Part shown: positions 1-40,890 of the stretch, piece after piece | Layout of the letters: every line of letters starts with the position of its first letter | Numbering within the stretch: position 1 is the first letter of the stretch | Virus record (IMG/VR): IMGVR_UViG_2877953467_000002 | Strand: one strand, 5' to 3' | From: a virus | Taxonomy: Duplodnaviria; Heunggongvirae; Uroviricota; Caudoviricetes | Length of the DNA stretch: 40,890 bases | Position numbers and translations under genes: made by a program | The notes under the pieces: model-generated | Told to the model about the DNA's origin: nothing | The model's database searches: none | What the model saw: the letters and a program-made list of their open reading frames with translations, nothing else

Positions 1-1119
1 TCAAATAACCAACTTAACCCATTCCTGACCTCGAGTATCGTTATAGCGATCGGTGGTTGCCTGGACTTTATGTCCTAGTAATGTTTTTGTATCGATACCC
101 TGTGCACGGTACAGCCGTTCTGATAGAGAGCGTTGTTCATGAAATGTTGGCGGAGTTTTTCCTGCTGGTGGAATTATCCCAGCCAGATCCCGTGCTTTGG
201 CAAAGTAGTCGCTCAGGTTGTCTTTACTCATCGGCTTCGGTTGTTTCTGGTGCCGACTATGGATTAGATATGGACTTAATATTCTGTCTCGGCACCCATC
301 AATAACTTCTTTTAACGTTATCCCAATGGCATCACAGCGTAGTGTAAGCGGTAACGCCAGACGCATTCCGGTTTTTCCCTGGGTGATATGCAAGTGTTCG
401 TTCCACACATCTGAAAAACGCATGTGGCAAATGTCATCACGGCGCTGACCAGTAACAATCGCAAGAAGCATTGCGTTACGGATAAAGTGTTTTTCAGGCG
501 TTGCATTGTAAATTTTTTGCCAGTCTTCCATGGTGAGCCTGGCTCTGGTTACTTTAGGGATCGGTTTACGGGTAGCCTCCGGAGGATTCCATCCAGGAGG
601 AACTTCCCCTGCATGCTGTGCTTCTTTATAAATATCAACCCATAATCCACGATTTACTCTCGCTGTGCTGACCATGTCTTTATCCAGCCACTCATCCAGT
701 ATTAATGCAAAGTCTCTTACTTCCAGTTCTTTCAATGGGTGGTTTCCCAGACGGGAAACCAGGTATGCAGCCATTCGAGTTTTTTCTTTGTGAGTTGTAG
801 CTGCAATATCTCCATTTTTCAGTCGCGTGTCCTGTATTTTCAGATATCGATCAACCCATGCCTTTAATCTGATACCCCGACGTTTTGTTGCTGACAGACT
901 TTCATCAATTTTGCGCATGAAATATTCAGCTTCTGCTGCAGCTATTCGCTGATTGGCTGTGGAAGCGATTTTTTCTGCCTTACCTTTGTCTGTTCCGAGT
1001 CCGTGAAATTTTCCAGTCACAGGATTTTTATACTGGTAGTAAACTCTGCCAGTTCTGCGATCAAACTTTTCGTAAAGACCGGCTACGTCAGTGCTGTTTT
1101 TTCGTGGCCTCGGTGACAT
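1..1119 (-). CDS. int: Phage integrase, tyrosine recombinase (lambda Int-like)
   Basis: 372-aa ORF at the prophage edge; C-terminal catalytic region typical of tyrosine recombinases; overlaps the xis start as in lambda. Confidence 0.9.
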   Translation of the reverse strand: MSPRPRKNSTDVAGLYEKFDRRTGRVYYQYKNPVTGKFHGLGTDKGKAEKIASTANQRIAAAEAEYFMRKIDESLSATKRRGIRLKAWVDRYLKIQDTRLKNGDIAATTHKEKTRMAAYLVSRLGNHPLKELEVRDFALILDEWLDKDMVSTARVNRGLWVDIYKEAQHAGEVPPGWNPPEATRKPIPKVTRARLTMEDWQKIYNATPEKHFIRNAMLLAIVTGQRRDDICHMRFSDVWNEHLHITQGKTGMRLALPLTLRCDAIGITLKEVIDGCRDRILSPYLIHSRHQKQPKPMSKDNLSDYFAKARDLAGIIPPAGKTPPTFHEQRSLSERLYRAQGIDTKTLLGHKVQATTDRYNDTRGQEWVKLVI

Positions 1120-1357
1120 GAGTTAAAATCTCCTTCAGTGCATCATCATCGCCAGTATGAATTTCCGGCGCAATTCCCGTTTCACCAGGCCCAACAAATA
1201 CTGCTCGGCGATCTATCAGCCAACGCCCACGAATTTTTTGTGGCCTTGGAACGATGTATCCTAGTTTTCCGTATTTCACCAGGGTAGTGTTTGTTATTGG
1301 GAGACTGAACCGTTTTGGTTTCCACTCGTCGAGCGTTATCAGGTACTGTTCGCTCAT
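1088..1357 (-). CDS. xis: Excisionase-like small DNA-binding protein
   Basis: About 89 aa immediately upstream of int with 32-nt overlap; start taken at ATG 1357 (GGAG 9 nt upstream); N-terminus resembles lambda Xis (LTLDEW vs LTLQEW). Confidence 0.7.
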   Translation of the reverse strand: MSEQYLITLDEWKPKRFSLPITNTTLVKYGKLGYIVPRPQKIRGRWLIDRRAVFVGPGETGIAPEIHTGDDDALKEILTHVTEATKKQH

Positions 1358-1418
1358 GGCTATCACTCCGGAACGCGCCAGTTGCAGAATATCAACGACA
1401 ACTGGCGACGGTTGAACA

Positions 1419-3860
1419 TTAAAAATCAGCCTGACTCGGGATCAGTTTTTGCCAGATAACTGAAACGTATTTTGCCTGGTAACGGGCGTCATCAAGTGCA
1501 TTATGGCGCTCACCTTCGAATGGAATAGCCGTTCTGGCATCGAAGTCTATGGCTTTCCCCAGCTCAACGATTGTGCGTACATCGCGATCGTTGTAGTAAC
1601 GCCACGGGCAGGGGATCCCCTGCCGTTCGTATGAACGGCGCAAAATCGTGTTGTCGAAGTTGGCTCCATTTCCCCAGACCTGAACAAAAAATTCACCGGA
1701 GTTTTCGTCGATAAATTCCCGCAATTGTAACAGTGCATCATCTAACGGGATTTCATCGGTCATAATGGCAGATTGCGCTTCGCGTGATTGCTTAAGCCAC
1801 CATTTAATGGTGTCCCGATCAATGACTCCGCCAGCAGTTTCCAGATCGATAGTCTTACTAAATTCCGGTCCCATATCTCCGGTTTGCGGATCGAAAAATA
1901 TTGCACCTATTGAGATGATCGGGGCATCAGGATTTTTTCCCATGGTTTCAAGGTCGATCATTAGATGGTCACACGTCCTGCTGGTGGATGTGATTTCTTG
2001 ATGACCGTTCACCTTAATTGAGTGATCTGCCGTCTCGCCAGTTTCATTATCGCTATCGTGATGCTGATTGCCGCCAGTGTTCTCCTTGTGTGGATGTTCA
2101 GCGCCTTCCATTTCCTCCGGATCATCTTCCTGAACTTCAACCTGATACTCTTCATCGAATGTTTCCTGGTATGTTGCGTCGCCCATCACCGCGCCACAAT
2201 CAGGGCAGTTGCCGCCGCCGGTCTGACCGCAGGCGGTGCAGACTTTTTCCACTTCCTGTTGCGCCACTGGTTCGGATTGTTTCGTTTCTGGCTCGTTTTG
2301 TAACGCATTTGGGCTGTTTTGTTCCGCTTTTTGGTCGTTCCGTTCCGATTCATGCTGGTTCTGGTTCACAGAATCGCGAGTCTGGATCCCTTTGACCCAT
2401 TTCGGATCATTAGGGTCGCTAATCCCCTCAACAAATTCACCACGCGATACAGCAAGTAACTTATCGGCGTCAGGCTGGCTGATATTGGCTGCCTGCATAA
2501 TTTTGTTTACTTCGTCAGCGGTGACTTTTACTTGGTTAGCGGAACTCACCTGCGACTGAGCATCCAGCGACTGCGCGTTCTGGCCATGTTCAGTTGTATC
2601 CGGTTCCATTGTTTCAGTTGTTGCCTGTTCACCTGCCATTGCGTCAGATGGTTGTGGTTTTTCTTCTTCTGTTTCACGCTCAGTAACCACCTCGCGGTTA
2701 ATTTCTTCCAGGATATCTTTTTCCGGCGTATGCCGGGCAGCTGTGAGAGTTTCCTTGCTGGGGTTCTCGTGATCAGTTTCCGTCAAATAGGCGTTGATAT
2801 ACCCCTGAAGGCGTCCCGGGTAGTGATAAAATTCAGGGTGTGCGCTTCGGATAAGTGCAAAAATAGCGGCGCGGGAATAGTCCAGAATACCCGGGGTTGC
2901 ACGAAGTGCTGCGGACCATTCTTTGAACGGACTTTCTTTGTTCAGGACTACTTCTTTTGCGCGACGATAAACGCTGCCCGGAATTTCATAAATATTAAAA
3001 TCCATCGGAAGTGTGGCTGCTGCAATCTCCACATCCAGTGTGTCGAGGGTGTGTACTAAATTCGGATTGCGATCGGTTTTGTTCCCACCGCCAGCATTAG
3101 CACCGGAAGCCGTGCGGGTGATGCGTGAAACACGATTTCCTTTCATCCACTCTTTTGTCAGCAGACCCCGATCAGTGTAGTCAGCGTCTAGGTATGCTTC
3201 GAAAAAAGCAGTTATTAGTCCCAGGTCTGAATTACCAGGATTAGGGAAAACTTTGTCAGTGTCACGAACCAGTTTGTGGAGGTCGCGAATCTCCAGCGAG
3301 TCGAGCAGACTGGTTTTATGCGAAATAGCCAGGGCAGTAACAGCCGGTAGTTCTTCAGCCCGTGCAATGTGTAATGCCTGGAGTTCGTCGCGTGAAACGT
3401 GCGTTACTGGTTTTTCGCTGCCGTGTTGAGCAAGCCAACGAATGGGCAGTTCCTGACCGGAGACAGGCAGAAGCATGCTCTCCTCAATCTCAGTCATGGC
3501 TTCGCCGTTGATGTTGGTATTGTCAGTGCTGGCTGGTTTGTCCTGAACAGAGGGGGAAGGGCCGATAAATGTCATTGTGATGCCATCTTTCCCGCCTTTT
3601 TCATAGCGGTTGCAGAATTCAGTATCAAACACGCCTTCTGGCGGAAGGTCGTCAACAACGGGCAAATTGACGCGGACGGGTTTTTTAAAGTCGTCTTCAT
3701 CATAATCGTTGTCATCCATTGCGGTAATGCAGCGGGAGATTGCAACAGATAATTTTTTTGCTGTAGTCCAGTAAAAACCACCTTTAATTCCTAGGCGTTT
3801 TCTTACTTTGTCATTTTTTGCTTCGCAATATAGTGCAAATTCTTCTTTATCAGTGCTCAT
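1419..3860 (-). CDS. Large exonuclease: C-terminal DEDDh (DnaQ-like) 3'-5' exonuclease domain, long acidic N-terminal region with a CxxC...CxxC motif
   Basis: 813-aa ORF; C-terminal motifs [15 protein letters not shown] and HNALDDARY match the three DEDDh exonuclease motifs; position is that of exo/recE-type genes in the leftward early operon. Confidence 0.7.
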
Positions 3861-3953
3861 TATTGGTAAACCTCATCACAGATTTAAGGGTGAACAAATC
3901 TCTGCCATTGCTGACATATAAGAATGAAACTGGATATTTATTACGGTGCTGTT

Positions 3954-4145
3954 TTAAAATCCTGCCGGGATTTCGTTATTATCCTGGTGAATAACTTTAT
4001 CGACCGGATAACAGTTGCCTGGAATTTTCTGTTCGGTTGCTGCTGCCATACATTCCTGCATTGTTCTGTGAACACTGACTGCAATATCAACTGGCTCTCC
4101 GGAAACAAGAAAAACCGTCAGAATAAGTGCAAATACTGGATTCAT
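3954..4145 (-). CDS. ydfD: YdfD-like small membrane protein (Qin-type lysis protein)
   Basis: 63 aa with hydrophobic N-terminus (MNPVFALILTVFLVSG); ATGA stop/start overlap with dicB; position and size match ydfD of the Qin dicB operon (from memory). Confidence 0.55.
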   Translation of the reverse strand: MNPVFALILTVFLVSGEPVDIAVSVHRTMQECMAAATEQKIPGNCYPVDKVIHQDNNEIPAGF

Positions 4146-4330
4146 TGTGCACATCCTTTTGGCATCAGACGTAAACGGGCCAGCATTGAAACAATGCATA
4201 CTTTATTTAATAACTCCCGTTCGTGTTTTCTTTTGTTAATGGCATCTTCAGTAAATACAGGATTACTGATAGTGACACCAATTTCAAAACAACCTTCAGA
4301 CGTATTAACGTTTGGTAATAACGTTTTCAT
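4142..4330 (-). CDS. dicB: Cell division inhibitor DicB
   Basis: 62-aa ORF MKTLLPNVNTSEGCFEIGV... with GAGGG RBS 7 nt upstream; sits directly downstream of the DicF sRNA; sequence and length match my recollection of DicB. Confidence 0.75.
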   Translation of the reverse strand: MKTLLPNVNTSEGCFEIGVTISNPVFTEDAINKRKHERELLNKVCIVSMLARLRLMPKGCAQ

Positions 4331-4499
4331 TATCGCGCCCTCAACAATGAGTTTTGTGATGCGGTGCCTGGTGCCTCCAGGTGACGTTAACCAGTTAACA
4401 ATTAACGCCGGATACAGAGAATCCACCCATAACACTGTTTTTGGTTTTAACTGTTCCGCGTGCGCTTAGCCGCATTCACCGCATCACAAAATTCACTTT

Positions 4500-4557
4500 A
4501 AAAAGGGCGGCAGAGCAGTCACGGAGTAAAACTGATACCGCCAAACGTCACCAGAAA
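4500..4557 (-). ncRNA. dicF: DicF small RNA (Hfq-dependent, ftsZ-targeting) with intrinsic terminator
   Basis: Reverse complement reads TTTCTGGTGACGTTTGGCGGTATCAGTTTTACTCCGTGACTGCTCTGCCGCCCTTTTT, which matches DicF as I recall it; GC-rich hairpin plus U-tract at the 3' end; immediately upstream of dicB. Confidence 0.7.
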
Positions 4558-4898
4558 ATTGATAACAGAGGGCGTTGCAGTGGGGTTGTCACTTAAGCGT
4601 ATGGTCAACCTGACAACCCGGTGTCCTCAACGGGGGAAGGAATAACCCCGCCATACTTACCGCCGCGCCATTTCGCGGATTGCCACAACCGGAAGCGCAC
4701 GGTCGACGAAAATTTAACGACAGGCTATCTATGAACCAGCTACCTCGCCGTGCGCTTTCGCGTTATGGCCTGACTTTTCAGGGAAATATCCTTTCAGTAA
4801 ACTGTCAGTGCCGGATGCTCACCCGTGTCCGGCGCACGCACTCCACCTCACCCGTGGAGAACTCCTTAATTACCAACCTTAGCTTCGTTGGTTATCTA

Positions 4899-5117
4899 TT
4901 AACGCGGGTATGTAATCATTCTGGCAATGCTTAATGCCGCTGCTTTTTCCAGCCTGGTGATATCCTGCTCCAGAGCGGACAGATTTTCAGCCTGCTTAGC
5001 CCTGGCTTCATTGGCCCATTTCAAATCCTGCGCTGCATTAATTTTCTGGCGCATCCACTCATAAAGTTCATCATCGGTATAGTCTGGCGCGATGATGACG
5101 GGTTCTCGTTTCTGCAT
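4899..5117 (-). CDS. ydfC: YdfC-like protein of the dicB operon
   Basis: 72-aa ORF with AAGGAG RBS; position and length match ydfC upstream of dicF in Qin. Confidence 0.55.
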   Translation of the reverse strand: MQKREPVIIAPDYTDDELYEWMRQKINAAQDLKWANEARAKQAENLSALEQDITRLEKAAALSIARMITYPR

Positions 5118-5209
5118 GTCGGCTCCTTGTGGTTAGCGTTGCCTGCTTTTAACCACGTCAGGCGAGGTGGTATCCTCTGAGGGGTCTGTTACTCGAGAGG
5201 AAATTGGTT

Positions 5210-5410
5210 ATGAATACAATCAAGTTTTCTTGCCCAGAATGTGGTGGCGAAGTCTTTGACACATCCTTTAAACCGCAGGGCTCTGACAGTTTCGCGGGAG
5301 CCATCTGCAAAAATTGTGGTCACCTTGTAACTGAAGATGAGTCCTCGCAGTTTGATGACGAAATCGTTGACAATATCTTCGGTGCACTCACCAGAGACTT
5401 TCTGAAGTAA
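5210..5410 (+). CDS. Small zinc-ribbon protein (CPECGG ... CKNCG)
   Basis: 66 aa with two CxxC pairs at zinc-ribbon spacing; GAGAGGA RBS about 8 nt before the ATG; lies antisense to the leftward operon and overlaps an alternative minus-strand ORF, so strand assignment is uncertain. Confidence 0.4.
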   Translation: MNTIKFSCPECGGEVFDTSFKPQGSDSFAGAICKNCGHLVTEDESSQFDDEIVDNIFGALTRDFLK

Positions 5411-5757
5411 AGGCGCATACCGCTTAGTTACCGCTCTGATAATTCTTACCTGTCCGGCAATGGCGCTGATATCAATATAAAGCGCCATCGCTGTTTCTTT
5501 GCTGATCCCTGGACGCCTTCCATTCTGATGTTTGACTTCGCCCACTGAGAAATCCTCTGTTTCCCCTTAACGCCGGGGTAGCGGAACAAAAACCTGCTGC
5601 ATAGTTATTAAAGTTGAACCCTGCCGTCATGTTCTTACGCCTCGGGCTGGCTACTTAACCCCTGACCACTGCCTGGTAACTCGAAGTATTGCCCTGCATT
5701 CTGTAGGATGGGGTGAGGGAATGAATGAAGTTTAGAAAAACGAACTTTTCAGGTCAA

Positions 5758-5775
5758 TGTTTTTTTATCAAAACA
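5758..5775. promoter_or_regulatory. Operator-like palindrome TGTTTT-N6-AAAACA (putative OL) next to a candidate leftward promoter
   Basis: Same 18-bp form as the site overlapping the cI start (6480-6497); on the minus strand a TTGACC -35 and TAAACT -10 with 17-nt spacer lie just downstream. Confidence 0.35.
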
Positions 5776-5841
5776 TTTTAAGCAGGCAGCTGTTAAGCCA
5801 TCACCACGATGGCATACAGTTAATCAAATAGATGAGGTTGG

Positions 5842-6480
5842 TTAAATATCTTGTTGAATTTTAAAGCATACGCCCAATATGCAAGATAGATCATCCAGCA
5901 TAATTGAAGGGTAGCGAGGATTCGTGGGGACTAAAAGAATATCCGGCCCTTCTATCTCCAGTTTACGAATGACAGGTGTTGTGGTCCCTTTGGGTAAGGC
6001 AAGGACAATATTTCCTGGTTGTACGGTTCGATCGGGATCAACAAAAACTGTTGAACCATTTGGGATGGAAACTCCCCCACCAGATGTTGACATACTGTCA
6101 CTCTCTAGAACAACTGCAAAGGTATTGACCGGGATTTCTCCGACAAGCTGCACACAAGAGGTTATTGAGGAATTTTTCATATAATCACTCCAGCTTGCTG
6201 CCTGCTGAAGTGATAGTAGCGGAACCGTTTTTATCGGCGGTAAAGATAGATCAAGCGAATCACCTGTATTTAACTCTCCTCCATTAAGAAGCCAATTTTC
6301 GTTTACTTTCAATATTTTTGCCAGTGAACTTATGTAACGCGAGGACGGCGCTCCTCCACCGTTCATCCATTGACTTACGGAGCCTTTTGATGCGCCAGTG
6401 CCATTGACAAGGTCTTTGCCTTTCAGGTTTAGCGCATGCATACGTTGGGTTATGCGTTCAGATATAGTTTGCTTGCTCAT
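5842..6480 (-). CDS. cI: CI-type repressor (XRE HTH + S24 LexA-like autopeptidase)
   Basis: 212 aa; N-terminal HTH; C-terminal S24 motifs (ESDSM nucleophile region, downstream Lys); divergent from the cro-like gene; no SD before the ATG, possibly leaderless as for lambda cI. Confidence 0.85.
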   Translation of the reverse strand: MSKQTISERITQRMHALNLKGKDLVNGTGASKGSVSQWMNGGGAPSSRYISSLAKILKVNENWLLNGGELNTGDSLDLSLPPIKTVPLLSLQQAASWSDYMKNSSITSCVQLVGEIPVNTFAVVLESDSMSTSGGGVSIPNGSTVFVDPDRTVQPGNIVLALPKGTTTPVIRKLEIEGPDILLVPTNPRYPSIMLDDLSCILGVCFKIQQDI

Positions 6481-6543
6481 GTTTTGATTTTAAAACACAG
6501 ATGGTTTTGTTTCTTGACTTTCTTTGGTTTTGATTATTAAACT
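6480..6543. promoter_or_regulatory. Immunity-region operators: three sites at 23-bp periodicity (6480-6497 perfect; 6503-6520 half-site; 6526-6543 imperfect) overlapping divergent promoters
   Basis: Direct reading: TGTTTTGATTTTAAAACA at 6480, GGTTTT motifs at 6503 and 6526; TTGACT -35-like hexamer at 6514-6519. Confidence 0.45.
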
Positions 6544-6571
6544 TTTGACGTTCAGTTTTATGGAGCGACTC

Positions 6572-6814
6572 ATGAAAAAATCAGAAGTATTAGGCTATTT
6601 TGGCGGAGTTGTTAAAACAGCCGCAGCTCTAGGAACGTCAAAAACCACAGTCAGCATGTGGGGGGAAGAGGTTCCGTGGAAATGGGCGTTGCTAATTCAG
6701 GCAGTCACTGCCGGGGCGCTCAAATATGAGTTACACATACCGACGGTTGTCATTCCCGGTTCTGATCATAATCCGCCTTCTAACCAAGGGGGGATTCATG
6801 AAAATCAAGCATGA
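6572..6814 (+). CDS. Cro-like HTH regulator (YdaS/Cro family)
   Basis: About 80 aa starting MKKSEVLGYFGGVVKTAAALGTSKTTVSMW (HTH); first rightward gene opposite the repressor; start chosen at ATG 6572 with GGAG upstream. Confidence 0.65.
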   Translation: MKKSEVLGYFGGVVKTAAALGTSKTTVSMWGEEVPWKWALLIQAVTAGALKYELHIPTVVIPGSDHNPPSNQGGIHENQA

Positions 6815-7223
6815 ACACATCCGCATGGCGATGAATGCCTGGGCGCATCCGGACGGCGAAAAAGTACCGGCTGCGAAAATTACCAAAGCGTATTTCGAGC
6901 TGGGAATGACGTTCCCGGAACTGTATGACGACAGCCATCCGGAAGCCCTGGCTCGCAATACCCAGAAAATTTTCCGCTGGGTGGAGAAAGACACCCCTGA
7001 TGCAGTTGAAAAAATTCAGGCGTTGTTACCAGCGATCGAAAAGGCAATGCCACCTTTGCTGGTGGCCAGAATGCGCAGCCACAGTTCAGCTTATTTTCGG
7101 GAGTTGGTGGAGACGCGGGAGCGACTGGTGAGAGACGCTGATGATTTTGTCGCAGTGGCAATCGCCGGTTTCAATCAGATGAACCGTGGTGGCCCGGCAG
7201 GAAATGCTGTGGCAGTACATTGA
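6798..7223 (+). CDS. YdaT-like protein (proposed CII functional analog in Rac-type prophages)
   Basis: 141 aa immediately after and overlapping the cro-like gene; synteny with the ydaS-ydaT pair; identity from position and size only. Confidence 0.45.
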   Translation: MKIKHEHIRMAMNAWAHPDGEKVPAAKITKAYFELGMTFPELYDDSHPEALARNTQKIFRWVEKDTPDAVEKIQALLPAIEKAMPPLLVARMRSHSSAYFRELVETRERLVRDADDFVAVAIAGFNQMNRGGPAGNAVAVH

Positions 7224-7294
7224 CTGACAATAGTCATATCGAATCGCTTCCGGCAACTCGTGAGTAAAAAGATTCGGTATCAGAAGAGGTGAGT

Positions 7295-8365
7295 ATGGCT
7301 AACGCCTGGCTCAGATTATGGCATGACATGCCAAATGACCCTAAGTGGCGAACAATTGCCAGGGTGTCAGGGCAGCCAATTGCAACAGTGATGGCAGTGT
7401 ATATCCACCTCCTGGTGAGCGCGTCACGAAATGTCACGCGAGGTCACATTGATGTCACGACAGAAGATTTGGCAAGTGCGCTCGACGTGACAGAAGAGGT
7501 AATTGATTCAATTTTGCAGACGATGCAGGGGCGGGTACTTGATGGTGATTTAATCACTGGATGGGAAAAACGCCAGGTGCTGAAAGAGGACAACGGCAAT
7601 ATTTCGCAAACCGCAAAATCTCCGGCAGAGCGCAAGAGGGCGCAGCGAGAGAGGGAAAGAAAGCGGGAACAAAATGGCGATTGTCACGGCGAGTCACGAA
7701 ATGTCACGCACATGTCACGACGAGTCACGACAGATAAAGATACAGATAAAGATACAGATCAAGAAGATCAAAACACTATGGTCCATGGCGTAAAAAACGC
7801 CACGAACCAGGCAGGGGATGTTCAGACCGTCACTCCTGGCCAGCCCGCAGGCACGACACCGGAAGCCGATTCAGCGTATGCGCTGAAAGCCGATTCGGGC
7901 GCTGTGCAGCAGGTGATGACCGCAAGGCAGGAGCAATCACACCAACTTCAGCAGCCTGAAGCCGATTCCGCCATTCAGCGGGAAGCCGATCGGGTAGTCC
8001 CGGAAAACACCGGGCAGCCTGTGGGACGAGTGGATTATCCTGATGTGTTCGAACAGGTCTGGCGGGAATACCCGTTGCGTGCCGGGGCAAACCCGAAGAA
8101 ATCCGCTTTCAGTGCCTGGAAAGCCAGATTACGCGAGGGGGTGCCACCAGAGGCCATGCTGGATGGCGTGAGGCGTTACGCAAGATACCTTGCGGCTACC
8201 GGGAAAACGGGAACGGAATTTGTTCAGCGAGCGACGACGTTTTTTGGACCGGACCGGAATTTTGAAAACCCCTGGCTGCTCCCGGTAAGCGGCACGAACA
8301 ACCAGCGTTGTGTGAATCATATTTCTGAACCGGATAACGAAATTCCGCCGGGCTTCAGGGGGTAA
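7295..8365 (+). CDS. Replication initiator (O-like) containing its own iteron origin
   Basis: 356 aa; GAGG RBS 6 nt before ATG 7295; two clusters of GTCACG(A) iterons and an AT-rich tandem repeat lie inside the coding sequence, as with lambda O/ori. Confidence 0.6.
   Translation: MANAWLRLWHDMPNDPKWRTIARVSGQPIATVMAVYIHLLVSASRNVTRGHIDVTTEDLASALDVTEEVIDSILQTMQGRVLDGDLITGWEKRQVLKEDNGNISQTAKSPAERKRAQRERERKREQNGDCHGESRNVTHMSRRVTTDKDTDKDTDQEDQNTMVHGVKNATNQAGDVQTVTPGQPAGTTPEADSAYALKADSGAVQQVMTARQEQSHQLQQPEADSAIQREADRVVPENTGQPVGRVDYPDVFEQVWREYPLRAGANPKKSAFSAWKARLREGVPPEAMLDGVRRYARYLAATGKTGTEFVQRATTFFGPDRNFENPWLLPVSGTNNQRCVNHISEPDNEIPPGFRG
7423..7460 (+). repeat. Iteron cluster 1 (GTCACGAAATGTCACGC ... 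GTCACGA)
   Basis: Four GTCAC(G/A) repeats at about 10-bp spacing; the 17-mer GTCACGAAATGTCACGC recurs identically at 7693-7709. Confidence 0.55.
7683..7766 (+). repeat. Iteron cluster 2 (5 x GTCACG at 10-11 bp spacing) followed by an AT-rich 12-bp tandem repeat (CAGATAAAGATA x2, third copy degenerate)
   Basis: GTCACG at 7683, 7693, 7703, 7714, 7724; tandem repeat 7731-7766; arrangement typical of a phage ori embedded in the initiator gene. Confidence 0.55.
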
Positions 8366-8405
8366 GTGTTAATTTCTGGTCATGAGGTAATTTTCAGGAG
8401 GGCTT

Positions 8406-8828
8406 GTGGCAAAAGTTTTTACACAAGAAGAGCGGGAAAAAATTAAAGGACAGGTTCTTGAACTCGTACGCCAGAGTGGGCGCGAGACGTTACGACAACT
8501 GGAAGCTAAAACTGGGGCAACAAGATATCTGATGAGCGTTCTGGCCAGAGAGCTGGTTGCCAGTGGCGATGTATACAATTCTGGCTACGGGTTATTCCCG
8601 TCTGAACAGGCTCGTAAAGACTGGCAAAATGCCCGCAAAAAATTATCGAGGGCAAAGCTGAAGAAACCGGTTGTGGTTGATCCGGACCTTATCTGGTCGT
8701 TACCTGACGGAGAAATACGTCGCTACGACAGTCGCCTAAACATAATCTGTCGCGAGTGCCGGAAGAGTGAAGCTATGCAGCGTGTACTGGCTTTCTATCA
8801 GGGTAATTTTCAGGAGGCGGTACTGTGA
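8406..8828 (+). CDS. Hypothetical protein
   Basis: 140-aa ORF with GTG start after AGGAGG; no recognisable motif. Confidence 0.45.
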   Translation: MAKVFTQEEREKIKGQVLELVRQSGRETLRQLEAKTGATRYLMSVLARELVASGDVYNSGYGLFPSEQARKDWQNARKKLSRAKLKKPVVVDPDLIWSLPDGEIRRYDSRLNIICRECRKSEAMQRVLAFYQGNFQEAVL

Positions 8829-8885
8829 GTGAAATTAGCTATCAGGCTTCAATTACCGCTGGCATTCGCATCAAAGGAGAGGAGC

Positions 8886-9242
8886 ATGGAAATAAAACCA
8901 GAGGATGAGTTAAGCAATATCGTTTTATTTCCGGTAAAAGAGGATGACCCTCGTAATCAGGTTAATTTTCTTTATGAGCCATCGGAAAGACCATATTGTC
9001 ATCACGCCTCTGTCCGGGTTGACGAAAAAGAGCGTCAGGTCCGCTGTAAAATCTGCGGTGCAGTTGTGGAGCCATTTGACTGGATGCTCTCTGTGGCGAA
9101 AAGAGAAACCAGACTGGCAGATGATGTAAGGCTCTTGCGTCAGGAGGAGCGGGAAAGGCGAAAAAATATAGAAAAGCTAATTCAGATTGAGCGTAACGCG
9201 AAAGCGCGGATACGCAGGGCGACAAAATCCAGAACTGAATAA
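8886..9242 (+). CDS. Hypothetical protein with CxxH/CxxC zinc-finger-like motif
   Basis: 118 aa from ATG 8886 (AAAGGAGAGGAG RBS); YCHH...CKICG motif; basic C-terminus. Confidence 0.5.
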   Translation: MEIKPEDELSNIVLFPVKEDDPRNQVNFLYEPSERPYCHHASVRVDEKERQVRCKICGAVVEPFDWMLSVAKRETRLADDVRLLRQEERERRKNIEKLIQIERNAKARIRRATKSRTE

Positions 9243-9335
9243 TTAAATTTAGCTCTGTTAAAAATTTAATCCTTAACCGGAGGGATTTCTGCACCCTCAG
9301 AACATCAGGAGGCCGCCCGAAAGGGCGGTAGTTAA

Positions 9336-9518
9336 ATGCGAAAGTTTAAAATAATTATTGAAACGGGAATAGCCGGTGGAGATTTCGAGGATGAATTCGA
9401 AGTGGATGATGATGCGACGCCTGATGAAATACATGACGAAGCAAAAGATATTTTCTTTAACTACTGCAATTACTCATATCACGAAATAAAAGACGAAGAG
9501 GAAGAACAAAATGGCTGA
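9336..9518 (+). CDS. Small highly acidic protein
   Basis: 60 aa, rich in D/E (FEDEFEVDDDATPDEIHDE...DEEEEQ); AGGAGG SD separated from the ATG by a 6-bp GNRA hairpin. Confidence 0.5.
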   Translation: MRKFKIIIETGIAGGDFEDEFEVDDDATPDEIHDEAKDIFFNYCNYSYHEIKDEEEEQNG

Positions 9519-9687
9519 TTTTGGTTCAACTAAATACAACGTCAGTTTTGAAGAATGGCATGAACTGTTAATGGACTATGCAGAGTTACGTGGTGGCAGT
9601 GCTGCTGATGCTGAAGCATGGCGTGATGATTATGAAGCAGGAAAAACTCCGGTCGAAGCATATTGTGATGAGTGGGGCGATGAATGA
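9511..9687 (+). CDS. Small acidic protein (below the ORF-track size cut-off)
   Basis: 58 aa by manual translation from ATG 9511 (MADFGSTKYNVSFEEWHELLMDYAELRGGSAADAEAWRDDYEAGKTPVEAYCDEWGDE); GAGGAAG RBS; overlaps the preceding acidic gene by 8 nt. Confidence 0.4.
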   Translation: MADFGSTKYNVSFEEWHELLMDYAELRGGSAADAEAWRDDYEAGKTPVEAYCDEWGDE

Positions 9688-10170
9688 GCGAGGTTAATTA
9701 TCAGGAAGGGCATGAAACGGCGGGGCAAGCAAAAACAGTGGCATGGCGATATCGCTACGTGAAAAAAAAGGCGTTACGGACTTTCAGGAGAAGTAGTGGT
9801 CTGGTGACTGGAAATATGTACCGAAAAAAGAGGATTGTAACGACAGGCCGAACTATGAAATTCAGGCCTTATTCACTGCCCCGCCAGTCCCGGTTACATC
9901 AGAAGAACTGGTTAAAGCTGTGCACTTTTATGAACAACTAAAACGCGAAAATCCACCAGCATCCGGAAACCTGATTACAGATTCCCAGATAAGGCAATGA
10001 GCTACCTGGCGCAGAACGGGCTGATAAGTATGGGGAATGTTTTACGATGAATATTTAGACTAAAGAGTTTGTAACGCTATGTAAGTGATTTTTTCTGGTT
10101 TAGATATTTATATGTTCGGCCAAATTGAGGTGTGTTTAAATGTAATTGCACATTGATTGTAGGAGGAATA

Positions 10171-10350
10171 ATGAAAAACGCATTGCAGTTTTTGTTTGTT
10201 GCGTTCTGGTTGTTCGTATCATGTATGCCCATCATCTTCACAGCAAGGTATATGGAAAAAGTTGATGTTTTGATATTAATATTTGGATATATAAATGCCC
10301 TTTTTTTAGGGGTGTTCATGGCGGTCATGTGCATTGAATACTGGCGGTAA
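10171..10350 (+). CDS. Small two-helix membrane protein
   Basis: 59 aa from ATG 10171 with perfect AGGAGG SD; two hydrophobic segments; preceded by an AT-rich segment (about 10000-10170). Confidence 0.5.
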   Translation: MKNALQFLFVAFWLFVSCMPIIFTARYMEKVDVLILIFGYINALFLGVFMAVMCIEYWR

Positions 10351-10405
10351 ATACAGCGAACGCCATTGGTTTAGTTGGATATTTACTGTGCCGGACAAAA
10401 ACGGT

Positions 10406-10433
10406 TTGCGGGGAAATCTTAGTTAAGTAGAAT
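10406..10433 (+). promoter_or_regulatory. Candidate hok mRNA promoter (TTGCGG -35, 16-nt spacer, TAGAAT -10)
   Basis: Predicted start near 10440 coincides with a 5' element GGGTGCTTGAGG that is complementary to 10815-10827 at the 3' end of the locus. Confidence 0.45.
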
Positions 10434-10552
10434 GACTGCGGGTGCTTGAGGCTATCTGTCTCAGGCATGAACACCAAAAGGCAGATAGAGAAAAGCCCCA
10501 GTTAACATTACGCGTCCTGCAAGACGCTTAACATTAATCTGAGGCTCAATCT

Positions 10553-10765
10553 ATGAACGGCAAATCTAGGTTAGCCTCTTACGTGCCGAAAGGCAAGGAG
10601 AAGCAGGCTATGAAGCAGCAAAAGGCGATGTTAATCGCCCTGATCGTCATCTGTTTAACCGTCATTGTGACGGCACTGGTAACGAGGAAAGACCTCTGCG
10701 AGGTACGAATCCGAACCGGCCAGACGGAGGTCGCTGTCTTCACAGCTTACGAACCTGAGGAGTAA
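10553..10765 (+). CDS. mok: Mok-like overlapping reading frame (modulator of killing)
   Basis: 70-aa ORF that begins upstream of and runs through the hok frame, as in hok/sok loci. Confidence 0.5.
   Translation: MNGKSRLASYVPKGKEKQAMKQQKAMLIALIVICLTVIVTALVTRKDLCEVRIRTGQTEVAVFTAYEPEE
10610..10765 (+). CDS. hok: Hok/Gef-family type I toxin
   Basis: 51 aa MKQQKAMLIALIVICLTVIVTALVTRKDLCEVRIRTGQTEVAVFTAYEPEE: single TM helix followed by the conserved RK(D/S)LCE(V/I)R...EVAAF-like core of Hok proteins. Confidence 0.8.
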   Translation: MKQQKAMLIALIVICLTVIVTALVTRKDLCEVRIRTGQTEVAVFTAYEPEE

Positions 10766-10834
10766 GAGACCTGGCGGGGGAGAAATCCCTCGCCACCTCT
10801 GATGTGTCAGGCATCCTCAACGCACCCGCACGTA

Positions 10835-10860
10835 ACCCGCTTCGGCGGGTTTTGTTTTTT
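10835..10860 (+). terminator. Intrinsic terminator at the 3' end of the hok transcript
   Basis: ACCCGC-TTCG-GCGGGT hairpin followed by TTTTGTTTTTT. Confidence 0.7.
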
Positions 10861-10932
10861 CCTGGCATTCTGGTTTACAATTCGCACGCCAGCCTGAACA
10901 ACTGGCACCTGCTGCGCCAGCAGAGACAACCG

Positions 10933-11211
10933 ATGGCGCACGATACCAAATTACACAATTCTAATGATTCTGCCGTCTTTGCCAGTAGGTGCGGACGGCG
11001 TTTTCACGCATTCAAATCAGACTGGTTCCAGCATCCTCCATGCACTGAAGAGCAGGCGGAATGGATAATTCAGTGTTACCGCAGGCGCGGATACGAGGTT
11101 AAGAAAGCTCTTAGCCTCGACTACCGTCACTGGATAATCTCAGTCAGACTCCCTTACTCCGAACGCCCACCGCGTTCATCCCGCACATACCAGCAACGGA
11201 TCTGGAGGTAA
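10933..11211 (+). CDS. Hypothetical protein (position of rem in Qin-like prophages)
   Basis: 92 aa from the first ATG after the hok terminator; the ORF-track 5' extension (10804-10932) spans that terminator and is unlikely to be translated. Confidence 0.45.
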   Translation: MAHDTKLHNSNDSAVFASRCGRRFHAFKSDWFQHPPCTEEQAEWIIQCYRRRGYEVKKALSLDYRHWIISVRLPYSERPPRSSRTYQQRIWR

Positions 11212-11212
11212 C

Positions 11213-12271
11213 GTGCGGATATTACTTCGACCTGTTCTGGTACCGGAACTCGGGCTGGTGGTCCTTAGGCCGGGCCGTGAATCCATGCAAGTATTTCATA
11301 ACCCTCGAGTGCTGGTGGAGCCTGAACCGAAAAGCATGCGCGGTCTGCCGTCCGGAGTCGTCCCTGCCGTTCGCCAGCCGCTGGCGGAGGATAAATCATT
11401 ACTGCCATTTTTCAGCGATGATCGGGTGATTCGTGCTGCTGGCGGCGCTGGGGCACTGTCTGACTGGCTGTTGCGTCATGTCAAATCCTGCCAGTGGCCT
11501 CATGGTGACTATCATCACAGTGAAACCGTCATTCACCGTTACGGTACCGGCGCGATGGTGTTGTGCTGGCACTGTGACAACCAGTTGCGGGACCAGACAT
11601 CAGAATCACTCGGGCAACTTGCTCATCAAAACTTGTCAGCATGGATGATTGACGTCATCCGTCACGCAATCAGCGGTACGCAGGAGAGGGAGTTATCGCT
11701 GGCCGAATTATCCTGGTGGGCGGTCTGCAATCAGGTGGCTGATGCGCTTCCGGAGTCTGTATTGTGTCGTTCACTGGGATTACCGGTGGAAAAAATCCGC
11801 TCCGTATACCGTGAGAGTGACATCGTACCGGGAGAACAGACTGCCACCAGCATACTGAAGCAGCGCACAAAAAATATTGCGCTGCCACTTCACGTCCACC
11901 AGCAACAGCCCCCACTCCAGGAAAAGACGTTAGTAAGCATCGCCGTTGATCCGGAGTCTCCGGTTCAGTATCTCCAGCGCCAGAAACCACAACGGGAAGA
12001 GATGCCTGTATACACGCGCTGGGTAAAAACGCAGAAATGCATGACGTGCGGTAATCAGGCAGATGATCCGCATCACATCATTGGTCATGGCCTGGGAGGT
12101 ATGGGAACAAAGGCTGATGATTTGTTTGTTATTCCGCTGTGCCGTAAATGTCATAACGAACTGCACGCCGGGGTAAAAGATTTTGAAGAAAAACACGGCA
12201 GCCAGCTGTTGTTGCTGATTCGTTTTTTAATGCACGCGAGAAATTCGGGTGTCCTGAAGTGGAAAGCATGA
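11213..12271 (+). CDS. ydfU: DUF968-family protein (YdfU-like) with C-terminal HNH-like Cys/His motif
   Basis: 352 aa, GTG start after GGAGG; C-terminal CMTCG...HHIIGHG...CRKCHNELH motif; synteny with ydfU next to the Q-like gene. Confidence 0.7.
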   Translation: MRILLRPVLVPELGLVVLRPGRESMQVFHNPRVLVEPEPKSMRGLPSGVVPAVRQPLAEDKSLLPFFSDDRVIRAAGGAGALSDWLLRHVKSCQWPHGDYHHSETVIHRYGTGAMVLCWHCDNQLRDQTSESLGQLAHQNLSAWMIDVIRHAISGTQERELSLAELSWWAVCNQVADALPESVLCRSLGLPVEKIRSVYRESDIVPGEQTATSILKQRTKNIALPLHVHQQQPPLQEKTLVSIAVDPESPVQYLQRQKPQREEMPVYTRWVKTQKCMTCGNQADDPHHIIGHGLGGMGTKADDLFVIPLCRKCHNELHAGVKDFEEKHGSQLLLLIRFLMHARNSGVLKWKA

Positions 12272-12652
12272 ATGACTGAACGCATAGAATTTGTTTTGCC
12301 TTACCCGCCGACGGTGAATACCTACTGGCGACGTCATGGCAATACGTATTTCATCTCGGAGGCCGGAAAGCGTTATCGCCGTGATGTGGCGCTAATTGTT
12401 CGCCAGCAGCGGCTGAAATTAAACCTGTCCGGAAGGCTGGCGATAAAGGTGATTGCAGAGCCACCGGATAAGCGTCGTCGCGACCTGGACAATATCCTGA
12501 AAGCACCGCTGGATGCGCTGACGCATGCGGGAGTGTTAATGGACGATGAGCAGTTTGATGAAATCAATATCGTTCGTGGTCAGCCAGTATCTGGTGGACG
12601 TCTGGGGGTGAAGATTTACCCCATAATGCATGAAGAGCAGGTCAAAAAATGA
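12272..12652 (+). CDS. rusA: Holliday-junction resolvase RusA
   Basis: 126 aa with RusA signature (LPYPPTVNTYWRR..., DKRRRDLDNILKAPLDAL, catalytic Asp residues). Confidence 0.9.
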   Translation: MTERIEFVLPYPPTVNTYWRRHGNTYFISEAGKRYRRDVALIVRQQRLKLNLSGRLAIKVIAEPPDKRRRDLDNILKAPLDALTHAGVLMDDEQFDEINIVRGQPVSGGRLGVKIYPIMHEEQVKK

Positions 12653-13470
12653 AACTGGAAGATTTACCGAAATACTACTCCCCAAAATCCCCTGGCCTGA
12701 CCGATGCATCGGCCTCAACGTCAAAAGATGCGCTGAGTATCACTGATGTGATGGCCGCGCAGGGCATGACACAGAATCGGGCTGAGATGGGGTTTTCTGC
12801 GTTCCTGGGGAAAATGGGCATCAGTATGAATGACAGGGCGCGGGCAACAGAATTACTGGCAGATTATGCACTCAGTCGGTGCGATCGTGTTGCGGCGTTG
12901 AGAAAACTTCCGGCAGAAATAAAACCGTTAGTGATGCGCATTATGGCTTCGTACGCTTTTGAGGATTATGCCCGCAGCGCAGCGAGTAAAAAGCAGTGCC
13001 CTTGTTGCTATGGGGAAAAATTTATTGAAAGCGTAGTTTTTACAAACAAGGTCCAGTATCCGGATGGTAAGCCGCCGGTATGGGCAAAGTGTACGAAAGG
13101 TGTGTATTCGTCTTACTGGGAAGAATGGAAAAAAGTCAGGGAGGTGGTAAAAGTTGCCTGTCCGGAGTGTGGCGGAAAGGGTGAGGTTTCCACCGCCTGT
13201 AAGGATTGCCGTGGGCGTGGTGTCGCCATTCATCGTGAAGAGTCGGTAAAACGTGGTATGCCTGTTATCAGAGACTGCCAGCGTTGTGGTGGTCGTGGCT
13301 ATGAAAGACTACCATCAACGGAGACATTTAATGCTATATGCGAGGTGACAAACCAGATAACACGCGCGTCATGGGAAAAAACAGTTAAGAAATTCTATGA
13401 TGCGCTGGTGACCCGGTTTGATATTGAAGAAGCATGGGCTGAGCGGCAGTTAAAAAAGGTAACTAGGTAA
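12649..13470 (+). CDS. quuQ: Late-gene antiterminator Q (QuuQ-like family)
   Basis: 273 aa with several CxxC motifs; directly upstream of a promoter/terminator pair, tRNA and the lysis genes, the canonical Q position; family assignment from memory. Confidence 0.6.
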   Translation: MKLEDLPKYYSPKSPGLTDASASTSKDALSITDVMAAQGMTQNRAEMGFSAFLGKMGISMNDRARATELLADYALSRCDRVAALRKLPAEIKPLVMRIMASYAFEDYARSAASKKQCPCCYGEKFIESVVFTNKVQYPDGKPPVWAKCTKGVYSSYWEEWKKVREVVKVACPECGGKGEVSTACKDCRGRGVAIHREESVKRGMPVIRDCQRCGGRGYERLPSTETFNAICEVTNQITRASWEKTVKKFYDALVTRFDIEEAWAERQLKKVTR

Positions 13471-13475
13471 CAAGG

Positions 13476-13503
13476 TTGATTTTTCCGGAATCTGTGGTAA
13501 ATT
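13476..13503 (+). promoter_or_regulatory. Candidate late promoter PR' (TTGATT -35, TAAATT -10)
   Basis: Lies 6 bp after the Q stop and about 50 bp before a strong intrinsic terminator, matching lambda PR'/qut/tR' geometry. Confidence 0.4.
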
Positions 13504-13552
13504 CGTCATAATAATGGGCTTTTTATGCCTGACGTTAGAAGAGTTTCTACAA

Positions 13553-13575
13553 CCCGCCGCCGAGCGGGTTTTTTA
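13553..13575 (+). terminator. tR'-like intrinsic terminator; would end a short (about 65-nt) PR' transcript
   Basis: CCCGC-CGCCGA-GCGGG hairpin followed by TTTTTT. Confidence 0.65.
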
Positions 13576-13613
13576 TTGCGGAATTAATTACGGACCGTTA
13601 TTATTCTACTCCC

Positions 13614-13689
13614 GGCCCTTTAGCTCAGTGGTGAGAGCGAGCGACTCATAATCGCCAGGTCGCTGGTTCAAATCCAGCAAGGGCCACCA
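13614..13689 (+). tRNA. ileZ: tRNA with CAU anticodon, closest to tRNA-Ile2 (ileX/ileZ-like)
   Basis: 76-nt cloverleaf folded by hand: acceptor GGCCCTT/AAGGGCC, D-arm GCTC...GAGC, anticodon loop CTCATAA, T-arm GCTGG TTCAAAT CCAGC, encoded CCA; near-identical to E. coli ileX as recalled. Confidence 0.8.
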
Positions 13690-13789
13690 TCACAAACCGC
13701 CATTAGCTTATCAGGAAGAGCAGACGACACGATAACAGGGTTGTTGGTGCGGGGGCGGGTCCCCGATGGCGGTCCATTATCGGTATTCA

Positions 13790-13866
13790 GCGTTGTTAGC
13801 TCAGCCGGGCAGAGCAATTGCCTTCTAAGCAGCTGTGGTTGCACTCCTGTTGTTTCTGGTGGTGAT
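13790..13866 (+). tRNA. tRNA-Arg(UCU)-like sequence, probably degenerate
   Basis: 5' half resembles argU-type tRNA (GCGTTGTTAGCTCAGCCGGGCAGAGCAATTGCCTTCTAAGC) but no canonical T-arm or acceptor 3' strand could be folded. Confidence 0.3.
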
Positions 13867-14031
13867 GGTGGACTTCAGCAGCCGGATAATGTCGGTGCTG
13901 TCTGATGGTGTTTTGGTGGCGGGTGTGTGGTTGTTGCTTTCCCGTTGCTGAAAAAGAAAGCATCAGGCGATTAGCAGGGTATCAGTTACCCGTTGAAATT
14001 TTTAAATACCTCACAATTCCACAGCTTGATG

Positions 14032-14228
14032 ATTGTCTGGCTGCCGGAGAATTTGTTAAAAATTACATCGCATGGTGAATCCCCCTCAGCGGCGGGGCAT
14101 CTGGCAAAGTGTATGATCCAGAGAACATGCAAATTCAGTAGACAGGCTGAATTTACCGGGAGGCCCCTGGCACCATGCGACAGACAGAAATTAGGCTATA
14201 CTTCAGCCCCTCTCCGGAGGGGCTTTTC
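14032..14228 (+). repeat. Noncoding repeat unit, copy 1, ending in an intrinsic terminator (14205-14228)
   Basis: About 200 bp; shares ATTGTCTGGC, GTTTGTTAAAAA, GCATGGTGAATCCCCCT, an ACCGGGAGGC-CC-GGCACCATGC hairpin motif and the terminator AGCCCCTC-TCCG-GAGGGGCT with copy 2. Confidence 0.5.
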
Positions 14229-14418
14229 TGTGCAGGATGTGTCACAGTTTCCTGAATTCTGAGTACTGTCCTGTTACTCAGGGTGCTATATTTTCTGACG
14301 TGATGAAAGTCTGCCGGAAGGCGGAACGTATCGGAAATGACCCAGTAGAGAAAACGTTGACTCAGATACCGATGCTGAGTTACCGGGAAACCGGCATCAC
14401 ATGACCGCTATCCTTCCA

Positions 14419-14441
14419 GGCTCGCTCCGGCGGGCCTTTTT
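14419..14441 (+). terminator. Intrinsic terminator ending a short unit between the two repeat copies
   Basis: GGCTCGC-TCCG-GCGGGCC hairpin plus TTTTT; the upstream segment begins TTTCTGACGTGATG, loosely like the DicF 5' end. Confidence 0.5.
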
Positions 14442-14500
14442 ACTGCAGAAAACAGTTTTCCCGTAAAATGCCACGTTGCTCATAATTCAGGCTGGCGATT

Positions 14501-14693
14501 ATTGTCTGGCCGGCGGGAAGTTTGTTAAAAAATTTCGCATGGTGAATCCCCCTGTGCGGAGGGGTAATCAGCGAGTAGGTATATGGGATAATCGCGGATT
14601 CAGGTGCTGGTACTGAATTCACCGGGAGGCACCCGGCACCATGCAATGGCACATAGCGCCACTCTCCAGCCCCTCTCCGGAGGGGCTGTTTAT
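14501..14693 (+). repeat. Noncoding repeat unit, copy 2, ending in an intrinsic terminator (14668-14693)
   Basis: See copy 1; conserved blocks flank a divergent central segment. Confidence 0.5.
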
Positions 14694-14722
14694 ATTGATT
14701 TTGTCAGATGTGAGTAAACTCC

Positions 14723-15058
14723 TTATGGACTTTGTTGTTTTAGTCCATAAGGACATATTTGCAGAATGCAACGGTTATTAAAGCATTCATTCAATACGTT
14801 ATCTGTATTTGTAGGGCATTCCTGGCTGTTTTTGATTAAATTCCAGAATGTTTTATTGAATGGTACTACGTTGTAAATGGTTACAGGTAGCACTTTGTTA
14901 TTGAGCATGATACCTGTGTGAGTCAGTGTAAATATACTTTCAGGAGGTAAGAAAGCATCCGATTGATACCAGATTATTAATTTTACTTTACTCCATATGA
15001 CTGAAAAAGATATTCCGCATGATGGCTGGATAACTGTATCAATTACAATCCACTTCAT
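14723..15058 (-). CDS. Hypothetical protein in an AT-rich segment (moron candidate)
   Basis: 111-aa ORF with AAGGAAG RBS 6 nt upstream; AT-rich flanks; perfect 12-bp-stem hairpin (14720-14753) at its 3' end; no recognisable domain. Confidence 0.45.
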
Positions 15059-15318
15059 TTAGCTTCCTTGTTTATGCCTTGCTGGTGATGTTCTGAAAAG
15101 TATAAATGATATTTTTGAATATAAACCATAGAGCAGAATTATTTTTCTGATGTTGTTTATTGTTTATTTAAATGCAGGGTGGTTTATATCTCGTCTTGTA
15201 GTTTATCCATGCATATCTGCTTGATGATCAGGTTTCTATTTAAGGTATGGTTTTGTGTTTTTTCTGTGTTACATGTCTGGTATTTTAAAGAATTATTTTT
15301 CAGATGGTGGAAAGAACC

Positions 15319-15507
15319 ATGGCATTTAAACACTATGATGTTGTCAGGGCGGCGCCGCCGTCAGATCTTGCGGAAAAGCTGACACATAAACTGAAAGAGG
15401 GCTGGCAGCCGTTTGGTAGTCCGGTGGCCATAACCCCTTATACCCTGATGCAGGCGATTGCAGCAGAAGGTGATGTGGTGGTCAGTGGTGCAACTGAGCC
15501 GGAGTGA
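15319..15507 (+). CDS. Small conserved phage protein upstream of the holin (possibly DUF1737-like)
   Basis: 62 aa from ATG 15319; position typical of a small conserved gene preceding S in lambdoid phages; family label from memory. Confidence 0.4.
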   Translation: MAFKHYDVVRAAPPSDLAEKLTHKLKEGWQPFGSPVAITPYTLMQAIAAEGDVVVSGATEPE

Positions 15508-15751
15508 TACTACGTCATCGTACTGGCCCGGCATTCCAGACCATAAAAGACGGTCTGGCAGTGGGACTAAATGCACTGACGCTGACGGATATTACCAAAA
15601 ATGCAACGTATGGCGTTGAGATAGAAAGTCTGGTGCTGGAGATAAATACACCGGCATCATCATAAAAAGTGAGCCAGTCAAATGGAAGGTATCGTTAAAC
15701 TCACCGGTAGTGTCAGTGGATCGTCTGAGACGCTTGCATGAGTTATCAGAG

Positions 15752-15780
15752 CCATCAGTAGTTAACTGGTGGCTTTTTTA
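15752..15780 (+). terminator. Intrinsic terminator-like hairpin just upstream of the holin
   Basis: CCATCAG-TAGTTAA-CTGGTGG hairpin followed by CTTTTTTA. Confidence 0.45.
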
Positions 15781-15814
15781 TTGTTGTCAGCTTCCGGATA
15801 ACGGGAGACGGGGT

Positions 15815-16030
15815 ATGGACCAGATGGAAAAAATCACAACAGGTGTGTCATACACCACGTCAGCGGTGGGAACGGGCTACTGGTTCCTGCAGTTGCTGGA
15901 CAGGGTTTCCCCGTCTCAGTGGGCGGCAATAGGCGTGCTGGGGAGTCTGCTGTTTGGGCTGCTGACATATCTGACTAACCTGTATTTCAAAATCAGAGAG
16001 GACCGTCGTAAGGCGGCACGGGGAGAGTAA
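15815..16030 (+). CDS. S: Pinholin (phage 21 S-type holin, class II) with dual-start motif
   Basis: 71 aa [10 protein letters not shown]... with Met1/Met4 dual start; two TM segments; C-terminal [15 protein letters not shown] as in S21 (from memory). Confidence 0.85.
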
Positions 16031-16034
16031 TTCA

Positions 16035-16385
16035 ATGACTCAAAACTATGAACTGATTGTGAAAGGGATCCGCAATTTTGAGAATAAAGTTACGGTAACT
16101 TTAGCGTTACGGGACAAAAAACGCTTTGACGGTGAAATTTTTGACCTGGACATCTCGCTGGACCGTGTTGAAGGTGCCGCGCTGGAGTTTTATGAGGCAG
16201 CAGCCAGAATGAGTATCAGACAGGTCTTCCTGGATGTTGCTGCCGGGTTATGTGAAGGGGATGAGCAGTCGCCGGAAAAGCGCCCCGTAATTTTAGAGGC
16301 GCAGAATGTATGGATAACCTACAAAGGAAAGCTACCGGGAAGAATTACTGGTTCTCTGAAGACTCCTCCGGAATCACAACCTTAA
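16035..16385 (+). CDS. ydfR: YdfR-like protein (DUF1327-type) between holin and endolysin
   Basis: 116-aa ORF with GGAGAG RBS; same position as ydfR between essQ and rrrQ in Qin; function unknown. Confidence 0.5.
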   Translation: MTQNYELIVKGIRNFENKVTVTLALRDKKRFDGEIFDLDISLDRVEGAALEFYEAAARMSIRQVFLDVAAGLCEGDEQSPEKRPVILEAQNVWITYKGKLPGRITGSLKTPPESQP

Positions 16386-16448
16386 GTCACTGACCGGAAC
16401 AGATAAACCTGTCCGTGGGCAGAAACCGATAAATCCTGATAAATATCC

Positions 16449-16982
16449 ATGAACGCAAAAATCAGATACGGCCTGTCGGCTGCCGTTCTGGCACTGATTG
16501 CCGTCGGTGCGCCCGCGCCTGATATTCTCGACCAGTTTCTGGATGAAAAAGAAGGTAACCACACAACGGCATACCGCGATGGGTCCGGCATCTGGACCAT
16601 CTGTCGGGGTGCCACGATGGTGGATGGAAAACCCGTTTTTCCCGGTATGAAACTGTCGAAGGAAAAATGCGACCAGGTCAACGCCATTGAGCGTGATAAG
16701 GCGCTGGCATGGGTGGAGCGCAATATTAAAGTACTACTGACCGAACCACAAAAAGCGGGTATAGCGTCATTCTGTCCCTATAACATTGGCCCCGGTAAGT
16801 GTTTCCCGTCGACGTTTTATAAGCGGCTGAATGCCGGTGATCGTAAGGGCGCATGCGAGGCGATTCGCTGGTGGATAAAAGATGGTGGGCGCGATTGCCG
16901 CATACGTTCAAATAACTGCTATGGACAGGTTATTCGTCGTGACCAGGAAAGCGCATTAGCCTGTTGGGGGATAGAGCAGTGA
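16449..16982 (+). CDS. R: SAR endolysin (T4-lysozyme-like GH24 muramidase, R21-type)
   Basis: 177 aa; N-terminal signal-anchor-release segment ([18 protein letters not shown]); E...D...T catalytic region ([20 protein letters not shown]); pairs with the pinholin. Confidence 0.9.
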
Positions 16983-17440
16983 GCAGAGTCGCCGCGATTA
17001 TTTATGCTTTGGTTATCTGCATCATCGTCTGCCTGTCGTGGGCGGTCAATCATTACCGTGATAACGCCATCGCCTACAAAGAACAGCGTGATAAAAAAGT
17101 CAGTGAGCTGAAGCAGGCGATCGCCACTATCGCTGACATGCAGCAGCGTCAGCGTGATGTTGCTGCACTCGATGCAAAGTACTCGAGAGAATTAGCCAAT
17201 GCGAAAGCTGAAAATGAAACTCTGCGCGCTGATGTTGCCGCTGGTCGTCGTCGGTTGCACATCAAAGCAGTCTGTCAGTCAGTGCGTGAAGCCACCACCG
17301 CCTCCGGCGTGGATAATGCAACCAGCCCCCGACTGGCAGACACCGCTGAACGGGATTATTTCACCCTCAGAGAGAGGCTGATCACAATGCAAAAACAACT
17401 GGAAGGAACCCAGAAGTATATTAATGAGCAGTGCAGATAG
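16979..17440 (+). CDS. Rz: i-spanin Rz
   Basis: About 153 aa from GTG 16979 overlapping the endolysin stop; N-terminal TM helix and coiled-coil-like periplasmic part; contains the embedded Rz1 frame. Confidence 0.75.
17199..17381 (+). CDS. Rz1: o-spanin Rz1 (lipoprotein) embedded in the +1 frame of Rz
   Basis: 60 aa; signal peptide with lipobox LVVVGC; proline-rich mature part (KPPPPPAW). Confidence 0.7.
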
Positions 17441-17471
17441 AGCTGCCCATATCGATGGGCAACTCATGCAA

Positions 17472-17765
17472 TTATTGTGAGCAATACACACGCGCTTCCA
17501 GTGGAGTATAAATGCCTAAAGTAATAAAACCGAGAAATCCATTTACGAATGTTTGCTGGGTTTCTGTTTTAACAACATTTTCTGCGCCGCCACAAATTTT
17601 GGCTGCATCAACAGTTTTCTCCTGTCCAATTCCCGAAACGAAGAAATGATGGGTGATGGTTTCCTTTGGTGTTACTGCTGTCGGTTTGTTTCCAACAGTA
17701 AACGTCTGTTGAGCACATCCTGTAATAAGCATTGCCAGAGCGGCAGAAAACAACATTTTTTTCAT
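17472..17765 (-). CDS. bor: Bor lipoprotein (serum-resistance moron)
   Basis: 97 aa MKKMLFSAALAMLITGCAQQ...; lipobox ITGC; matches lambda Bor as recalled; sits after Rz as in lambda. Confidence 0.9.
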   Translation of the reverse strand: MKKMLFSAALAMLITGCAQQTFTVGNKPTAVTPKETITHHFFVSGIGQEKTVDAAKICGGAENVVKTETQQTFVNGFLGFITLGIYTPLEARVYCSQ

Positions 17766-17945
17766 CTTATTATCCTGCATTGTTAAAAACGGCAGAATCC
17801 TATGTGACAACAATTAAACGATAGTTAAATGGATTGATGAAAATTAAAACTATATAGGTGGATGCTCAGCCTATTGGAGGTAGTCAGGATTTGAATGTCA
17901 GTCTGTTGTCGGCATTCTGGCAATGCAATTTGGATAAAGCGGGGA

Positions 17946-18068
17946 TTAAAAAGATAGAGGCGAGCCGGTCAGGTAGAAATGAATCAGGCTCAAAGTGAAG
18001 CGGAAAAGGTCTGTGGCACAAGCTGATGCAGCCATAATTACAGCCTGATGATTTGTGGAATGAAACAT
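17946..18068 (-). CDS. Possible small ORF (40 aa) upstream of bor on the same strand
   Basis: Manual translation MFHSTNHQAVIMAASACATDLFRFTLSLIHFYLTGSPLSF; perfect AAGGAGG SD 6 nt before the ATG; no other support. Confidence 0.25.
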   Translation of the reverse strand: MFHSTNHQAVIMAASACATDLFRFTLSLIHFYLTGSPLSF

Positions 18069-18148
18069 GTTGAACCTCCTTAATTGATGTTATTCGAGTG
18101 ATGAAGGCATTCTGTCCTTCTATAGTGTCCAGTAAATCAAACAGGAAA

Positions 18149-18170
18149 CTTGTCCAACGTGTTGGACAAG
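18149..18170. repeat. Perfect 22-bp palindrome CTTGTCCAACGTGTTGGACAAG
   Basis: Read directly; about 120 bp upstream of the HNH endonuclease gene in the AT-rich spacer between bor and the packaging module. Confidence 0.5.
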
Positions 18171-18290
18171 CCTCTCCATTAGTGAGTTGTATTGATCACA
18201 ACTCTACAAAGAATTCATTACTGGGTAGATGAAAATAGTTTCACTATGAATGGAGGAGGCTATGTCGGTGGCTTCTTCATTGGAGTACAT

Positions 18291-18641
18291 ATGCCCCCAC
18301 GAATCCCACGCGCCTGCCGTAAGCGTGGATGTGCAGGTACAACCACAGACAGTTCTGGTTACTGCGATAAACATCGTGGCGAAGGATGGGTACAGCATCA
18401 ACGCGGACTGAGCCGCCACCAGCGTGGCTATGGCTCGAAATGGGATGCCATACGTGCGCGCATACTGAAGCGTGATAATCATCTGTGTCAGAACTGCCTG
18501 CGCAATGGGAGAGCCGTTGAAGCCAGAACTGTGGACCACATCATTCCGAAAGCTCATGGTGGCACGGATGCAGACAGTAACCTGCAGAGTCTGTGCTGGC
18601 CCTGTCATAAAGCAAAAACAGCGCGCGAACGCCTCAATTGA
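18291..18641 (+). CDS. HNH endonuclease (terminase-associated)
   Basis: About 116 aa from ATG 18291; HNH motif (VDHIIPKAHGG...N...CWPCHKAK); precedes terS/terL as in HK97-like cos phages. Confidence 0.8.
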   Translation: MPPRIPRACRKRGCAGTTTDSSGYCDKHRGEGWVQHQRGLSRHQRGYGSKWDAIRARILKRDNHLCQNCLRNGRAVEARTVDHIIPKAHGGTDADSNLQSLCWPCHKAKTARERLN

Positions 18642-18788
18642 TAACAGTTCCCATCTGTAGGGGAGGGGCAGGTCAAATCTCTGCAACCCTGGCTGCTCAG
18701 TACCGCCGCCTGACCTTTCCTCGCATCGCCGCAGGTTCGAAAACTTTTTTTTGGAATGTGATTAAATGATTGATAGGTAAAATCGATT

Positions 18789-19271
18789 ATGTCTGGACCC
18801 CCGAAAACCCCGCCACGCCTGCATTTGATACGAGGTAACCCCTCAAAGCGGCCAGTTAAAGACTCCAAAAAAACCGCTAAAAAGGATGAAAAAGGTCTCC
18901 CTAAAATTCCGCAACATTTAGGGGCGCAGGGGAAGTACTGGTTCAGGCGAATGGCGGAAGAGCTGAATGCGGAAGGGATCATTTCTCAGCTCGATGCACG
19001 TGCGCTCGAGTTACTGGTGGAAGCCTACACCGAATACCGGCATCACTGCGAAATACTCGATGTTGAGGGTTATACCTACCGCACGGAAACGCAGAATGGC
19101 GATGTGCTGATCAAGGCACACCCGGCTGCTGCGATGAAGGCTGATGCCTGGAAGCGGATTCGGGCGATGCTTGCAGAGTTTGGTATGTCACCGGCAAGCC
19201 GGGCGAAAGTAAATACCGCCGGACCGGATGATGTTGATCCGCTGGCAGAGCTTTTAAAAGCGAGAGACTGA
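18789..19271 (+). CDS. terS: Terminase small subunit (P27-family-like)
   Basis: 160 aa; basic N-terminus; immediately upstream of and overlapping the large terminase. Confidence 0.75.
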   Translation: MSGPPKTPPRLHLIRGNPSKRPVKDSKKTAKKDEKGLPKIPQHLGAQGKYWFRRMAEELNAEGIISQLDARALELLVEAYTEYRHHCEILDVEGYTYRTETQNGDVLIKAHPAAAMKADAWKRIRAMLAEFGMSPASRAKVNTAGPDDVDPLAELLKARD

Positions 19272-21028
19272 TGGCAAAAGTGGCTGACGGGATCCGCTAC
19301 GCCGAACGTGTTGTTGCAGGAGAAATTGTTGCTGGCGAATTTGTCCGTCTGGCCTGCCAGCGTTTTCTTGATGATCTGAAGTACGGCGAAGAGCGGGGGA
19401 TTTATTTCAGTGAACCCCGTGCACAGCACATCCTTAATTTCTACAAATTTGTACCCCATGTGAAAGGGGCGCTGGCAGGTCAGCCCATTGAGTTGATGGA
19501 CTGGCATGTGTTTATCCTCATTAATATTTTTGGTTTTGTCATTCCGCTGGTGAATGAAGAAACCGGGGAAGTTGTCATGCGCAGCGATGGCAGTGGACGC
19601 CCGGTGATGGTGCGCCGGTTCCGGACAGCATACAACGAAGTTGCCCGTAAAAACGCAAAATCAACCCTGTCATCGGGTATCGGTCTGTATATGACGGGGG
19701 CAGATGGTGAAGGCGGGGCTGAGGTGTATTCAGCCGCAACCACGCGTGACCAGGCCAGAATTGTGTTTGAAGACGCCAAAAATATGGTCAGAAAAGCCCG
19801 GTCGACACTCGGGCGGTTGTTTGATTTCAACAAGCTGGCGATTTACCAGGAGCAGAGCGCATCAAAATTTGAACCGCTTTCCTCGGATGCAAACAACCTG
19901 GACGGTCTGAACATCCACTGCGCCATTATTGATGAGCTGCATGCTCATAAAACCCATGACGTGTGGGACGTTCTGGAAACGGCAACCGGTGCCCGTCTGC
20001 AGTCTCTGTTATTTGGCATCACCACGGCTGGCTTTAACAAGGAAGGGATTTGCTACGAGCAGCGCGATTACGCCATTAAGGTATTGCGAGGCTATAACAG
20101 CGACGTGGAGGGCGCGGTAAAAGACGACTCCTACTTTGCGATCATTTACACGCTCGATGAGGGAGATGATCCGTTTGATGAAACGGTCTGGCAGAAAGCG
20201 AATCCTGGCCTGGGCATCTGTAAACGCTGGGATGATCTGCGTCGTCTGGCGAAAAAAGCGAAGGAGCAGGTCTCTGCGCGGGTGAATTTTTTTACCAAAC
20301 ACATGAATGTGTGGGTCACTGCCGAATCTGCCTGGATGGATATGATTAAGTGGGAGAAGTGCGAATACATTGCTCCACAACATGAGCTGAAAACATATCC
20401 CATGTGGGTCGGCGTCGACCTTGCTCATAAGATTGATATCTGTGCGGCGGCAAAACTCTGGCGAACCGATAACGGACATGTTCATGCTGATTTTAAATTC
20501 TGGCTTCCGGAAGGACGGCTGGAGCGATGCTCGCGGCAGCAGGCAGAACTTTACCGGAAGTGGGCGGAGATGGATAAGCTCATCCTGACGGATGGTGATG
20601 TTATCGATCATGCTCAGATAAAAAGTGACTTACTGGAATGGATTGGCGGTGAAAACCTCAGGGAACTGGGATTTGACCCGTGGAGCGCAATGCAGTTCAG
20701 CCTGGCACTGGCTGAAGAAGGGATACCGCTGGTGGAGGTTCCGCAGACGGTCCGCAATCTGTCAGAGGCCATGAAGGAAACGGAATCACTGGTTTATGCC
20801 GGGCGTTTCCATCACAGCAATCATCCGGTCATGAACTGGATGATGTCTAACGTTACGGTAAAACCGGACAAAAACGACAACATCTTCCCGAATAAATCCA
20901 CGCCTGAAGCCAAAATCGACGGCCCTGTTGCGCTTTTTACGGCCATGAGCCGCTTTCTGGTAAATGGCGGGGGCGTGAATGACTTTCTGTCCACGCTTGA
21001 TCCTGATGAGGACCTGTTAATTCTGTGA
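19271..21028 (+). CDS. terL: Terminase large subunit (HK97-type)
   Basis: 585 aa; size and position; ATPase and nuclease regions typical of TerL; ATG overlaps the terS stop (TGATG). Confidence 0.9.
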   Translation: MAKVADGIRYAERVVAGEIVAGEFVRLACQRFLDDLKYGEERGIYFSEPRAQHILNFYKFVPHVKGALAGQPIELMDWHVFILINIFGFVIPLVNEETGEVVMRSDGSGRPVMVRRFRTAYNEVARKNAKSTLSSGIGLYMTGADGEGGAEVYSAATTRDQARIVFEDAKNMVRKARSTLGRLFDFNKLAIYQEQSASKFEPLSSDANNLDGLNIHCAIIDELHAHKTHDVWDVLETATGARLQSLLFGITTAGFNKEGICYEQRDYAIKVLRGYNSDVEGAVKDDSYFAIIYTLDEGDDPFDETVWQKANPGLGICKRWDDLRRLAKKAKEQVSARVNFFTKHMNVWVTAESAWMDMIKWEKCEYIAPQHELKTYPMWVGVDLAHKIDICAAAKLWRTDNGHVHADFKFWLPEGRLERCSRQQAELYRKWAEMDKLILTDGDVIDHAQIKSDLLEWIGGENLRELGFDPWSAMQFSLALAEEGIPLVEVPQTVRNLSEAMKETESLVYAGRFHHSNHPVMNWMMSNVTVKPDKNDNIFPNKSTPEAKIDGPVALFTAMSRFLVNGGGVNDFLSTLDPDEDLLIL

Positions 21029-21186
21029 AACAGCTTATTACTGATATGACCGGGCTGATCGGTTTCGGTTTGCTCACTGCTGGCGTTTATCTGTATGCAG
21101 GTCTGCCAGCGTCTCTGATGCTGTCGGGCTGTTTGTTGCTGCTTTATGCACTGGTAGTGTCCATGAGGAGAAAACATGCTTCTTGA
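21025..21186 (+). CDS. Possible small hydrophobic protein between terL and portal
   Basis: Manual translation from GTG 21025 (or ATG 21046): two hydrophobic segments (LIGFGLLTAGVYLYAGLPASLMLSGCLLLLYALVV); overlaps both neighbours; not in the ORF track. Confidence 0.35.
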   Translation: MKQLITDMTGLIGFGLLTAGVYLYAGLPASLMLSGCLLLLYALVVSMRRKHAS

Positions 21187-22402
21187 TGCTCTGTTTCGCA
21201 GTGAGTCTCTGGAAAATCCCTCGGTTCCGGTAACCGGAGAGGCCGCTGAGACGGATAATATTTTTGCCCGGGATGTGTATGTCAGTCCGGAAACATCCAT
21301 GAAGCTGGCTGCTGTCTATGCCTGTATTTATGTTATTTCATCCAGTGTGGCTCAGATGCCCCTGCATGTGATGCGAAAAACGAATGAGCATGTTCAGCCT
21401 GCACGCGATCATCCGTTGTTCTGGCTCGTTCATGATGAACCTAATGCCTGGCAGACCAGCTATAAGTGGCGGGAACTGAAGCAGCGTCATGTGCTGGGGT
21501 GGGGCAATGGTTATACGTGGGTAAAACGTAATCGTCGTGGAGAGGTTACCAGCCTTGAATGCTGTATGCCATGGGAAACCACGTTACTTAACACCGGTGG
21601 GCGTCATACTTACGGGGTGTATAACGAAGAGGGTGCATTTGCGGTAAGTCCGGACGACATGATCCATATCAGGGCGCTGGGAAACAATCAGAAAATGGGA
21701 CTGAGCCCGATCATGCAGCATGCTGAAACCATTGGTATGGGAATGAGTGGCCAGCAGTATACCAGCGCCTTTTTTAACGGTAATGCCCGTCCTGCCGGTA
21801 TTATTTCTGTGAAAAATGAACTGAACGAACAGAGCTGGGGCAGGCTTAAAAATATGTGGCAGCGGGCGGTGACAGCGCTTCGCAGCCAGGAAAATAAAAC
21901 CATGCTGTTGCCTGCGCAACTGGATTACCGCGCTCTGACAGTTTCTCCGGTGGATGCTCAGATCATTGATATGACCAAGCTGAACAGGTCGATGATTGCA
22001 GGGATTTTTAATGTCCCGGCGCACATGATTAATGACCTGGAAAAAGCCACATTTTCGAATATTACGCAGCAGGCGATTCAGTTTGTTCGCTACACGATGA
22101 TGCCCTGGGTTGCGAACTGGGAGCAGGAGCTTAACCGTCGCCTGTTTACCCGTACAGAACGGGCTGCCGGGTATTACGTTCGTTTTAACCTCACGGGGTT
22201 GCTCCGTGGGACCCCACAGGAGCGTGCGCAGTTCTATCACTTTGCCATTACAGATGGCTGGATGAGTCGGAATGAAGCCAGGGCATTTGAGGATATGAAC
22301 CCGGTTGACGGTCTGGATGAAATGCTGGTCAGCGTAAATGCAGCAAATCCGTTGAATAACTTTAAAGATACGAAAGGCAAAGAGGAAAAGAACGATGAAT
22401 GA
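21176..22402 (+). CDS. Portal protein (HK97 family)
   Basis: 408 aa, directly after the terminase and before the prohead protease. Confidence 0.9.
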   Translation: MLLDALFRSESLENPSVPVTGEAAETDNIFARDVYVSPETSMKLAAVYACIYVISSSVAQMPLHVMRKTNEHVQPARDHPLFWLVHDEPNAWQTSYKWRELKQRHVLGWGNGYTWVKRNRRGEVTSLECCMPWETTLLNTGGRHTYGVYNEEGAFAVSPDDMIHIRALGNNQKMGLSPIMQHAETIGMGMSGQQYTSAFFNGNARPAGIISVKNELNEQSWGRLKNMWQRAVTALRSQENKTMLLPAQLDYRALTVSPVDAQIIDMTKLNRSMIAGIFNVPAHMINDLEKATFSNITQQAIQFVRYTMMPWVANWEQELNRRLFTRTERAAGYYVRFNLTGLLRGTPQERAQFYHFAITDGWMSRNEARAFEDMNPVDGLDEMLVSVNAANPLNNFKDTKGKEEKNDE

Positions 22403-22993
22403 CCGTGAAACGCGCTGTTACAGCGGGGAGGTGCGGGCGGAACAATATGATAATGCCCGACCCACATTCTGGGGTATGGCTCGGTATTTAACAGTCGTTC
22501 AGAACCTCTGTGGGGATTTCGTGAAATCATCAAGCCGGGGGCTTTTGATGATGTACTGAATGATGATGTACGTGGCTTGTTTAATCATGATCCTAATTTC
22601 ATTCTCGGACGAAGTTCTGCCGGCACATTGTCATTGTCGGTGGATGAACGCGGTTTACGTTATGACATTGTTGCACCGGATACTCCGACTATTTGTGACC
22701 TGGTGCTGTCTCCAATGTTGCGTGGTGACATTAACCAGTCCTCGTTCGCGTTTCGTGTCGCCCGTGACGGAGAGAGCTGGTATGAAGACGACGAGGGGAT
22801 TGTTATCCGGGAAATCACGCGCATTTCTCGTCTGTATGACGTCAGCCCGGTGACATATCCGGCCTATCAGGACGCAGACTCCGGTGTCCGCTCAATGAAA
22901 GCCTGGCAGGAAGCGCGGGCGAGTGGTGCGCTGAAGAAAGCTGTTAATGAACGAATGGCGCGTGAGCGCCTTTTGACCCTTCTTAATGCATAA
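22395..22993 (+). pseudogene. Prohead protease (HK97 family), reading frame disrupted by an apparent 1-nt deletion near 22466
   Basis: N-terminal part (MNDRETRCYSGEVRAEQYDNARPT) is in one frame from ATG 22395; the rest (ILGYGSVFN...FREIIKPGAF...LFNHDPNFILGRSSAGTLSL...) continues in the -1 frame, which has no start codon before TTG 22577. Confidence 0.6.
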
Positions 22994-23007
22994 GGATACT
23001 ACTGACG

Positions 23008-24225
23008 ATGAAACTTCATGAGATGAAGCAAAAACGAAACACCATTGCAAAGGATATGCGTGCACTGCATGAAAAAATTGGTGATAACGCATGGACTGAT
23101 GAGCAACGGGCAGAGTGGAACAGGGCGAAAGCTGAGCTGGATGCGCTGGATGAGCAAATCGCCCGTGAAGAAGAGTTGCGCCGTCAGGATCAGGCATATG
23201 TGGATGAGTCCGGGCCGGAAGAGCGCCAGAATAATGAGGCGGAGAACGGGAAAAAGGCGGTGGAAGAGAAGCGTGCTGCGGCATTTAACCGTTTTCTGCG
23301 TGCCGGATTTGCAGAACTGAATGCTGAAGAGCGTAATCTGATGCGTGAACTGCGGGCTCAGAGTGTAACAACGGATTCTCAGGGCGGATATACGGTGCCC
23401 ACGCAGATGCGTAACAAAATCATTGACACCATGAAGGCTTATGGCGGGATTGCCAGTGTGGCGCAACTTCTGACCACATCAACCGGGCAGGATATCACCT
23501 GGTCAACGTCTGATGGCACGACTGAAGAGGGCGAACTGCTGGCGGAAAATACAGCCGCAACGGAACAGGATGTGACGTTCGGGACCGCTATTCTGGGGGC
23601 TAAAAAGCTGTCATCAAAAATAATTCGTGTGTCCAATGAGCTGCTCCAGGACAGTGGGGTGGATATTGAATCTTATCTGGCAAACCGTATTGCCCAGCGT
23701 ATTGGTCGTGGAGAGGCAAAATATCTGGTTCAGGGGACCGGAACGGGATCACCGTTACAGCCAAAAGGGCTGGCAGCGTCGGTGACGGGAACCATCCAGA
23801 CTGCAGCCTCTGCCGCTTTCACCTGGAAAGAAATGAATGCCCTGAAACATGCCATTGATCCGGCATATCGTGGTGGGCCGAAATACCGCTGGGCATTCAA
23901 TGATGCCACATTGCAGACTATTGAAGAGATGGAGGATGGACAGAAACGCCCGTTATGGCTGCCGGATATTGCAGGCGGTACGCCGGCTACTGTGCTGGGG
24001 ATCCCTTATGTTATTGATCAGGCTATTGACGGGATTGGTACTGGAAAAAAATTCATTTTCCTGGGGGATTTCAACCGCTTTATCATTCGCCGCGTTACTT
24101 ATATGGAACTGAAACGTCTGGTTGAGCGTTATGCTGAGTTTGATCAGGTGGCATTTCTGGCTTTCCATCGTTTTGACTGTGTGCTGGAAGATGTGGCAGC
24201 CATCAAGGCGCTCACTGGCAAATAA
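23008..24225 (+). CDS. Major capsid protein (HK97 fold) with N-terminal coiled-coil delta domain
   Basis: 405 aa; N-terminal region rich in E/R/A heptads; position after the protease; AAGGA RBS. Confidence 0.9.
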   Translation: MKLHEMKQKRNTIAKDMRALHEKIGDNAWTDEQRAEWNRAKAELDALDEQIAREEELRRQDQAYVDESGPEERQNNEAENGKKAVEEKRAAAFNRFLRAGFAELNAEERNLMRELRAQSVTTDSQGGYTVPTQMRNKIIDTMKAYGGIASVAQLLTTSTGQDITWSTSDGTTEEGELLAENTAATEQDVTFGTAILGAKKLSSKIIRVSNELLQDSGVDIESYLANRIAQRIGRGEAKYLVQGTGTGSPLQPKGLAASVTGTIQTAASAAFTWKEMNALKHAIDPAYRGGPKYRWAFNDATLQTIEEMEDGQKRPLWLPDIAGGTPATVLGIPYVIDQAIDGIGTGKKFIFLGDFNRFIIRRVTYMELKRLVERYAEFDQVAFLAFHRFDCVLEDVAAIKALTGK

Positions 24226-24247
24226 CCACTCGTTGTTCAGTTACAGA

Positions 24248-24268
24248 CCGCGCCGACGCGGTTTTTTT
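24248..24268 (+). terminator. Intrinsic terminator after the major capsid gene
   Basis: CCGCG-CCGA-CGCGG hairpin followed by TTTTTTT. Confidence 0.6.
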
Positions 24269-24301
24269 ATGCCCGCACAGTGTTGCGGGCAGGAGTTTCT
24301 G

Positions 24302-24619
24302 ATGGCAGCAATAGTGGAAAAACTCAGGGCGCAGTGCCGTATTGATACAGATGATGCAACTGATGATGAGTTACTGATGCTGTATTTCCGGGCTGCCTGC
24401 CGCAAGGCAGAAAATTTTATCAACCGTAAGCTTTATGAGGAGACGGTGCCGGAAGGTGATCCTGAAGGGGTGCTTATAGCTGATGATGTTTTGCTGGCGC
24501 TCATGTTGCTGGTCGGGCACTGGTGCGAAAACCGGGAAAATTCCTCAGATGTCAGTAAGGCACCAGTCCCGTTTGGTTTTTCTTCTCTGCTGGAGCCTTA
24601 TCGTTTTATTCCTTTGTAG
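24302..24619 (+). CDS. Head-tail connector (gp6-like DNA-packaging/head completion protein)
   Basis: About 105 aa from ATG 24302 (AGGAG RBS); first gene after the capsid gene. Confidence 0.55.
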   Translation: MAAIVEKLRAQCRIDTDDATDDELLMLYFRAACRKAENFINRKLYEETVPEGDPEGVLIADDVLLALMLLVGHWCENRENSSDVSKAPVPFGFSSLLEPYRFIPL

Positions 24620-24627
24620 GAGGAGAC

Positions 24628-24966
24628 ATGCAGGCGGGCAGATTACGTGATCGCGTAATTATTCTGAATGTCACCACCGCCCGCTCTCCGTCAGGGCATC
24701 CGGTGGAGACGGTGACGGAGGGAGCTACCGTATGGGCAGAAGTTAAGGGTATCAGCGGGAGGGAGATAATCTCAGGCGGAGCAGAAACCGCTCAGGCTAC
24801 GGTCAGAGTCTGGATGAGATTCCGGCGCGATGTGACAGCGACTTCACGTCTGAAAGTGCTGACCGGTGCATTTAAAGGGGCCATTCTGGGTATAGAAGGT
24901 CCACCAATACCGGATGCACGCGCTACCCGGCTTGAAATACTCTGCAGCCTGAAGGGGAATGTGTGA
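24628..24966 (+). CDS. Head closure / head-tail adaptor protein
   Basis: 112 aa; GGAGG RBS; conserved order in HK97-like head modules. Confidence 0.6.
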   Translation: MQAGRLRDRVIILNVTTARSPSGHPVETVTEGATVWAEVKGISGREIISGGAETAQATVRVWMRFRRDVTATSRLKVLTGAFKGAILGIEGPPIPDARATRLEILCSLKGNV

Positions 24967-25412
24967 TGGATTTCAGTCTTGATTTTTCCGGCCTGGCGGA
25001 TATTGCACGGGATTTGGAGACGCTCAGCAGGGCAGAAAACAATAAGGTTCTGCGCGATGCCACCCGTGCCGGTGCTGAAGTTATGCGGGATGCAGTTGTT
25101 GAACGTGCGCCGGAGCGAACCGGGAAACTGAAGAAAAATGTGGTTGTTCTCACTCAGCGTTCAAAGCGTCGGGGGGAAATTATCTCGGGTGTCCACATTC
25201 GCGGACGGAACCTGCGAACCGGAAACAGTGATAACAGCATGAAAGCCAGCGATCCCCGAAATGCATTTTACTGGCGCTTTGTGGAGCTGGGAACGATAAA
25301 CATGCCCGCGCATCCATTCATTCGCCCGGCTTTCGATACGACAGAGGAGCTGGCGGCGCAGGTTGCCATACAGCGAATGAATCAGGCTATTGATGAGGTC
25401 TTAAGTAAATGA
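24966..25412 (+). CDS. Tail-component protein (HK97 gp10-like)
   Basis: About 148 aa; overlaps the stop of the preceding gene; position in the head-tail joining block. Confidence 0.55.
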   Translation: MDFSLDFSGLADIARDLETLSRAENNKVLRDATRAGAEVMRDAVVERAPERTGKLKKNVVVLTQRSKRRGEIISGVHIRGRNLRTGNSDNSMKASDPRNAFYWRFVELGTINMPAHPFIRPAFDTTEELAAQVAIQRMNQAIDEVLSK

Positions 25413-25753
25413 GGGAGGGCACACTGTATTCCCTGTTGTCTCAGCTGGCCGGAGGACAGGTTTATCCTTATGTGGTCCCGCTGACGGAGGGAAAGCCTGC
25501 AGTATCTCCGCCGTGGCTGGTGTTTTCTGTGGTGTCTGACACGGTATCTGATGTGCTTGATGGGCAGGCTGAATCCAGAATTACCGTGCAGATCGATGTC
25601 TGGGCGACAGTACCTGATGACGCAGATAATATTCGTGAGCAGGCGCTTGATGCGGTAAGAAAACTGGCACCCTCCGTTATTTCTAAAACGCAGGGTTATG
25701 ATCCTGACTCCCGTCTGAGCAGAGCCACGCTTGAATTCCAGGTAATAGCCTGA
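25409..25753 (+). CDS. Tail terminator / tail completion protein (gpU-like)
   Basis: 114 aa; ATGA overlap with the upstream gene; immediately upstream of the major tail protein. Confidence 0.5.
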   Translation: MREGTLYSLLSQLAGGQVYPYVVPLTEGKPAVSPPWLVFSVVSDTVSDVLDGQAESRITVQIDVWATVPDDADNIREQALDAVRKLAPSVISKTQGYDPDSRLSRATLEFQVIA

Positions 25754-25813
25754 GGTCATTAATGATTTTACCCACCCGCCGCTGGCGGGTTTTTTTATTT
25801 TCAGGAGACGAGT

Positions 25814-26518
25814 ATGTCCTCTAATTTTGAGCGTTCGCAACTGACGAAAATTATGATTTCGTCTGCACCGGTAACAGCAGAAACCCTGGATTCTGCCAGC
25901 TATCTTGGCCTGAGCTGTACAATCAAAGAGGTGCAGTTTACCGCAGGACAAAAGCAGGATATTGATGTCACCACGCTGTATTCTGTTGAGCAGGAAAATA
26001 TTAACGGTCTTGGGGCTGCTTCAGAGATTTCCATGTCAGGCAACTTTTATCTGAATGCTGCCCAGAACGCGTTGCGCAGTGCCTATGACAATGACACCAC
26101 GTATGGCTTTAAAGTTATTTTTCCGTCAGGCAACGGATTTACCTTTATGGCAGAGGTGCGTCAGCATACCTGGTCTGCAGGAACCAATGGTGTTGTGGCT
26201 GCAACGTTTTCTCTGCGCCTGAAAGGTAAGCCTGTGCTGACGACAGAGCAGCTGAAAGTGAAGGTCGATTTAAAAAGCACGCTGCGGGTTGCTTCCGGAG
26301 CGAAACTTGAAATGGCGGTTGAGGCTGTGGGTGGTGTGCCGCCTTATTCTTATGCCTGGAAAAAAGGTGGTTCTCCTGTTTCCGGACAGACGGCGGCAAC
26401 GTTCAGTAAGGCATCAGCAGCATCCGGTGATGCCGGTGCGTATACCTGCGAGATTTCTGATTCAGCGAGCCCGGTTAACAAAGTGACCTCCACTTCCTGC
26501 ACTGTAACCGTCAGTTAA
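25814..26518 (+). CDS. Major tail protein with C-terminal Ig-like domain
   Basis: 234 aa; AGGAG RBS; C-terminal 90 aa have an Ig-like (Big_2-type) pattern as in lambda gpV; followed by the G/GT chaperone pair. Confidence 0.7.
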   Translation: MSSNFERSQLTKIMISSAPVTAETLDSASYLGLSCTIKEVQFTAGQKQDIDVTTLYSVEQENINGLGAASEISMSGNFYLNAAQNALRSAYDNDTTYGFKVIFPSGNGFTFMAEVRQHTWSAGTNGVVAATFSLRLKGKPVLTTEQLKVKVDLKSTLRVASGAKLEMAVEAVGGVPPYSYAWKKGGSPVSGQTAATFSKASAASGDAGAYTCEISDSASPVNKVTSTSCTVTVS

Positions 26519-26532
26519 TGAGGATGGATGTG

Positions 26533-26904
26533 ATGACTAAAAATATCCGTAATCTGGCACTGGCAACGATGTCGGGGTTTCGCCATAAAACCGTTGATGT
26601 GCCTGAATGGGAGGGAGCAACGGTTGTGTTACGGGAACCTTCTGCAGAAGCCTGGTTGCGCTGGCAGGAGATCGTTAAAGCAAAAGATGATGAGACACCG
26701 TTATCCGTTGCGGAGCGCGCCCGCCGAAATCTGGAGGCAGATGTTGAACTGTTCATTGATGTTCTGTGTGATACCGGACTGCAACCCGTATTTTCAGAGG
26801 ATGATCGTGAACAGGTGATTGCCGTGTATGGCCCGGTGCATGCGCGGCTTCTTCGGCAGTCTCTGGAACTGATCAGTGATGCCGGCGAGGTTAAAAAAAA
26901 GTAG
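26533..26904 (+). CDS. G: Tail assembly chaperone G
   Basis: ORF ends ...GEVKKK* with the slippery heptamer A AAA AAG (26895-26901) at its 3' end; start at ATG 26533 (GAGG upstream) is uncertain, could be 26518. Confidence 0.7.
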   Translation: MTKNIRNLALATMSGFRHKTVDVPEWEGATVVLREPSAEAWLRWQEIVKAKDDETPLSVAERARRNLEADVELFIDVLCDTGLQPVFSEDDREQVIAVYGPVHARLLRQSLELISDAGEVKKK

Positions 26905-27206
26905 CGCTTCCGGGGATGCGTTTTCTGATGATGCTGGCGCTCAGGATGGGGCGCACATTGTCAGAGTTACGCCGGGAAATGTCCGCATCAGAAATCATGA
27001 TGTGGGCAGAATTTGACAGGTTCAGCCCGCTGGGGGACGAACGGGCTGATTTCCGGGCTGCCCAGATTGTTTCAGCTATTTACGGTGCGCAGGGGGTCAA
27101 AGTGTCACTGAATGATGCGCTTCTTCAGTGGGAGAAGGAGCAGACAGAAGGCGCTTCAGATCCATTTGCCGGACTGGAAAACGCGCTTTTAATAGTGTCT
27201 CAGTGA
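26533..27206 (+). CDS. GT: Tail assembly chaperone GT, made by programmed -1 ribosomal frameshift at 26895-26901
   Basis: The -1 frame is open from the A-run through ORF 26916-27206; slipping on A AAA AAG joins ...EVKK to KVALPGMRFL...; conserved G/GT arrangement upstream of the tape measure gene. Confidence 0.7.
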
Positions 27207-27246
27207 GTCAACATAACCGCTTCGGCGGTTTTTTTTCGTCCGGAGA

Positions 27247-30200
27247 ATGAGTGTGGCGACATTACGTGAACTGATTATTAAAATCTCGGCAAACTCCCGG
27301 TCATTCCAGTCAGAGATCTCCCGGGCTTCGCGTATGGGGCAGGATTACTACCGCACCATGCAGAACGGAGGCCAACAGTCTGCTGCTGCCTCCCGTGAAA
27401 TGCGGCGTGCACTGGCAGAAGTGACGGATCAGATAAATACAGCTAAATCTTCGGCACTGAATATGGCGGGGGCATTTGCCGGGGCTTTTGCTACCGGTCA
27501 TCTTATTTCTCTCGCCGATGAGTGGAATTCAGTAAATGCCCGTCTGAAGCAGGCCTCACAGTCCAGTGATGATTTTCAGGCATCACAGCGTGAATTAATG
27601 GCGATCAGCCAGAGAACGGGGACGGCGTTTTCTGATAACGCCAGCCTTTTTGCCCGTTCTGCAGCTTCCATGCGGGAGTATGGTTACAGTTCTGAGGAGG
27701 TACTGAAAGTCACCGAGGCGATCTCCACGGGCCTGAAATTATCCGGTGCCAGTACAGCAGAAGCCAGTTCGGTGATCATGCAGTTCAGTCAGGCACTGGC
27801 GCAGGGAGTGCTGCGCGGTGAAGAGTTTAACTCGGTGAATGAGAACGGCGATCGTGTTATTCGTGCGCTGGCTGCGGGAATGGGGGTTGCCCGTAAGGAT
27901 CTGAAGGCCATGGCGGATAACGGAAAACTGACCGCCGATAAGGTTGTTCCTGCACTGATTAGTCAGCTTGGGGCGTTGCGTGATGAATATGCAGCAATGC
28001 CTGATACTGTTTCATCCTCTGCAACCAAAGTTGAAAACGCCTTTATGGCCTGGGTTGGTGGTGCGAACGAGGCAAGCGGAGTGACAAAGACACTCTCCGG
28101 TGTGCTGAATGGTGTTGCAGACAATATTGATACCGTGGCTGCTGCAGCTGGCGCACTGGTTGCCGTCGGGGTAGCCCGATATTTTGGCAATATGGCGTCG
28201 TCTGCTGGATCTGCAACTGCCGGATTAATTACTGCAGCCAGAAACGAAGTGGCTCTTGCTGAAGCGCAACTTCGGGGGACACAGATAGCAACCGCCAGAG
28301 CGCGTGCGGCGGTTTATCGTGCGCAACAGGCGGTTGTTGCTGCTCGCGGTACCGAAAGGCAGGCCGCAGCAGAAGCGAAGCTGACAGCTGCTCAGGCGTC
28401 ACTTACCCGTAATATTGCGGCCAGAACAGCGGCGCAGACAACGCTGAATACTGTCACGTCAGTGGGGAGTCGTCTGTTAAGTGGTGCGCTGGGGCTGGTT
28501 GGTGGTGTGCCGGGACTCGTCATGCTGGGGGCGACGGCCTGGTACACGATGTATCAGAATCAGGAGCAGGCCAGAGAATCTGCACGCCAGTATGCCGCAA
28601 CAATCGACGAAATTCGCCAGAAAACGTCGGCAATGTCGCTTCCTGAAGCGTCAGATAATGAGGAAAAGACGCGGCAGGCACTTGATGAGCAAAACAGGTT
28701 AATTGACGAGCAGAAAAGTAAGATTAAATCCTTACAGGAAAAAATTGCTGGCTATCAGTATGTGCTGGCAAACCCGGGCTGGACAACCGATAACGGTTTT
28801 ATGATTAACCACATGACGTCGGTAAAAACAGTCACAGAAGGGCTTGCAGAAGCAACAAATCAACTGGCAGTTGAACAGTCCCGTCTCACACAAATGCAGG
28901 GCAAAGCGCAATCCATTCAGGATGTGCTTGCCGGGCTGGAGGAGCGGCGGGTTGCGTTGATCCGTCAACAGGCGGCGGAACAAAACAAAGCGTATCAGTC
29001 CCTGTTGATCATGAATGGGCAGCATACCGAGTTTAATCGCCTTCTTGGGCTTGGTAATGAATTACTTCAGCAGCGACAGGGGTTGGTGAATGTACCGTTA
29101 CGGCTACCACAGGCAACCCTGGATGATAAACAGCAGACCGCACTGAATAACAGCAAGCGCGAACTGGCTCTGTCCCGCCTTAAGGGGGAAGCGCGTGAGC
29201 GTGCTCGACTGGGCTATGCTGCGGATGATCTTGGCTTTGTGGGAGAGGCGTATCAGACAGCCAGACAGAATTATATCAATAACTCACTGGATGCCTGGCG
29301 AAATAACCAGGCAAATAAACCCAAAGCGCATAAAAAGACCGAAGCGGAAAAAACAGAAGATATTTATAAACGGCTGATTAAACAGCAAAAAGAACAGATA
29401 GCACTGGCAGGGCAGAATACTGAACTGGCTAAGATGAAATATCAGGTCAGTCAGGGCGAATTATCAACCCTGTCAGAAGCGCAGAAAAAAACGCTTTTGC
29501 AGAATGCAGCACTCATCGACCAGAAAAAGATTCGTGAGCAGCTTGCTGCGTATGAAAGCAGCCTGGCGGACAGTAATGCCAGTACCCGGGCGTCTAACGA
29601 CGCGCAGTTACTGGGATATGGTGAAGGCTCACGGATGCGTGAACGACTCCAGGAAATGTGGAGTATCCGGCATGAGTTTGAGCAGAAAAATAACGAGCTG
29701 CTGAGACAGTATCAGGCCGGAGAAATTGAAGAAGCCCTGTGGAAACAGGAGAAAGAACTGAATAAAAAATATCTGGAAGAGCGTCTCAGCGATCAGCAGG
29801 ATTATTATGCAAAGGCCGATGCTTTACGTAATAACTGGAATGCAGGACTCCAGGAGGGGCTGACCAACTGGGCAGACAGTGCCACCGATTATGCTTCGCA
29901 GGCGGCAGATGCTGTCGTTTCCACTATGGACGGGCTGGTATCAAATATTTCCGATGCACTGGCCGGAAATGTTGTGGACTGGAGGAACTGGGGGAGTTCA
30001 GTTCTCCGGGAAGTTTCAAAAATTCTGATGAATGCAGCCATTGTTAACGGACTGAAATCACTCTCCGGTGCCGGAGGGTGGCTTGGTACGGTCGGCGGAT
30101 GGATTTCGGGGGCAGTGGCAAACGCAAAAGGTGGTGTTTACACATCGGCAAATCTGAGTGCTTACAGTAACACTATTGTGGATACACCGACGTATTTTGC

Positions 30201-30480
30201 TTTTGCGAAGGGGGCCGGGTTGATGGGCGAGGCCGGGCCTGAAGCAATCATGCCACTGACACGGGCAGCGGACGGCTCTCTTGGGGTCAGGGCCATTGGA
30301 GATGTGAATGGTGGCGGTGGATTTGTTTATTCTCCCGTGTATCACATCAGCATTCAGAATCAAGGGAGCAATGGCGAGATAGATGCGCGCTCAGCCAGGG
30401 GACTGGTGGATCTGATCGACAGCAGGGTTGTGTCAATTATGCAGTCATCGCGTCGGGATGGAGGATTGTACAGTGCCTGA
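27247..30480 (+). CDS. H: Tail tape measure protein
   Basis: 1077 aa, Ala/Gln-rich with coiled-coil character; position between GT and gpM. Confidence 0.9.
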   Translation: MSVATLRELIIKISANSRSFQSEISRASRMGQDYYRTMQNGGQQSAAASREMRRALAEVTDQINTAKSSALNMAGAFAGAFATGHLISLADEWNSVNARLKQASQSSDDFQASQRELMAISQRTGTAFSDNASLFARSAASMREYGYSSEEVLKVTEAISTGLKLSGASTAEASSVIMQFSQALAQGVLRGEEFNSVNENGDRVIRALAAGMGVARKDLKAMADNGKLTADKVVPALISQLGALRDEYAAMPDTVSSSATKVENAFMAWVGGANEASGVTKTLSGVLNGVADNIDTVAAAAGALVAVGVARYFGNMASSAGSATAGLITAARNEVALAEAQLRGTQIATARARAAVYRAQQAVVAARGTERQAAAEAKLTAAQASLTRNIAARTAAQTTLNTVTSVGSRLLSGALGLVGGVPGLVMLGATAWYTMYQNQEQARESARQYAATIDEIRQKTSAMSLPEASDNEEKTRQALDEQNRLIDEQKSKIKSLQEKIAGYQYVLANPGWTTDNGFMINHMTSVKTVTEGLAEATNQLAVEQSRLTQMQGKAQSIQDVLAGLEERRVALIRQQAAEQNKAYQSLLIMNGQHTEFNRLLGLGNELLQQRQGLVNVPLRLPQATLDDKQQTALNNSKRELALSRLKGEARERARLGYAADDLGFVGEAYQTARQNYINNSLDAWRNNQANKPKAHKKTEAEKTEDIYKRLIKQQKEQIALAGQNTELAKMKYQVSQGELSTLSEAQKKTLLQNAALIDQKKIREQLAAYESSLADSNASTRASNDAQLLGYGEGSRMRERLQEMWSIRHEFEQKNNELLRQYQAGEIEEALWKQEKELNKKYLEERLSDQQDYYAKADALRNNWNAGLQEGLTNWADSATDYASQAADAVVSTMDGLVSNISDALAGNVVDWRNWGSSVLREVSKILMNAAIVNGLKSLSGAGGWLGTVGGWISGAVANAKGGVYTSANLSAYSNTIVDTPTYFAFAKGAGLMGEAGPEAIMPLTRAADGSLGVRAIGDVNGGGGFVYSPVYHISIQNQGSNGEIDARSARGLVDLIDSRVVSIMQSSRRDGGLYSA

Positions 30481-30814
30481 GCCTGAAGTTTTTAACTGGA
30501 TCCCCCGTGAGGGGATGGAGACGACACGAAAGCCATCAGTTATTACGGTAAAGTTTGGTGACGGATATGAACAGCGACGGGCTGGTGGTCTGAATGCGGA
30601 TCTGAAAACGTTTAAACCGGTATTTCGTGTCACAGATGAATATTCCCGTGCCGCGCTGGACAGTTTTTTATCCCGTCATGCCGGGATTCGTGCTTTTTTG
30701 TGGCGTCCGCCAAAACACAACAGGACTGTCCGGGTTGTCTGCAGGGAGTGGAGCATTTCGGATAATGCCATGTATACCGATTTTAACTGTACCTTTGAAG
30801 AGGTCACTCACTGA
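30473..30814 (+). CDS. M: Minor tail protein M
   Basis: About 113 aa from GTG 30473 (GGAGGA RBS); core resembles lambda gpM (KFGDGYEQRRAGGLNADLKT...). Confidence 0.8.
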   Translation: MPEPEVFNWIPREGMETTRKPSVITVKFGDGYEQRRAGGLNADLKTFKPVFRVTDEYSRAALDSFLSRHAGIRAFLWRPPKHNRTVRVVCREWSISDNAMYTDFNCTFEEVTH

Positions 30815-31512
30815 TGCAGGATATACAGCAGGAAACACTCAATGAGTGCACTAAAACGGAGCAATCCGCGCTGGTCGTGCTCTGGGAAATTGATCTGACA
30901 GAGGTCGGCGGAGATCGTTATTTCTTCTGTAATGAGCAGAACGAAAAAGGTGAACCAGTCACCTGGCAGGGGCGGCAGTATCAGGCTTATCCCATTCAGG
31001 GAAGCGGATTTGAGATGAACGGCAAAGGAGCCAGTGCAAGGCCAACGCTTAAAGTCTCTAATCTGTACGGCATGGTCACCGGGATGGCGGAAGATATGCA
31101 GAGTCTGGTCGGCGGAACGGTGGTCCGGCGTAAGGTTTACGCCCGTTTTCTGGATGCGGTGAACTTCGTCAACGGAAACAGTTACGCCGATCCGGAGCAG
31201 GAGGTGATCAGCCGCTGGCGCATTGAGCAGTGCAGCGAACTGAGCGCGGTGAGTGCCTCCTTTGTACTGTCCACGCCGACGGAAACGGATGGCGCTGTTT
31301 TTCCGGGACGTATCATGCTGGCCAACACCTGCACCTGGACCTATCGCGGTGACGAGTGCGGTTATAGCGGTCCGGCTGTCGCGGATGAATATGACCAGCC
31401 AACGTCCGATATCACGAAGGATAAATGCAGCAAATGCCTGAGCGGTTGTAAGTTCCGCAATAACGTCGGCAACTTTGGCGGCTTCCTTTCCATTAACAAA
31501 CTTTCGCAGTAA
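30814..31512 (+). CDS. L: Minor tail protein L
   Basis: 232 aa; conserved C-terminal cysteine cluster (CTWTYRGDECGY...CSKCLSGC) as in lambda gpL. Confidence 0.85.
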   Translation: MQDIQQETLNECTKTEQSALVVLWEIDLTEVGGDRYFFCNEQNEKGEPVTWQGRQYQAYPIQGSGFEMNGKGASARPTLKVSNLYGMVTGMAEDMQSLVGGTVVRRKVYARFLDAVNFVNGNSYADPEQEVISRWRIEQCSELSAVSASFVLSTPTETDGAVFPGRIMLANTCTWTYRGDECGYSGPAVADEYDQPTSDITKDKCSKCLSGCKFRNNVGNFGGFLSINKLSQ

Positions 31513-31517
31513 ATCCC

Positions 31518-32261
31518 ATGACACAGACAGAATCAGCGATTCTGGCGCACGCCCGGCGATGTGCGCCAGCGGAGTCGTGCGGCTTCGTGGTAAGCACGCC
31601 GGAGGGGGAAAGATATTTTCCCTGCGTGAATATCTCCGGTGAGCCGGAGGCGTATTTCCGTATGTCGCCGGAAGACTGGCTGCAGGCAGAAATGCAGGGT
31701 GAGATTGTGGCGCTGGTCCACAGCCACCCCGGTGGTCTGCCCTGGCTGAGTGAGGCCGACCGGCGGCTGCAGGTGCAGAGTGATTTGCCGTGGTGGCTGG
31801 TCTGCCGGGGGGCGATTCACAAGTTCCGCTGTGTGCCGCATCTTACCGGGCGGCGCTTTGAGCACGGGGTGACGGACTGTTACACGCTGCTCCGGGATGC
31901 TTACCATCTGGCGGGAATTGAGATGCCTGATTTTCATCGTGAGGATGACTGGTGGCGTAACGGCCAGAATCTCTATCTGGATAATCTGGAGGCGACGGGG
32001 CTGTATCAGGTGCCGTTGTCAGCGGCACAGCCGGGCGATGTGCTGCTGTGCTGTTTTGGTTCATCGGTGCCGAATCACGCCGCAATTTACTGCGGCGACG
32101 GCGAGCTGCTGCACCATATTCCTGAACAACTGAGCAAACGAGAGAGGTACACCGACAAATGGCAGCGACGCACACACTCCCTCTGGCGTCACCGGGCATG
32201 GCACGTATCTGCCTTTACGGGGATTTGCAACGATTTGGCCGCCGCATCGACCTTCGTGTGA
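31518..32261 (+). CDS. K: Tail assembly protein K (JAB/MPN and NlpC/P60-like)
   Basis: 247 aa; HSHPGG JAB-type motif and Cys/His peptidase motifs as in lambda gpK. Confidence 0.85.
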   Translation: MTQTESAILAHARRCAPAESCGFVVSTPEGERYFPCVNISGEPEAYFRMSPEDWLQAEMQGEIVALVHSHPGGLPWLSEADRRLQVQSDLPWWLVCRGAIHKFRCVPHLTGRRFEHGVTDCYTLLRDAYHLAGIEMPDFHREDDWWRNGQNLYLDNLEATGLYQVPLSAAQPGDVLLCCFGSSVPNHAAIYCGDGELLHHIPEQLSKRERYTDKWQRRTHSLWRHRAWHVSAFTGICNDLAAASTFV

Positions 32262-32806
32262 AAACGGGGGCCGAAGCCATCCGGGCGCTGGCCATGCAGA
32301 TCCCGGCGTTTCGTCAGAAACTGAGCGATGGCTGGTATCAGGTGCGCATTGCCGGGCGTGATGCAGGCGAAAACGAATTATCAGCCCGTCTTAATGAGCC
32401 GCTGAAAAATGGTGCCGTGATCCACATCGTTCCGCGTCTTGCGGGAGCAAAAAGTGGCGGTGTGTTTCAGGCGGTGCTGGGTGCGGCGCTGATTGCAGTG
32501 GCGTGGTGGAACCCTGTGGGCTGGCTGGGAGCTGCGGCTGTATCGGGCATGTATGCTGCGGGGGCCAGTATGATCCTTGGCGGTGTGGCGCAGATGCTGG
32601 CACCGAAAGCCAGAACTCCCCGTACACAGACAACGGATAACGGTAAGCAGAACACCTATTTCTCCTCACTGGATAACATGGTTGCCCAGGGCAATGTTCT
32701 GCCCGTTCTGTACGGTGAAATGCGCGTGGGGTCGCGGGTGGCTTCTCAGGAGATCAGCACGGCAGACGAAGGGGACGGTGGTCAGGTTGTGGTGATTGGT
32801 CGCTGA
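32159..32806 (+). CDS. I: Tail assembly protein I
   Basis: 215 aa; ends GGQVVVIGR as lambda gpI; start uncertain (ATG 32159 or 32198); overlaps the K 3' end. Confidence 0.8.
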   Translation: MAATHTLPLASPGMARICLYGDLQRFGRRIDLRVKTGAEAIRALAMQIPAFRQKLSDGWYQVRIAGRDAGENELSARLNEPLKNGAVIHIVPRLAGAKSGGVFQAVLGAALIAVAWWNPVGWLGAAAVSGMYAAGASMILGGVAQMLAPKARTPRTQTTDNGKQNTYFSSLDNMVAQGNVLPVLYGEMRVGSRVASQEISTADEGDGGQVVVIGR

Positions 32807-32866
32807 TGCAAAACGTTTTATGTGAAACCGCCTCAGGGCGGTTTTGTCGTTTCTGGAGCGTGAGGA

Positions 32867-35800
32867 ATGGGTAAAGGCAGCAGTAAGGGGCATACCCCGC
32901 GCGAAGCGAAGGACAACCTGAAATCATCCCAGATGCTGAGCGTGATAGACGCCATCAGTGAAGGGCCGGTTGAAGGTCCGGTGGATGGATTAAAAAGCGT
33001 GCTGCTGAACAGTACGCCGGTGCTGGACACTGAGGGGAATACCAACATCTCCGGTGTCACGGTGGTGTTCCGTGCCGGTGAGCAGGAGCAGACACCGCCG
33101 GAGGGGTTTGAATCCTCCGGCTCCGAGACGGTGCTGGGTACGGAAGTGAAATATGACACGCCGATCACCCGCACCATCACGTCTGCAAACATCGACCGTC
33201 TGCGCTTTACCTTCGGTGTGCAGGCACTGGTGGAAACCACCTCAAAGGGGGACCGGAATCCGTCGGAAGTTCGCCTGCTGGTTCAGATACAGCGTAATGG
33301 TGGCTGGGTGACGGAAAAAGACATCACCATTAAGGGCAAAACCACCTCGCAGTATCTGGCCTCGGTGGTGGTGGATAACCTGCCGCCGCGCCCGTTTAAT
33401 ATCCGGATGCGCAGGATGACGCCGGACAGCACCACAGACCAGCTGCAGAACAAAACGCTCTGGTCGTCATACACCGAAATCATCGATGTGAAACAGTGCT
33501 ACCCGAACACGGCACTGGTCGGCGTACAGGTGGATTCGGAGCAGTTCGGCAGCCAGCAGGTGAGCCGTAATTATCATCTGCGCGGGCGCATTCTGCAGGT
33601 GCCGTCGAACTATAACCCGCAGACGCGGCAATACAGCGGTATCTGGGACGGAACGTTTAAACCGGCATACAGCAACAACATGGCCTGGTGTCTGTGGGAT
33701 ATGCTGACCCATCCGCGCTACGGCATGGGGAAACGTCTTGGTGCGGCGGATGTGGATAAATGGGCGCTGTATGTCATCGGCCAGTACTGCGACCAGTCGG
33801 TGCCGGACGGCTTTGGCGGCACGGAGCCGCGCATCACCTGTAATGCGTACCTGACCACACAGCGCAAGGCGTGGGATGTGCTCAGTGATTTCTGCTCGGC
33901 GATGCGCTGTATGCCGGTATGGAACGGGCAGACGCTGACGTTCGTGCAGGACCGACCATCAGATAAGGTGTGGACCTATAACCGCAGTAATGTGGTGATG
34001 CCGGATGATGGCGCGCCGTTCCGCTACAGCTTCAGCGCCCTGAAAGACCGCCATAATGCCGTTGAGGTGAACTGGATTGACCCGGACAACGGCTGGGAGA
34101 CGGCGACAGAGCTTGTTGAAGATACGCAGGCCATTGCCCGTTACGGTCGTAACGTCACGAAGATGGATGCCTTTGGCTGTACCAGCCGGGGGCAGGCGCA
34201 CCGCGCCGGGCTGTGGCTGATTAAAACGGAACTGCTGGAAACGCAGACCGTGGACTTCAGCGTGGGTGCGGAAGGGCTTCGCCATGTACCGGGGGATGTC
34301 ATTGAAATCTGCGATGATGACTATGCGGGTATCAGCACCGGCGGGCGCGTGCTGGCGGTGAACAGCCAGACCCGGACGCTGACGCTCGACCGTGAAATCA
34401 CGCTGCCATCCTCCGGTACCACGCTGATAAGCCTGGTTGACGGTCAGGGTAATCCGGTCAGCGTGGAGGTCCAGTCCGTCACCGACGGCGTGAAGGTGAA
34501 AGTGAGCCGGGTTCCTGATGGTGTTGCAGAATACAGCGTGTGGGGGCTGAAGTTGCCGACGCTGCGCCAGCGCCTGTTCCGCTGTGTGAGTATCCGTGAG
34601 AACGATGACGGCACGTATGCCATCACCGCCGTGCAGCATGTACCGGAAAAAGAAGCCATCGTGGATAACGGGGCGCACTTTGACGGCGACCAGAGCGGCA
34701 CGGTGAATGGTGTCACGCCGCCAGCGGTGCAGCACCTGACTGCCGAAGTCACCGCAGACAGCGGGGAATATCAGGTGCTGGCGCGCTGGGACACGCCGAA
34801 GGTGGTGAAGGGCGTGAGCTTCCTGCTCCGTCTGACCGTAACAGCGGATGACGGCAGTGAGTGGCTGGTCAGCACGGCCCGGACGACGGAAACCACTTAC
34901 CGCTTCACACAACTGGCGCTGGGGAACTACAGGCTGACAGTCCGGGCAGTAAATGCGTGGGGGCAGCAGGGCGATCCGGCGTCGGTATCGTTCCGGATTG
35001 CCGCACCGGCAGCGCCGTCGCGGATTGAGCTGACGCCGGGCTATTTTCAGATAACCGCCACGCCGCATCTTGCGGTTTATGATCCGACGGTACAGTTTGA
35101 GTTCTGGTTCTCGGAAAAGCGGATTACCGATATCAGGCAGGTTGAAACCACAGCACGCTATCTTGGCACGGCGCTGTACTGGATAGCCGCCAGTATCAAT
35201 ATCAAACCGGGCCATGATTATTACTTTTATATCCGCAGTGTGAACACCGTTGGCAAATCGGCATTCGTGGAGGCTGTTGGTCAGCCGAGTGATGATGCAT
35301 CCGGTTATCTGGATTTTTTCAAAGGCGAGATAGGGAAAACCCATCTGGCTCAGGAGCTGTGGACGCAGATTGATAACGGTCAGCTTGCGCCTGACCTGGC
35401 TGAAATCAGGACGTCCATTACGGATGTCAGCAATGAAATCACGCAGACCGTCAATAAGAAACTGGAAGACCAGAGTGCGGCAATTCAGCAGATACAGAAG
35501 GTTCAGGTTGATACAAATAATAACCTGAACAGCATGTGGGCTGTGAAGCTGCAGCAGATGCAGGACGGACGCCTTTATATCGCGGGTATTGGTGCCGGTA
35601 TTGAGAACACCCCTGACGGCATGCAGAGTCAGGTGCTGCTGGCGGCAGACAGGATTGCGATGATTAATCCTGCGAATGGCAACACAAAGCCGATGTTTGT
35701 TGGGCAGGGCGATCAGATATTCATGAACGAAGTGTTCCTGAAACGCCTGACGGCTCCCACCATTACCAGCGGCGGTAATCCTCCGGTATTTTCCCTGACA

Positions 35801-36346
35801 CCGGACGGGCGGCTGACGGCGAAAAATGCCGATATCAGCGGTAACGTGAATGCGAACGCCGGGACGCTCAACAACGTCACGATTAACGAGAACTGTCGGG
35901 TTCTGGGAAAACTGTCCGCCAACCAGATTGAAGGCGATCTCGTTAAAACAGTGGGCAAAGCTTTCCCCCGGGACTCCCGTGCACCGGAACGGTGGCCATC
36001 AGGGACCATCACCGTCAGGGTTTATGACGATCAGCCGTTTGACCGGCAGATTGTTATTCCGGCGGTGGCATTCAGCGGCGCTAAACATGAGCGGGAGAAT
36101 AACGATATTTATTCGTCATGCCGCCTGATAGTACGGAAAAACGGTGCTGAAATTTATAACCGTACCGCGCTGGATAATACGCTGATTTACAGTGGTGTTA
36201 TTGATATGCCTGCCGGTCACGGTCACATGACACTGGAGTTTTCGGTGTCAGCATGGCTGGTAAATAACTGGTATCCCACAGCCAGTATCAGCGATTTGCT
36301 GGTTGTGGTGATGAAGAAAGCCACTGCAGGCATCACGATTAGCTGA
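32867..36346 (+). CDS. J: Host-specificity / central tail fiber protein J
   Basis: 1159 aa; size, position after I and fibronectin-like central repeats typical of lambda gpJ. Confidence 0.9.
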
Positions 36347-36364
36347 ATTTTATAACCCAGATAC

Positions 36365-36389
36365 GGGCGCCAGAAATGGCGCCTTTTTT
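36365..36389 (+). terminator. Intrinsic terminator after J
   Basis: GGCGCCA-GAAA-TGGCGCC hairpin followed by TTTTTTA. Confidence 0.65.
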
Positions 36390-36413
36390 ATTGCAGAAAA
36401 GCGAGAGGTAATT

Positions 36414-37013
36414 ATGCGTAAAGTTTATGCAGCTATTTTGTCCGCAGCCATCTGTCTGGCCGTATCAGGTACGCCTGCATGGGCGTCTGAACACCAGTCC
36501 ACACTGAGCGCAGGGTATCTTCATGCCCGTACGAACGTCCCCGGCAGCGATAATCTGAACGGGATTAACGTGAAATACCGTTATGAATTTACGGACACGC
36601 TGGGGCTGGTGACGTCATTCAGTTATGCCAATGCCAAAGATGAGCAAAAAACGCATTACAGCGATACCCGCTGGCATGAAGATTCCGTGCGTAACCGCTG
36701 GTTCAGCGTGATGGCGGGGCCGTCTGTGCGCGTGAATGAATGGTTCAGCGCGTATGCGATGGCGGGTATGGCTTACAGCCGTGTGTCGACTTTCTCCGGG
36801 GATTATCTCCGCGTAACTGACAACAAGGGGAAAACGCACGACGTGCTGACCGGAAGTGATGACGGTCGCCACAGCAACACGTCTCTGGCGTGGGGGGCTG
36901 GCGTGCAGTTTAACCCGACCGAATCCGTGGCCGTTGATGTCGCTTATGAAGGTTCCGGCAGTGGCGACTGGCGCACTGACGGTTTCATCGTGGGTGTCGG
37001 TTATAAATTCTGA
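36414..37013 (+). CDS. lom: Lom outer-membrane protein (Ail/Lom/PagC family moron)
   Basis: 199 aa; signal peptide (AICLAVSGTPAWA); beta-barrel pattern ending ...GVGYKF; position after J as in lambda. Confidence 0.9.
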   Translation: MRKVYAAILSAAICLAVSGTPAWASEHQSTLSAGYLHARTNVPGSDNLNGINVKYRYEFTDTLGLVTSFSYANAKDEQKTHYSDTRWHEDSVRNRWFSVMAGPSVRVNEWFSAYAMAGMAYSRVSTFSGDYLRVTDNKGKTHDVLTGSDDGRHSNTSLAWGAGVQFNPTESVAVDVAYEGSGSGDWRTDGFIVGVGYKF

Positions 37014-37040
37014 TTAGCCAGGTAACACAGTGTTATGACA

Positions 37041-37066
37041 GCCCGCCGGTTCAGGCGGGCTTTTTT
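37041..37066 (+). terminator. Intrinsic terminator after lom
   Basis: GCCCGCC-GGTTCA-GGCGGGC hairpin followed by TTTTTT. Confidence 0.65.
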
Positions 37067-37077
37067 GTGGGGTGAAT

Positions 37078-40000
37078 ATGGCAGTAAAGATTTCAGGTGT
37101 ACTGAAAGACGGCACAGGAAAACCGGTACAGAACTGCACAATCCAGCTGAAAGCAAAACGTAACAGTACCACGGTGGTGGTGAACACGCTGGCCTCAGAA
37201 AATCCGGATGAAGCCGGGCGTTACAGCATGGACGTTGAGTACGGTCAGTACAGCGTTATTCTGTTGGTGGAAGGATTCCCGCCGTCACATGCCGGGACCA
37301 TCACCGTGTATGAAGATTCCCGACCCGGTACGCTGAATGATTTTCTCGGTGCCATGACGGAGGATGATGCCCGTCCTGAGGCACTGCGCCGTTTTGAACT
37401 GATGGTGGAAGAGGTGGCGCGTAACGCGTCCGCGGTGGCACAGAACACGGCAGCCGCGAAGAAGTCAGCCAGCGATGCCAGCACATCAGCCCGTGAGGCG
37501 GCAACCCGTGCGACTGATGCTGCAGGCTCAGCACGTGCAGCCAGCACGTCAGCCGGACAGGCCGCGTCGTCGGCTCAGTCAGCGTCTTCCAGCGCAGGAA
37601 CGGCATCAACAAAGGCCACTGAAGCATCAAAAAGTGCTGCCGCCGCAGAGTCTTCAAAAAGCGCGGCAGCCACCAGTGCCGGTGCAGCGAAAACGTCGGA
37701 AATGAATGCCGCAGCATCACAAAAATCTGCGGCCACATCTGCATCCACCGCGACCACGAAAGCGTCAGAAGCTGCCACCTCAGCCCGGGATGCGTCGGCT
37801 TCAAAAGTGGCGGCAAAATCATCAGAAACGAGCGCTGCCTCGAGCGCCGGCAGTGCAGCTTCCTCGGCAACGGCAGCAGGAAATTCCGCGAAGGCCGCAA
37901 AAACGTCTGAGACGAATGCGGATAACAGCGCACAGGCGGCAGCAGACTCACAAACTGCATCGGCAAACTCCGCGACAGCAGCCAAAAAATCAGAAACCAA
38001 CGCGAAAAATAGTGAGGCAGCAGCAAAGGTCAGCGAAACCAACGCTAAAGCGTCAGAGAACAAGGCGAAAGAATATCTCGACAAGGTCGGGGGACTCGTC
38101 AGCCCGATGACGCAATACGATTGGCCCGTTGTTACTGGTAATGAGTCTTTTTACATAAAGATCGCGAAACTTTCCGATCCCGGAAGCGGCAATTGCCATG
38201 TAACGCTAATGGTTACTAATGCCGGTAACTACGGCTCCCCTTACGGAAACATTGACTTTATCGAGATCTCGGCGCGCGGTCTGCCTTCTTTGCTTAGTGC
38301 GGATAATGTTTCTCGTCATCTGAGTATACGCCGCTTAGGGTCAATCGGGCTGACCGATAACAACCAGATGCGTTACGGCCTGGTTAAAGGTGACGGCTTT
38401 ATTGAGGTTTGGGCCTTCCAGCGCGCATTTATCAACGGCGCAAAGGTTGCGGTGCTGGCGCAGACGGCACGCCCGGAATTATACATTCCAGACGGATTTG
38501 TTAAGCAAACCGCCGCGCCTTCTGGATATGTTGAAAGCCCCGTTGTAAGGATTTACGACCAGTTAAACAAGCCGACTAAAGCAGATTTGGGTCTTTCTAA
38601 TGCTATGCTTACAGGCGCTTTCGGTCTTGGCGGTAGCGGGATATCAACAAACGGCAAGATGAGCGATGTAGAGATCTTAAAAGCTCTGCGTGACAAAGGT
38701 GGTCATTTCTGGCGCGGTGATAAGCCGACCGGAAGCACGGCGACCATTTATAGCCACGGTTCTGGTATATTCTCGCGGTGCGGCGATACGTGGTCAGCGA
38801 TCAATATCGACTACTCAACCGCGAAGATTAAGATCTATGCCGGCAACGATGCCCGGCTTAACAACGGGACTTTTAGCATCAATGAGCTATACGGCTCGGC
38901 AAACAAGCCGTCGAAATCGGATGTTGGACTTGGCAACGTAACTAACGATGCGCAGGTGAAAAAATCCGGCGATGTTATGTCTGGTGATCTTGATATATTG
39001 AAAGAAACGCCATCTATCAGGCTAAAATCAGCAAAAGGAACCGCTCATCTGTGGTTCATGAACAACGACGGAAGCGAGCGCGGCGTTGTTTGGTCGCCTG
39101 AAAACAACGAATCACTTGGCGAAATCCACATCAGGGCGAAAAACACAAAAGGTGAATCAAGTGGTGATTTTATTGTTCGCCACGACGGGAGGGTTGAGGC
39201 CCGCAATCTAAAAATAACTTACAAAATCAGCGCAGCCACCGCAGAATTTGCAAACACAAGCACCAGTTCCGATAACACTACGGTAAGCATCAAAGGATCT
39301 CAGCATACGCCTTTGGTTTTAACGAGCAACAACACAATTAAAAACTTGTCCATTGGGTTTAAGGTTGATGATGTTGATCAAAAATACCTGGGTATAGCTG
39401 GTGACGGTGATTTGTATTTTGGTAGTTATTCTGACCACACAAAAAACAGCAAAGTAATCACACAAGCAAAACTCGATAGCGGGGTGACGGTAGGCGGTAA
39501 AACAACCTTTTCTGACTTTGCCACATTTAACGCAGGTATGGCGGGATCTATCGAGCCGGAAACCATTGACAACAAGACTATTGATTTAAACGACTTGATC
39601 ATTGCTAATACAGTGGCTGGATCTGTTAAATACTATCAATGCAAAACTGTTGCAGGTGGTGCATATATTACCAATAAGCCTGACGGCGTAAGCGGTAACT
39701 TTTTGCTACGTGTAGAATCTACTCGTAAAACTACGGGTTCAGATTATGCGATCATGCAAACGCTGATTGGCAGCGACACAAAACGCATATACGTTCGCTT
39801 TGTTGTCAATGGAAACTGGACGGAGTGGAGTCAGGTAGTTGTTTCAGGATGGAATCAGGATGTAACCGTCAGGTCGTTAACCTCGACGACTCCATCAAAA
39901 TTAGGCGGCGGGCGTGTTGATGTGCTGGGGAGTACGTCAGATTACAGTAGTATGAATTGTGCTGTGCGCGGTGTTGATAGCACTGGAACCAATTCGGCGT

Positions 40001-40890
40001 GGTCGGTAGGCACATCAGAAAGCACAGGCAAAATGTTGTTCCTGAAAAACCACAGAAGCAGCGCTCAAGTGCTGTTAAATGGCGATGATGGAGCGGTTCA
40101 ACTACTAAGTGGCACTGTTAACGGTGCTACAGCGCAGGCGCTAACCATCAACAAAGATGAGGTTAACTCAACTGCCGATTTAGTAATTAGAAAACAAACA
40201 GGGACTGGCAATCGTTTTGCTTTACTTAATTCAGGTAATTCAGAACTACCAGTTAGTATCAGGGTGTGGGGTTCCAGTACTCGACAAAACGTTTTTGAGG
40301 TTGGAACGTCTGCTGCGTATCTGTTTTATGCGCAAAAAACAACAGACGGGCAAAACCTTACTGAACCGCCCCGGGTTTCCTNNNNNNNNNNNAGGATTCC
40401 CGGGGCGGTTCATACTGTAAACGGAAGTGTTAACTGCACCACACTGAATCAGTCATCAGACCGCAGACTGAAAGAAAATATCGAGATTATCGATAACGCG
40501 ACTGACGCAATCCGCAAAATTAATGGATACACGTACACGCTCAAGGAGAATGGGGCACATTGCGCCGGGGTTATAGCCCAGGAAGTTGAAGAGGCCATCC
40601 CGGAGGCCGTTGGTTCATTCATCCATTACGGTGAAGAGTTGCAAGGCCCGACCGTTGACGGCAACGAGCTACGCGAAGAAACGCGCTATCTTAATGTTGA
40701 CTACGCCGCCGTGACGGGTTTACTTGTTCAGGTCGCCCGTGAAACAGATGATCGCGTTACCGCGCTGGAAGAGGAAAACACAACGCTACGTCAAAATCTG
40801 GCAACAGCAGGCACCCGGATCAGCACTCTGGAAAATCAGGTAAGCGAACTGGTTGCACTTGTCCGGCAGTTAACAGGAAGCGAACATTAA
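37078..40890 (+). CDS. stf: Side tail fiber protein (lambda Stf-like N-terminus, Ala/Ser-rich fibrous repeats, C-terminal S74-type intramolecular chaperone domain)
   Basis: N-terminus MAVKISGVLKDGTGKPVQNCTIQLKA... matches lambda Stf as recalled; long SAxxSA repeat region; C-terminal SDRRLKENIEII...GYTYTLKENG motif of auto-cleaving chaperone domains; contains the 11-N gap; stop at 40888-40890. Confidence 0.85.
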   Translation: MAVKISGVLKDGTGKPVQNCTIQLKAKRNSTTVVVNTLASENPDEAGRYSMDVEYGQYSVILLVEGFPPSHAGTITVYEDSRPGTLNDFLGAMTEDDARPEALRRFELMVEEVARNASAVAQNTAAAKKSASDASTSAREAATRATDAAGSARAASTSAGQAASSAQSASSSAGTASTKATEASKSAAAAESSKSAAATSAGAAKTSEMNAAASQKSAATSASTATTKASEAATSARDASASKVAAKSSETSAASSAGSAASSATAAGNSAKAAKTSETNADNSAQAAADSQTASANSATAAKKSETNAKNSEAAAKVSETNAKASENKAKEYLDKVGGLVSPMTQYDWPVVTGNESFYIKIAKLSDPGSGNCHVTLMVTNAGNYGSPYGNIDFIEISARGLPSLLSADNVSRHLSIRRLGSIGLTDNNQMRYGLVKGDGFIEVWAFQRAFINGAKVAVLAQTARPELYIPDGFVKQTAAPSGYVESPVVRIYDQLNKPTKADLGLSNAMLTGAFGLGGSGISTNGKMSDVEILKALRDKGGHFWRGDKPTGSTATIYSHGSGIFSRCGDTWSAINIDYSTAKIKIYAGNDARLNNGTFSINELYGSANKPSKSDVGLGNVTNDAQVKKSGDVMSGDLDILKETPSIRLKSAKGTAHLWFMNNDGSERGVVWSPENNESLGEIHIRAKNTKGESSGDFIVRHDGRVEARNLKITYKISAATAEFANTSTSSDNTTVSIKGSQHTPLVLTSNNTIKNLSIGFKVDDVDQKYLGIAGDGDLYFGSYSDHTKNSKVITQAKLDSGVTVGGKTTFSDFATFNAGMAGSIEPETIDNKTIDLNDLIIANTVAGSVKYYQCKTVAGGAYITNKPDGVSGNFLLRVESTRKTTGSDYAIMQTLIGSDTKRIYVRFVVNGNWTEWSQVVVSGWNQDVTVRSLTSTTPSKLGGGRVDVLGSTSDYSSMNCAVRGVDSTGTNSAWSVGTSESTGKMLFLKNHRSSAQVLLNGDDGAVQLLSGTVNGATAQALTINKDEVNSTADLVIRKQTGTGNRFALLNSGNSELPVSIRVWGSSTRQNVFEVGTSAAYLFYAQKTTDGQNLTEPPRVSXXXXRIPGAVHTVNGSVNCTTLNQSSDRRLKENIEIIDNATDAIRKINGYTYTLKENGAHCAGVIAQEVEEAIPEAVGSFIHYGEELQGPTVDGNELREETRYLNVDYAAVTGLLVQVARETDDRVTALEEENTTLRQNLATAGTRISTLENQVSELVALVRQLTGSEH
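40382..40392. other. Assembly gap (11 N) flanked by a 14-bp inverted repeat
   Basis: Run of n characters inside the stf ORF; left flank TGAACCGCCCCGGG (40363-40376) is the reverse complement of the right flank CCCGGGGCGGTTCA (40399-40412). Confidence 0.95.

Follow-up and report, generated by a model that had tools for sequence, protein, structure and literature searches.

A RecE-type N-terminal region joined to a predicted DEDDh exonuclease domain in a prophage protein without an adjacent recT

Introduction

What kind of nuclease is encoded by a prophage gene that is for the greater part recE, stands next to the xis-int end of a lambdoid prophage and is not followed by recT? The question is raised by an 813-aa protein encoded in the window, by which is meant the whole stretch of 40,890 nucleotides of viral DNA analysed here (Caudoviricetes; IMG/VR record IMGVR_UViG_2877953467_000002). 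The first-pass annotation described the protein as an exonuclease in which a long, acidic, low-complexity N-terminal region is joined to a DnaQ-like DEDDh domain, and treated it as unrelated to RecE. On sequence grounds, what sets the gene apart is instead a module swap within the RecE family, with a sharp junction; it is no new exonuclease extended by an anonymous acidic stretch. The evidence for this reading, the function that the protein might have and the alternatives to it are presented below.

The gene and its operon

The ORF list contains an ATG-initiated ORF for this protein on the minus strand, so that the gene itself is real (Table 1). Genes that are 100% identical to it are present in many E. 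coli chromosomes, where PGAP names the product "exonuclease" (WP_000102136.1, strain M217); in phage records, the gene is often labelled "exodeoxyribonuclease VIII". In a PGAP-annotated prophage carrying such an identical gene, the gene order is that of the ORFs in the window. The exonuclease gene directly follows dicF-dicB-ydfD as the last gene of a dicBF-type early-left operon and lies immediately before xis-int. The order of ydfC, DicF, dicB, and ydfD is identical to that in the Qin prophage of K-12. The gene adjoins xis directly, and recT, ralR, and rcbA are all missing from this position, in contrast to Rac, in which the order is int-xis-rcbA-ralR-recT-recE. Scanning the operon for promoters and terminators gave background levels only, with no convincing internal promoter or terminator. 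The dic operon of K-12 Qin is under the control of DicA. By analogy, the operon in the window, which is placed downstream of a repressor gene, should be repressed in the lysogen.

Table 1 Features of the exonuclease gene and its surroundings (positions in the window)
Feature	Position	Strand	Basis
Integrase	1-1119	-	ORF list; PGAP annotation of matching prophage
Excisionase	1088-1357	-	ORF list; PGAP annotation of matching prophage
Whole gene: 813-aa mosaic RecE-family protein, RecE-type N-region plus DEDDh tail	1419..3860	-	ORF list; Pfam PF06630 and PF16473
DEDDh (DnaQ-like, PF16473, DexA-type) 3'-5' exonuclease domain (predicted), aa 631-813	1422..1970	-	Pfam; AF2; Foldseek; conservation
Acidic disordered linker, aa 556-630	1971..2195	-	pLDDT below 50; composition; dN/dS
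Zn-ribbon-like motif C541-x2-C544-x7-C552-x2-C555	2196..2240	-	Sequence
Two short helices and conserved motif, aa 447-489	2394..2522	-	Homologue alignments; dN/dS
Helical middle region, aa 271-400	2661..3050	-	AF2 pLDDT 73-97; alignments
Head, RecE-type N-terminal module, aa 1-270	3051..3860	-	Pfam; BLASTP to Rac RecE; AF2; dN/dS
Upstream genes, dicBF-type early-left operon	3954..5117	-	PGAP annotation of matching prophage; Rfam; K-12 Qin order
ydfD	3954-4145	-	PGAP annotation of matching prophage
dicB	4142-4330	-	PGAP annotation of matching prophage
DicF sRNA	4505-4556	-	Rfam DicF, 76.7 bits
ydfC	4899-5117	-	PGAP annotation of matching prophage

The C-terminal domain

The tail of the protein is confidently predicted to be a DEDDh domain of the DnaQ fold. 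PF16473 (Rv2179c-like DEDDh) matches aa 632-803 with E=1.2e-67 and a score of 227.4 bits, against a gathering cut-off of 27, and the match covers positions 2-177 of the 177 in the profile. All five catalytic residues (D636, E638, D736, H786, and D791) are present in the C-terminal 183 aa, within the motif sites IDLETMG (635-641), WGNGANFD (729-736), and HNALDDARY (786-794), and they align with D7, E9, D119, H186, and D191 of T4 DexA. They are invariant or nearly so among 37 homologues and invariant in 46 close full-length genes. AlphaFold2 modelled the domain with a pLDDT of about 90. Using Foldseek, T4 DexA (8KEL) was retrieved as the best match (E=8e-12, TM 0.67), followed by RNase T, Orn/REXO2, and DnaQ, with a probability of 1.00 for the domains of all these proteins. 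DexA is also the best match of the tail in a sequence search of the PDB (E=1.8e-6), and T4-type DexA proteins carry PF16473 themselves. Thus, the DnaQ-like domain that had been read from the motifs was recovered by Pfam, AF2, and Foldseek alike, all of which give a nuclease and not some other fold.

The tail had also been set apart from the PD-(D/E)XK enzymes RecE and lambda Exo, and this distinction is borne out. The window protein has no match to PF12684 (DUF3799; PD-(D/E)XK), to which Rac RecE gives E=4e-28, and the structure of the RecE nuclease (RecE 606-866) was not matched in a PDB sequence search with the window protein. A preference for DNA or RNA cannot be read from the sequence of the tail, given that PF16473 owes its name to an exoribonuclease and that RNase T and Orn are close to the tail in structure. 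Distant stand-alone PF16473 genes are located in DNA replication or DNA-metabolism modules.

The RecE-type N-region and the mosaic junction

The N-terminal ~612 residues are homologous to those of Rac RecE (K-12 b1350), one half of the RecET recombinase. A match to PF06630 (E=1.5e-35) spans aa 57-189, and BLASTP aligned residues 58-615 with residues 50-591 of Rac RecE at 59% identity, with no alignment past RecE residue 591. Over residues 1-615, the protein shows 94% identity to the N-region of a Rac-type RecE with the classical nuclease and a recT (locus L044). Three quarters of the protein is RecE, and the view that it is unrelated to RecE had to be given up. It is not an ordinary RecE ortholog either: the NCBIfam exodeoxyribonuclease VIII model NF007259 is matched only at positions 1-602 of 877, and the score of 944.4 bits does not reach the equivalog cut-off of 1269 bits. 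The function of the N-terminal ~600 aa of RecE is unassigned, although full-length RecE boosts linear-linear recombination (PMC11611040). About ten long homologues of the N-region were seen to carry no recognisable tail domain.

The description of the N-terminal part as acidic was correct (18% D+E vs 10% K+R over the N-terminal 620 aa), but that as low-complexity was not. According to the AlphaFold2 model, aa ~10-100 and ~125-400 form folded units (pLDDT around 90), and only 401-446, 490-537, and 561-630 are disordered; the low dN/dS of the head, given below, likewise speaks against low complexity. Within the head, an alpha/beta unit (aa ~10-100) is predicted to be followed by helices, with a pLDDT of about 90. 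No structural neighbour of residues ~10-400 was found in the PDB. In the alignments, aa 271-400 are common to RecE and weakly to the YdfE-headed variant discussed in the last section.

Further downstream, two short helices and a conserved motif of 16 residues (aa 473-488) are together flanked by disordered acidic stretches. The motif can be aligned in Rac RecE and in proteins of Klebsiella/Enterobacter, and its [IVL]SDPxDPxW core is present in 24 of 51 divergent homologues. The four cysteines of the Zn-ribbon-like motif are separated by x2, x7, and x2, the central spacing having been given previously as x4. Rac RecE has them, as do 44-46 of 46 close relatives, whereas just 5 of the 51 divergent ones do. 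In the stretch of aa 521-630, D+E make up 24% of the residues.

The junction of the mosaic lies inside the linker, at nucleotide 1837 of the gene (window position ~2024), after the sequence ...ETGETAD that ends at aa 612. In a blastn comparison with the recE-type gene of L044, nucleotides 1-1837 were 95.2% identical and nothing was matched beyond. Because the homology to Rac-type recE ends abruptly at this point, a clean swap of modules is indicated.

Absence of an annealase partner

The probes used for annealases were RecT (two types), Bet, and Erf only. None of them gave a match when tblastn was run over the whole window, and no annealase was present in the PGAP annotation of the matching prophage or in a PHROGs scan of ten early-region ORFs, in agreement with what had been noted before. 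Gam and lambda Exo were searched too, and neither was found. In a census of 80 related loci, most of them from closely related E. coli prophages and not independent of one another, all eight genes with a PD-(D/E)XK tail had a RecT-family gene immediately downstream, and RecT, RecT2, Bet, or Erf was found within ±8 kb at none of the 68 DEDDh-tailed loci. The label "exodeoxyribonuclease VIII" is misleading for the gene in the window, because its nuclease domain has been swapped, recT is absent, and its score is below the equivalog cut-off.

Prevalence, integrity, and selection

The DEDDh tail was detected in 4,048 of 5,426 complete E. coli genomes (75%), at up to 7 places per genome, and the tail of Rac-type RecE in 32%. 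The DEDDh-tailed form outnumbers classical RecE more than twofold and is the commonest "RecE" in E. coli. DEDDh-tailed genes also occur in two sequenced phages, Tritos and mEp460_ev081. Homologues that are only 39-45% identical have the same architecture, and the gene was found beside at least four types of downstream excisionase-sized ORF. Among 68 related ORFs, 55 are intact at 804-825 aa and 13 are short or broken; in one lineage, the gene is broken into three ORFs in different frames.

As calculated from 46 distinct intact genes, every module is under purifying selection. The dN/dS of the head (0.12-0.13) is as low as that of the catalytic domain, for which a value of 0.17 was obtained. 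Values of 0.32, 0.17, and 0.47 were found for aa 271-440, aa 441-520, and the linker, respectively. The gene is commonplace in E. coli, and the chimera is without a description in the literature searched, in which no published function of a RecE-N::DEDDh fusion was found either. A paper on Gifsy prophages (PMC9879122) deals with classical RecE/RecT and is not relevant to the chimera.

Proposed function and alternatives

The gene is a mosaic member of the RecE family and probably encodes a solo 3'-5' DNA exonuclease trimming the ends of linear DNA. A DexA-type DEDDh domain, joined at a sharp point in the linker, has taken the place of the classical PD-(D/E)XK 5'-3' nuclease and of the downstream recT. 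The enzyme would be Mg2+-dependent and take nucleotides off free 3' ends of DNA, and it would act alone and not pair with an annealase as in a SynExo recombinase. The N-region may provide the DEDDh tail with the same targeting, scaffolding, or partner binding as it does the RecE nuclease; that it targets the protein to DNA ends is an assumption. The protein is expected to be made mainly upon prophage induction or derepression of the operon. Its most likely role would be the processing of linear DNA ends in phage DNA metabolism, by trimming or removing 3' tails and not by generating them for annealases. A 3'-5' exonuclease offers no obvious benefit in the textbook scheme of lambdoid recombination.

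A wider interpretation can be offered tentatively. The RecE-type N-region might be a nuclease-agnostic carrier that lambdoid prophages combine with exonucleases of opposite polarity, the DEDDh form then being an annealase-free factor for DNA-end processing, end protection, or phage exclusion and no recombinase. If so, the function of the N-region would be independent of 5'-3' resection and of RecT, and the N-region might bind DNA ends or a host factor.

Among the other explanations, the one that survives best, although it is considered unlikely, is that the protein is an anti-phage nuclease of the HREX/EcD type, the tail of which would selectively degrade incoming modified phage DNA (5hmC-type), starting at the 3' ends, and in this way protect the lysogen (superinfection exclusion). 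The gene shares its operon with dicB, for which a block to infection by some phages has been reported, and the retention of the tail in so many E. coli genomes, at several places in some of them, would fit a benefit to the host. The tail also belongs to the same Pfam family as DexA, its best structural match, and EcD, a stand-alone DexA homologue of E. coli (HAK9828821.1), cuts 5hmC DNA but leaves unmodified DNA uncut, and its leaky expression is enough to protect against T4 (PMC12153337). No other published functional precedent was found among the family members that bacteria or prophages encode. However, the residues of DexA to which 5hmC recognition has been ascribed are not conserved in the window protein: W152 has Y756 as its counterpart, in a variable column, and D169 has A770, at a place where the alignment is less certain. 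The tetramer residue D90 of DexA, which is Ala in EcD, is retained as D708; these comparisons with HREX were made via DexA numbering alone. Moreover, EcD is not a close relative, since none of the proteins retrieved has its termini. Patterns derived from the EcD primers had no true match in viral contigs (one chance match), and a DexA-seeded homologue search yielded T4-type DexA only and no EcD. With PADLOC-DB 2.0.0, 0 families were assigned to the window protein, and its stand-alone relatives gave only weak, generic Cas-associated DEDDh matches. The expected repression of the operon in the lysogen and the presence of a long N-region that EcD lacks also argue against this role.

Activity on RNA is more doubtful still. 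The protein would then resemble Rv2179c, RNase T, or Orn as a 3'-5' exoribonuclease, working, for example, on the 3' ends of transcripts from the operon, among them the DicF precursor, or on host RNAs during induction. The gene and an sRNA that arises by processing of the operon transcript are transcribed together, the Pfam family takes its name from the exoribonuclease Rv2179c of M. tuberculosis, and RNase T and the oligoribonucleases are strong structural matches. Yet the nearest solved relative, by sequence as well as by fold, is the DNA exonuclease DexA, and on the common N-region the DEDDh domain stands in for a dsDNA exonuclease. In addition, the distant stand-alone homologues adjoin genes for DNA polymerases, helicases, primases, and ligases, and RNase T also acts on DNA in crystal structures among the Foldseek matches.

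Finally, it is highly improbable that the gene has no function, was left behind by an illegitimate deletion or recombination in which the nuclease domain of recE and recT were lost, and now persists only by hitch-hiking in prophages: the abrupt junction inside a disordered linker, the 13 short or broken ORFs, the lineage with three ORFs, and the interruption of K-12 ydfE by IS2E would fit such a remnant or pseudogene, but it is disfavoured by selection (dN/dS of 0.12-0.17 for head, motif region, and tail; invariant catalytic residues), by a prevalence exceeding that of classical RecE more than twofold, and by the distribution over divergent homologues, different downstream ORFs, and the two sequenced phages.

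Significance

A solo 3'-5' DNA exonuclease with a RecE-type N-region would have consequences for annotation as well as for experiment. Counts of "RecET-type recombination modules" in prophages are inflated if they are based on the name "exodeoxyribonuclease VIII" or on PF06630. Nature also provides near-isogenic pairs, in which N-regions that are 94-95% identical are followed either by a PD-(D/E)XK tail and RecT or by a DEDDh tail alone. With these pairs, the function of the N-region can be tested, and it has to be one that is compatible with both polarities and does not depend on RecT. A protein that evolves under purifying selection and is present, often as several copies, in three quarters of the complete E. 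coli genomes represents a sizeable gap in prophage biology. The report on EcD/HREX raises the possibility of a role in phage-phage conflict, and a 3'-5' exonuclease tethered to a RecE N-region may be attractive for recombineering or the engineering of DNA ends.

Comparison with known systems

The window protein has PF06630, the 16-residue motif, the Zn-ribbon, and the acidic linker in common with Rac RecE, and both are encoded by early-left genes of lambdoid prophages near xis-int. The two proteins differ in their catalytic domains, PD-(D/E)XK (PF12684) in Rac RecE and DEDDh (PF16473) in the window protein. Rac RecE is a 5'-3' dsDNA exonuclease, whereas the DEDDh fold of the window protein predicts a 3'-5' polarity. 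Unlike Rac-type recE, the gene in the window has no downstream recT.

The position of the gene is shared with ydfE of K-12 Qin (b1577, a pseudogene), the last gene of the dicBF operon there. The K-12 gene is cut by IS2E and has no nuclease. Over its first 256 aa, the 823-aa protein of Tritos and mEp460 is 99% identical to K-12 YdfE, and it is nearly identical to the window protein over aa ~440-813, which include the DEDDh tail. In Tritos, mEp460, and K-12 Qin, the RecE-type head is replaced by an unrelated YdfE-type head. The gene in the window as an intact version of K-12 ydfE is ruled out, since BLASTP gave no significant similarity; judging from these alignments, that designation holds only for the sister variant of 823 aa.

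T4 DexA (exonuclease A; PDB 8KEL/8KEN) is a 3'-5' exoDNase (PMC12153337) that shares PF16473 and the five aligned DEDDh residues with the tail of the window protein. The identity between the two is only about 22-28%, and several loops of DexA are missing from the window domain. DexA stands alone and comes from a virulent phage that degrades host DNA, whereas the window domain is fused to a 630-aa N-region and comes from a temperate lambdoid prophage with unmodified DNA. EcD, or "HREX", is like the window tail an E. coli-encoded DEDDh exonuclease of the DexA family. It is a stand-alone protein with the termini MIDTET... and ...TIPETY, while in the window protein the corresponding domain is preceded by a RecE-type N-region.

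Domain architecture and active site

The open reading frame in which the first-pass annotation had seen a long N-terminal region joined to a C-terminal exonuclease domain proved to be real (ATG start, 813 aa). Its product, the window protein, is indeed acidic over the N-terminal 620 aa (D+E 18 % vs K+R 10 %); the label "low-complexity" for this region was not upheld, and the cysteine motif reported as CxxC-x4-CxxC is in fact spaced CxxC-x7-CxxC (C541, C544, C552, C555). The three DnaQ-like motifs were located at aa 635-641 (IDLETMG), 729-736 (WGNGANFD), and 786-794 (HNALDDARY), and Pfam bears out the exonuclease claim by assigning aa 632-803 to PF16473 (Rv2179c-like 3'-5' exonuclease, E = 1.2e-67). 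PF06630 (Enterobacterial exodeoxyribonuclease VIII) covers aa 57-189 (E = 1.5e-35). The NCBIfam equivalog model for exodeoxyribonuclease VIII is matched over model positions 1-602 of 877 only, with 944 bits, below the curated cut-off of 1269.

In an alignment with 36 homologues (55-87 % identity), D736, H786, and D791 never vary, and conservation of D636 and E638 is 90 % or higher; all five catalytic residues are invariant across 46 close full-length genes. The AlphaFold2 model of aa 600-813 has a pLDDT of about 90 across the whole domain, and disorder is limited to the first 27 residues, the linker. When this model was compared with the PDB using Foldseek, T4 exonuclease A, DexA (8KEL/8KEN), was the top match (E = 8e-12, TM 0.67), followed by RNase T, DnaQ domains, and oligoribonuclease/REXO2. 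DexA is also the sole PDB match by sequence (E = 1.8e-6), and PF16473 includes the T4-type DexA proteins. DexA residues D7, E9, D119, H186, and D191 align with D636, E638, D736, H786, and D791, respectively. From the conserved catalytic residues, the modelled fold, and the match to DexA, the tail is predicted with high confidence to be a catalytically competent DnaQ-like DEDDh exonuclease domain. The DnaQ-like DEDDh superfamily is characterized by 3'-5' polarity and metal dependence, and by analogy both properties would apply to the window protein.

A mosaic of three modules

Judging from sequence comparisons, the family is evidently made up of three interchangeable modules, a head, a middle, and a tail. 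The head is either RecE-type, as in the window protein and Rac RecE, or YdfE-type, as in an 823-aa protein of phages Tritos and mEp460_ev081, whose N-terminal 256 aa match the K-12 Qin pseudogene ydfE at 99 % identity. No match was found between K-12 YdfE and the window protein. The middle (aa ~270-615) is common to the window protein, Rac RecE, and the YdfE-headed protein, and from aa ~440 through the end the Tritos and window proteins are almost identical. The tail is of the PD-(D/E)XK or the DEDDh type. The junction can be placed using a Rac-type recE from IMG/VR (L044, 890 aa), which aligns collinearly with the window gene at 95.2 % identity over nt 1-1837 (94 % at the protein level over aa 1-615). 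Similarity stops abruptly past ...ETGE(T/V)AD, at aa 612 (window position ~2024), within the disordered acidic linker; beyond it, L044 carries a PD-(D/E)XK tail that is 98.5 % identical to that of Rac RecE, followed by recT. Stand-alone DEDDh modules (180-240 aa, 55-87 % identical) occur in E. coli, E. albertii, Salmonella, Klebsiella, and Enterobacter, directly upstream of xis-int in both contexts examined.

Several further arrangements were seen. In K-12 Qin (L015, 7079-7999), ydfE represents only the N-terminus, truncated by IS2E, of the 823-aa exonuclease (YdfE-head::DEDDh) that is intact in Tritos and mEp460_ev081. A Salmonella prophage (L007, 3637-9217) has a stand-alone 189-aa DEDDh gene that immediately precedes xis-int and immediately follows a DndB-like gene (PF14072, matching the PADLOC DndB model), with YfdP- and DUF2303-family genes upstream. 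In one E. coli prophage lineage (L011, 737-3127), the modules are encoded by three ORFs in a row that differ in frame: the YdfE-type head (456 aa), the middle (157 aa), and the DEDDh protein (183 aa), which belongs to a cluster of 277 member sequences; the split could be functional, or the locus could be a frameshifted pseudogene that has become widespread. In the 703-aa database protein P0127, the RecE-type N-region (PF06630) is joined directly to a RecT domain (aa 528-678, Pfam), and the nuclease tail seems to have been lost through an in-frame deletion. Seven RecE-N-region homologues of 680-814 aa (P0137, P0205, P0207, P0219, P0177, P0124, and P0128) have no recognisable DEDDh or PD-(D/E)XK tail and may carry further, unrecognised tail modules.

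Absence of an annealase

As the first-pass annotation had claimed, no annealase accompanies the gene: tblastn of the window with RecT (two types), Bet, Erf, lambda Exo, and Gam gave no match, and none is annotated by PGAP in a prophage with an identical exonuclease gene and matching gene order. The other early ORFs were assigned using PHROGs to a replication initiator, a Ren-like protein, a CII-like activator, an HNH/DUF968 protein, and unknowns.

Eighty IMG/VR loci were retrieved via the shared N/middle module and sorted by tail; they are mostly related E. coli prophages, so that the counts are not independent events. The tail was of the DEDDh type in 68 loci. Within the ±8 kb available around these, RecT of either type, Bet, and Erf are all absent, and the ORF that comes next, if visible, usually has the size of an excisionase (67-92 aa, at least four sequence types). 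In all eight loci with a PD-(D/E)XK tail, a RecT-family gene follows immediately (four Rac-type, four a divergent 367-aa PF03837 protein). Contig ends cut the remaining four. Both architectures recur in representatives whose identity to the window protein is as low as 38-45 % over the matched stretches: PF06630 with PF16473 in P0126, P0130, P0133, and P0141, and PF06630 with PF12684 in P0142, P0146, P0149, and P0161. Among 53 sequences bearing the N-region, 8 have a DEDDh tail, 20 a PD-(D/E)XK tail, and 25 neither, the last being fragments or proteins with unrecognised tails.

Operon and prophage context

Features of the window prophage
Feature	Position	Strand	Remarks
Exonuclease gene	1419-3860	minus	
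ydfD	3954-4145	minus	early-left operon
dicB	4142-4330	minus	early-left operon
DicF sRNA	4505-4556	minus	Rfam RF00039, 76.7 bits; inside early-left operon
ydfC	4899-5117	minus	early-left operon
cI-like repressor	5842-6480	minus	212 aa
sok antitoxin RNA	10440-10615	plus	RF01794, 112 bits
hokD-type toxin gene	~10610-10765		PGAP annotation of matching prophage
tRNA	13614-13686	plus	phage-borne
STnc100 sRNA, copy 1	14040-14233	plus	Rfam RF02076, 138 bits
STnc100 sRNA, copy 2	14509-14697	plus	Rfam RF02076, 132 bits
IraM	14723-15058	minus	moron-type; anti-adapter
Iss	~17472-17765	minus	moron-type; increased-serum-survival lipoprotein, lysis region

The gene order is cI-like repressor...ydfC-DicF-dicB-ydfD-exonuclease-xis-int, the same as in the K-12 Qin dicBF operon and unlike that of Rac (int-xis-rcbA-ralR-recT-recE). 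With DicF located inside its early-left operon, the prophage, which appears complete, possesses an entire dicBF-type operon, as does the cryptic Qin prophage. A scan for internal promoters and terminators of the operon stayed at background level, with none convincing.

The repressor is about 200 aa long in a phage record, and for strain M217 PGAP annotates just a 112-aa "LexA family protein" at this site, which is probably a start-site or annotation difference. The sok RNA adjoins the hokD-type gene, forming a type I toxin-antitoxin pair. The tandem STnc100 copies lie downstream of the Q antiterminator and tRNA region. The tRNA is named tRNA-Ile by PGAP and tRNA-Met (CAT) in a phage record whose region is identical, a conflict that would fit a lysidine-modified tRNA-Ile2. 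Iss and IraM are annotated in the matching prophage.

Prevalence

Copies of the window gene at 100 % identity occur in many E. coli chromosomes, annotated by PGAP as "exonuclease", and in induced phages, labelled there as "exodeoxyribonuclease VIII". Searching with the 567-nt DEDDh tail by megablast (coverage of 80 % or more) gave hits in 4,048 of 5,426 complete E. coli genomes; these total 8,111 places, with as many as 7 in a single genome. The nuclease tail of Rac-type RecE is carried by 1,730 of the genomes (1,827 places). By tblastn, 1,614 phage records contain homologues of the PF16473 type. Four distant phages have the stand-alone gene within early or DNA-metabolism gene clusters with no annotated annealase, and three of these clusters hold replication or repair genes (DNA polymerase and Cas4-type exonuclease; helicase and primase; ligase and PNK).

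Proposed function and alternatives

A proposal for the function can start from the observed architecture and junction, the intact active site, the confident fold, purifying selection, the absence of an annealase, and the operon position. The window protein would be a Mg2+-dependent 3'-5' exonuclease on DNA 3' ends that acts solo, not as half of an exonuclease/annealase pair. Its RecE-type N-region would give the DEDDh tail the same targeting or scaffolding, whatever that is, as in RecE, and it would be expressed along with the early-left operon once the prophage is induced or the operon derepressed. The most economical reading is that it processes, trims, or protects the ends of linear DNA in the course of phage DNA metabolism. 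Feeding of an annealing pathway is unlikely because the protein would remove, not create, 3' tails. Taken as a whole, we regard this account as reasonably probable.

A defence nuclease of the HREX type is an unlikely alternative, for which EcD, a stand-alone E. coli DexA homologue reported to cleave only 5hmC DNA and to protect against T4 (PMC12153337), is the only functional precedent found among non-T4 members. The DexA residues tied to 5hmC recognition, W152 and D169 (PMC12153337), are replaced in the alignment, which is less certain around D169, by Y756 and A770, whereas the residue whose loss marks EcD is kept (D90, here D708). The termini of EcD differ as well, in a comparison that covered DexA residues and EcD termini. 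In addition, PADLOC gave no match for the window protein, and in the lysogen the operon should be under repression. Still less probable is an exoribonuclease, suggested by the PF16473 family name and by RNase T and Orn as structural neighbours, given the affinity to DexA and the DNA-metabolism contexts of the relatives. A functionless remnant is hardly credible and was rejected on purifying selection, distribution, and prevalence.

Comparison with known systems

The object itself is not new, since public databases already show its architecture and thousands of genomes have the gene annotated. In the literature, covered incompletely, no paper was found on the tail swap or on testing of the window protein. 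The protein is not very surprising, yet for the RecE N-region, still to be explained, it supplies a natural near-isogenic handle; it also brings to light a prophage protein that is very common, has no known role, and often bears a misleading name. With RecE, it shares common descent over three quarters of its length. It is not the ordinary RecE ortholog that the first-pass annotation had allowed for: the defining PD-(D/E)XK domain and RecT partner of RecE/ExoVIII are missing and the equivalog cut-off is not reached, and therefore it should not be filed as RecE. With the DexA-type exonucleases, as a fellow member of PF16473, it is predicted to work alike. It is very probably a RecE-family mosaic whose DEDDh tail is active, not a RecET-type recombinase.

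Follow-up and report, generated by a model that had tools for sequence, protein, structure and literature searches.

How is translation initiated at a gene whose perfect Shine-Dalgarno sequence (SD) lies too far from the start codon for direct function? The question is raised by ORF1, a small gene of an E. coli prophage of the lambdoid, Qin/Rac-like type, carried on a stretch of 40,890 nucleotides (IMG/VR record IMGVR_UViG_2877953467_000002) referred to here as the window. The AGGAGG of this gene ends 23 nt before the ATG at 9336, and an SD more than 15 nt away is considered out of reach of its start. An earlier note on the sequence had proposed that a hairpin fills the gap and restores normal spacing, and that ORF1 and the following ORF2 encode acidic proteins of the DNA-mimic or anti-defence kind. 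Both proposals were followed up by computational analysis of the locus, of its copies in other genomes and of the encoded proteins.

The features of the locus are collected in Table 1. ORF1 and ORF2 are situated between replication genes (O-like, DUF977/Ren-like) and hok/sok, ydfU, rusA and Q, and the term "nin region" used for them previously is fair by position. The segment 9200-9750 is 100% identical to the induced phages vB_EcoS-640R1 and vB_EcoS-813R8. When 9235-9705 was used as query, 2,533 of the 5,426 complete E. coli genomes gave a match, 1,735 of them with at least 80% of the query covered. One strain that carries the module is ATCC 25922, at 99.4% identity. The Rac prophage of K-12 was examined as a potential test bed; the SD-hairpin is absent there. 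Elsewhere in the window, two tandem copies of the STnc100 sRNA family (14040-14233 and 14509-14697; 138 and 132.5 bits) lie downstream of the tRNA at 13614-13686, and a run of 11 N at 40382-40392 represents an assembly gap or masked bases.

Table 1. Features of the ORF1 locus and of other copies of the SD-hairpin unit. Positions are those of the window unless another sequence is named.
Feature	Position	Strand	Remarks
dicB, cI, dicC, cII-like genes			carried in the window
DicF RNA	4505-4556	minus	
O-like replication gene	7289-8365		
DUF977/Ren-like gene	8406-8828		
Zinc-ribbon gene upstream of leader	8829-9242		stop codon 9240-9242
Long-form leader	9243-9306	+	from zinc-ribbon stop to SD; ~92% column identity, 52 distinct copies
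Shine-Dalgarno AGGAGG	9307-9312	+	23 nt from ORF1 ATG; duplex with 16S 3' end -10.3 kcal/mol
Hairpin	9313-9328	+	CCGCCC 9313-9318, loop GAAA 9319-9322, GGGCGG 9323-9328
A/U-rich spacer TAGTTAA	9329-9335	+	7 nt, stem to ATG; in-frame TAA 9333-9335
ORF1 ATG	9336	+	
ORF1, 60-aa acidic protein	9336-9518	+	DUF7167 (phrog_1997); Pfam and PHROG profiles
ORF2 conventional SD GAGGA	9498-9502	+	in codons of the ORF1 acidic tail, 8 nt before ATG 9511; duplex -6.0 kcal/mol
ORF2, 58-aa acidic three-helix protein (predicted)	9511-9687	+	C-terminal part of phrog_519
ORF3, disrupted Ead/DUF551-type gene	9684-9941	+	85 aa as called; ATGA overlap with ORF2 stop
hok/sok	10440-10765		followed by ydfU, rusA, Q, a tRNA
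AGGAGG motifs of the two ArgO145 copies	L002 4003-4008 and 5075-5080		
One-copy junction in L110	L110 7473-7498		
Downstream of unit: DUF7167			spacer 7 nt
Downstream of unit: DUF4014, 72-aa membrane protein			spacer 6 nt
Downstream of unit: two Ead/DUF551-like families			spacers 8-9 nt
Downstream of unit: MQDIKEN family			spacer 9 nt
Downstream of unit: 43-aa ORF			spacer 8 nt
Downstream of unit: Q-antiterminator-like protein (PF06530)			spacer 11 nt; own GGAG after stem

Inspection of the sequence bore out every position given earlier for the SD, stem, loop and ATG. The hairpin consists of six G-C/C-G pairs under a GNRA tetraloop; it was computed at -12.4 kcal/mol on its own, and its pairing probability stayed at ~1.0 with 76, 133 or 201 nt of mRNA folded. 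As the stem-loop lies wholly between SD and ATG, its folding would shorten the spacing from 23 to 7 nt, within the normal range, just as the earlier note had stated. The in-frame TAA directly ahead of the ATG leaves no room for an earlier start of ORF1. An upstream ORF across the leader was considered and discarded: the frame is open over 9270-9332 and has no start codon. The composite motif, defined as GGAGG, a perfect hairpin of 6 bp with a 4-nt loop, 4-10 nt and ATG, occurs once in the window, and in 300 versions of the window simulated with a first-order Markov model it arose 2 times, both strands being counted. No other gene start within the window has the SD, hairpin and ATG so arranged. 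Over 9150-9450 no Rfam family was found at its gathering threshold or at E<=10, the top hit being SscA with 18.5 bits against a threshold of 60. Neither an intrinsic terminator nor a promoter was predicted in 9243-9335 on the + strand, and the stem is not followed by a U tract.

The reuse of the SD-hairpin unit as a cassette is the main new result of this study. Scans of IMG/VR and BLAST searches against phage records gave ~140 copies, 72 of them distinct. In prophages of E. coli/Shigella the unit AGGAG(G/A/T)-CCGCCC-GAAA-GGGCGG is found 6-11 nt ahead of the starts of genes from seven or more families that are unrelated to one another (Table 1). Spacers of 6, 7, 8, 9 and 11 nt were seen, the length being constant inside each downstream family. 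The distance from the upstream stop codon to the cassette ranges from 4 nt up to ~70 nt, and the contact of SD and stem does not change. A stable distance from stem to start, together with a variable distance from stop to stem, indicates that the hairpin is tied to the downstream start. Most of the downstream genes have no second SD between stem and start.

Upstream, the cassette is found in two kinds of context. One is the long leader (...TTAATCCTTAACCGGAGGGATTTCTGCACCCTCAGAACATC), as in the window, which occurs with three different sequences farther upstream; the other is a short form that is missing this leader and in which the TAA of a gene beginning MLNTQK... stands only 4 nt ahead of AGGAGG. 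The four upstream contexts so distinguished (A, B, C and short) mix freely with the different downstream families in a reassortment table. By these comparisons the SD-hairpin is a reusable, portable cassette, placed in front of a wide range of E. coli prophage accessory genes that have no relation to one another. A 22-nt identical SD-hairpin in L064 was tried as an independent case from a P2-type phage and rejected, since it sits within the small-terminase ORF (11415-12071). The identical AGGAGGCCGCCCGAAAGGGCGG of L064 (11454-11478) is coding sequence of the P2-type small terminase (peptide ...AQEAARKGG...) and is unrelated to the cassette.

The long leader has structural potential of its own. 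It holds an SD-like GGAGGG (9279-9284) able to pair with CCCTC (9294-9298); in the helix GAGGG 9280-9284/CCCUC 9294-9298, 97.7% of cells are paired across the 52 distinct copies, with 0 compensatory changes. When this leader is included, the predicted accessibility of the AGGAGG falls from 0.75 to 0.35-0.42. The 5' half of the leader, TTAATCCTTAACCGGAGG (9265-9284 of the window), is the ordinary ribosome binding site of the MLNTQK... gene in L112 and in ArgO145 (L002 3735-3786), where the gene encodes 70 aa and its ATG follows 7-8 nt downstream of TTAATCCTTAACCGGAGG. Because this half serves another gene in those genomes, the long leader may be an orphan ribosome binding site which gene loss left behind and which became joined to the SD-hairpin, and not a regulator by design. 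A scan of 185,579 species representatives found the leader in E. coli/Shigella only, except for one 3-kb MAG contig, which is probably a contamination.

Conservation of the hairpin stem (helix 2) was followed across the 52 distinct leaders, in which 99% of its cells are paired, with 20 wobble cells against 3 unpaired ones. Five of the six pairs change on one side alone, from C to U, leaving G.U. C-to-U changes are found at 5 of the 6 stem C positions and G-to-A at 1 of the 6 stem G positions, a suggestive asymmetry which fits a helix formed in the sense-strand RNA. Double compensatory changes numbered 0, and shuffles scored the same as the observed alignment. This lack of covariation follows from the ~92% likeness of the copies, and the confinement of the leader to E. 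coli/Shigella and the single contig leaves no diverged copies in which covariation could be looked for. For the same reasons the conservation could reflect recent spread and not selection. A perfect AGGAGG abutting the stem is kept in nearly all copies; the variants AGGAGA, GGGAGG, CGGAGG and AGGAGT found in others each abut the stem directly. A few natural copies carry weakened stems (CGGCCC; CCGCCA; CCGCCA/GAGCGG), and the loop is GGCA or TAAA in place of GAAA in some. The positional argument, which combines the SD-stem contact, the 6-11 nt to the start and the variable upstream distance, is stronger than the argument from stem variation.

These observations bear on how the cassette may work. 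A ribosome site bridged by the hairpin is plausible at ORF1, and on the geometry and distribution described above we favour such a split site over a masking role of the stem and over the absence of any role in translation. We infer that the distal SD is the one used and that the folded hairpin enhances initiation. Several findings count against bridging, among them the likeness of the copies, the lack of double compensatory changes and the weakened stems mentioned above. The 3' arm AGGGCGGU is, in its turn, able to form a duplex with the anti-SD, at -8.1 kcal/mol (AGGAGG, -10.3) and at normal spacing, so that the stem might mask a proximal SD; and the AGGAGG is partly paired in the predicted fold with the long leader. 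In addition, the Q-like genes have a GGAG of their own after the stem, and the cassette is therefore not needed in every case.

Taken further, the pairing of the 3' arm with the anti-SD would make the weak proximal GGGCGGU in the 3' arm the functional SD, sequestered by the hairpin with low translation as the outcome, while the upstream AGGAGG would hold the 30S subunit at a stand-by site until the stem breathes. The stretch AGGGCGGU that can pair with the 3' end of 16S is separated from the ATG by 6-7 nt, the long leader lowers the predicted accessibility of the SD further, and inhibitory stems at start sites are frequent in phage mRNAs, for example those of T4 e, soc and 49 (PMC3014915). The 5' arm also varies more than the 3' arm, but invariance of the 3' arm is equally expected from the need to pair, since G-to-A breaks a pair and C-to-U does not. 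A stem of -12.4 kcal/mol, moreover, would be shut almost always and would nearly silence seven gene families, and nearly all copies keep a perfect AGGAGG against the stem. Masking of this kind, with or without stand-by binding, is therefore considered unlikely.

A somewhat more doubtful reading gives the hairpin no part in translation: it would be a stabiliser of the mRNA between cistrons, protecting the upstream one from 3' exonucleases, or a shared patch of homology maintained by frequent recombination among E. coli prophages, or both, next to an incidental or orphan AGGAGG. Stabilisers of the REP type are GC-rich stems without a U tract, and the present stem is similar. The narrow host range and ~92% identity are consistent with recent spread, the 5' half of the leader is the orphan site of another gene, and insertion/deletion bounded by the cassette does exist (see below). 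The more distant DUF7167 genes of Klebsiella phages, which are start/stop-coupled, have no hairpin. Against this, the cassette keeps a tight distance to the start (6-11 nt) and a variable one to the upstream stop, most downstream genes have no other SD, and SD and stem remain in contact in both upstream contexts. Such tight coupling to downstream starts makes a purely structural role less likely, and the bridged site remains the preferred reading for ORF1.

A contribution of the cassette to gene exchange is compatible with the bridged site and is suggested by the genomes themselves. In ArgO145 (L002), direct copies at 4003-4024 and 5075-5096 flank a 1,072-bp module of DUF7167, ORF2 and Ead genes. 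L110, L037 and L100 have only one copy between the same flanks, and the two BLAST pieces share 26 nt within the cassette. By alignment, the difference between ArgO145 and these three sequences is a 1,072-bp insertion/deletion with the cassette at its borders. The match is confined to the equivalent of 9264-9330 of the window in O157:H7 and a number of other genomes, where the flanks are unrelated; in O157:H7 a DUF4014 gene follows. As the same cassette stands before many unrelated accessory genes, its copies would also serve as homology patches at which such genes are swapped, inserted or deleted.

The proteins were analysed by profile searches and structure prediction. ORF1 is a real and conserved gene for an acidic protein of 60 aa (20 D+E, 5 K+R, net charge -15, pI 4.05). 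Its residues 2-53 align with positions 1-60 of the 60 in Pfam PF23768 (55.1 bits, cut-off 24.4; E 7.9e-15), and it matches phrog_1997 with E 9e-31; the RefSeq name is DUF7167 family protein. An exhaustive HMMER search of 1.8 billion proteins gave 99 cluster representatives, mostly of 50-60 aa, and tblastn located the family in Klebsiella, Enterococcus, Pseudomonas and rV5-like phages. The consensus reads M-K-x-V-x-x-E-T-G-x-x-G-...-F-E-V-x-D-D-A-T-x-E-E-I-E-E. AlphaFold2, run with 61 sequences, returned a model with pLDDT 89.7, having strands at 2-8 and 17-23 and a helix at 29-43, and ORF1 is thus predicted to adopt a small beta-beta-alpha fold. DUF7167-like stretches are repeated four times in P0155 (3033 aa) and eight times in P0163 (368 aa); the domain therefore also exists as a tandem repeat unit. 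Homologues adjoin and overlap an annotated exonuclease gene in Klebsiella phages VLCpiS11a (L168) and 37P2 (L170) and in Enterococcus phage MDA2 (L169), a weak but repeated association seen in two unrelated phage groups.

ORF2 was likewise found to be a real, conserved gene, coding for 58 acidic residues (16 D+E, 4 K+R, net charge -12, pI 4.05). It matches phrog_519 with E 4.5e-23 over profile positions 76-137 of 143 only, short of a full-length match, and the Pfam search gave no family. In P0217 (127 aa) an ORF2-like domain follows an N-terminal DUF1187; this fusion, present in some Enterobacteriaceae proteins, probably explains the 143 positions of the profile. A profile search retrieved 151 homologues from Enterobacterales prophages and Ackermannviridae, such as orf183 of CBA120, with the conserved core GGSAADA-x-AW-x-x-DY-x-x-G-K-T-P...DEWG. 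The AlphaFold2 model (pLDDT 88.3; helices 13-27, 34-42 and 47-55) predicts a three-helix bundle.

The arrangement of the genes points to coupled translation. The ORF1 stop and ORF2 ATG overlap (ATGGCTGA), and ORF2 in turn overlaps ORF3. Read in the frame from 9770, ORF3 continues as ...GVTDFQEK-stop-WSGDWKYVPKKEDCNDRPNYEIQALFTAPPVPVTSEELVKAVHFYEQLKRENPPASGN... and matches intact homologues, e.g. L157:4655-5074(-), from which a frameshift through an extra A within the run A8 (9763-9770) and a TAG in frame at 9794-9796 can be deduced. The disrupted sequence is also present in the induced phage vB_EcoS-640R1. ORF1 and ORF2 stand next to each other in 59 of the 62 E. coli-type loci. They were considered as an obligate pair and this was rejected, as they occur separately in phages and prophages of Enterococcus, Klebsiella, Ackermannviridae, Enterobacter and Serratia.

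Both proteins are compact acidic members of phage families that are already catalogued and widespread. That one or both are DNA mimics or other anti-restriction/anti-defence factors, as the earlier note had suggested, is the least probable of the readings considered here. Charges of -15 and -12 within ~60 aa, conservation of the acidic positions in both families and the occurrence of both genes as early accessory genes in many unrelated phages speak for it; counter-defence genes are usually located among such genes. Ocr (T7 gp0.3) and ArdA share with them a small or fairly small size, a strongly acidic composition, early expression and a place on mobile elements. They are elongated dimers which mimic ~24-42 bp of DNA, whereas ORF1 and ORF2 are predicted to be compact single domains of ~60 residues. 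The idea found no support in the searches: neither ORF could be likened to a protein of known function, Ocr and ArdA included, and comparison of sequences and predicted folds with Ocr and ArdA detected no similarity. PADLOC, NCBIfam and PDB sequence searches with both proteins gave nothing, and no paper on DUF7167, the hairpin sequence or either protein N-terminus came to light in full-text literature searches.

A portable split-site cassette, coupled translation of ORF2 and ORF3 and a role of the cassette in gene shuffling together make up the explanation of the module that we judge best and towards which we lean, if only slightly. The accessory-gene module would be transcribed on the early rightward transcript, and ribosomes would enter at the cassette, where the strong AGGAGG is abutted by a very stable GAAA hairpin and followed by the short A/U-rich spacer. 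Folding would cut the SD-AUG distance from 23 to ~7 nt, much as at the split sites of genes 38 and 25 in T4. Translation of ORF2 and of the decayed ORF3 would then follow by coupling, through the SD of ORF2 within ORF1 and the overlapping start and stop codons. The likeliest role of the ORF1 and ORF2 proteins would be to bind a host or phage protein early in infection.

In its most general form the proposal, which we put forward as tentative, is that lambdoid prophages of E. coli carry a mobile cassette of SD, GNRA hairpin and A-rich spacer, which would act as a context-independent split ribosome site for any gene placed behind it and whose copies would be crossover points for shuffling; separately, one of the acidic proteins might be a new counter-defence factor. 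If the mobile cassette is real, it would be the translation-level counterpart of the promoter-terminator (PeSL) cassettes of T4 and would give a specific example of the linker sequences that lambdoid mosaicism has long been proposed to involve. It offers a defined, testable crossover point for the mosaic evolution of lambdoid accessory regions, Stx phages included. If bridging is correct, split ribosome sites would be no curiosity of T4 but widely reused, in roughly half of complete E. coli genomes, and gene finders or RBS calculators which expect a spacing of 5-10 nt would mis-score such starts. With their confident fold models ORF1 and ORF2 are reasonable candidates for host-interaction screens; nothing marks them as anti-defence factors.

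Among known elements, boxB of the lambda nut sites also combines a short GC stem with a GNRA-type loop in an early lambdoid transcript. boxB has a 5-bp stem and a pentaloop, is preceded by boxA (CGCTCTTA) and lies near pL/pR. The cassette differs in its 6-bp stem and true tetraloop, can be present in several copies per prophage and always stands just before starts. Identity with boxB was rejected on the stem and loop geometry, the missing conserved boxA and the multiple copies directly ahead of start codons.

The PeSL cassettes of T4-type phages, which are made up of an early promoter with a terminator stem-loop, operate at the level of transcription (Arbiol et al. 2010, PMC2839356; PMC4122927). 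There, too, a short conserved motif with a stem-loop recurs along the edges of non-essential genes in plastic regions, and recombination between copies inserts, deletes or swaps genes, as the reassortment table and the ArgO145 insertion/deletion suggest here. In contrast to PeSL, neither promoter nor terminator is predicted at 9243-9335, and SD and hairpin would act on translation, if at all. With the promoter and terminator content missing, the cassette is to be seen as an analogue of PeSL and not as a member.

The closest parallel is with the split ("accommodated") sites of T4 (Nivinskas et al. 1999; Malys and Nivinskas 2009, as reviewed in PMC3014915). At gene 38 the SD-AUG distance is shortened by a hairpin from 22 to 5 nt, and at gene 25 from 27 to 11 nt; destabilisation of the stem lowers translation of these genes, and T-even phages have kept the stem (PMC3014915). 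In T4 as in the present case more than 20 nt separate the SD from the AUG, the whole of a stable hairpin fits into this gap, and the spacing becomes normal on folding (here 23 to 7). The stem also seems to be kept in close relatives, here among copies too alike to show covariation. The sequences are unrelated, however, and here the host element is a temperate lambdoid prophage. On our side the likeness is one of geometry, and the 3' arm could here itself be a weak SD. Whereas the T4 element is tied to one gene, the present unit is repeated before many unrelated genes. On its geometry, the SD-hairpin is thus a new example of the translation device of T4 genes 38 and 25, in a portable form.

Follow-up and report, generated by a model that had tools for sequence, protein, structure and literature searches.

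Few sRNAs are annotated in bacterial genomes as often as STnc100, a prophage sRNA that occurs in multiple copies. It is transcribed in EHEC, and EDL933 harbors 11 transcribed copies, one of which has been confirmed by Northern blot (PMC5331693). In Stx2 phages, STnc100 is found 75 nt downstream of stx2 (stx2B) (PMC12370729), and it is also documented in the stretch following PR', which Tree et al. described as a moron site with sRNA genes (PMC4104026). The copy that follows stx2B overlaps EcOnc27/sRNA103, an sRNA bound by Hfq (PMC12711010, PMC4104026), and a statistical link between HUS outcome and sequence variants of the copy downstream of stx2 has been reported (PMC12711010). A related RNA is PasD, which is abundant and joins Hfq RIL-seq chimeras via its linker (PMC8550237); the PasD seed, UGUGAG, lies in this linker next to the terminator. 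Zhu, Shabalina and Storz noted that STnc100 adjoins the Pas sRNAs and proposed a common ancestry with PasD (bioRxiv 10.64898/2026.05.13.724894). In an excerpt of an RNA-seq table, which apparently compares an hfq mutant with the wild type, pasD1 and pasD2 show little change (log2FC of -0.18 and +0.55, respectively), unlike pasA, pasB, and pasC; such a comparison would render the Hfq dependence of the PasD branch uncertain.

Three STnc100-type units in the moron site of a lambdoid prophage

The window analyzed here, which is the whole 40,890-nt stretch of viral DNA in IMG/VR record IMGVR_UViG_2877953467_000002, is a lambdoid prophage of E. coli, and its segment 13480-14760 is 100% identical to many complete genomes. 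A cluster of three short noncoding units, numbered 1 to 3 in the direction of transcription, is located in the following neighborhood:

12649-13470, plus strand: Q antiterminator gene (Pfam Antiterm, 1e-54)
13551-13570, plus strand: strong terminator, in addition to a PR'-like promoter
~13510-13578: candidate PR' leader RNA, upstream of the three-unit cluster
13614-13689, plus strand: tRNA with anticodon CAT
between the CAT tRNA and the cluster, plus strand: decayed tRNA-Arg genes and a small DUF3927 ORF
14723-15058, minus strand: convergent ORF 3' of unit 3, IraM-like according to PGAP
3' of the convergent ORF: DUF1737 ORF, followed by holin, YdfR, and lysozyme genes

The cluster is oriented in the sense of the late operon and lies between Q/PR'/tR'/tRNA and the lysis cassette. 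This position is the moron site, as recognized in the initial annotation, which had placed the cluster at the Stx-cargo position. EcOnc27/sRNA103 occurs in O157 Stx2 phages downstream of stx2B, whereas a stx gene is absent from this prophage and the units come straight after the tRNA region as a three-unit cassette. Matches to the cluster are found in 354 phage records, most of them from Stx-converting phages, and in 3341 of 5426 E. coli genomes. The region 13300-15400 contains 11 terminator-like sites, compared to 2.0 ± 1.6 in shuffled sequences. A search of the whole window against Rfam 15 returned two STnc100 matches, DicF, sok, and one tRNA. The argN/argO-like tRNA genes that adjoin the cluster are visibly decayed in this prophage, and on the minus strand, opposite unit 3, PGAP annotates a pseudogene fragment.

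STnc100 is catalogued as Rfam RF02076, for which the gathering score is 47 bits. The covariance-model search against Rfam that the initial annotation had proposed matched the two flanking units over the full model and above this score, and their features were assigned as follows:

14040-14233, plus strand: unit 1 (RF02076, 138 bits, E = 1.7e-30, model positions 1-206)
~14070-14228, plus strand: predicted RNA of unit 1
14070-14077/14171-14178, plus strand: P1 of unit 1
14081-14096, plus strand: P2 of unit 1
14131-14139/14146-14154, plus strand: P4 of unit 1
14156-14160/14166-14170, plus strand: P5 of unit 1
~14179-14204, plus strand: variable linker of unit 1
14205-14224, plus strand: terminator of unit 1, followed by TTT (U tract)
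14509-14697, plus strand: unit 3 (RF02076, 132.5 bits, E = 4.4e-29, model positions 1-206)
~14537-14692, plus strand: predicted RNA of unit 3
14567-14573 and 14605-14611, plus strand: pseudoknot of unit 3 (AUCAGCG pairs with UGCUGGU)
14621-14640, plus strand: P5 motif of unit 3
~14645-14666, plus strand: linker of unit 3
14667-14688, plus strand: terminator of unit 3, followed by TTTATATT

By these matches, which exceed the gathering score across the full model, units 1 and 3 are canonical full-length members of the STnc100 family. Unit 3 also scores 93 bits with R1, our own family model, for which PasD was not used in training. The two units had been described before as imperfect direct repeats, and the segments 14032-14227 and 14501-14690 indeed align with 73% identity over 201 columns (E = 1e-22). 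The 3' linkers of the units differ from one another. The three terminators that had been read from the sequence are present, at 14205-14224, 14418-14437, and 14667-14688. A hairpin motif shared by the flanking units and the spacer between dicF and dicB had also been reported; the sharing was borne out, with the exact form corrected to A-CCNGG-AGGCN-CCNGG-CACC. Exactly three copies of the pattern ACCNGGAGGCNCCNGGCACC are present in the window, at 14155-14174 (plus strand), 14621-14640 (plus strand), and 4363-4382 (minus strand), with not one expected from 100 shuffles. The GGTGAAT block is likewise common to both flanking units and the dicF-dicB spacer. A second proposed block, GGATTC, falls in P4 of unit 3 and in a variable insert of the dicB leader, and is not homologous because these are different structural elements.

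The middle unit is more distant from the family, and its features are:

14290-14442, plus strand: unit 2, a divergent STnc100-like unit with a predicted RNA from ~14298
P1 of unit 2: GUGAUG/CAUCAC
P2 of unit 2: UCUGCC-GGAA-GGCGGA
14329-14334 and 14369-14374, plus strand: pseudoknot of unit 2 (UAUCGG pairs with CCGAUG)
P4 of unit 2: ACUCAG/CUGAGU
P5 of unit 2, shortened: CCGG-GAAA-CCGG
14418-14437, plus strand: terminator of unit 2, followed by TTTTT (U5)

The Rfam STnc100 model matches 14269-14444 with 30 bits (E = 2.9e-4), below the 47-bit threshold, and R1 gives 22.4 bits (E = 7e-5 over 66 kb). On these scores, unit 2 is a significant but divergent, sub-threshold relative of STnc100. It retains every helix of the family (fold z = -3.1), and deviates in the change of GGUGAAU to GAUGAAA and of the P5 loop to GAAA. 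Of 5426 complete E. coli genomes, 673 contain unit 2, which exists in two variants, one in 341 genomes at at least 99% identity and the other in 333 at ~86%. The P2 helices of the two variants, UCUGCC/GGCGGA and CCUGUC/GGCAGG, differ by compensatory changes, which argue for selection on the RNA fold. The whole cassette recurs in strain AR_0013, where it is located between three intact tRNA genes and a gene for a nanS-p esterase, in the order tRNAs, STnc100 (136 bits), unit-2-like (30 bits), STnc100 (165 bits), nanS-p.

The 5' end of unit 2 had been regarded as reminiscent of DicF, an idea that we could not sustain. The DicF model has no match in 13690-15300 at E ≤ 10, and TTTCTGACGTG has 24 near-matches in the window with up to two mismatches, with DicF not among them; the TTTCTG...ACGT resemblance is thus at chance level. 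The sequence TTTCTGACGTG extends across the start site, from the spacer that follows the predicted -10 element to the first bases of unit 2 P1.

Putative promoters, read from the sequence, precede all three units:

14033-14062, plus strand: predicted sigma-70 promoter of unit 1, with -35 TTGTCT at 14033-14038 and extended -10 TGtTAAAAA at 14054-14062
14502-14531, plus strand: predicted promoter of unit 3, with -35 TTGTCT at 14502-14507 and extended -10 TGtTAAAAA at 14523-14531
14284-14292, plus strand: predicted extended -10 of unit 2, TGcTATATT
~14298-14300, plus strand: predicted start site of unit 2

The predicted promoter of unit 3 is the paralogue of that of unit 1, with TTGTCT 18 nt upstream of each -10. 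The predicted -10 elements (TAAAAA) are weak, and a consensus scan missed them, in the case of unit 1 because the -10 lacks the final T. The sequence TCAGGGTGCTATATTTTC is kept in the 86%-identity variant of AR_0013, and the sequence upstream of TCAGGGTGCTATATTTTC diverges. In E2348/69, TTGACT-N17/18-TAAAAA precedes PasD2, for which RIL-seq reads start at the G of GCAUGGUG, and RpoD-bound promoters are found at STnc100 copies in Salmonella LT2 (PMC10794520).

The comparison with described RNAs places the units in the STnc100/PasD group. STnc100, including EcOnc27/sRNA103, resembles units 1 and 3 in its helices, 3' terminator, multicopy occurrence, and prophage position. PasD1 and PasD2 of EPEC E2348/69 share with the units the 5' start GCAUGGUGAAUCC, P1, P2, P4, and the pseudoknot (AAUGAUC/GAUCAUU in PasD), as well as the position after a DUF3927 ORF and before a gene for an esterase or holin. 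Their matches to the Rfam STnc100 model are below threshold, as are those of unit 2 and the dicB leader (37.7 and 41.4 bits for PasD1 and PasD2, respectively, and 36.5 bits with R1). PasD differs in that P5 is largely lost and the seed UGUGAG lies in a longer linker, whereas units 1-3 keep P5. The seed UGUGAG is absent from units 1-3, and their alignment to PasD comprises only the 5' 45 nt and the GGGAGGC block; by this alignment, units 1-3 are not alleles of PasD. AsxR/AgvB and the PR' leader RNA (StxS/lambda 6S) are noncoding RNAs of the same moron/late-leader neighborhood, with sequence and fold unrelated to the units. The window contains no Rfam match for AsxR, AgvB, or Esr41 as partners convergent to the units, and RF02703/RF02702 (AsxR/AgvB) gave no match at E ≤ 10 on both strands of 13690-15300. 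IpeX of K-12 DLP12 was rejected as a family member, since its equivalent position, the nmpC-essD region, has no STnc100 match in K-12 572500-578500 at E ≤ 0.01. A tRNA-like origin, considered in view of the adjacent tRNAs and of the P5 3' strand running straight into the P1 3' strand, found no call by ARAGORN or by the Rfam tRNA model.

The finding of the three units is a re-identification of a catalogued prophage sRNA family and is in this respect already known; since the family is catalogued, two of the three units would receive this label in any Rfam-based annotation. Our analysis adds the divergent unit 2, the recurrent three-unit cassette, and formal support for the relationship to the dicB leader, as well as the wide distribution in Enterobacterales and a pseudoknot supported by covariation.

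Conserved fold and pseudoknot of the core

To collect homologous cores, one genome per species was scanned for the P5 pattern, and hits were kept if GGTGAA was located 70-140 nt upstream; with unit 1, unit 3, and the dicB leader added, the set comprised 48 cores. The invariance of the P5 block and of GGUGAA in this set holds by construction because both were used for collection, and independent evidence comes only from the free positions, the other helices, and the pseudoknot. The cores originate from Escherichia, Shigella, Salmonella, Enterobacter, Klebsiella, Raoultella, Kosakonia, Trabulsiella, Superficieibacter, Pantoea, Erwinia, and other genera. Some of them adjoin Q antiterminator and lysozyme genes, and others are chromosomal, e.g., beside folD or a chemoreceptor gene.

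Folding of each unit and a search for compensatory changes had also been suggested for this cluster. The folds have z values from -2.4 to -3.5 (-2.4 for unit 1 and -2.8 for unit 3, with P1, P2, P4, and P5 recovered in the minimum-energy folds of both), and the four helices covary on the 48 cores. In P1, P2, P4, and P5, 88.6% of the cells are paired, compared to 40-46% with slid partners, and double-change cells number 197, compared to 52-75 in the slid controls. The covariation values were reached in 0 of 500 shuffles. The P2 register 21-37, 22-36, 23-35, 25-33, 26-32 fits both types of P2, the common CCC-CC/GG-x-GGG and the dicB type GCG-GC/GC-A-CGC.

In nearly every core, the P4 loop is complementary to the segment immediately 3' of P2, with lineage-specific pairs that include CAGUUAA/UUAACUG, AGGCUAC/GUAGCCU, UUUGAUC/GAUCAAA, ACUGGAUA/UAUCCAGU, and CUGGUGAU/GUCACCAG. 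The pairing score within sequences is 15.0, compared to 10.5 ± 0.35 for permuted partners, and none of 5000 permutations reached 15.0. The pairing between the P2 flank and the P4 loop is an H-type pseudoknot supported by covariation. It is strong in unit 3, unit 2, the dicB leader, and PasD, and weak in unit 1 (UCUG/CAGG). The pseudoknot does not appear in the structure line of the Rfam STnc100 model as printed by cmscan, and we found no STnc100 pseudoknot in the searchable literature.

The core domain in the dicB leader

On the minus strand, the same prophage carries DicF and, directly after the DicF terminator, a further copy of the core domain:

4505-4556, minus strand: DicF sRNA gene (Rfam RF00039, 76.7 bits), not homologous to the units
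4351-4493, minus strand: STnc100-type core domain of the dicB 5' leader, located past the DicF terminator and ahead of the dicB AUG (~4329)
P1 of the dicB leader: GAUGCGGUG/CACCGCAUC
P2 of the dicB leader: GCG-GC/GC-A-CGC
pseudoknot of the dicB leader: CAGUUAA pairs with UUAACUG
P5 of the dicB leader: CCUGG-AGGCA-CCAGG

The Rfam STnc100 model matches 4353-4493 (minus strand) with 38.8 bits (E = 6e-7) at model positions 21-154 only, from just past the DicF terminator to ~25 nt before the dicB AUG. With this match, the homology to the dicF-dicB spacer claimed in the initial annotation holds. The K-12 dicF-dicB spacer scores 34.4 bits with the same model. The Qin-type dicB leader has the same core of P1, P2, pseudoknot, P4, and P5 motif as the units (fold z = -3.5), with P2 preserved through compensatory changes, but differs from them in that it is part of the polycistronic dicBF transcript, where the SD and ATG follow it directly, without a promoter or terminator of its own. 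Scoring below the STnc100 gathering score, and followed by an SD and ATG in place of a 3' terminator, the dicB leader shares the STnc100 domain but is no sRNA gene of that family.

The order of DicF terminator, domain, and SD/ATG recurs in Lelliottia, Pseudescherichia, Scandinavium, Shigella, and E. ruysiae. The small ORFs that follow the domain in these five taxa are unrelated, and P1 and P5 are kept by compensatory changes. In the searchable literature, we found no paper linking STnc100 to dicB, and recent work on dicBF processing treated only sites upstream of DicF. Since the same domain forms an mRNA leader upstream of dicB, its function need not be trans-acting.

Proposed function and alternative explanations

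We consider it probable that the cluster consists of three paralogous STnc100/PasD sRNA genes, two canonical and one divergent, each running from promoter to terminator in the moron site. The initial annotation had proposed a family of prophage sRNAs or regulatory leaders, and this main interpretation was correct because the units match the catalogued STnc100 family, units 1 and 3 as STnc100 and unit 2 and the dicB leader as relatives; its sRNA-family reading stands, while the existing family name and literature had been missed and the DicF-like end was not upheld. Each unit would be a self-contained module, in which a weak extended -10 sigma-70 promoter would set the start at P1, in agreement with the first position of the PasD2 reads. 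The promoter would be followed by a folded, conserved domain of ~110 nt (P1, P2, pseudoknot, P4, and P5), and then by a variable unpaired linker of 20-35 nt and the intrinsic terminator. In the lysogen, each unit would give rise to an sRNA of ~150-160 nt, whose linker, by analogy with PasD, may pair with mRNA targets with the help of Hfq, and whose folded 5' domain may be stabilizing or partner-binding. Upon induction, polymerase modified by Q would presumably read through all three terminators, including the units in the late transcript. A base-pairing sRNA would need neither the pseudoknot nor near-invariant nucleotides in its junctions and loops, and a simple seed-plus-terminator model does not explain the conservation of the domain or its use in the dicB leader.

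An alternative is that the units are cis-acting leaders or attenuators, dependent on a riboswitch or a protein, in which the pseudoknotted domain senses a ligand or protein, the terminator (or the SD in the dicB type) serves as the expression platform, and downstream late or cargo genes such as nanS-p, the lysis genes, or dicB are gated. Such a role would suit a strongly conserved core with a pseudoknot that is followed by a terminator at some loci and by an SD and ATG at others, that occurs in tandem copies in several genomes, and that is often located, in the form of STnc100 or PasD2, immediately ahead of the nanS-p esterase gene. However, each sRNA-type unit has its own promoter-like element set to start at P1, and unit 3 is followed by the convergent gene 14723-15058 (minus strand), leaving none that it could control. 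Downstream genes are heterogeneous (Rha/Ash, MarR, KdgM porin, and small unknown ORFs), the linker from P1 to the terminator varies in length and sequence with no conserved alternative pairing seen, and PasD engages in interactions in trans (PMC8550237). We therefore regard a leader function of the three units as improbable. The heterogeneity of the downstream genes also speaks against a metabolite riboswitch with a coherent regulon.

The units could also encode short peptides, either in the MVNPP... frame, which begins at an AUG in the P1 5' strand (14072 and 14539), or in a second frame, which begins at the AUG of CACCAUGC in the P1 3' strand, 11 nt after the invariant GGAGG. The former AUGs are near the predicted 5' ends, the latter (14175 and 14641) come after a GGAGG, and some EDL933 STnc100 copies have ribosome-footprint-to-transcript ratios of up to 3.2 (PMC5331693), on account of which the peptide reading is kept as a minor rival. 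Other EDL933 copies have ratios of 0.04-0.6 (PMC5331693), however, and the P1 letters covary as RNA across the family (e.g., GU/AC, GC/GC, AU/AU, AC/GU), with GUG, GCG, or ACG found among family members in the 5' strand and CAC, CGC, or CGU in the 3' strand. The candidate peptides, of 14 and 25 aa, are common only in the stretch fixed by P2. The second frame runs through the terminator, and the terminated RNA would therefore lack a stop codon. The earlier judgment that no convincing ORF fits agrees with our Pfam search, which found nothing in the six ORFs of the cluster. We accordingly give the peptide reading very little credence. Remnants of a disrupted protein-coding gene, named in the initial annotation as the outcome that would speak against an RNA family, were rejected, with the six ORFs on both strands blank in Pfam and both candidate AUGs inside the covarying P1.

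That the units are non-functional debris of tRNA genes, a protein gene, or old duplications, with incidental terminators, as the decayed argN/argO-like tRNA genes and the PGAP pseudogene fragment under unit 3 might suggest, is the least credible explanation, given the compensatory changes that keep four helices and the pseudoknot across genera and those between the two unit 2 variants, the promoter-like and terminator elements kept in all units, the transcription of homologues (PMC5331693, PMC8550237), and the lack of a protein-family signal on either strand (Pfam).

With the units read as paralogous sRNA genes, one pseudoknotted domain stands at the head of the sRNAs of the moron site as well as of the leader of dicB, a gene for a cell-division inhibitor, and this double use is a concrete, testable handle on the role of the conserved part. 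As a more far-reaching and doubtful possibility, the ~110-nt core of STnc100, PasD, unit 2, and the dicB leader would be a distinct RNA domain, widespread in Enterobacterales, that serves to bind a specific partner, conceivably a protein, the ribosome, or a small ligand. If this is true, prophages would deploy the domain both in the 5' ends of moron-site sRNAs and in the leaders of toxic early genes such as dicB, and it would represent a new class of structured regulatory RNA, not merely a seed scaffold.

Sequences between Q and the sRNA units

The features considered here are listed below, with coordinates in the window.

Prophage features in and around the STnc100-family sRNA units
10440-10615, + strand: sok antitoxin RNA (Rfam, 112 bits), adjoining a hokD-type toxin gene of the same prophage
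13476-13578, + strand: PR'-like promoter (TTGATT-N16-TAAATT) and terminator region, immediately 3' of the Q gene
13551-13570 plus T6, + strand: strong terminator after this promoter
13835-13951, + strand: DUF3927 ORF, 38 aa, 3' of decayed tRNA-Arg genes
14175-14255 and 14641-14781, + strand: ORFs with an AUG inside the 3' strand of core helix P1, in units 1 and 3, respectively
14723-15058, - strand: 111-aa ORF convergent to unit 3, annotated by PGAP as anti-adapter protein IraM

Constitutive transcription from the PR'-like promoter to its terminator would yield a short leader RNA, ~65-70 nt long, that can be compared with lambda 6S RNA or StxS; this candidate has no match in Rfam. Two decayed tRNA-Arg genes, which in related prophages both come after tRNA-Ile, were observed at 13690-13951 (+). 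Neither ARAGORN nor Rfam calls them, although this region shares 89% identity with strain AR_0013, in which the genes are intact. The DUF3927 ORF family also lies 5' of PasD1 and PasD2, the STnc100-related sRNAs of EPEC strain E2348/69, as it does 5' of the window cluster.

Open reading frames in and beside the units

In both ORFs that begin within P1, the AUG is located 11 nt 3' of the invariant GGAGG of helix P5, and the terminator hairpin is translated as SPSPEGLF. These ORFs were judged to be non-coding on two grounds: other family members do not conserve the AUG, and an RNA ending at the terminator would lack a stop codon. The IraM-annotated ORF, which has no Pfam match, is located at the cargo position, which in Stx phages is taken by stx or nanS-p.

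Family members outside Escherichia

In Kosakonia spp. and Enterobacter sp. BIGb0383 (loci L033, L085, L090, L093, L117, and L065), a KdgM-family porin gene (Pfam, 7e-71) is found 200-260 nt 3' of the family member. This setting is conserved and non-prophage-looking, and the family member could be either a long 5' leader or a neighbouring sRNA. Beyond Escherichia, family units also occur in tandem, as arrays of two or three, in Superficieibacter electus (L114), at locus L106, and on plasmid pAPP145_2 of Pantoea sp. App145 (L116/L086). Each unit of the S. electus array has its own terminator, as does the second unit of L106.

Possible exchange of units between prophages

The first STnc100 unit of the three-unit AR_0013 cassette (L127 704-894) is 92% identical to window 14479-14690, i.e., unit 3. 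It does not show this identity to unit 1, its positional counterpart in the window. This resemblance points to recombination that shuffles units between prophages.

Follow-up and report, generated by a model that had tools for sequence, protein, structure and literature searches.

The gene and its surroundings

The DNA analysed here (the window, 40,890 nucleotides) is a lambdoid prophage that runs from an integrase gene at its start (1-1119, minus strand) to tail-fibre genes at its right end. A 111-amino-acid open reading frame with an ATG start, present in the ORF list, occupies 14723..15058 of the minus strand, stop codon included. It is antisense to the late operon and lies between two plus-strand small-RNA genes on its left and the lysis genes on its right, where DUF1737, holin, DUF1327, lysozyme and Rz follow. 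The original prediction had the orientation and the position right; of its span, 14720-15058, the reading frame stands, but 14720 is the first base of a hairpin and the frame itself begins at 14723. The good ribosome-binding site claimed for it can be read directly from the minus strand (AAGGAAGCTAAATG) as a Shine-Dalgarno sequence, AAGGA, at 15065..15069, with 6 nt separating AGGA from the ATG; it is kept in the alleles of the gene discussed below. The segment is also as AT-rich as was claimed, with a GC content of 0.33-0.35 in 400-nt windows over 14800-15399 compared with about 0.48-0.53 on both sides.

What was described earlier as noncoding repeats is a tandem pair of STnc100-family sRNA genes, each ending in the same terminator, AGCCCCTCTCCGGAGGGGCT. 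Copy 1 is at 14040-14233 (plus strand; Rfam RF02076, 138 bits) and copy 2 at 14509..14697 (plus strand, 132.5 bits); the gathering score of the family is 47. The terminator of copy 2 (14667-14688, plus a T-tract) converges on the 3' end of the reading frame, 25 nt from its stop codon. According to a 2026 preprint, STnc100 is related to the PasD sRNAs of Shiga toxin (Stx) phages.

The original prediction gave the frame no known function, and in this respect it has been overtaken. Uropathogenic E. coli strain CFT073 carries in its potB prophage island a gene, iraL (c1429), that was described by Hryckowian et al. (2014, mBio; PMC4045071), and the protein of the window is identical to CFT073 IraL at 109 of 111 residues (98%), the substitutions being I25V and T98I. 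At the DNA level the identity is about 99% over 761 bp, an alignment that spans the promoter, the 5' UTR, the coding sequence, the hairpin and the downstream sRNA terminator. In the 2014 survey, iraL was defined by at least 95% nucleotide identity to the CFT073 gene across the whole coding region; the window differs from it at 5 of 336 coding positions and so falls within that definition. Gene order is common to the two prophages (RusA, Q, tRNA or tRNAs, DUF3927, iraL on the minus strand, DUF1737, holin, YdfR, lysozyme), which places the frame within a lambdoid prophage and between Q/tRNA and the lysis genes, where iraL is expected. The two loci differ in that CFT073 has an IS200 element and three tRNA genes, and the window has one tRNA gene and the two STnc100 copies. 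Since the protein, the DNA, the gene order and the mapped 5' end of the CFT073 transcript (see below) all agree, the frame is, by sequence comparison, iraL, which is a paralogue of iraM carried by prophages; it is a true moron and an already characterised gene.

The single tRNA gene of the window (13614-13689, plus strand, anticodon CAT) is called Met by ARAGORN and tRNA-Ile by RefSeq. The three at the same place in CFT073, beside IS200, are Ile, Arg and Arg.

When 14600-15300 was compared by megablast with complete E. coli genomes, 1430 of 5426 proved to contain at least 80% of this 701-bp stretch, many of them with 100% identity; the allele recurs unchanged in many clinical isolates and induced phage genomes. 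On identical DNA, PGAP/RefSeq gives the label 'anti-adapter protein IraM' (WP_001333560.1), and four induced or sequenced phage records that carry the segment bear the same label. The PHROGs match (phrog_4407, E = 8e-73) is labelled 'unknown function'. A known and distinct regulator is thus hidden by its annotation, as one resource names it for its paralogue and the other gives it no function. The gene has been in the literature since 2014, the structure of its paralogue in complex with RssB dates from 2023, and this exact sequence already has a RefSeq label as an anti-adaptor. What seems worth passing on is the hidden IraL annotation, a change in the probable -35 hexamer, and a conserved four-cysteine tail for which we found no published study in the accessible literature.

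The moron and its 3' hairpin

The suggestion that the gene belongs to a horizontally acquired moron is borne out by comparison with related Stx phages, which have the flanks of the insert without 14694-15318. Similarity to these phages stops at 14693, the end of the STnc100-family sRNA gene and its terminator, and in an Stx1a phage without iraL it resumes at 15319, the start of DUF1737. From these limits and the GC profile, the moron can be placed at about 14694-15318, some 620 bp. Its GC content is 0.33-0.35 against about 0.50 in the flanks, and it is transcribed against the late operon; the second STnc100 copy lies outside it. A promoter of its own, mapped by 5' RACE in the CFT073 orthologue, appears from its sequence to be conserved in the window.

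The slot, between Q and the lysis genes, is the one that holds stx in Stx phages, so that iraL shares a cargo position with Shiga toxin. In phage 1717 a version of the whole unit adjoins stx2c, aligning over about 950 bp at 70% nucleotide identity. Its gene (gp43; the IraM-like gene of phage 2851 is its counterpart) has the same antisense orientation and lies in the same Q-to-lysis cargo region, directly after stx2B and before nanS-p. The product, of 107 amino acids, is 74% identical to IraL and lacks the C-terminal residues QQSP; the gene also lacks the 12-bp hairpin described below and has an STnc100-type terminator about 20 nt past its stop codon. Because this diverged unit follows stx2B in both 1717 and 2851, genes of the IraM/IraL family appear to recur as cargo in the slot. 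The gene in phage 1717 (4001-4324), phage 2851 and many Stx2c and Stx2a phages represents a third gene of the IraM/IraL type, mostly unannotated in the records, and we found no experimental work on the 1717/2851 gene in the literature. In K-12, iraM lies just outside the annotated boundary of e14, adjoining the icdC remnant and near ycgX, whose family, DUF1398, is often met in lambdoid prophages. The position is consistent with K-12 iraM also being a relic of prophage cargo.

The hairpin noted earlier at the 3' end of the frame was described correctly. On the minus strand at 14720..14753, two fully complementary arms, TCCTTATGGACT and AGTCCATAAGGA (14720-14731 and 14742-14753), form a 12-bp stem around a 10-nt loop; the hairpin takes in the final codons of iraL and its stop. 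No other perfect short-range inverted repeat in the window is as long. The RNA of the gene strand folds at -17.5 kcal/mol (z = -6.0), and none of 200 shuffles is as stable; with five G-C pairs the stem is a stable G+C stem. The 5' arm encodes CPYG(L), which is invariant in the family, and the 3' arm comprises codons 110-111 and the TAA stop. Lying to the right of 14693, the hairpin belongs to the moron and not to the conserved sRNA module.

[quoted passage not shown] Such terminators were defined by a loop of 3-8 nt and at least 5 U among the 8 nt directly after the stem. Here the loop measures 10 nt, four of the 8 nt that follow the stem (tail GUUUACUC) are U, and the hairpin does not figure among the results of the terminator scan. 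That scan, on the minus strand from the stop codon to 14209, gave no canonical terminator for iraL; the terminator of the sRNA gene at 14667-14688 has its T-tract on the plus strand only. We suggest that the hairpin, at the downstream end of the moron, may make up the 3' end of the mRNA, acting as an intrinsic terminator of a weak, atypical kind or blocking 3' exonucleases, and that it would keep iraL transcription from entering the convergent STnc100-type sRNA gene in the antisense direction. The chances that it is an atypical terminator or an end-protecting stem-loop are roughly even.

Comparison of alleles and paralogues gives a mixed picture. The stem is present at all 86 iraL loci collected from IMG/VR, GTDB and RefSeq, which says nothing on selection because the loci are at least 98% identical to one another. 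The variants among them are an A-to-G change giving a G.U pair (36 loci), a G-to-C change that breaks a pair (five loci) and a T-to-C change that breaks the end pair (one locus); no compensatory changes were seen within this set. Covariation across paralogues draws on three informative lineages only. In K-12 iraM, 8 of the 12 pairs are kept in the same register, with three G.U pairs and one double change from T-A to A-T; the iraM stem is imperfect, and K-12 has in addition a canonical terminator about 55 nt further downstream. In the 1717 type the 3' arm is lost and with it the hairpin. When the 3' ends are aligned, K-12 iraM and the 1717 type both have their TAA stop opposite CAA, codon 108 of iraL, from which it follows that the four extra residues of IraL, QQSP, arose by a change of the stop codon.

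The same alignment suggests how a hairpin could have arisen without any function. The CPYG codons are quasi-palindromic in iraL (GTCCTTATGGAC) and palindromic in the paralogues as well (GCCCATATGGGC in K-12, GCCCATACGGGC in phage 1717), so that a short local duplication or inversion together with the change from TAA to CAA, adding four codons, might have produced the stem as a by-product. The poor U-tract, the lack of compensatory changes within iraL and the loss of the hairpin in the 1717 type fit such an origin. The perfection of the 12-bp stem, however, is far above chance, and its place, just within the left boundary of the moron, is where a terminator of the moron would be expected. No other candidate for the iraL 3' end precedes the convergent sRNA gene, and the K-12 stem keeps the register with one double change. 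On balance we consider a functionless hairpin unlikely, while giving it real weight among the alternatives.

Promoter and regulation

The 5' end of the CFT073 transcript determined by RACE, ACATCACCAGCAAGGCATAAACAAGGAA... (PMC4045071), matches the minus strand of the window from 15091 downward, which would place the transcription start at 15091 and the 5' UTR at 15059..15091. The iraL promoter has been described as having sigma-70-like -10 and -35 elements (PMC4045071). The hexamer TATACT at 15099..15104 (minus strand), 7 nt upstream of the presumed start, is probably the -10 element. The probable -35 region is at 15120..15127 (minus strand), where the window reads GGTTTATA and CFT073 GGTTTACA, a change from TTTACA to TTTATA. 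The TTTATA type occurs at 13 of 85 iraL loci, and further -35 alleles have TTTACAATC or a 1-nt deletion. Some iraL copies were reported to have a point mutation in the -35 element, and the authors were unsure if these are expressed (PMC4045071); in strain JJ1886 it is the second copy of iraL that carries a -35 mutation. The TTTATA of the window may be this published mutation. Over the 260 bp upstream, the window and CFT073 differ at 10 positions, and just before the ATG, CFT073 has AAACCA where the window has AAGCTA.

These differences raise the question of whether an intact gene might be poorly expressed, or silent, in the lysogen and so have little effect on RpoS in the host, as a result of the C-to-T substitution in the probable -35 element, H-NS silencing of an AT-rich island, or both. 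The TTTATA allele is in the minority, and the uncertainty voiced about -35 mutations would extend to it. As to H-NS, a GC content of 33-35% and the rise of iraL mRNA at 37 C, which would be typical of H-NS-silenced genes, together suggest that iraL may be subject to such silencing. On the other hand, the -10 element, the start site, the UTR and the ribosome-binding site are all intact, and the identical allele is maintained in many clinical isolates and induced phage genomes. The position of the -35 at 15120..15127 is itself our assignment. Weak or absent expression appears improbable.

Still less probable is that the gene is an iraM proper, induced through PhoP/PhoQ on Mg2+ starvation, with a product that grips both RssB domains as K-12 IraM does. 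The PGAP name and membership in the same NCBIfam subfamily speak for it, as does a PhoP-box-like direct repeat, TGTTTA-TTGTT-TATTTA, at 15154..15170 on the plus strand, 63-79 nt upstream of the presumed start and with one mismatch. Nowhere else in the window is there a match with at most one mismatch, but at least one such match turns up in 44 of 100 shuffles, so this one is not above chance; and because the region upstream of K-12 iraM has 2-mismatch matches only, the pattern scan does not discriminate. When iraM in the strict sense is taken as at least 95% identity to the K-12 gene, the window gene falls far outside, with 63% amino acid identity (compared with 98% to IraL), coding DNA that is only partly alignable and an upstream region that cannot be aligned with the K-12 iraM promoter. 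The iraL and iraM matches of the 2014 survey formed two non-overlapping sets (PMC4045071). [quoted passage not shown] Regulation and mode of action in the manner of K-12 IraM are accordingly very improbable, and the reading as iraL stands.

IraL as an anti-adaptor of RssB

IraL was reported as a 59%-identical homologue of IraM, and the orthologues of CFT073 and Shigella sonnei have been studied (PMC4045071). Cells from which iraL has been deleted contain less RpoS in log phase, and its half-life drops by half, from about 5 to 2.5 min; putting the gene back with its native promoter raises RpoS stability (PMC4045071). [quoted passage not shown] In CFT073 RNA-seq, iraL mRNA is detected and goes up by 1.6 log2 on a shift to 37 C, and IraL levels go up in a fur mutant. 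The family has a further member in Salmonella, RssC, with 49% identity between rssC and iraL; it has been reported only in Salmonella (PMC4045071).

The protein of the window belongs to the same family, as defined by NCBIfam NF007393 and PRK09919. It matches NF007393 (anti-adapter protein IraM) with 162 bits against a cutoff of 121 and over its full length, residues 1-110 aligning with profile positions 1-113 of 114. It is 63% identical to K-12 IraM over 107 amino acids and matches PDB chain 8twd_A, which is IraM residues 1-78 with RssB (E = 9e-32). An hmmscan against the local copy of Pfam gave no family for the ORF, for K-12 IraM or for two other family members, whereas the precomputed column of the protein database gives PF11183 for these same proteins; we treat the empty scan as a limit of the local library or its filters and not as counter-evidence on homology. 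Among the 86 iraL loci there are four protein alleles only, every one of 111 amino acids. Purifying selection on the protein is evident from a dN/dS of 0.10-0.17 between iraL and its paralogues. A chance non-coding ORF or a gene fragment, in whose favour only the lack of a match in the local Pfam copy can be cited, is refuted by the full-length profile match, the dN/dS, the constant allele length and the experimental results on the CFT073 orthologue, and its probability is negligible. The original prediction had named a fragment or a lack of expression as outcomes that would tell against it; the gene is full length and constrained, and its orthologue is transcribed and has a deletion phenotype.

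The crystal structure of IraM with RssB (8TWD) has three clusters of contacts (PMC10844676). [quoted passage not shown] Cluster II, which touches the C-terminal domain, is identical at three of five (T13S, L75I), and cluster III, which touches the linker and the signalling helix, at two of four (H63N, I64V); in clusters II and III together, four of nine residues differ. The retention of cluster I and the changes in the other two could explain why IraL binds the N-terminal domain alone.

An AF2 model built from a 32-sequence alignment has a mean pLDDT of 87 and a pTM of 0.78. Its best Foldseek match is 8twd_A (E = 9e-9, TMt 0.90, rmsd 1.3 A over 78 columns), followed by PmrD structures, so that residues 1-78 are predicted to form a PmrD-like antiparallel beta-barrel with a helix. 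PmrD (PDB 4HN7, 2JSO and 2RQX; Foldseek probability 1.00, TMt 0.70-0.74) shares this fold, with a weak profile match (E = 0.04), and both are small proteins that act on the receiver domain of a response regulator. PmrD is a PhoP-activated connector of 85-89 amino acids with 12-21% identity to IraL and no cysteine-rich tail, and it differs in its target, PmrA, and in the outcome, the protection of phospho-PmrA from dephosphorylation. [quoted passage not shown] The two differ in their promoter regions, which are unrelated, in the time of action (Mg2+ starvation for IraM, log phase for IraL), in the RssB domains bound and in the C-terminal extension of IraL.

Taken together, the best explanation, which we consider very probable, is that the gene would encode the anti-adaptor IraL, stabilising RpoS, expressed from its own promoter and bounded by a hairpin at the end of the moron. 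In a lysogen, to judge from the 98%-identical gene of CFT073, iraL would be transcribed from its sigma-70-type promoter antisense to the silent late operon, and the 111-residue protein would bind the N-terminal receiver domain of the adaptor RssB, with the contact made by the PmrD-like beta-barrel of residues 1-78, if the IraM-RssB structure is a guide. RssB blocked by IraL could not pass RpoS to ClpXP, and therefore RpoS would persist longer in exponential growth. In the lytic cycle, collision with Q-modified late transcription, which comes from the opposite strand, should silence iraL. Among the genes of the prophage there would then be one that acts on host physiology by raising RpoS in growing cells, and it has been linked to uropathogenic E. 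coli and Shigella.

The part of IraL beyond the barrel, residues 79-107 (14735-14824, minus strand), carries four cysteines, C81, C92, C97 and C102, in the motif C-x10-C-x4/5-C-x4-C-P. An exhaustive profile search gave 92 representatives of the family, a word-indexed protein search 21 close relatives only. In an alignment of 32 full-length representatives, 20-41% identical to IraL, the invariant columns are M1, P12, W72, C81, C97 and C102, and at least 90% of the sequences have W30, C92 and P103. Judged by this column conservation, the four-cysteine tail is better conserved than anything else in the family, the RssB contacts included. The tail was cut off for the IraM crystal structure and called less conserved and flexible (PMC10844676), and no mention of cysteines or zinc in IraM was found in the accessible literature. 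PmrD, which aligns to residues 1-79 only, is without it. In the AF2 models the pLDDT of the tail is about 72-74 with the 32 sequences compared with less than 50 with 12 close ones. The conservation thus hints at an ordered four-cysteine module that might bind a metal, probably zinc, or be sensitive to redox state, a proposal that we make tentatively and to which we give slightly less than an even chance. If it is true, the stability or activity of the anti-adaptor could respond to metal or redox state, and the hairpin, whose 5' arm encodes CPYG, would be an RNA element laid over the most constrained codons of the gene.

Other features of the prophage include a dicF sRNA gene in the early region (4505-4556, minus strand) and a sok antitoxin RNA (10440-10615, plus strand), with hokD alongside according to the RefSeq annotation of an identical prophage. 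Eleven N in a row (40382-40392), which stand for masked or unresolved bases, occupy the middle of a 25-nt inverted repeat (40362-40412) within the tail-fibre ORF that continues past the edge of the window. A second antisense moron, the Bor/Iss serum-survival lipoprotein gene, is found at 17472-17765 (minus strand), just past the Rz gene.

Follow-up and report, generated by a model that had tools for sequence, protein, structure and literature searches.

The stretch of DNA analyzed here (the window, 40,890 nucleotides) comprises a whole prophage, from the integrase gene (1-1119, minus strand) to the tail fibre gene. The order of genes in its head region, portal - protease - major capsid, is that of HK97 (Table 1), and the ATG of the protease gene overlaps the end of the portal gene (ATGAATGA), which is the usual coupled arrangement of such genes. 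Translation of 22395-22993 in all three forward frames revealed that the protease gene is divided between two of them. Frame 0, starting at the ATG at 22395, reads MNDRETRCYSGEVRAEQYDNARPTFWGMARY.../MNDRETRCYSGEVRAEQYDNARPTFWGMARYLTVVQNL... until its stop at 22557-22559, and its first 21 residues are identical to those of intact homologues. The body frame reads CPTHILGYGSVFNSRSEPLWGFREIIKPGAF...LFNHDPNFILGR...LLNA (its start is also given as CPTHILGYGSVFNSRSEPLWGFREIIKPGAFDDVLNDDVRGLFNHDPNFILGR..., and its end as RLLTLLNA), and the two open frames overlap by about 100 nt (22454-22559). The body frame matched the Pfam family PF04586, Peptidase_S78 (caudovirus prohead serine protease), with E=1.4e-39 and 136.3 bits, and this match, together with the 21 frame-0 residues shared with intact homologues, argues that the split is not a product of chance. 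The translations and the Pfam match are thus in agreement with an earlier note on this DNA, made from the sequence alone, which had described a prohead protease gene split across two frames at 22395-22993.

Table 1. Features of the protease region, in coordinates of the window
Feature	Position	Strand	Remarks
Portal protein gene	21176..22402	+	Pfam Phage_portal E=3.3e-100; Overlaps the protease start by 8 nt
HK97-family (Peptidase_S78) prohead maturation protease pseudogene	22395..22993	+	600 nt / 199 aa if one C is added
ORF from the native ATG, 54 aa	22395..22559	+	21 native and 33 out-of-frame residues, then TGA
Body frame (-1 relative to the ATG), whole S78 domain	22454..22993	+	Stop at 22991-22993
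Lesion: C3 run, C4 in intact alleles (GCCCCG -> GCCCG)	22456..22458	+	Loss of one base after codon Ala21
Major capsid protein gene (HK97 fold), 405 aa	23008..24225	+	Pfam Phage_capsid E=2e-70, residues 126-403 only

To the family profile, the protein repaired by addition of one base matched with E=1.6e-40 and 139.4 bits (cut-off 21), and the 54-aa ORF gave no Pfam match. In a BLASTP comparison with HK97 gp4 (NP_037700.1), the repaired protein showed 31% identity (E=5e-10); its His65 (FNHD) aligned with His65 of gp4 and its Ser117 (QSSFAF) with Ser114 of gp4, the two residues of gp4 which we take to be catalytic. A phmmer search of the repaired protease against PDB sequences returned nothing at E<=0.01. 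On the basis of the profile match, the alignment of the catalytic residues and the position between the portal and capsid genes, we assign the gene to the S78/HK97 protease family. The resemblance to HK97 extends to the predicted capsid protein, which gave a weak BLASTP match to HK97 gp5 and also has a long N-terminal extension ahead of the capsid domain; its first ~125 residues presumably form the scaffold (delta) domain, on which the protease would be expected to act. The protein differs from HK97 gp4 in its length (199 vs 225 aa) and is only distantly related to it in sequence, and, with the frame broken after codon 21, the copy in the window is a pseudogene and not an enzyme.

The intact form of the gene was found by a megablast search of 22100-23300 against a phage collection, which returned records that matched the window with one extra base. 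Two of them, ON470619 (vB_EcoS-813R8) and PV340570 (PhiR49_2), were 99.9% and 99.3% identical to the window over 1.2 kb, respectively, and both contain an intact protease gene. An alignment with intact proteases of related prophages had been proposed in the earlier note, and alignment with these genes showed them to be identical to the window except for a gap of one C: in a five-sequence DNA alignment of 182 columns, the single gap was the sole non-identical column, and the intact genes have AATGCCCCGACC there, compared with AATGCCCGACC in the window. The C run at 22456-22458 of the window is flanked by G 22455 and G 22459. The intact alleles compared, WP_000999828.1 of E. coli SCEC020023, URE76679.1 of vB_EcoS-813R8 and XSB43096.1 of PhiR49_2, all have C4 and a single ORF of 199 aa (MNDRETRCYSGEVRAEQYDNAPTHILGYGSVFN...), and over the aligned 182 nt their DNA is that of the window save for one C. 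Addition of one C to the window yielded a 199-aa protein identical to that of the near-identical prophages, as the earlier note had anticipated for a single missing base. The exact position was placed differently there. The junction had been mapped to CCC ACA TTC (22464-22468), about 8 nt too far downstream of the C run in which the alignment puts the gap. The native sequence across the break is ...YDNA-PTHILGYG..., and the junction peptide of the full-length protease is ...AEQYDNAPTHILGYGSVFNSR; the 'RPT' that had been read as part of the conserved N-terminus is out-of-frame read-through, which by chance repeats the 'PT' of the native 'APTH'.

Both His65 and Ser117 lie downstream of the break, in the body frame, so translation from 22395 cannot yield them. 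We found no ATG, GTG or TTG in the body frame from 22454 to TTG 22577, which is the first canonical start of this frame and opens an ORF of 138 aa. Its product spans only profile positions 55-159 of 165, lacking the first ~55, and inspection by eye found no Shine-Dalgarno-like sequence upstream of this TTG. Internal initiation at TTG 22577 as a route to active enzyme was rejected because of the truncated domain and the lack of a Shine-Dalgarno-like sequence. There is thus no uninterrupted ORF that expresses the S78 domain from a start codon, and since the break follows codon 21 and TTG 22577 is the earliest start in the body frame, we filed the gene as a pseudogene of the family and not as a working member.

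A lesion of this kind may be produced by sequencing as well as by mutation: the strain could in truth be C4, with one homopolymer C dropped from the draft. The window is a scaffolded draft with a run of Ns at 40382-40392, and the lesion lies in a homopolymer, where the commonest kind of sequencing error occurs. However, the variant is not private to one assembly or platform. With the 1.2-kb query, at least 30 complete E. coli chromosomes were 100% identical over 1201 nt. When 5426 complete E. coli genomes were searched with an 80-nt C3 probe with the C run at its centre and an 81-nt probe from the intact allele (C4), the C3 probe matched 608 genomes, 95 of them exactly, and the C4 probe matched 330 exactly; among the matches listed, the non-exact remainder of the 608 were 81-nt spans with one to three SNPs, and no C5 or C2 allele was seen. 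The complete genomes with C3 come from many laboratories and platforms. In public assemblies, the exact 54-aa frameshift product was called on 549 contigs and the intact 199-aa protein on at least 1000.

C3 is also present in the GenBank records ON470607, ON470612 and ON470621, which are prophages that PHASTER predicted in Illumina HiSeq/SPAdes assemblies of clinical isolates (bioRxiv 10.1101/2022.06.29.498070). A miscall between C3 and C4 is unlikely on that platform, and the three records are therefore independent, homopolymer-robust support for C3. We rejected their use as proof of packaging, since they are predictions from assemblies and not virion DNA, and are silent on viability. In the carriers checked, moreover, the C3 allele is limited to one prophage, one site and one clone, with C4 in 330 genomes, a restriction that indicates inheritance and not random error. 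For the window itself, the one support for the C3 call is its near-identity to complete C3 genomes, from which it differs by 2 SNPs in 40.4 kb. Of the two alternatives offered in the earlier note, an inactivating mutation was upheld by the alignment at the lesion and by the inheritance of the allele, and a base-calling error was contradicted by the 95 complete genomes, the Illumina records and the 549 contigs. We consider it very unlikely that the strain is C4, and an artefact of base calling confined to this assembly can effectively be dismissed.

The distribution of the two alleles points to the origin of the deletion. Compared with the M217 chromosome, the window has 2 SNPs in 40,381 nt. 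In M217 and three further carriers of C3 (Sanji, ECONIH6 and 51243816-SK1A), an identical integrase protein directly adjoins potC-potD-ymfA-ycfZ. These four strains, as well as WCHEC005237, CRE1493, AR_0150/0151 and 51008369SK1, have been described as ST167 (PMC6392093, PMC7193042). AR_0014 and Y5, listed as ST167 in the same literature table, carry C4, and the presence of both alleles within ST167 indicates that the deletion arose inside this sequence type. In SCEC020023, this prophage occupies the same potC-adjacent site and encodes the intact protease WP_000999828.1. The SCEC020023 copy differs from the window at 8 positions in 40.4 kb, namely 6 SNPs and 2 one-base indels, of which one is the protease C and the other is a G at 18668, between the HNH and terS genes. 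Such near-identity at a shared site has, as far as the sequences compared tell, the signature of a single recent mutation that was carried clonally. The mutation would thus have occurred recently within E. coli ST167, in the prophage beside potC, and would have been passed on vertically. We are confident that the S78 protease of this prophage was inactivated by a genuine C4 to C3 deletion, which is recent in ST167 and inherited, and which probably entails the loss of virions.

The expected course of events starts with ribosomes that enter at ATG 22395, which would read 21 correct and 33 wrong codons before they terminate at 22557-22559. As the -1 frame, which holds the catalytic domain, has neither a start codon nor a ribosome-binding site of its own, no active protease would be made. 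HK97 shells without active protease stall at uncleaved Prohead I. By analogy with HK97, shells of the prophage could still assemble from portal and capsid protein, with the scaffold (delta) domain left uncleaved; the proheads would then stall, without packaging of DNA. Assembly of HK97 shells halts at successive stages according to the set of portal, protease and capsid genes expressed (PMC10275583). The prophage may still excise, replicate and lyse but would not fill heads, and infectious particles would not be expected from it unless the lesion were complemented or reverted.

Alternatively, particles could still be made without the prophage's own protease, with the break acting as a throttle on virion output in the high-risk clone ST167 and not as a kill switch. 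Three routes to this outcome can be envisaged: rare spontaneous -1 frameshifting at GCC-CGA, reversion from C3 to C4 in a subpopulation, or an S78 protease borrowed from a co-resident prophage. All other head and tail genes are open, a state which is predicted by a recent lesion and is also compatible with function by an unrecognised route. In the complete-genome copies, the open and unflagged genes are those for terminase, portal, capsid, connectors, tail tube and tape measure, for the tip proteins M/L/K/I/J, Lom, holin, lysozyme and a Rz-like lysis protein, and for a Q-like antiterminator, integrase and excisionase. We think it very improbable that the break is a throttle of this kind, and inactivation of the protease by an inherited deletion remains our preferred reading.

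Signs of age were found in C3 and C4 copies alike: a DUF1737 gene that is only partial, a small hypothetical gene with a frameshift, and a side-tail-fibre gene interrupted by IS3-family elements. The lesion in the protease gene is the clearest disabling hit on the prophage, and the label of a cryptic prophage, used in the earlier note, seems plausible from the sequence. In the window, the long side-tail-fibre ORF (37072-40890) contains the scaffold gap of 11 Ns at 40382-40392. The equivalent position is occupied by IS3-family elements in SCEC020023, and by IS3-family/IS629 fragments and a group II intron in M217. A gap of this type is as expected for an IS collapsed in a short-read draft, and the tail-fibre gene is probably IS-disrupted in the strain of the window too, which may restrict the formation of plaques even if packaging were restored.

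The two frames could also be joined by programmed recoding, in which a -1 ribosomal frameshift or transcriptional slippage would still yield full-length protease, perhaps at a low, regulated level. The overlap of the frames would permit it, as a -1 shift anywhere in 22454-22559 gives a fusion, and phage morphogenesis modules do use programmed frameshifts, including the G/T genes of the window. However, when 22395-22559 was scanned for X_XXY_YYZ heptamers, none turned up in the ATG frame or in any other, which confirmed what the earlier note had claimed; the same scan, as an internal positive control, found A_AAA_AAG in the G gene (26895-26901). The longest homopolymers in 22395-22559 were G5 and T4, and this segment has no A/T run long enough for polymerase slippage. 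Furthermore, the native sequence is regained only by a shift at the C run itself, where the codons are not slippery: as reasoned from codon-anticodon pairing, GCC-CGA offers no re-pairing for a -1 slip. Among diverged homologues, the protease genes of phage Evi, Klebsiella phage vB_VIPKPNMC05 and SfV (97%, 78% and 77% DNA identity, respectively) each form one ORF with a colinear N-terminus, and those of PhiR49_2 and 813R8 are one ORF each, so that the arrangement is conserved in none of these five. Since none of the diverged relatives examined has it, and most near-identical copies lack it too, the two-frame state is derived and unconserved. With no heptamer and no conservation of the arrangement, a programmed frameshift was rejected, and we regard recoding as extremely unlikely.

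The comparison with the lambdoid tail assembly chaperones gpG/gpGT illustrates the difference. Both cases involve two overlapping frames in a phage morphogenesis operon. In G/T, however, the canonical A_AAA_AAG is followed at once by the stop of the upstream frame, and each of the two parts has its own Pfam match, whereas the protease junction is without a slippery signal and its two-frame state is not conserved in relatives.

A reversible switch, in which the short C tract would toggle between C3 and C4 and turn virion production on and off as in phase variation, could account for the coexistence of both alleles in ST167 on otherwise near-identical prophages, but it is exceedingly improbable, since slippage in a tract of only 3-4 bases is much too infrequent to drive phase variation (known contingency loci have tracts of about 7 bases or more), all listed C3 copies are the same over 1.2 kb and occupy one site, which fits a single event followed by clonal spread, and C5 or C2 alleles are absent among the matches listed.

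A clonally inherited deletion has well-known parallels. One-base frameshift pseudogenes occur in resident E. coli prophages, for instance in stf of laboratory lambda PaPa, and in the decay of Rac, Qin and e14. The protease gene resembles them in that a one-base indel kills a structural gene in an otherwise complete-looking lambdoid prophage and spreads clonally; it does not differ from them in kind, and this instance marks a sub-lineage of ST167. It is therefore an ordinary prophage pseudogene and nothing new, as the public annotation already says 'frameshifted': the RefSeq/PGAP label on the identical locus of E. coli M217 is 'HK97 family phage prohead protease; frameshifted' (pseudogene).

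The finding has little import beyond annotation. The locus should be labelled as one frameshifted pseudogene, instead of the pair of 'head maturation protease' CDSs given in ON470612 and the records related to it. In ON470607, ON470612 and ON470621, which PHASTER calls 'intact', the protease is annotated as two such CDSs (URC10071.1 and URC10072.1), an artefact that is spreading into protein databases. Where PHASTER-type tools call this element an intact prophage in ST167 genomes, they are probably too optimistic. Within the NDM-5-associated ST167 clone, the C3/C4 difference can serve as a handy marker of a sub-lineage, and the C3 and C4 prophages at the same site make a natural isogenic pair for testing the mobility of a prophage that carries bor/iss.

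The Bor/Iss serum-resistance lipoprotein gene (17475-17765, minus strand; Pfam Lambda_Bor E=3.7e-30; annotated as iss in RefSeq) is placed, in opposite orientation, between the genes for lysis and those for HNH/terminase. This moron is expressed in lysogeny and is kept by the host with or without virion production. In the intergenic region between the HNH endonuclease and small terminase genes (18642-18788), the window and M217 have the extra G at 18668, in GTAGGGGAGGGGCAGG, in comparison to SCEC020023; the indel sits where a HK97-like cos site would be expected.

Two further annotations in complete genomes differ from our reading of the window. The tail chaperone genes (26533-27206, plus strand) contain GTT AAA AAA AAG TAG, in which A_AAA_AAG immediately precedes the stop of G, and a -1 shift at 26895-26901 fuses G (Pfam Phage_TAC_1) to T (Pfam Phage_tail_T); PGAP gives G and T as separate CDSs. 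The repressor ORF (5842-6480, minus strand) encodes 212 aa with HTH_3 and Peptidase_S24 domains (CI/LexA-like) and is open from ATG 6480. For M217 and SCEC020023, RefSeq has only its C-terminal 112 aa (WP_001420344.1, 'LexA family protein'), and the start codon of the repressor looks to have been called too short there.

A single tRNA with the anticodon CAU (13614-13689, plus strand) is located downstream of the Q-like antiterminator gene. ARAGORN assigned it as tRNA-Met and PGAP as tRNA-Ile, presumably of the lysidine-modified type; at the equivalent position, PhiR49_2 has three tRNAs (Met, Arg, Arg). A literature search on phage PhiR49_2 or PV340570 found nothing. The prophage is mosaic in relation to PhiR49_2: the head-tail module (18660-35354) is 96.7% identical and the early region (~1-18200) is unrelated. 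According to the RefSeq annotation of the identical M217 prophage, this early region is Rac/Qin-like, with dicB, ydfC, ydfD, hokD, a YdaT-family toxin, IraM, RusA and DUF968.
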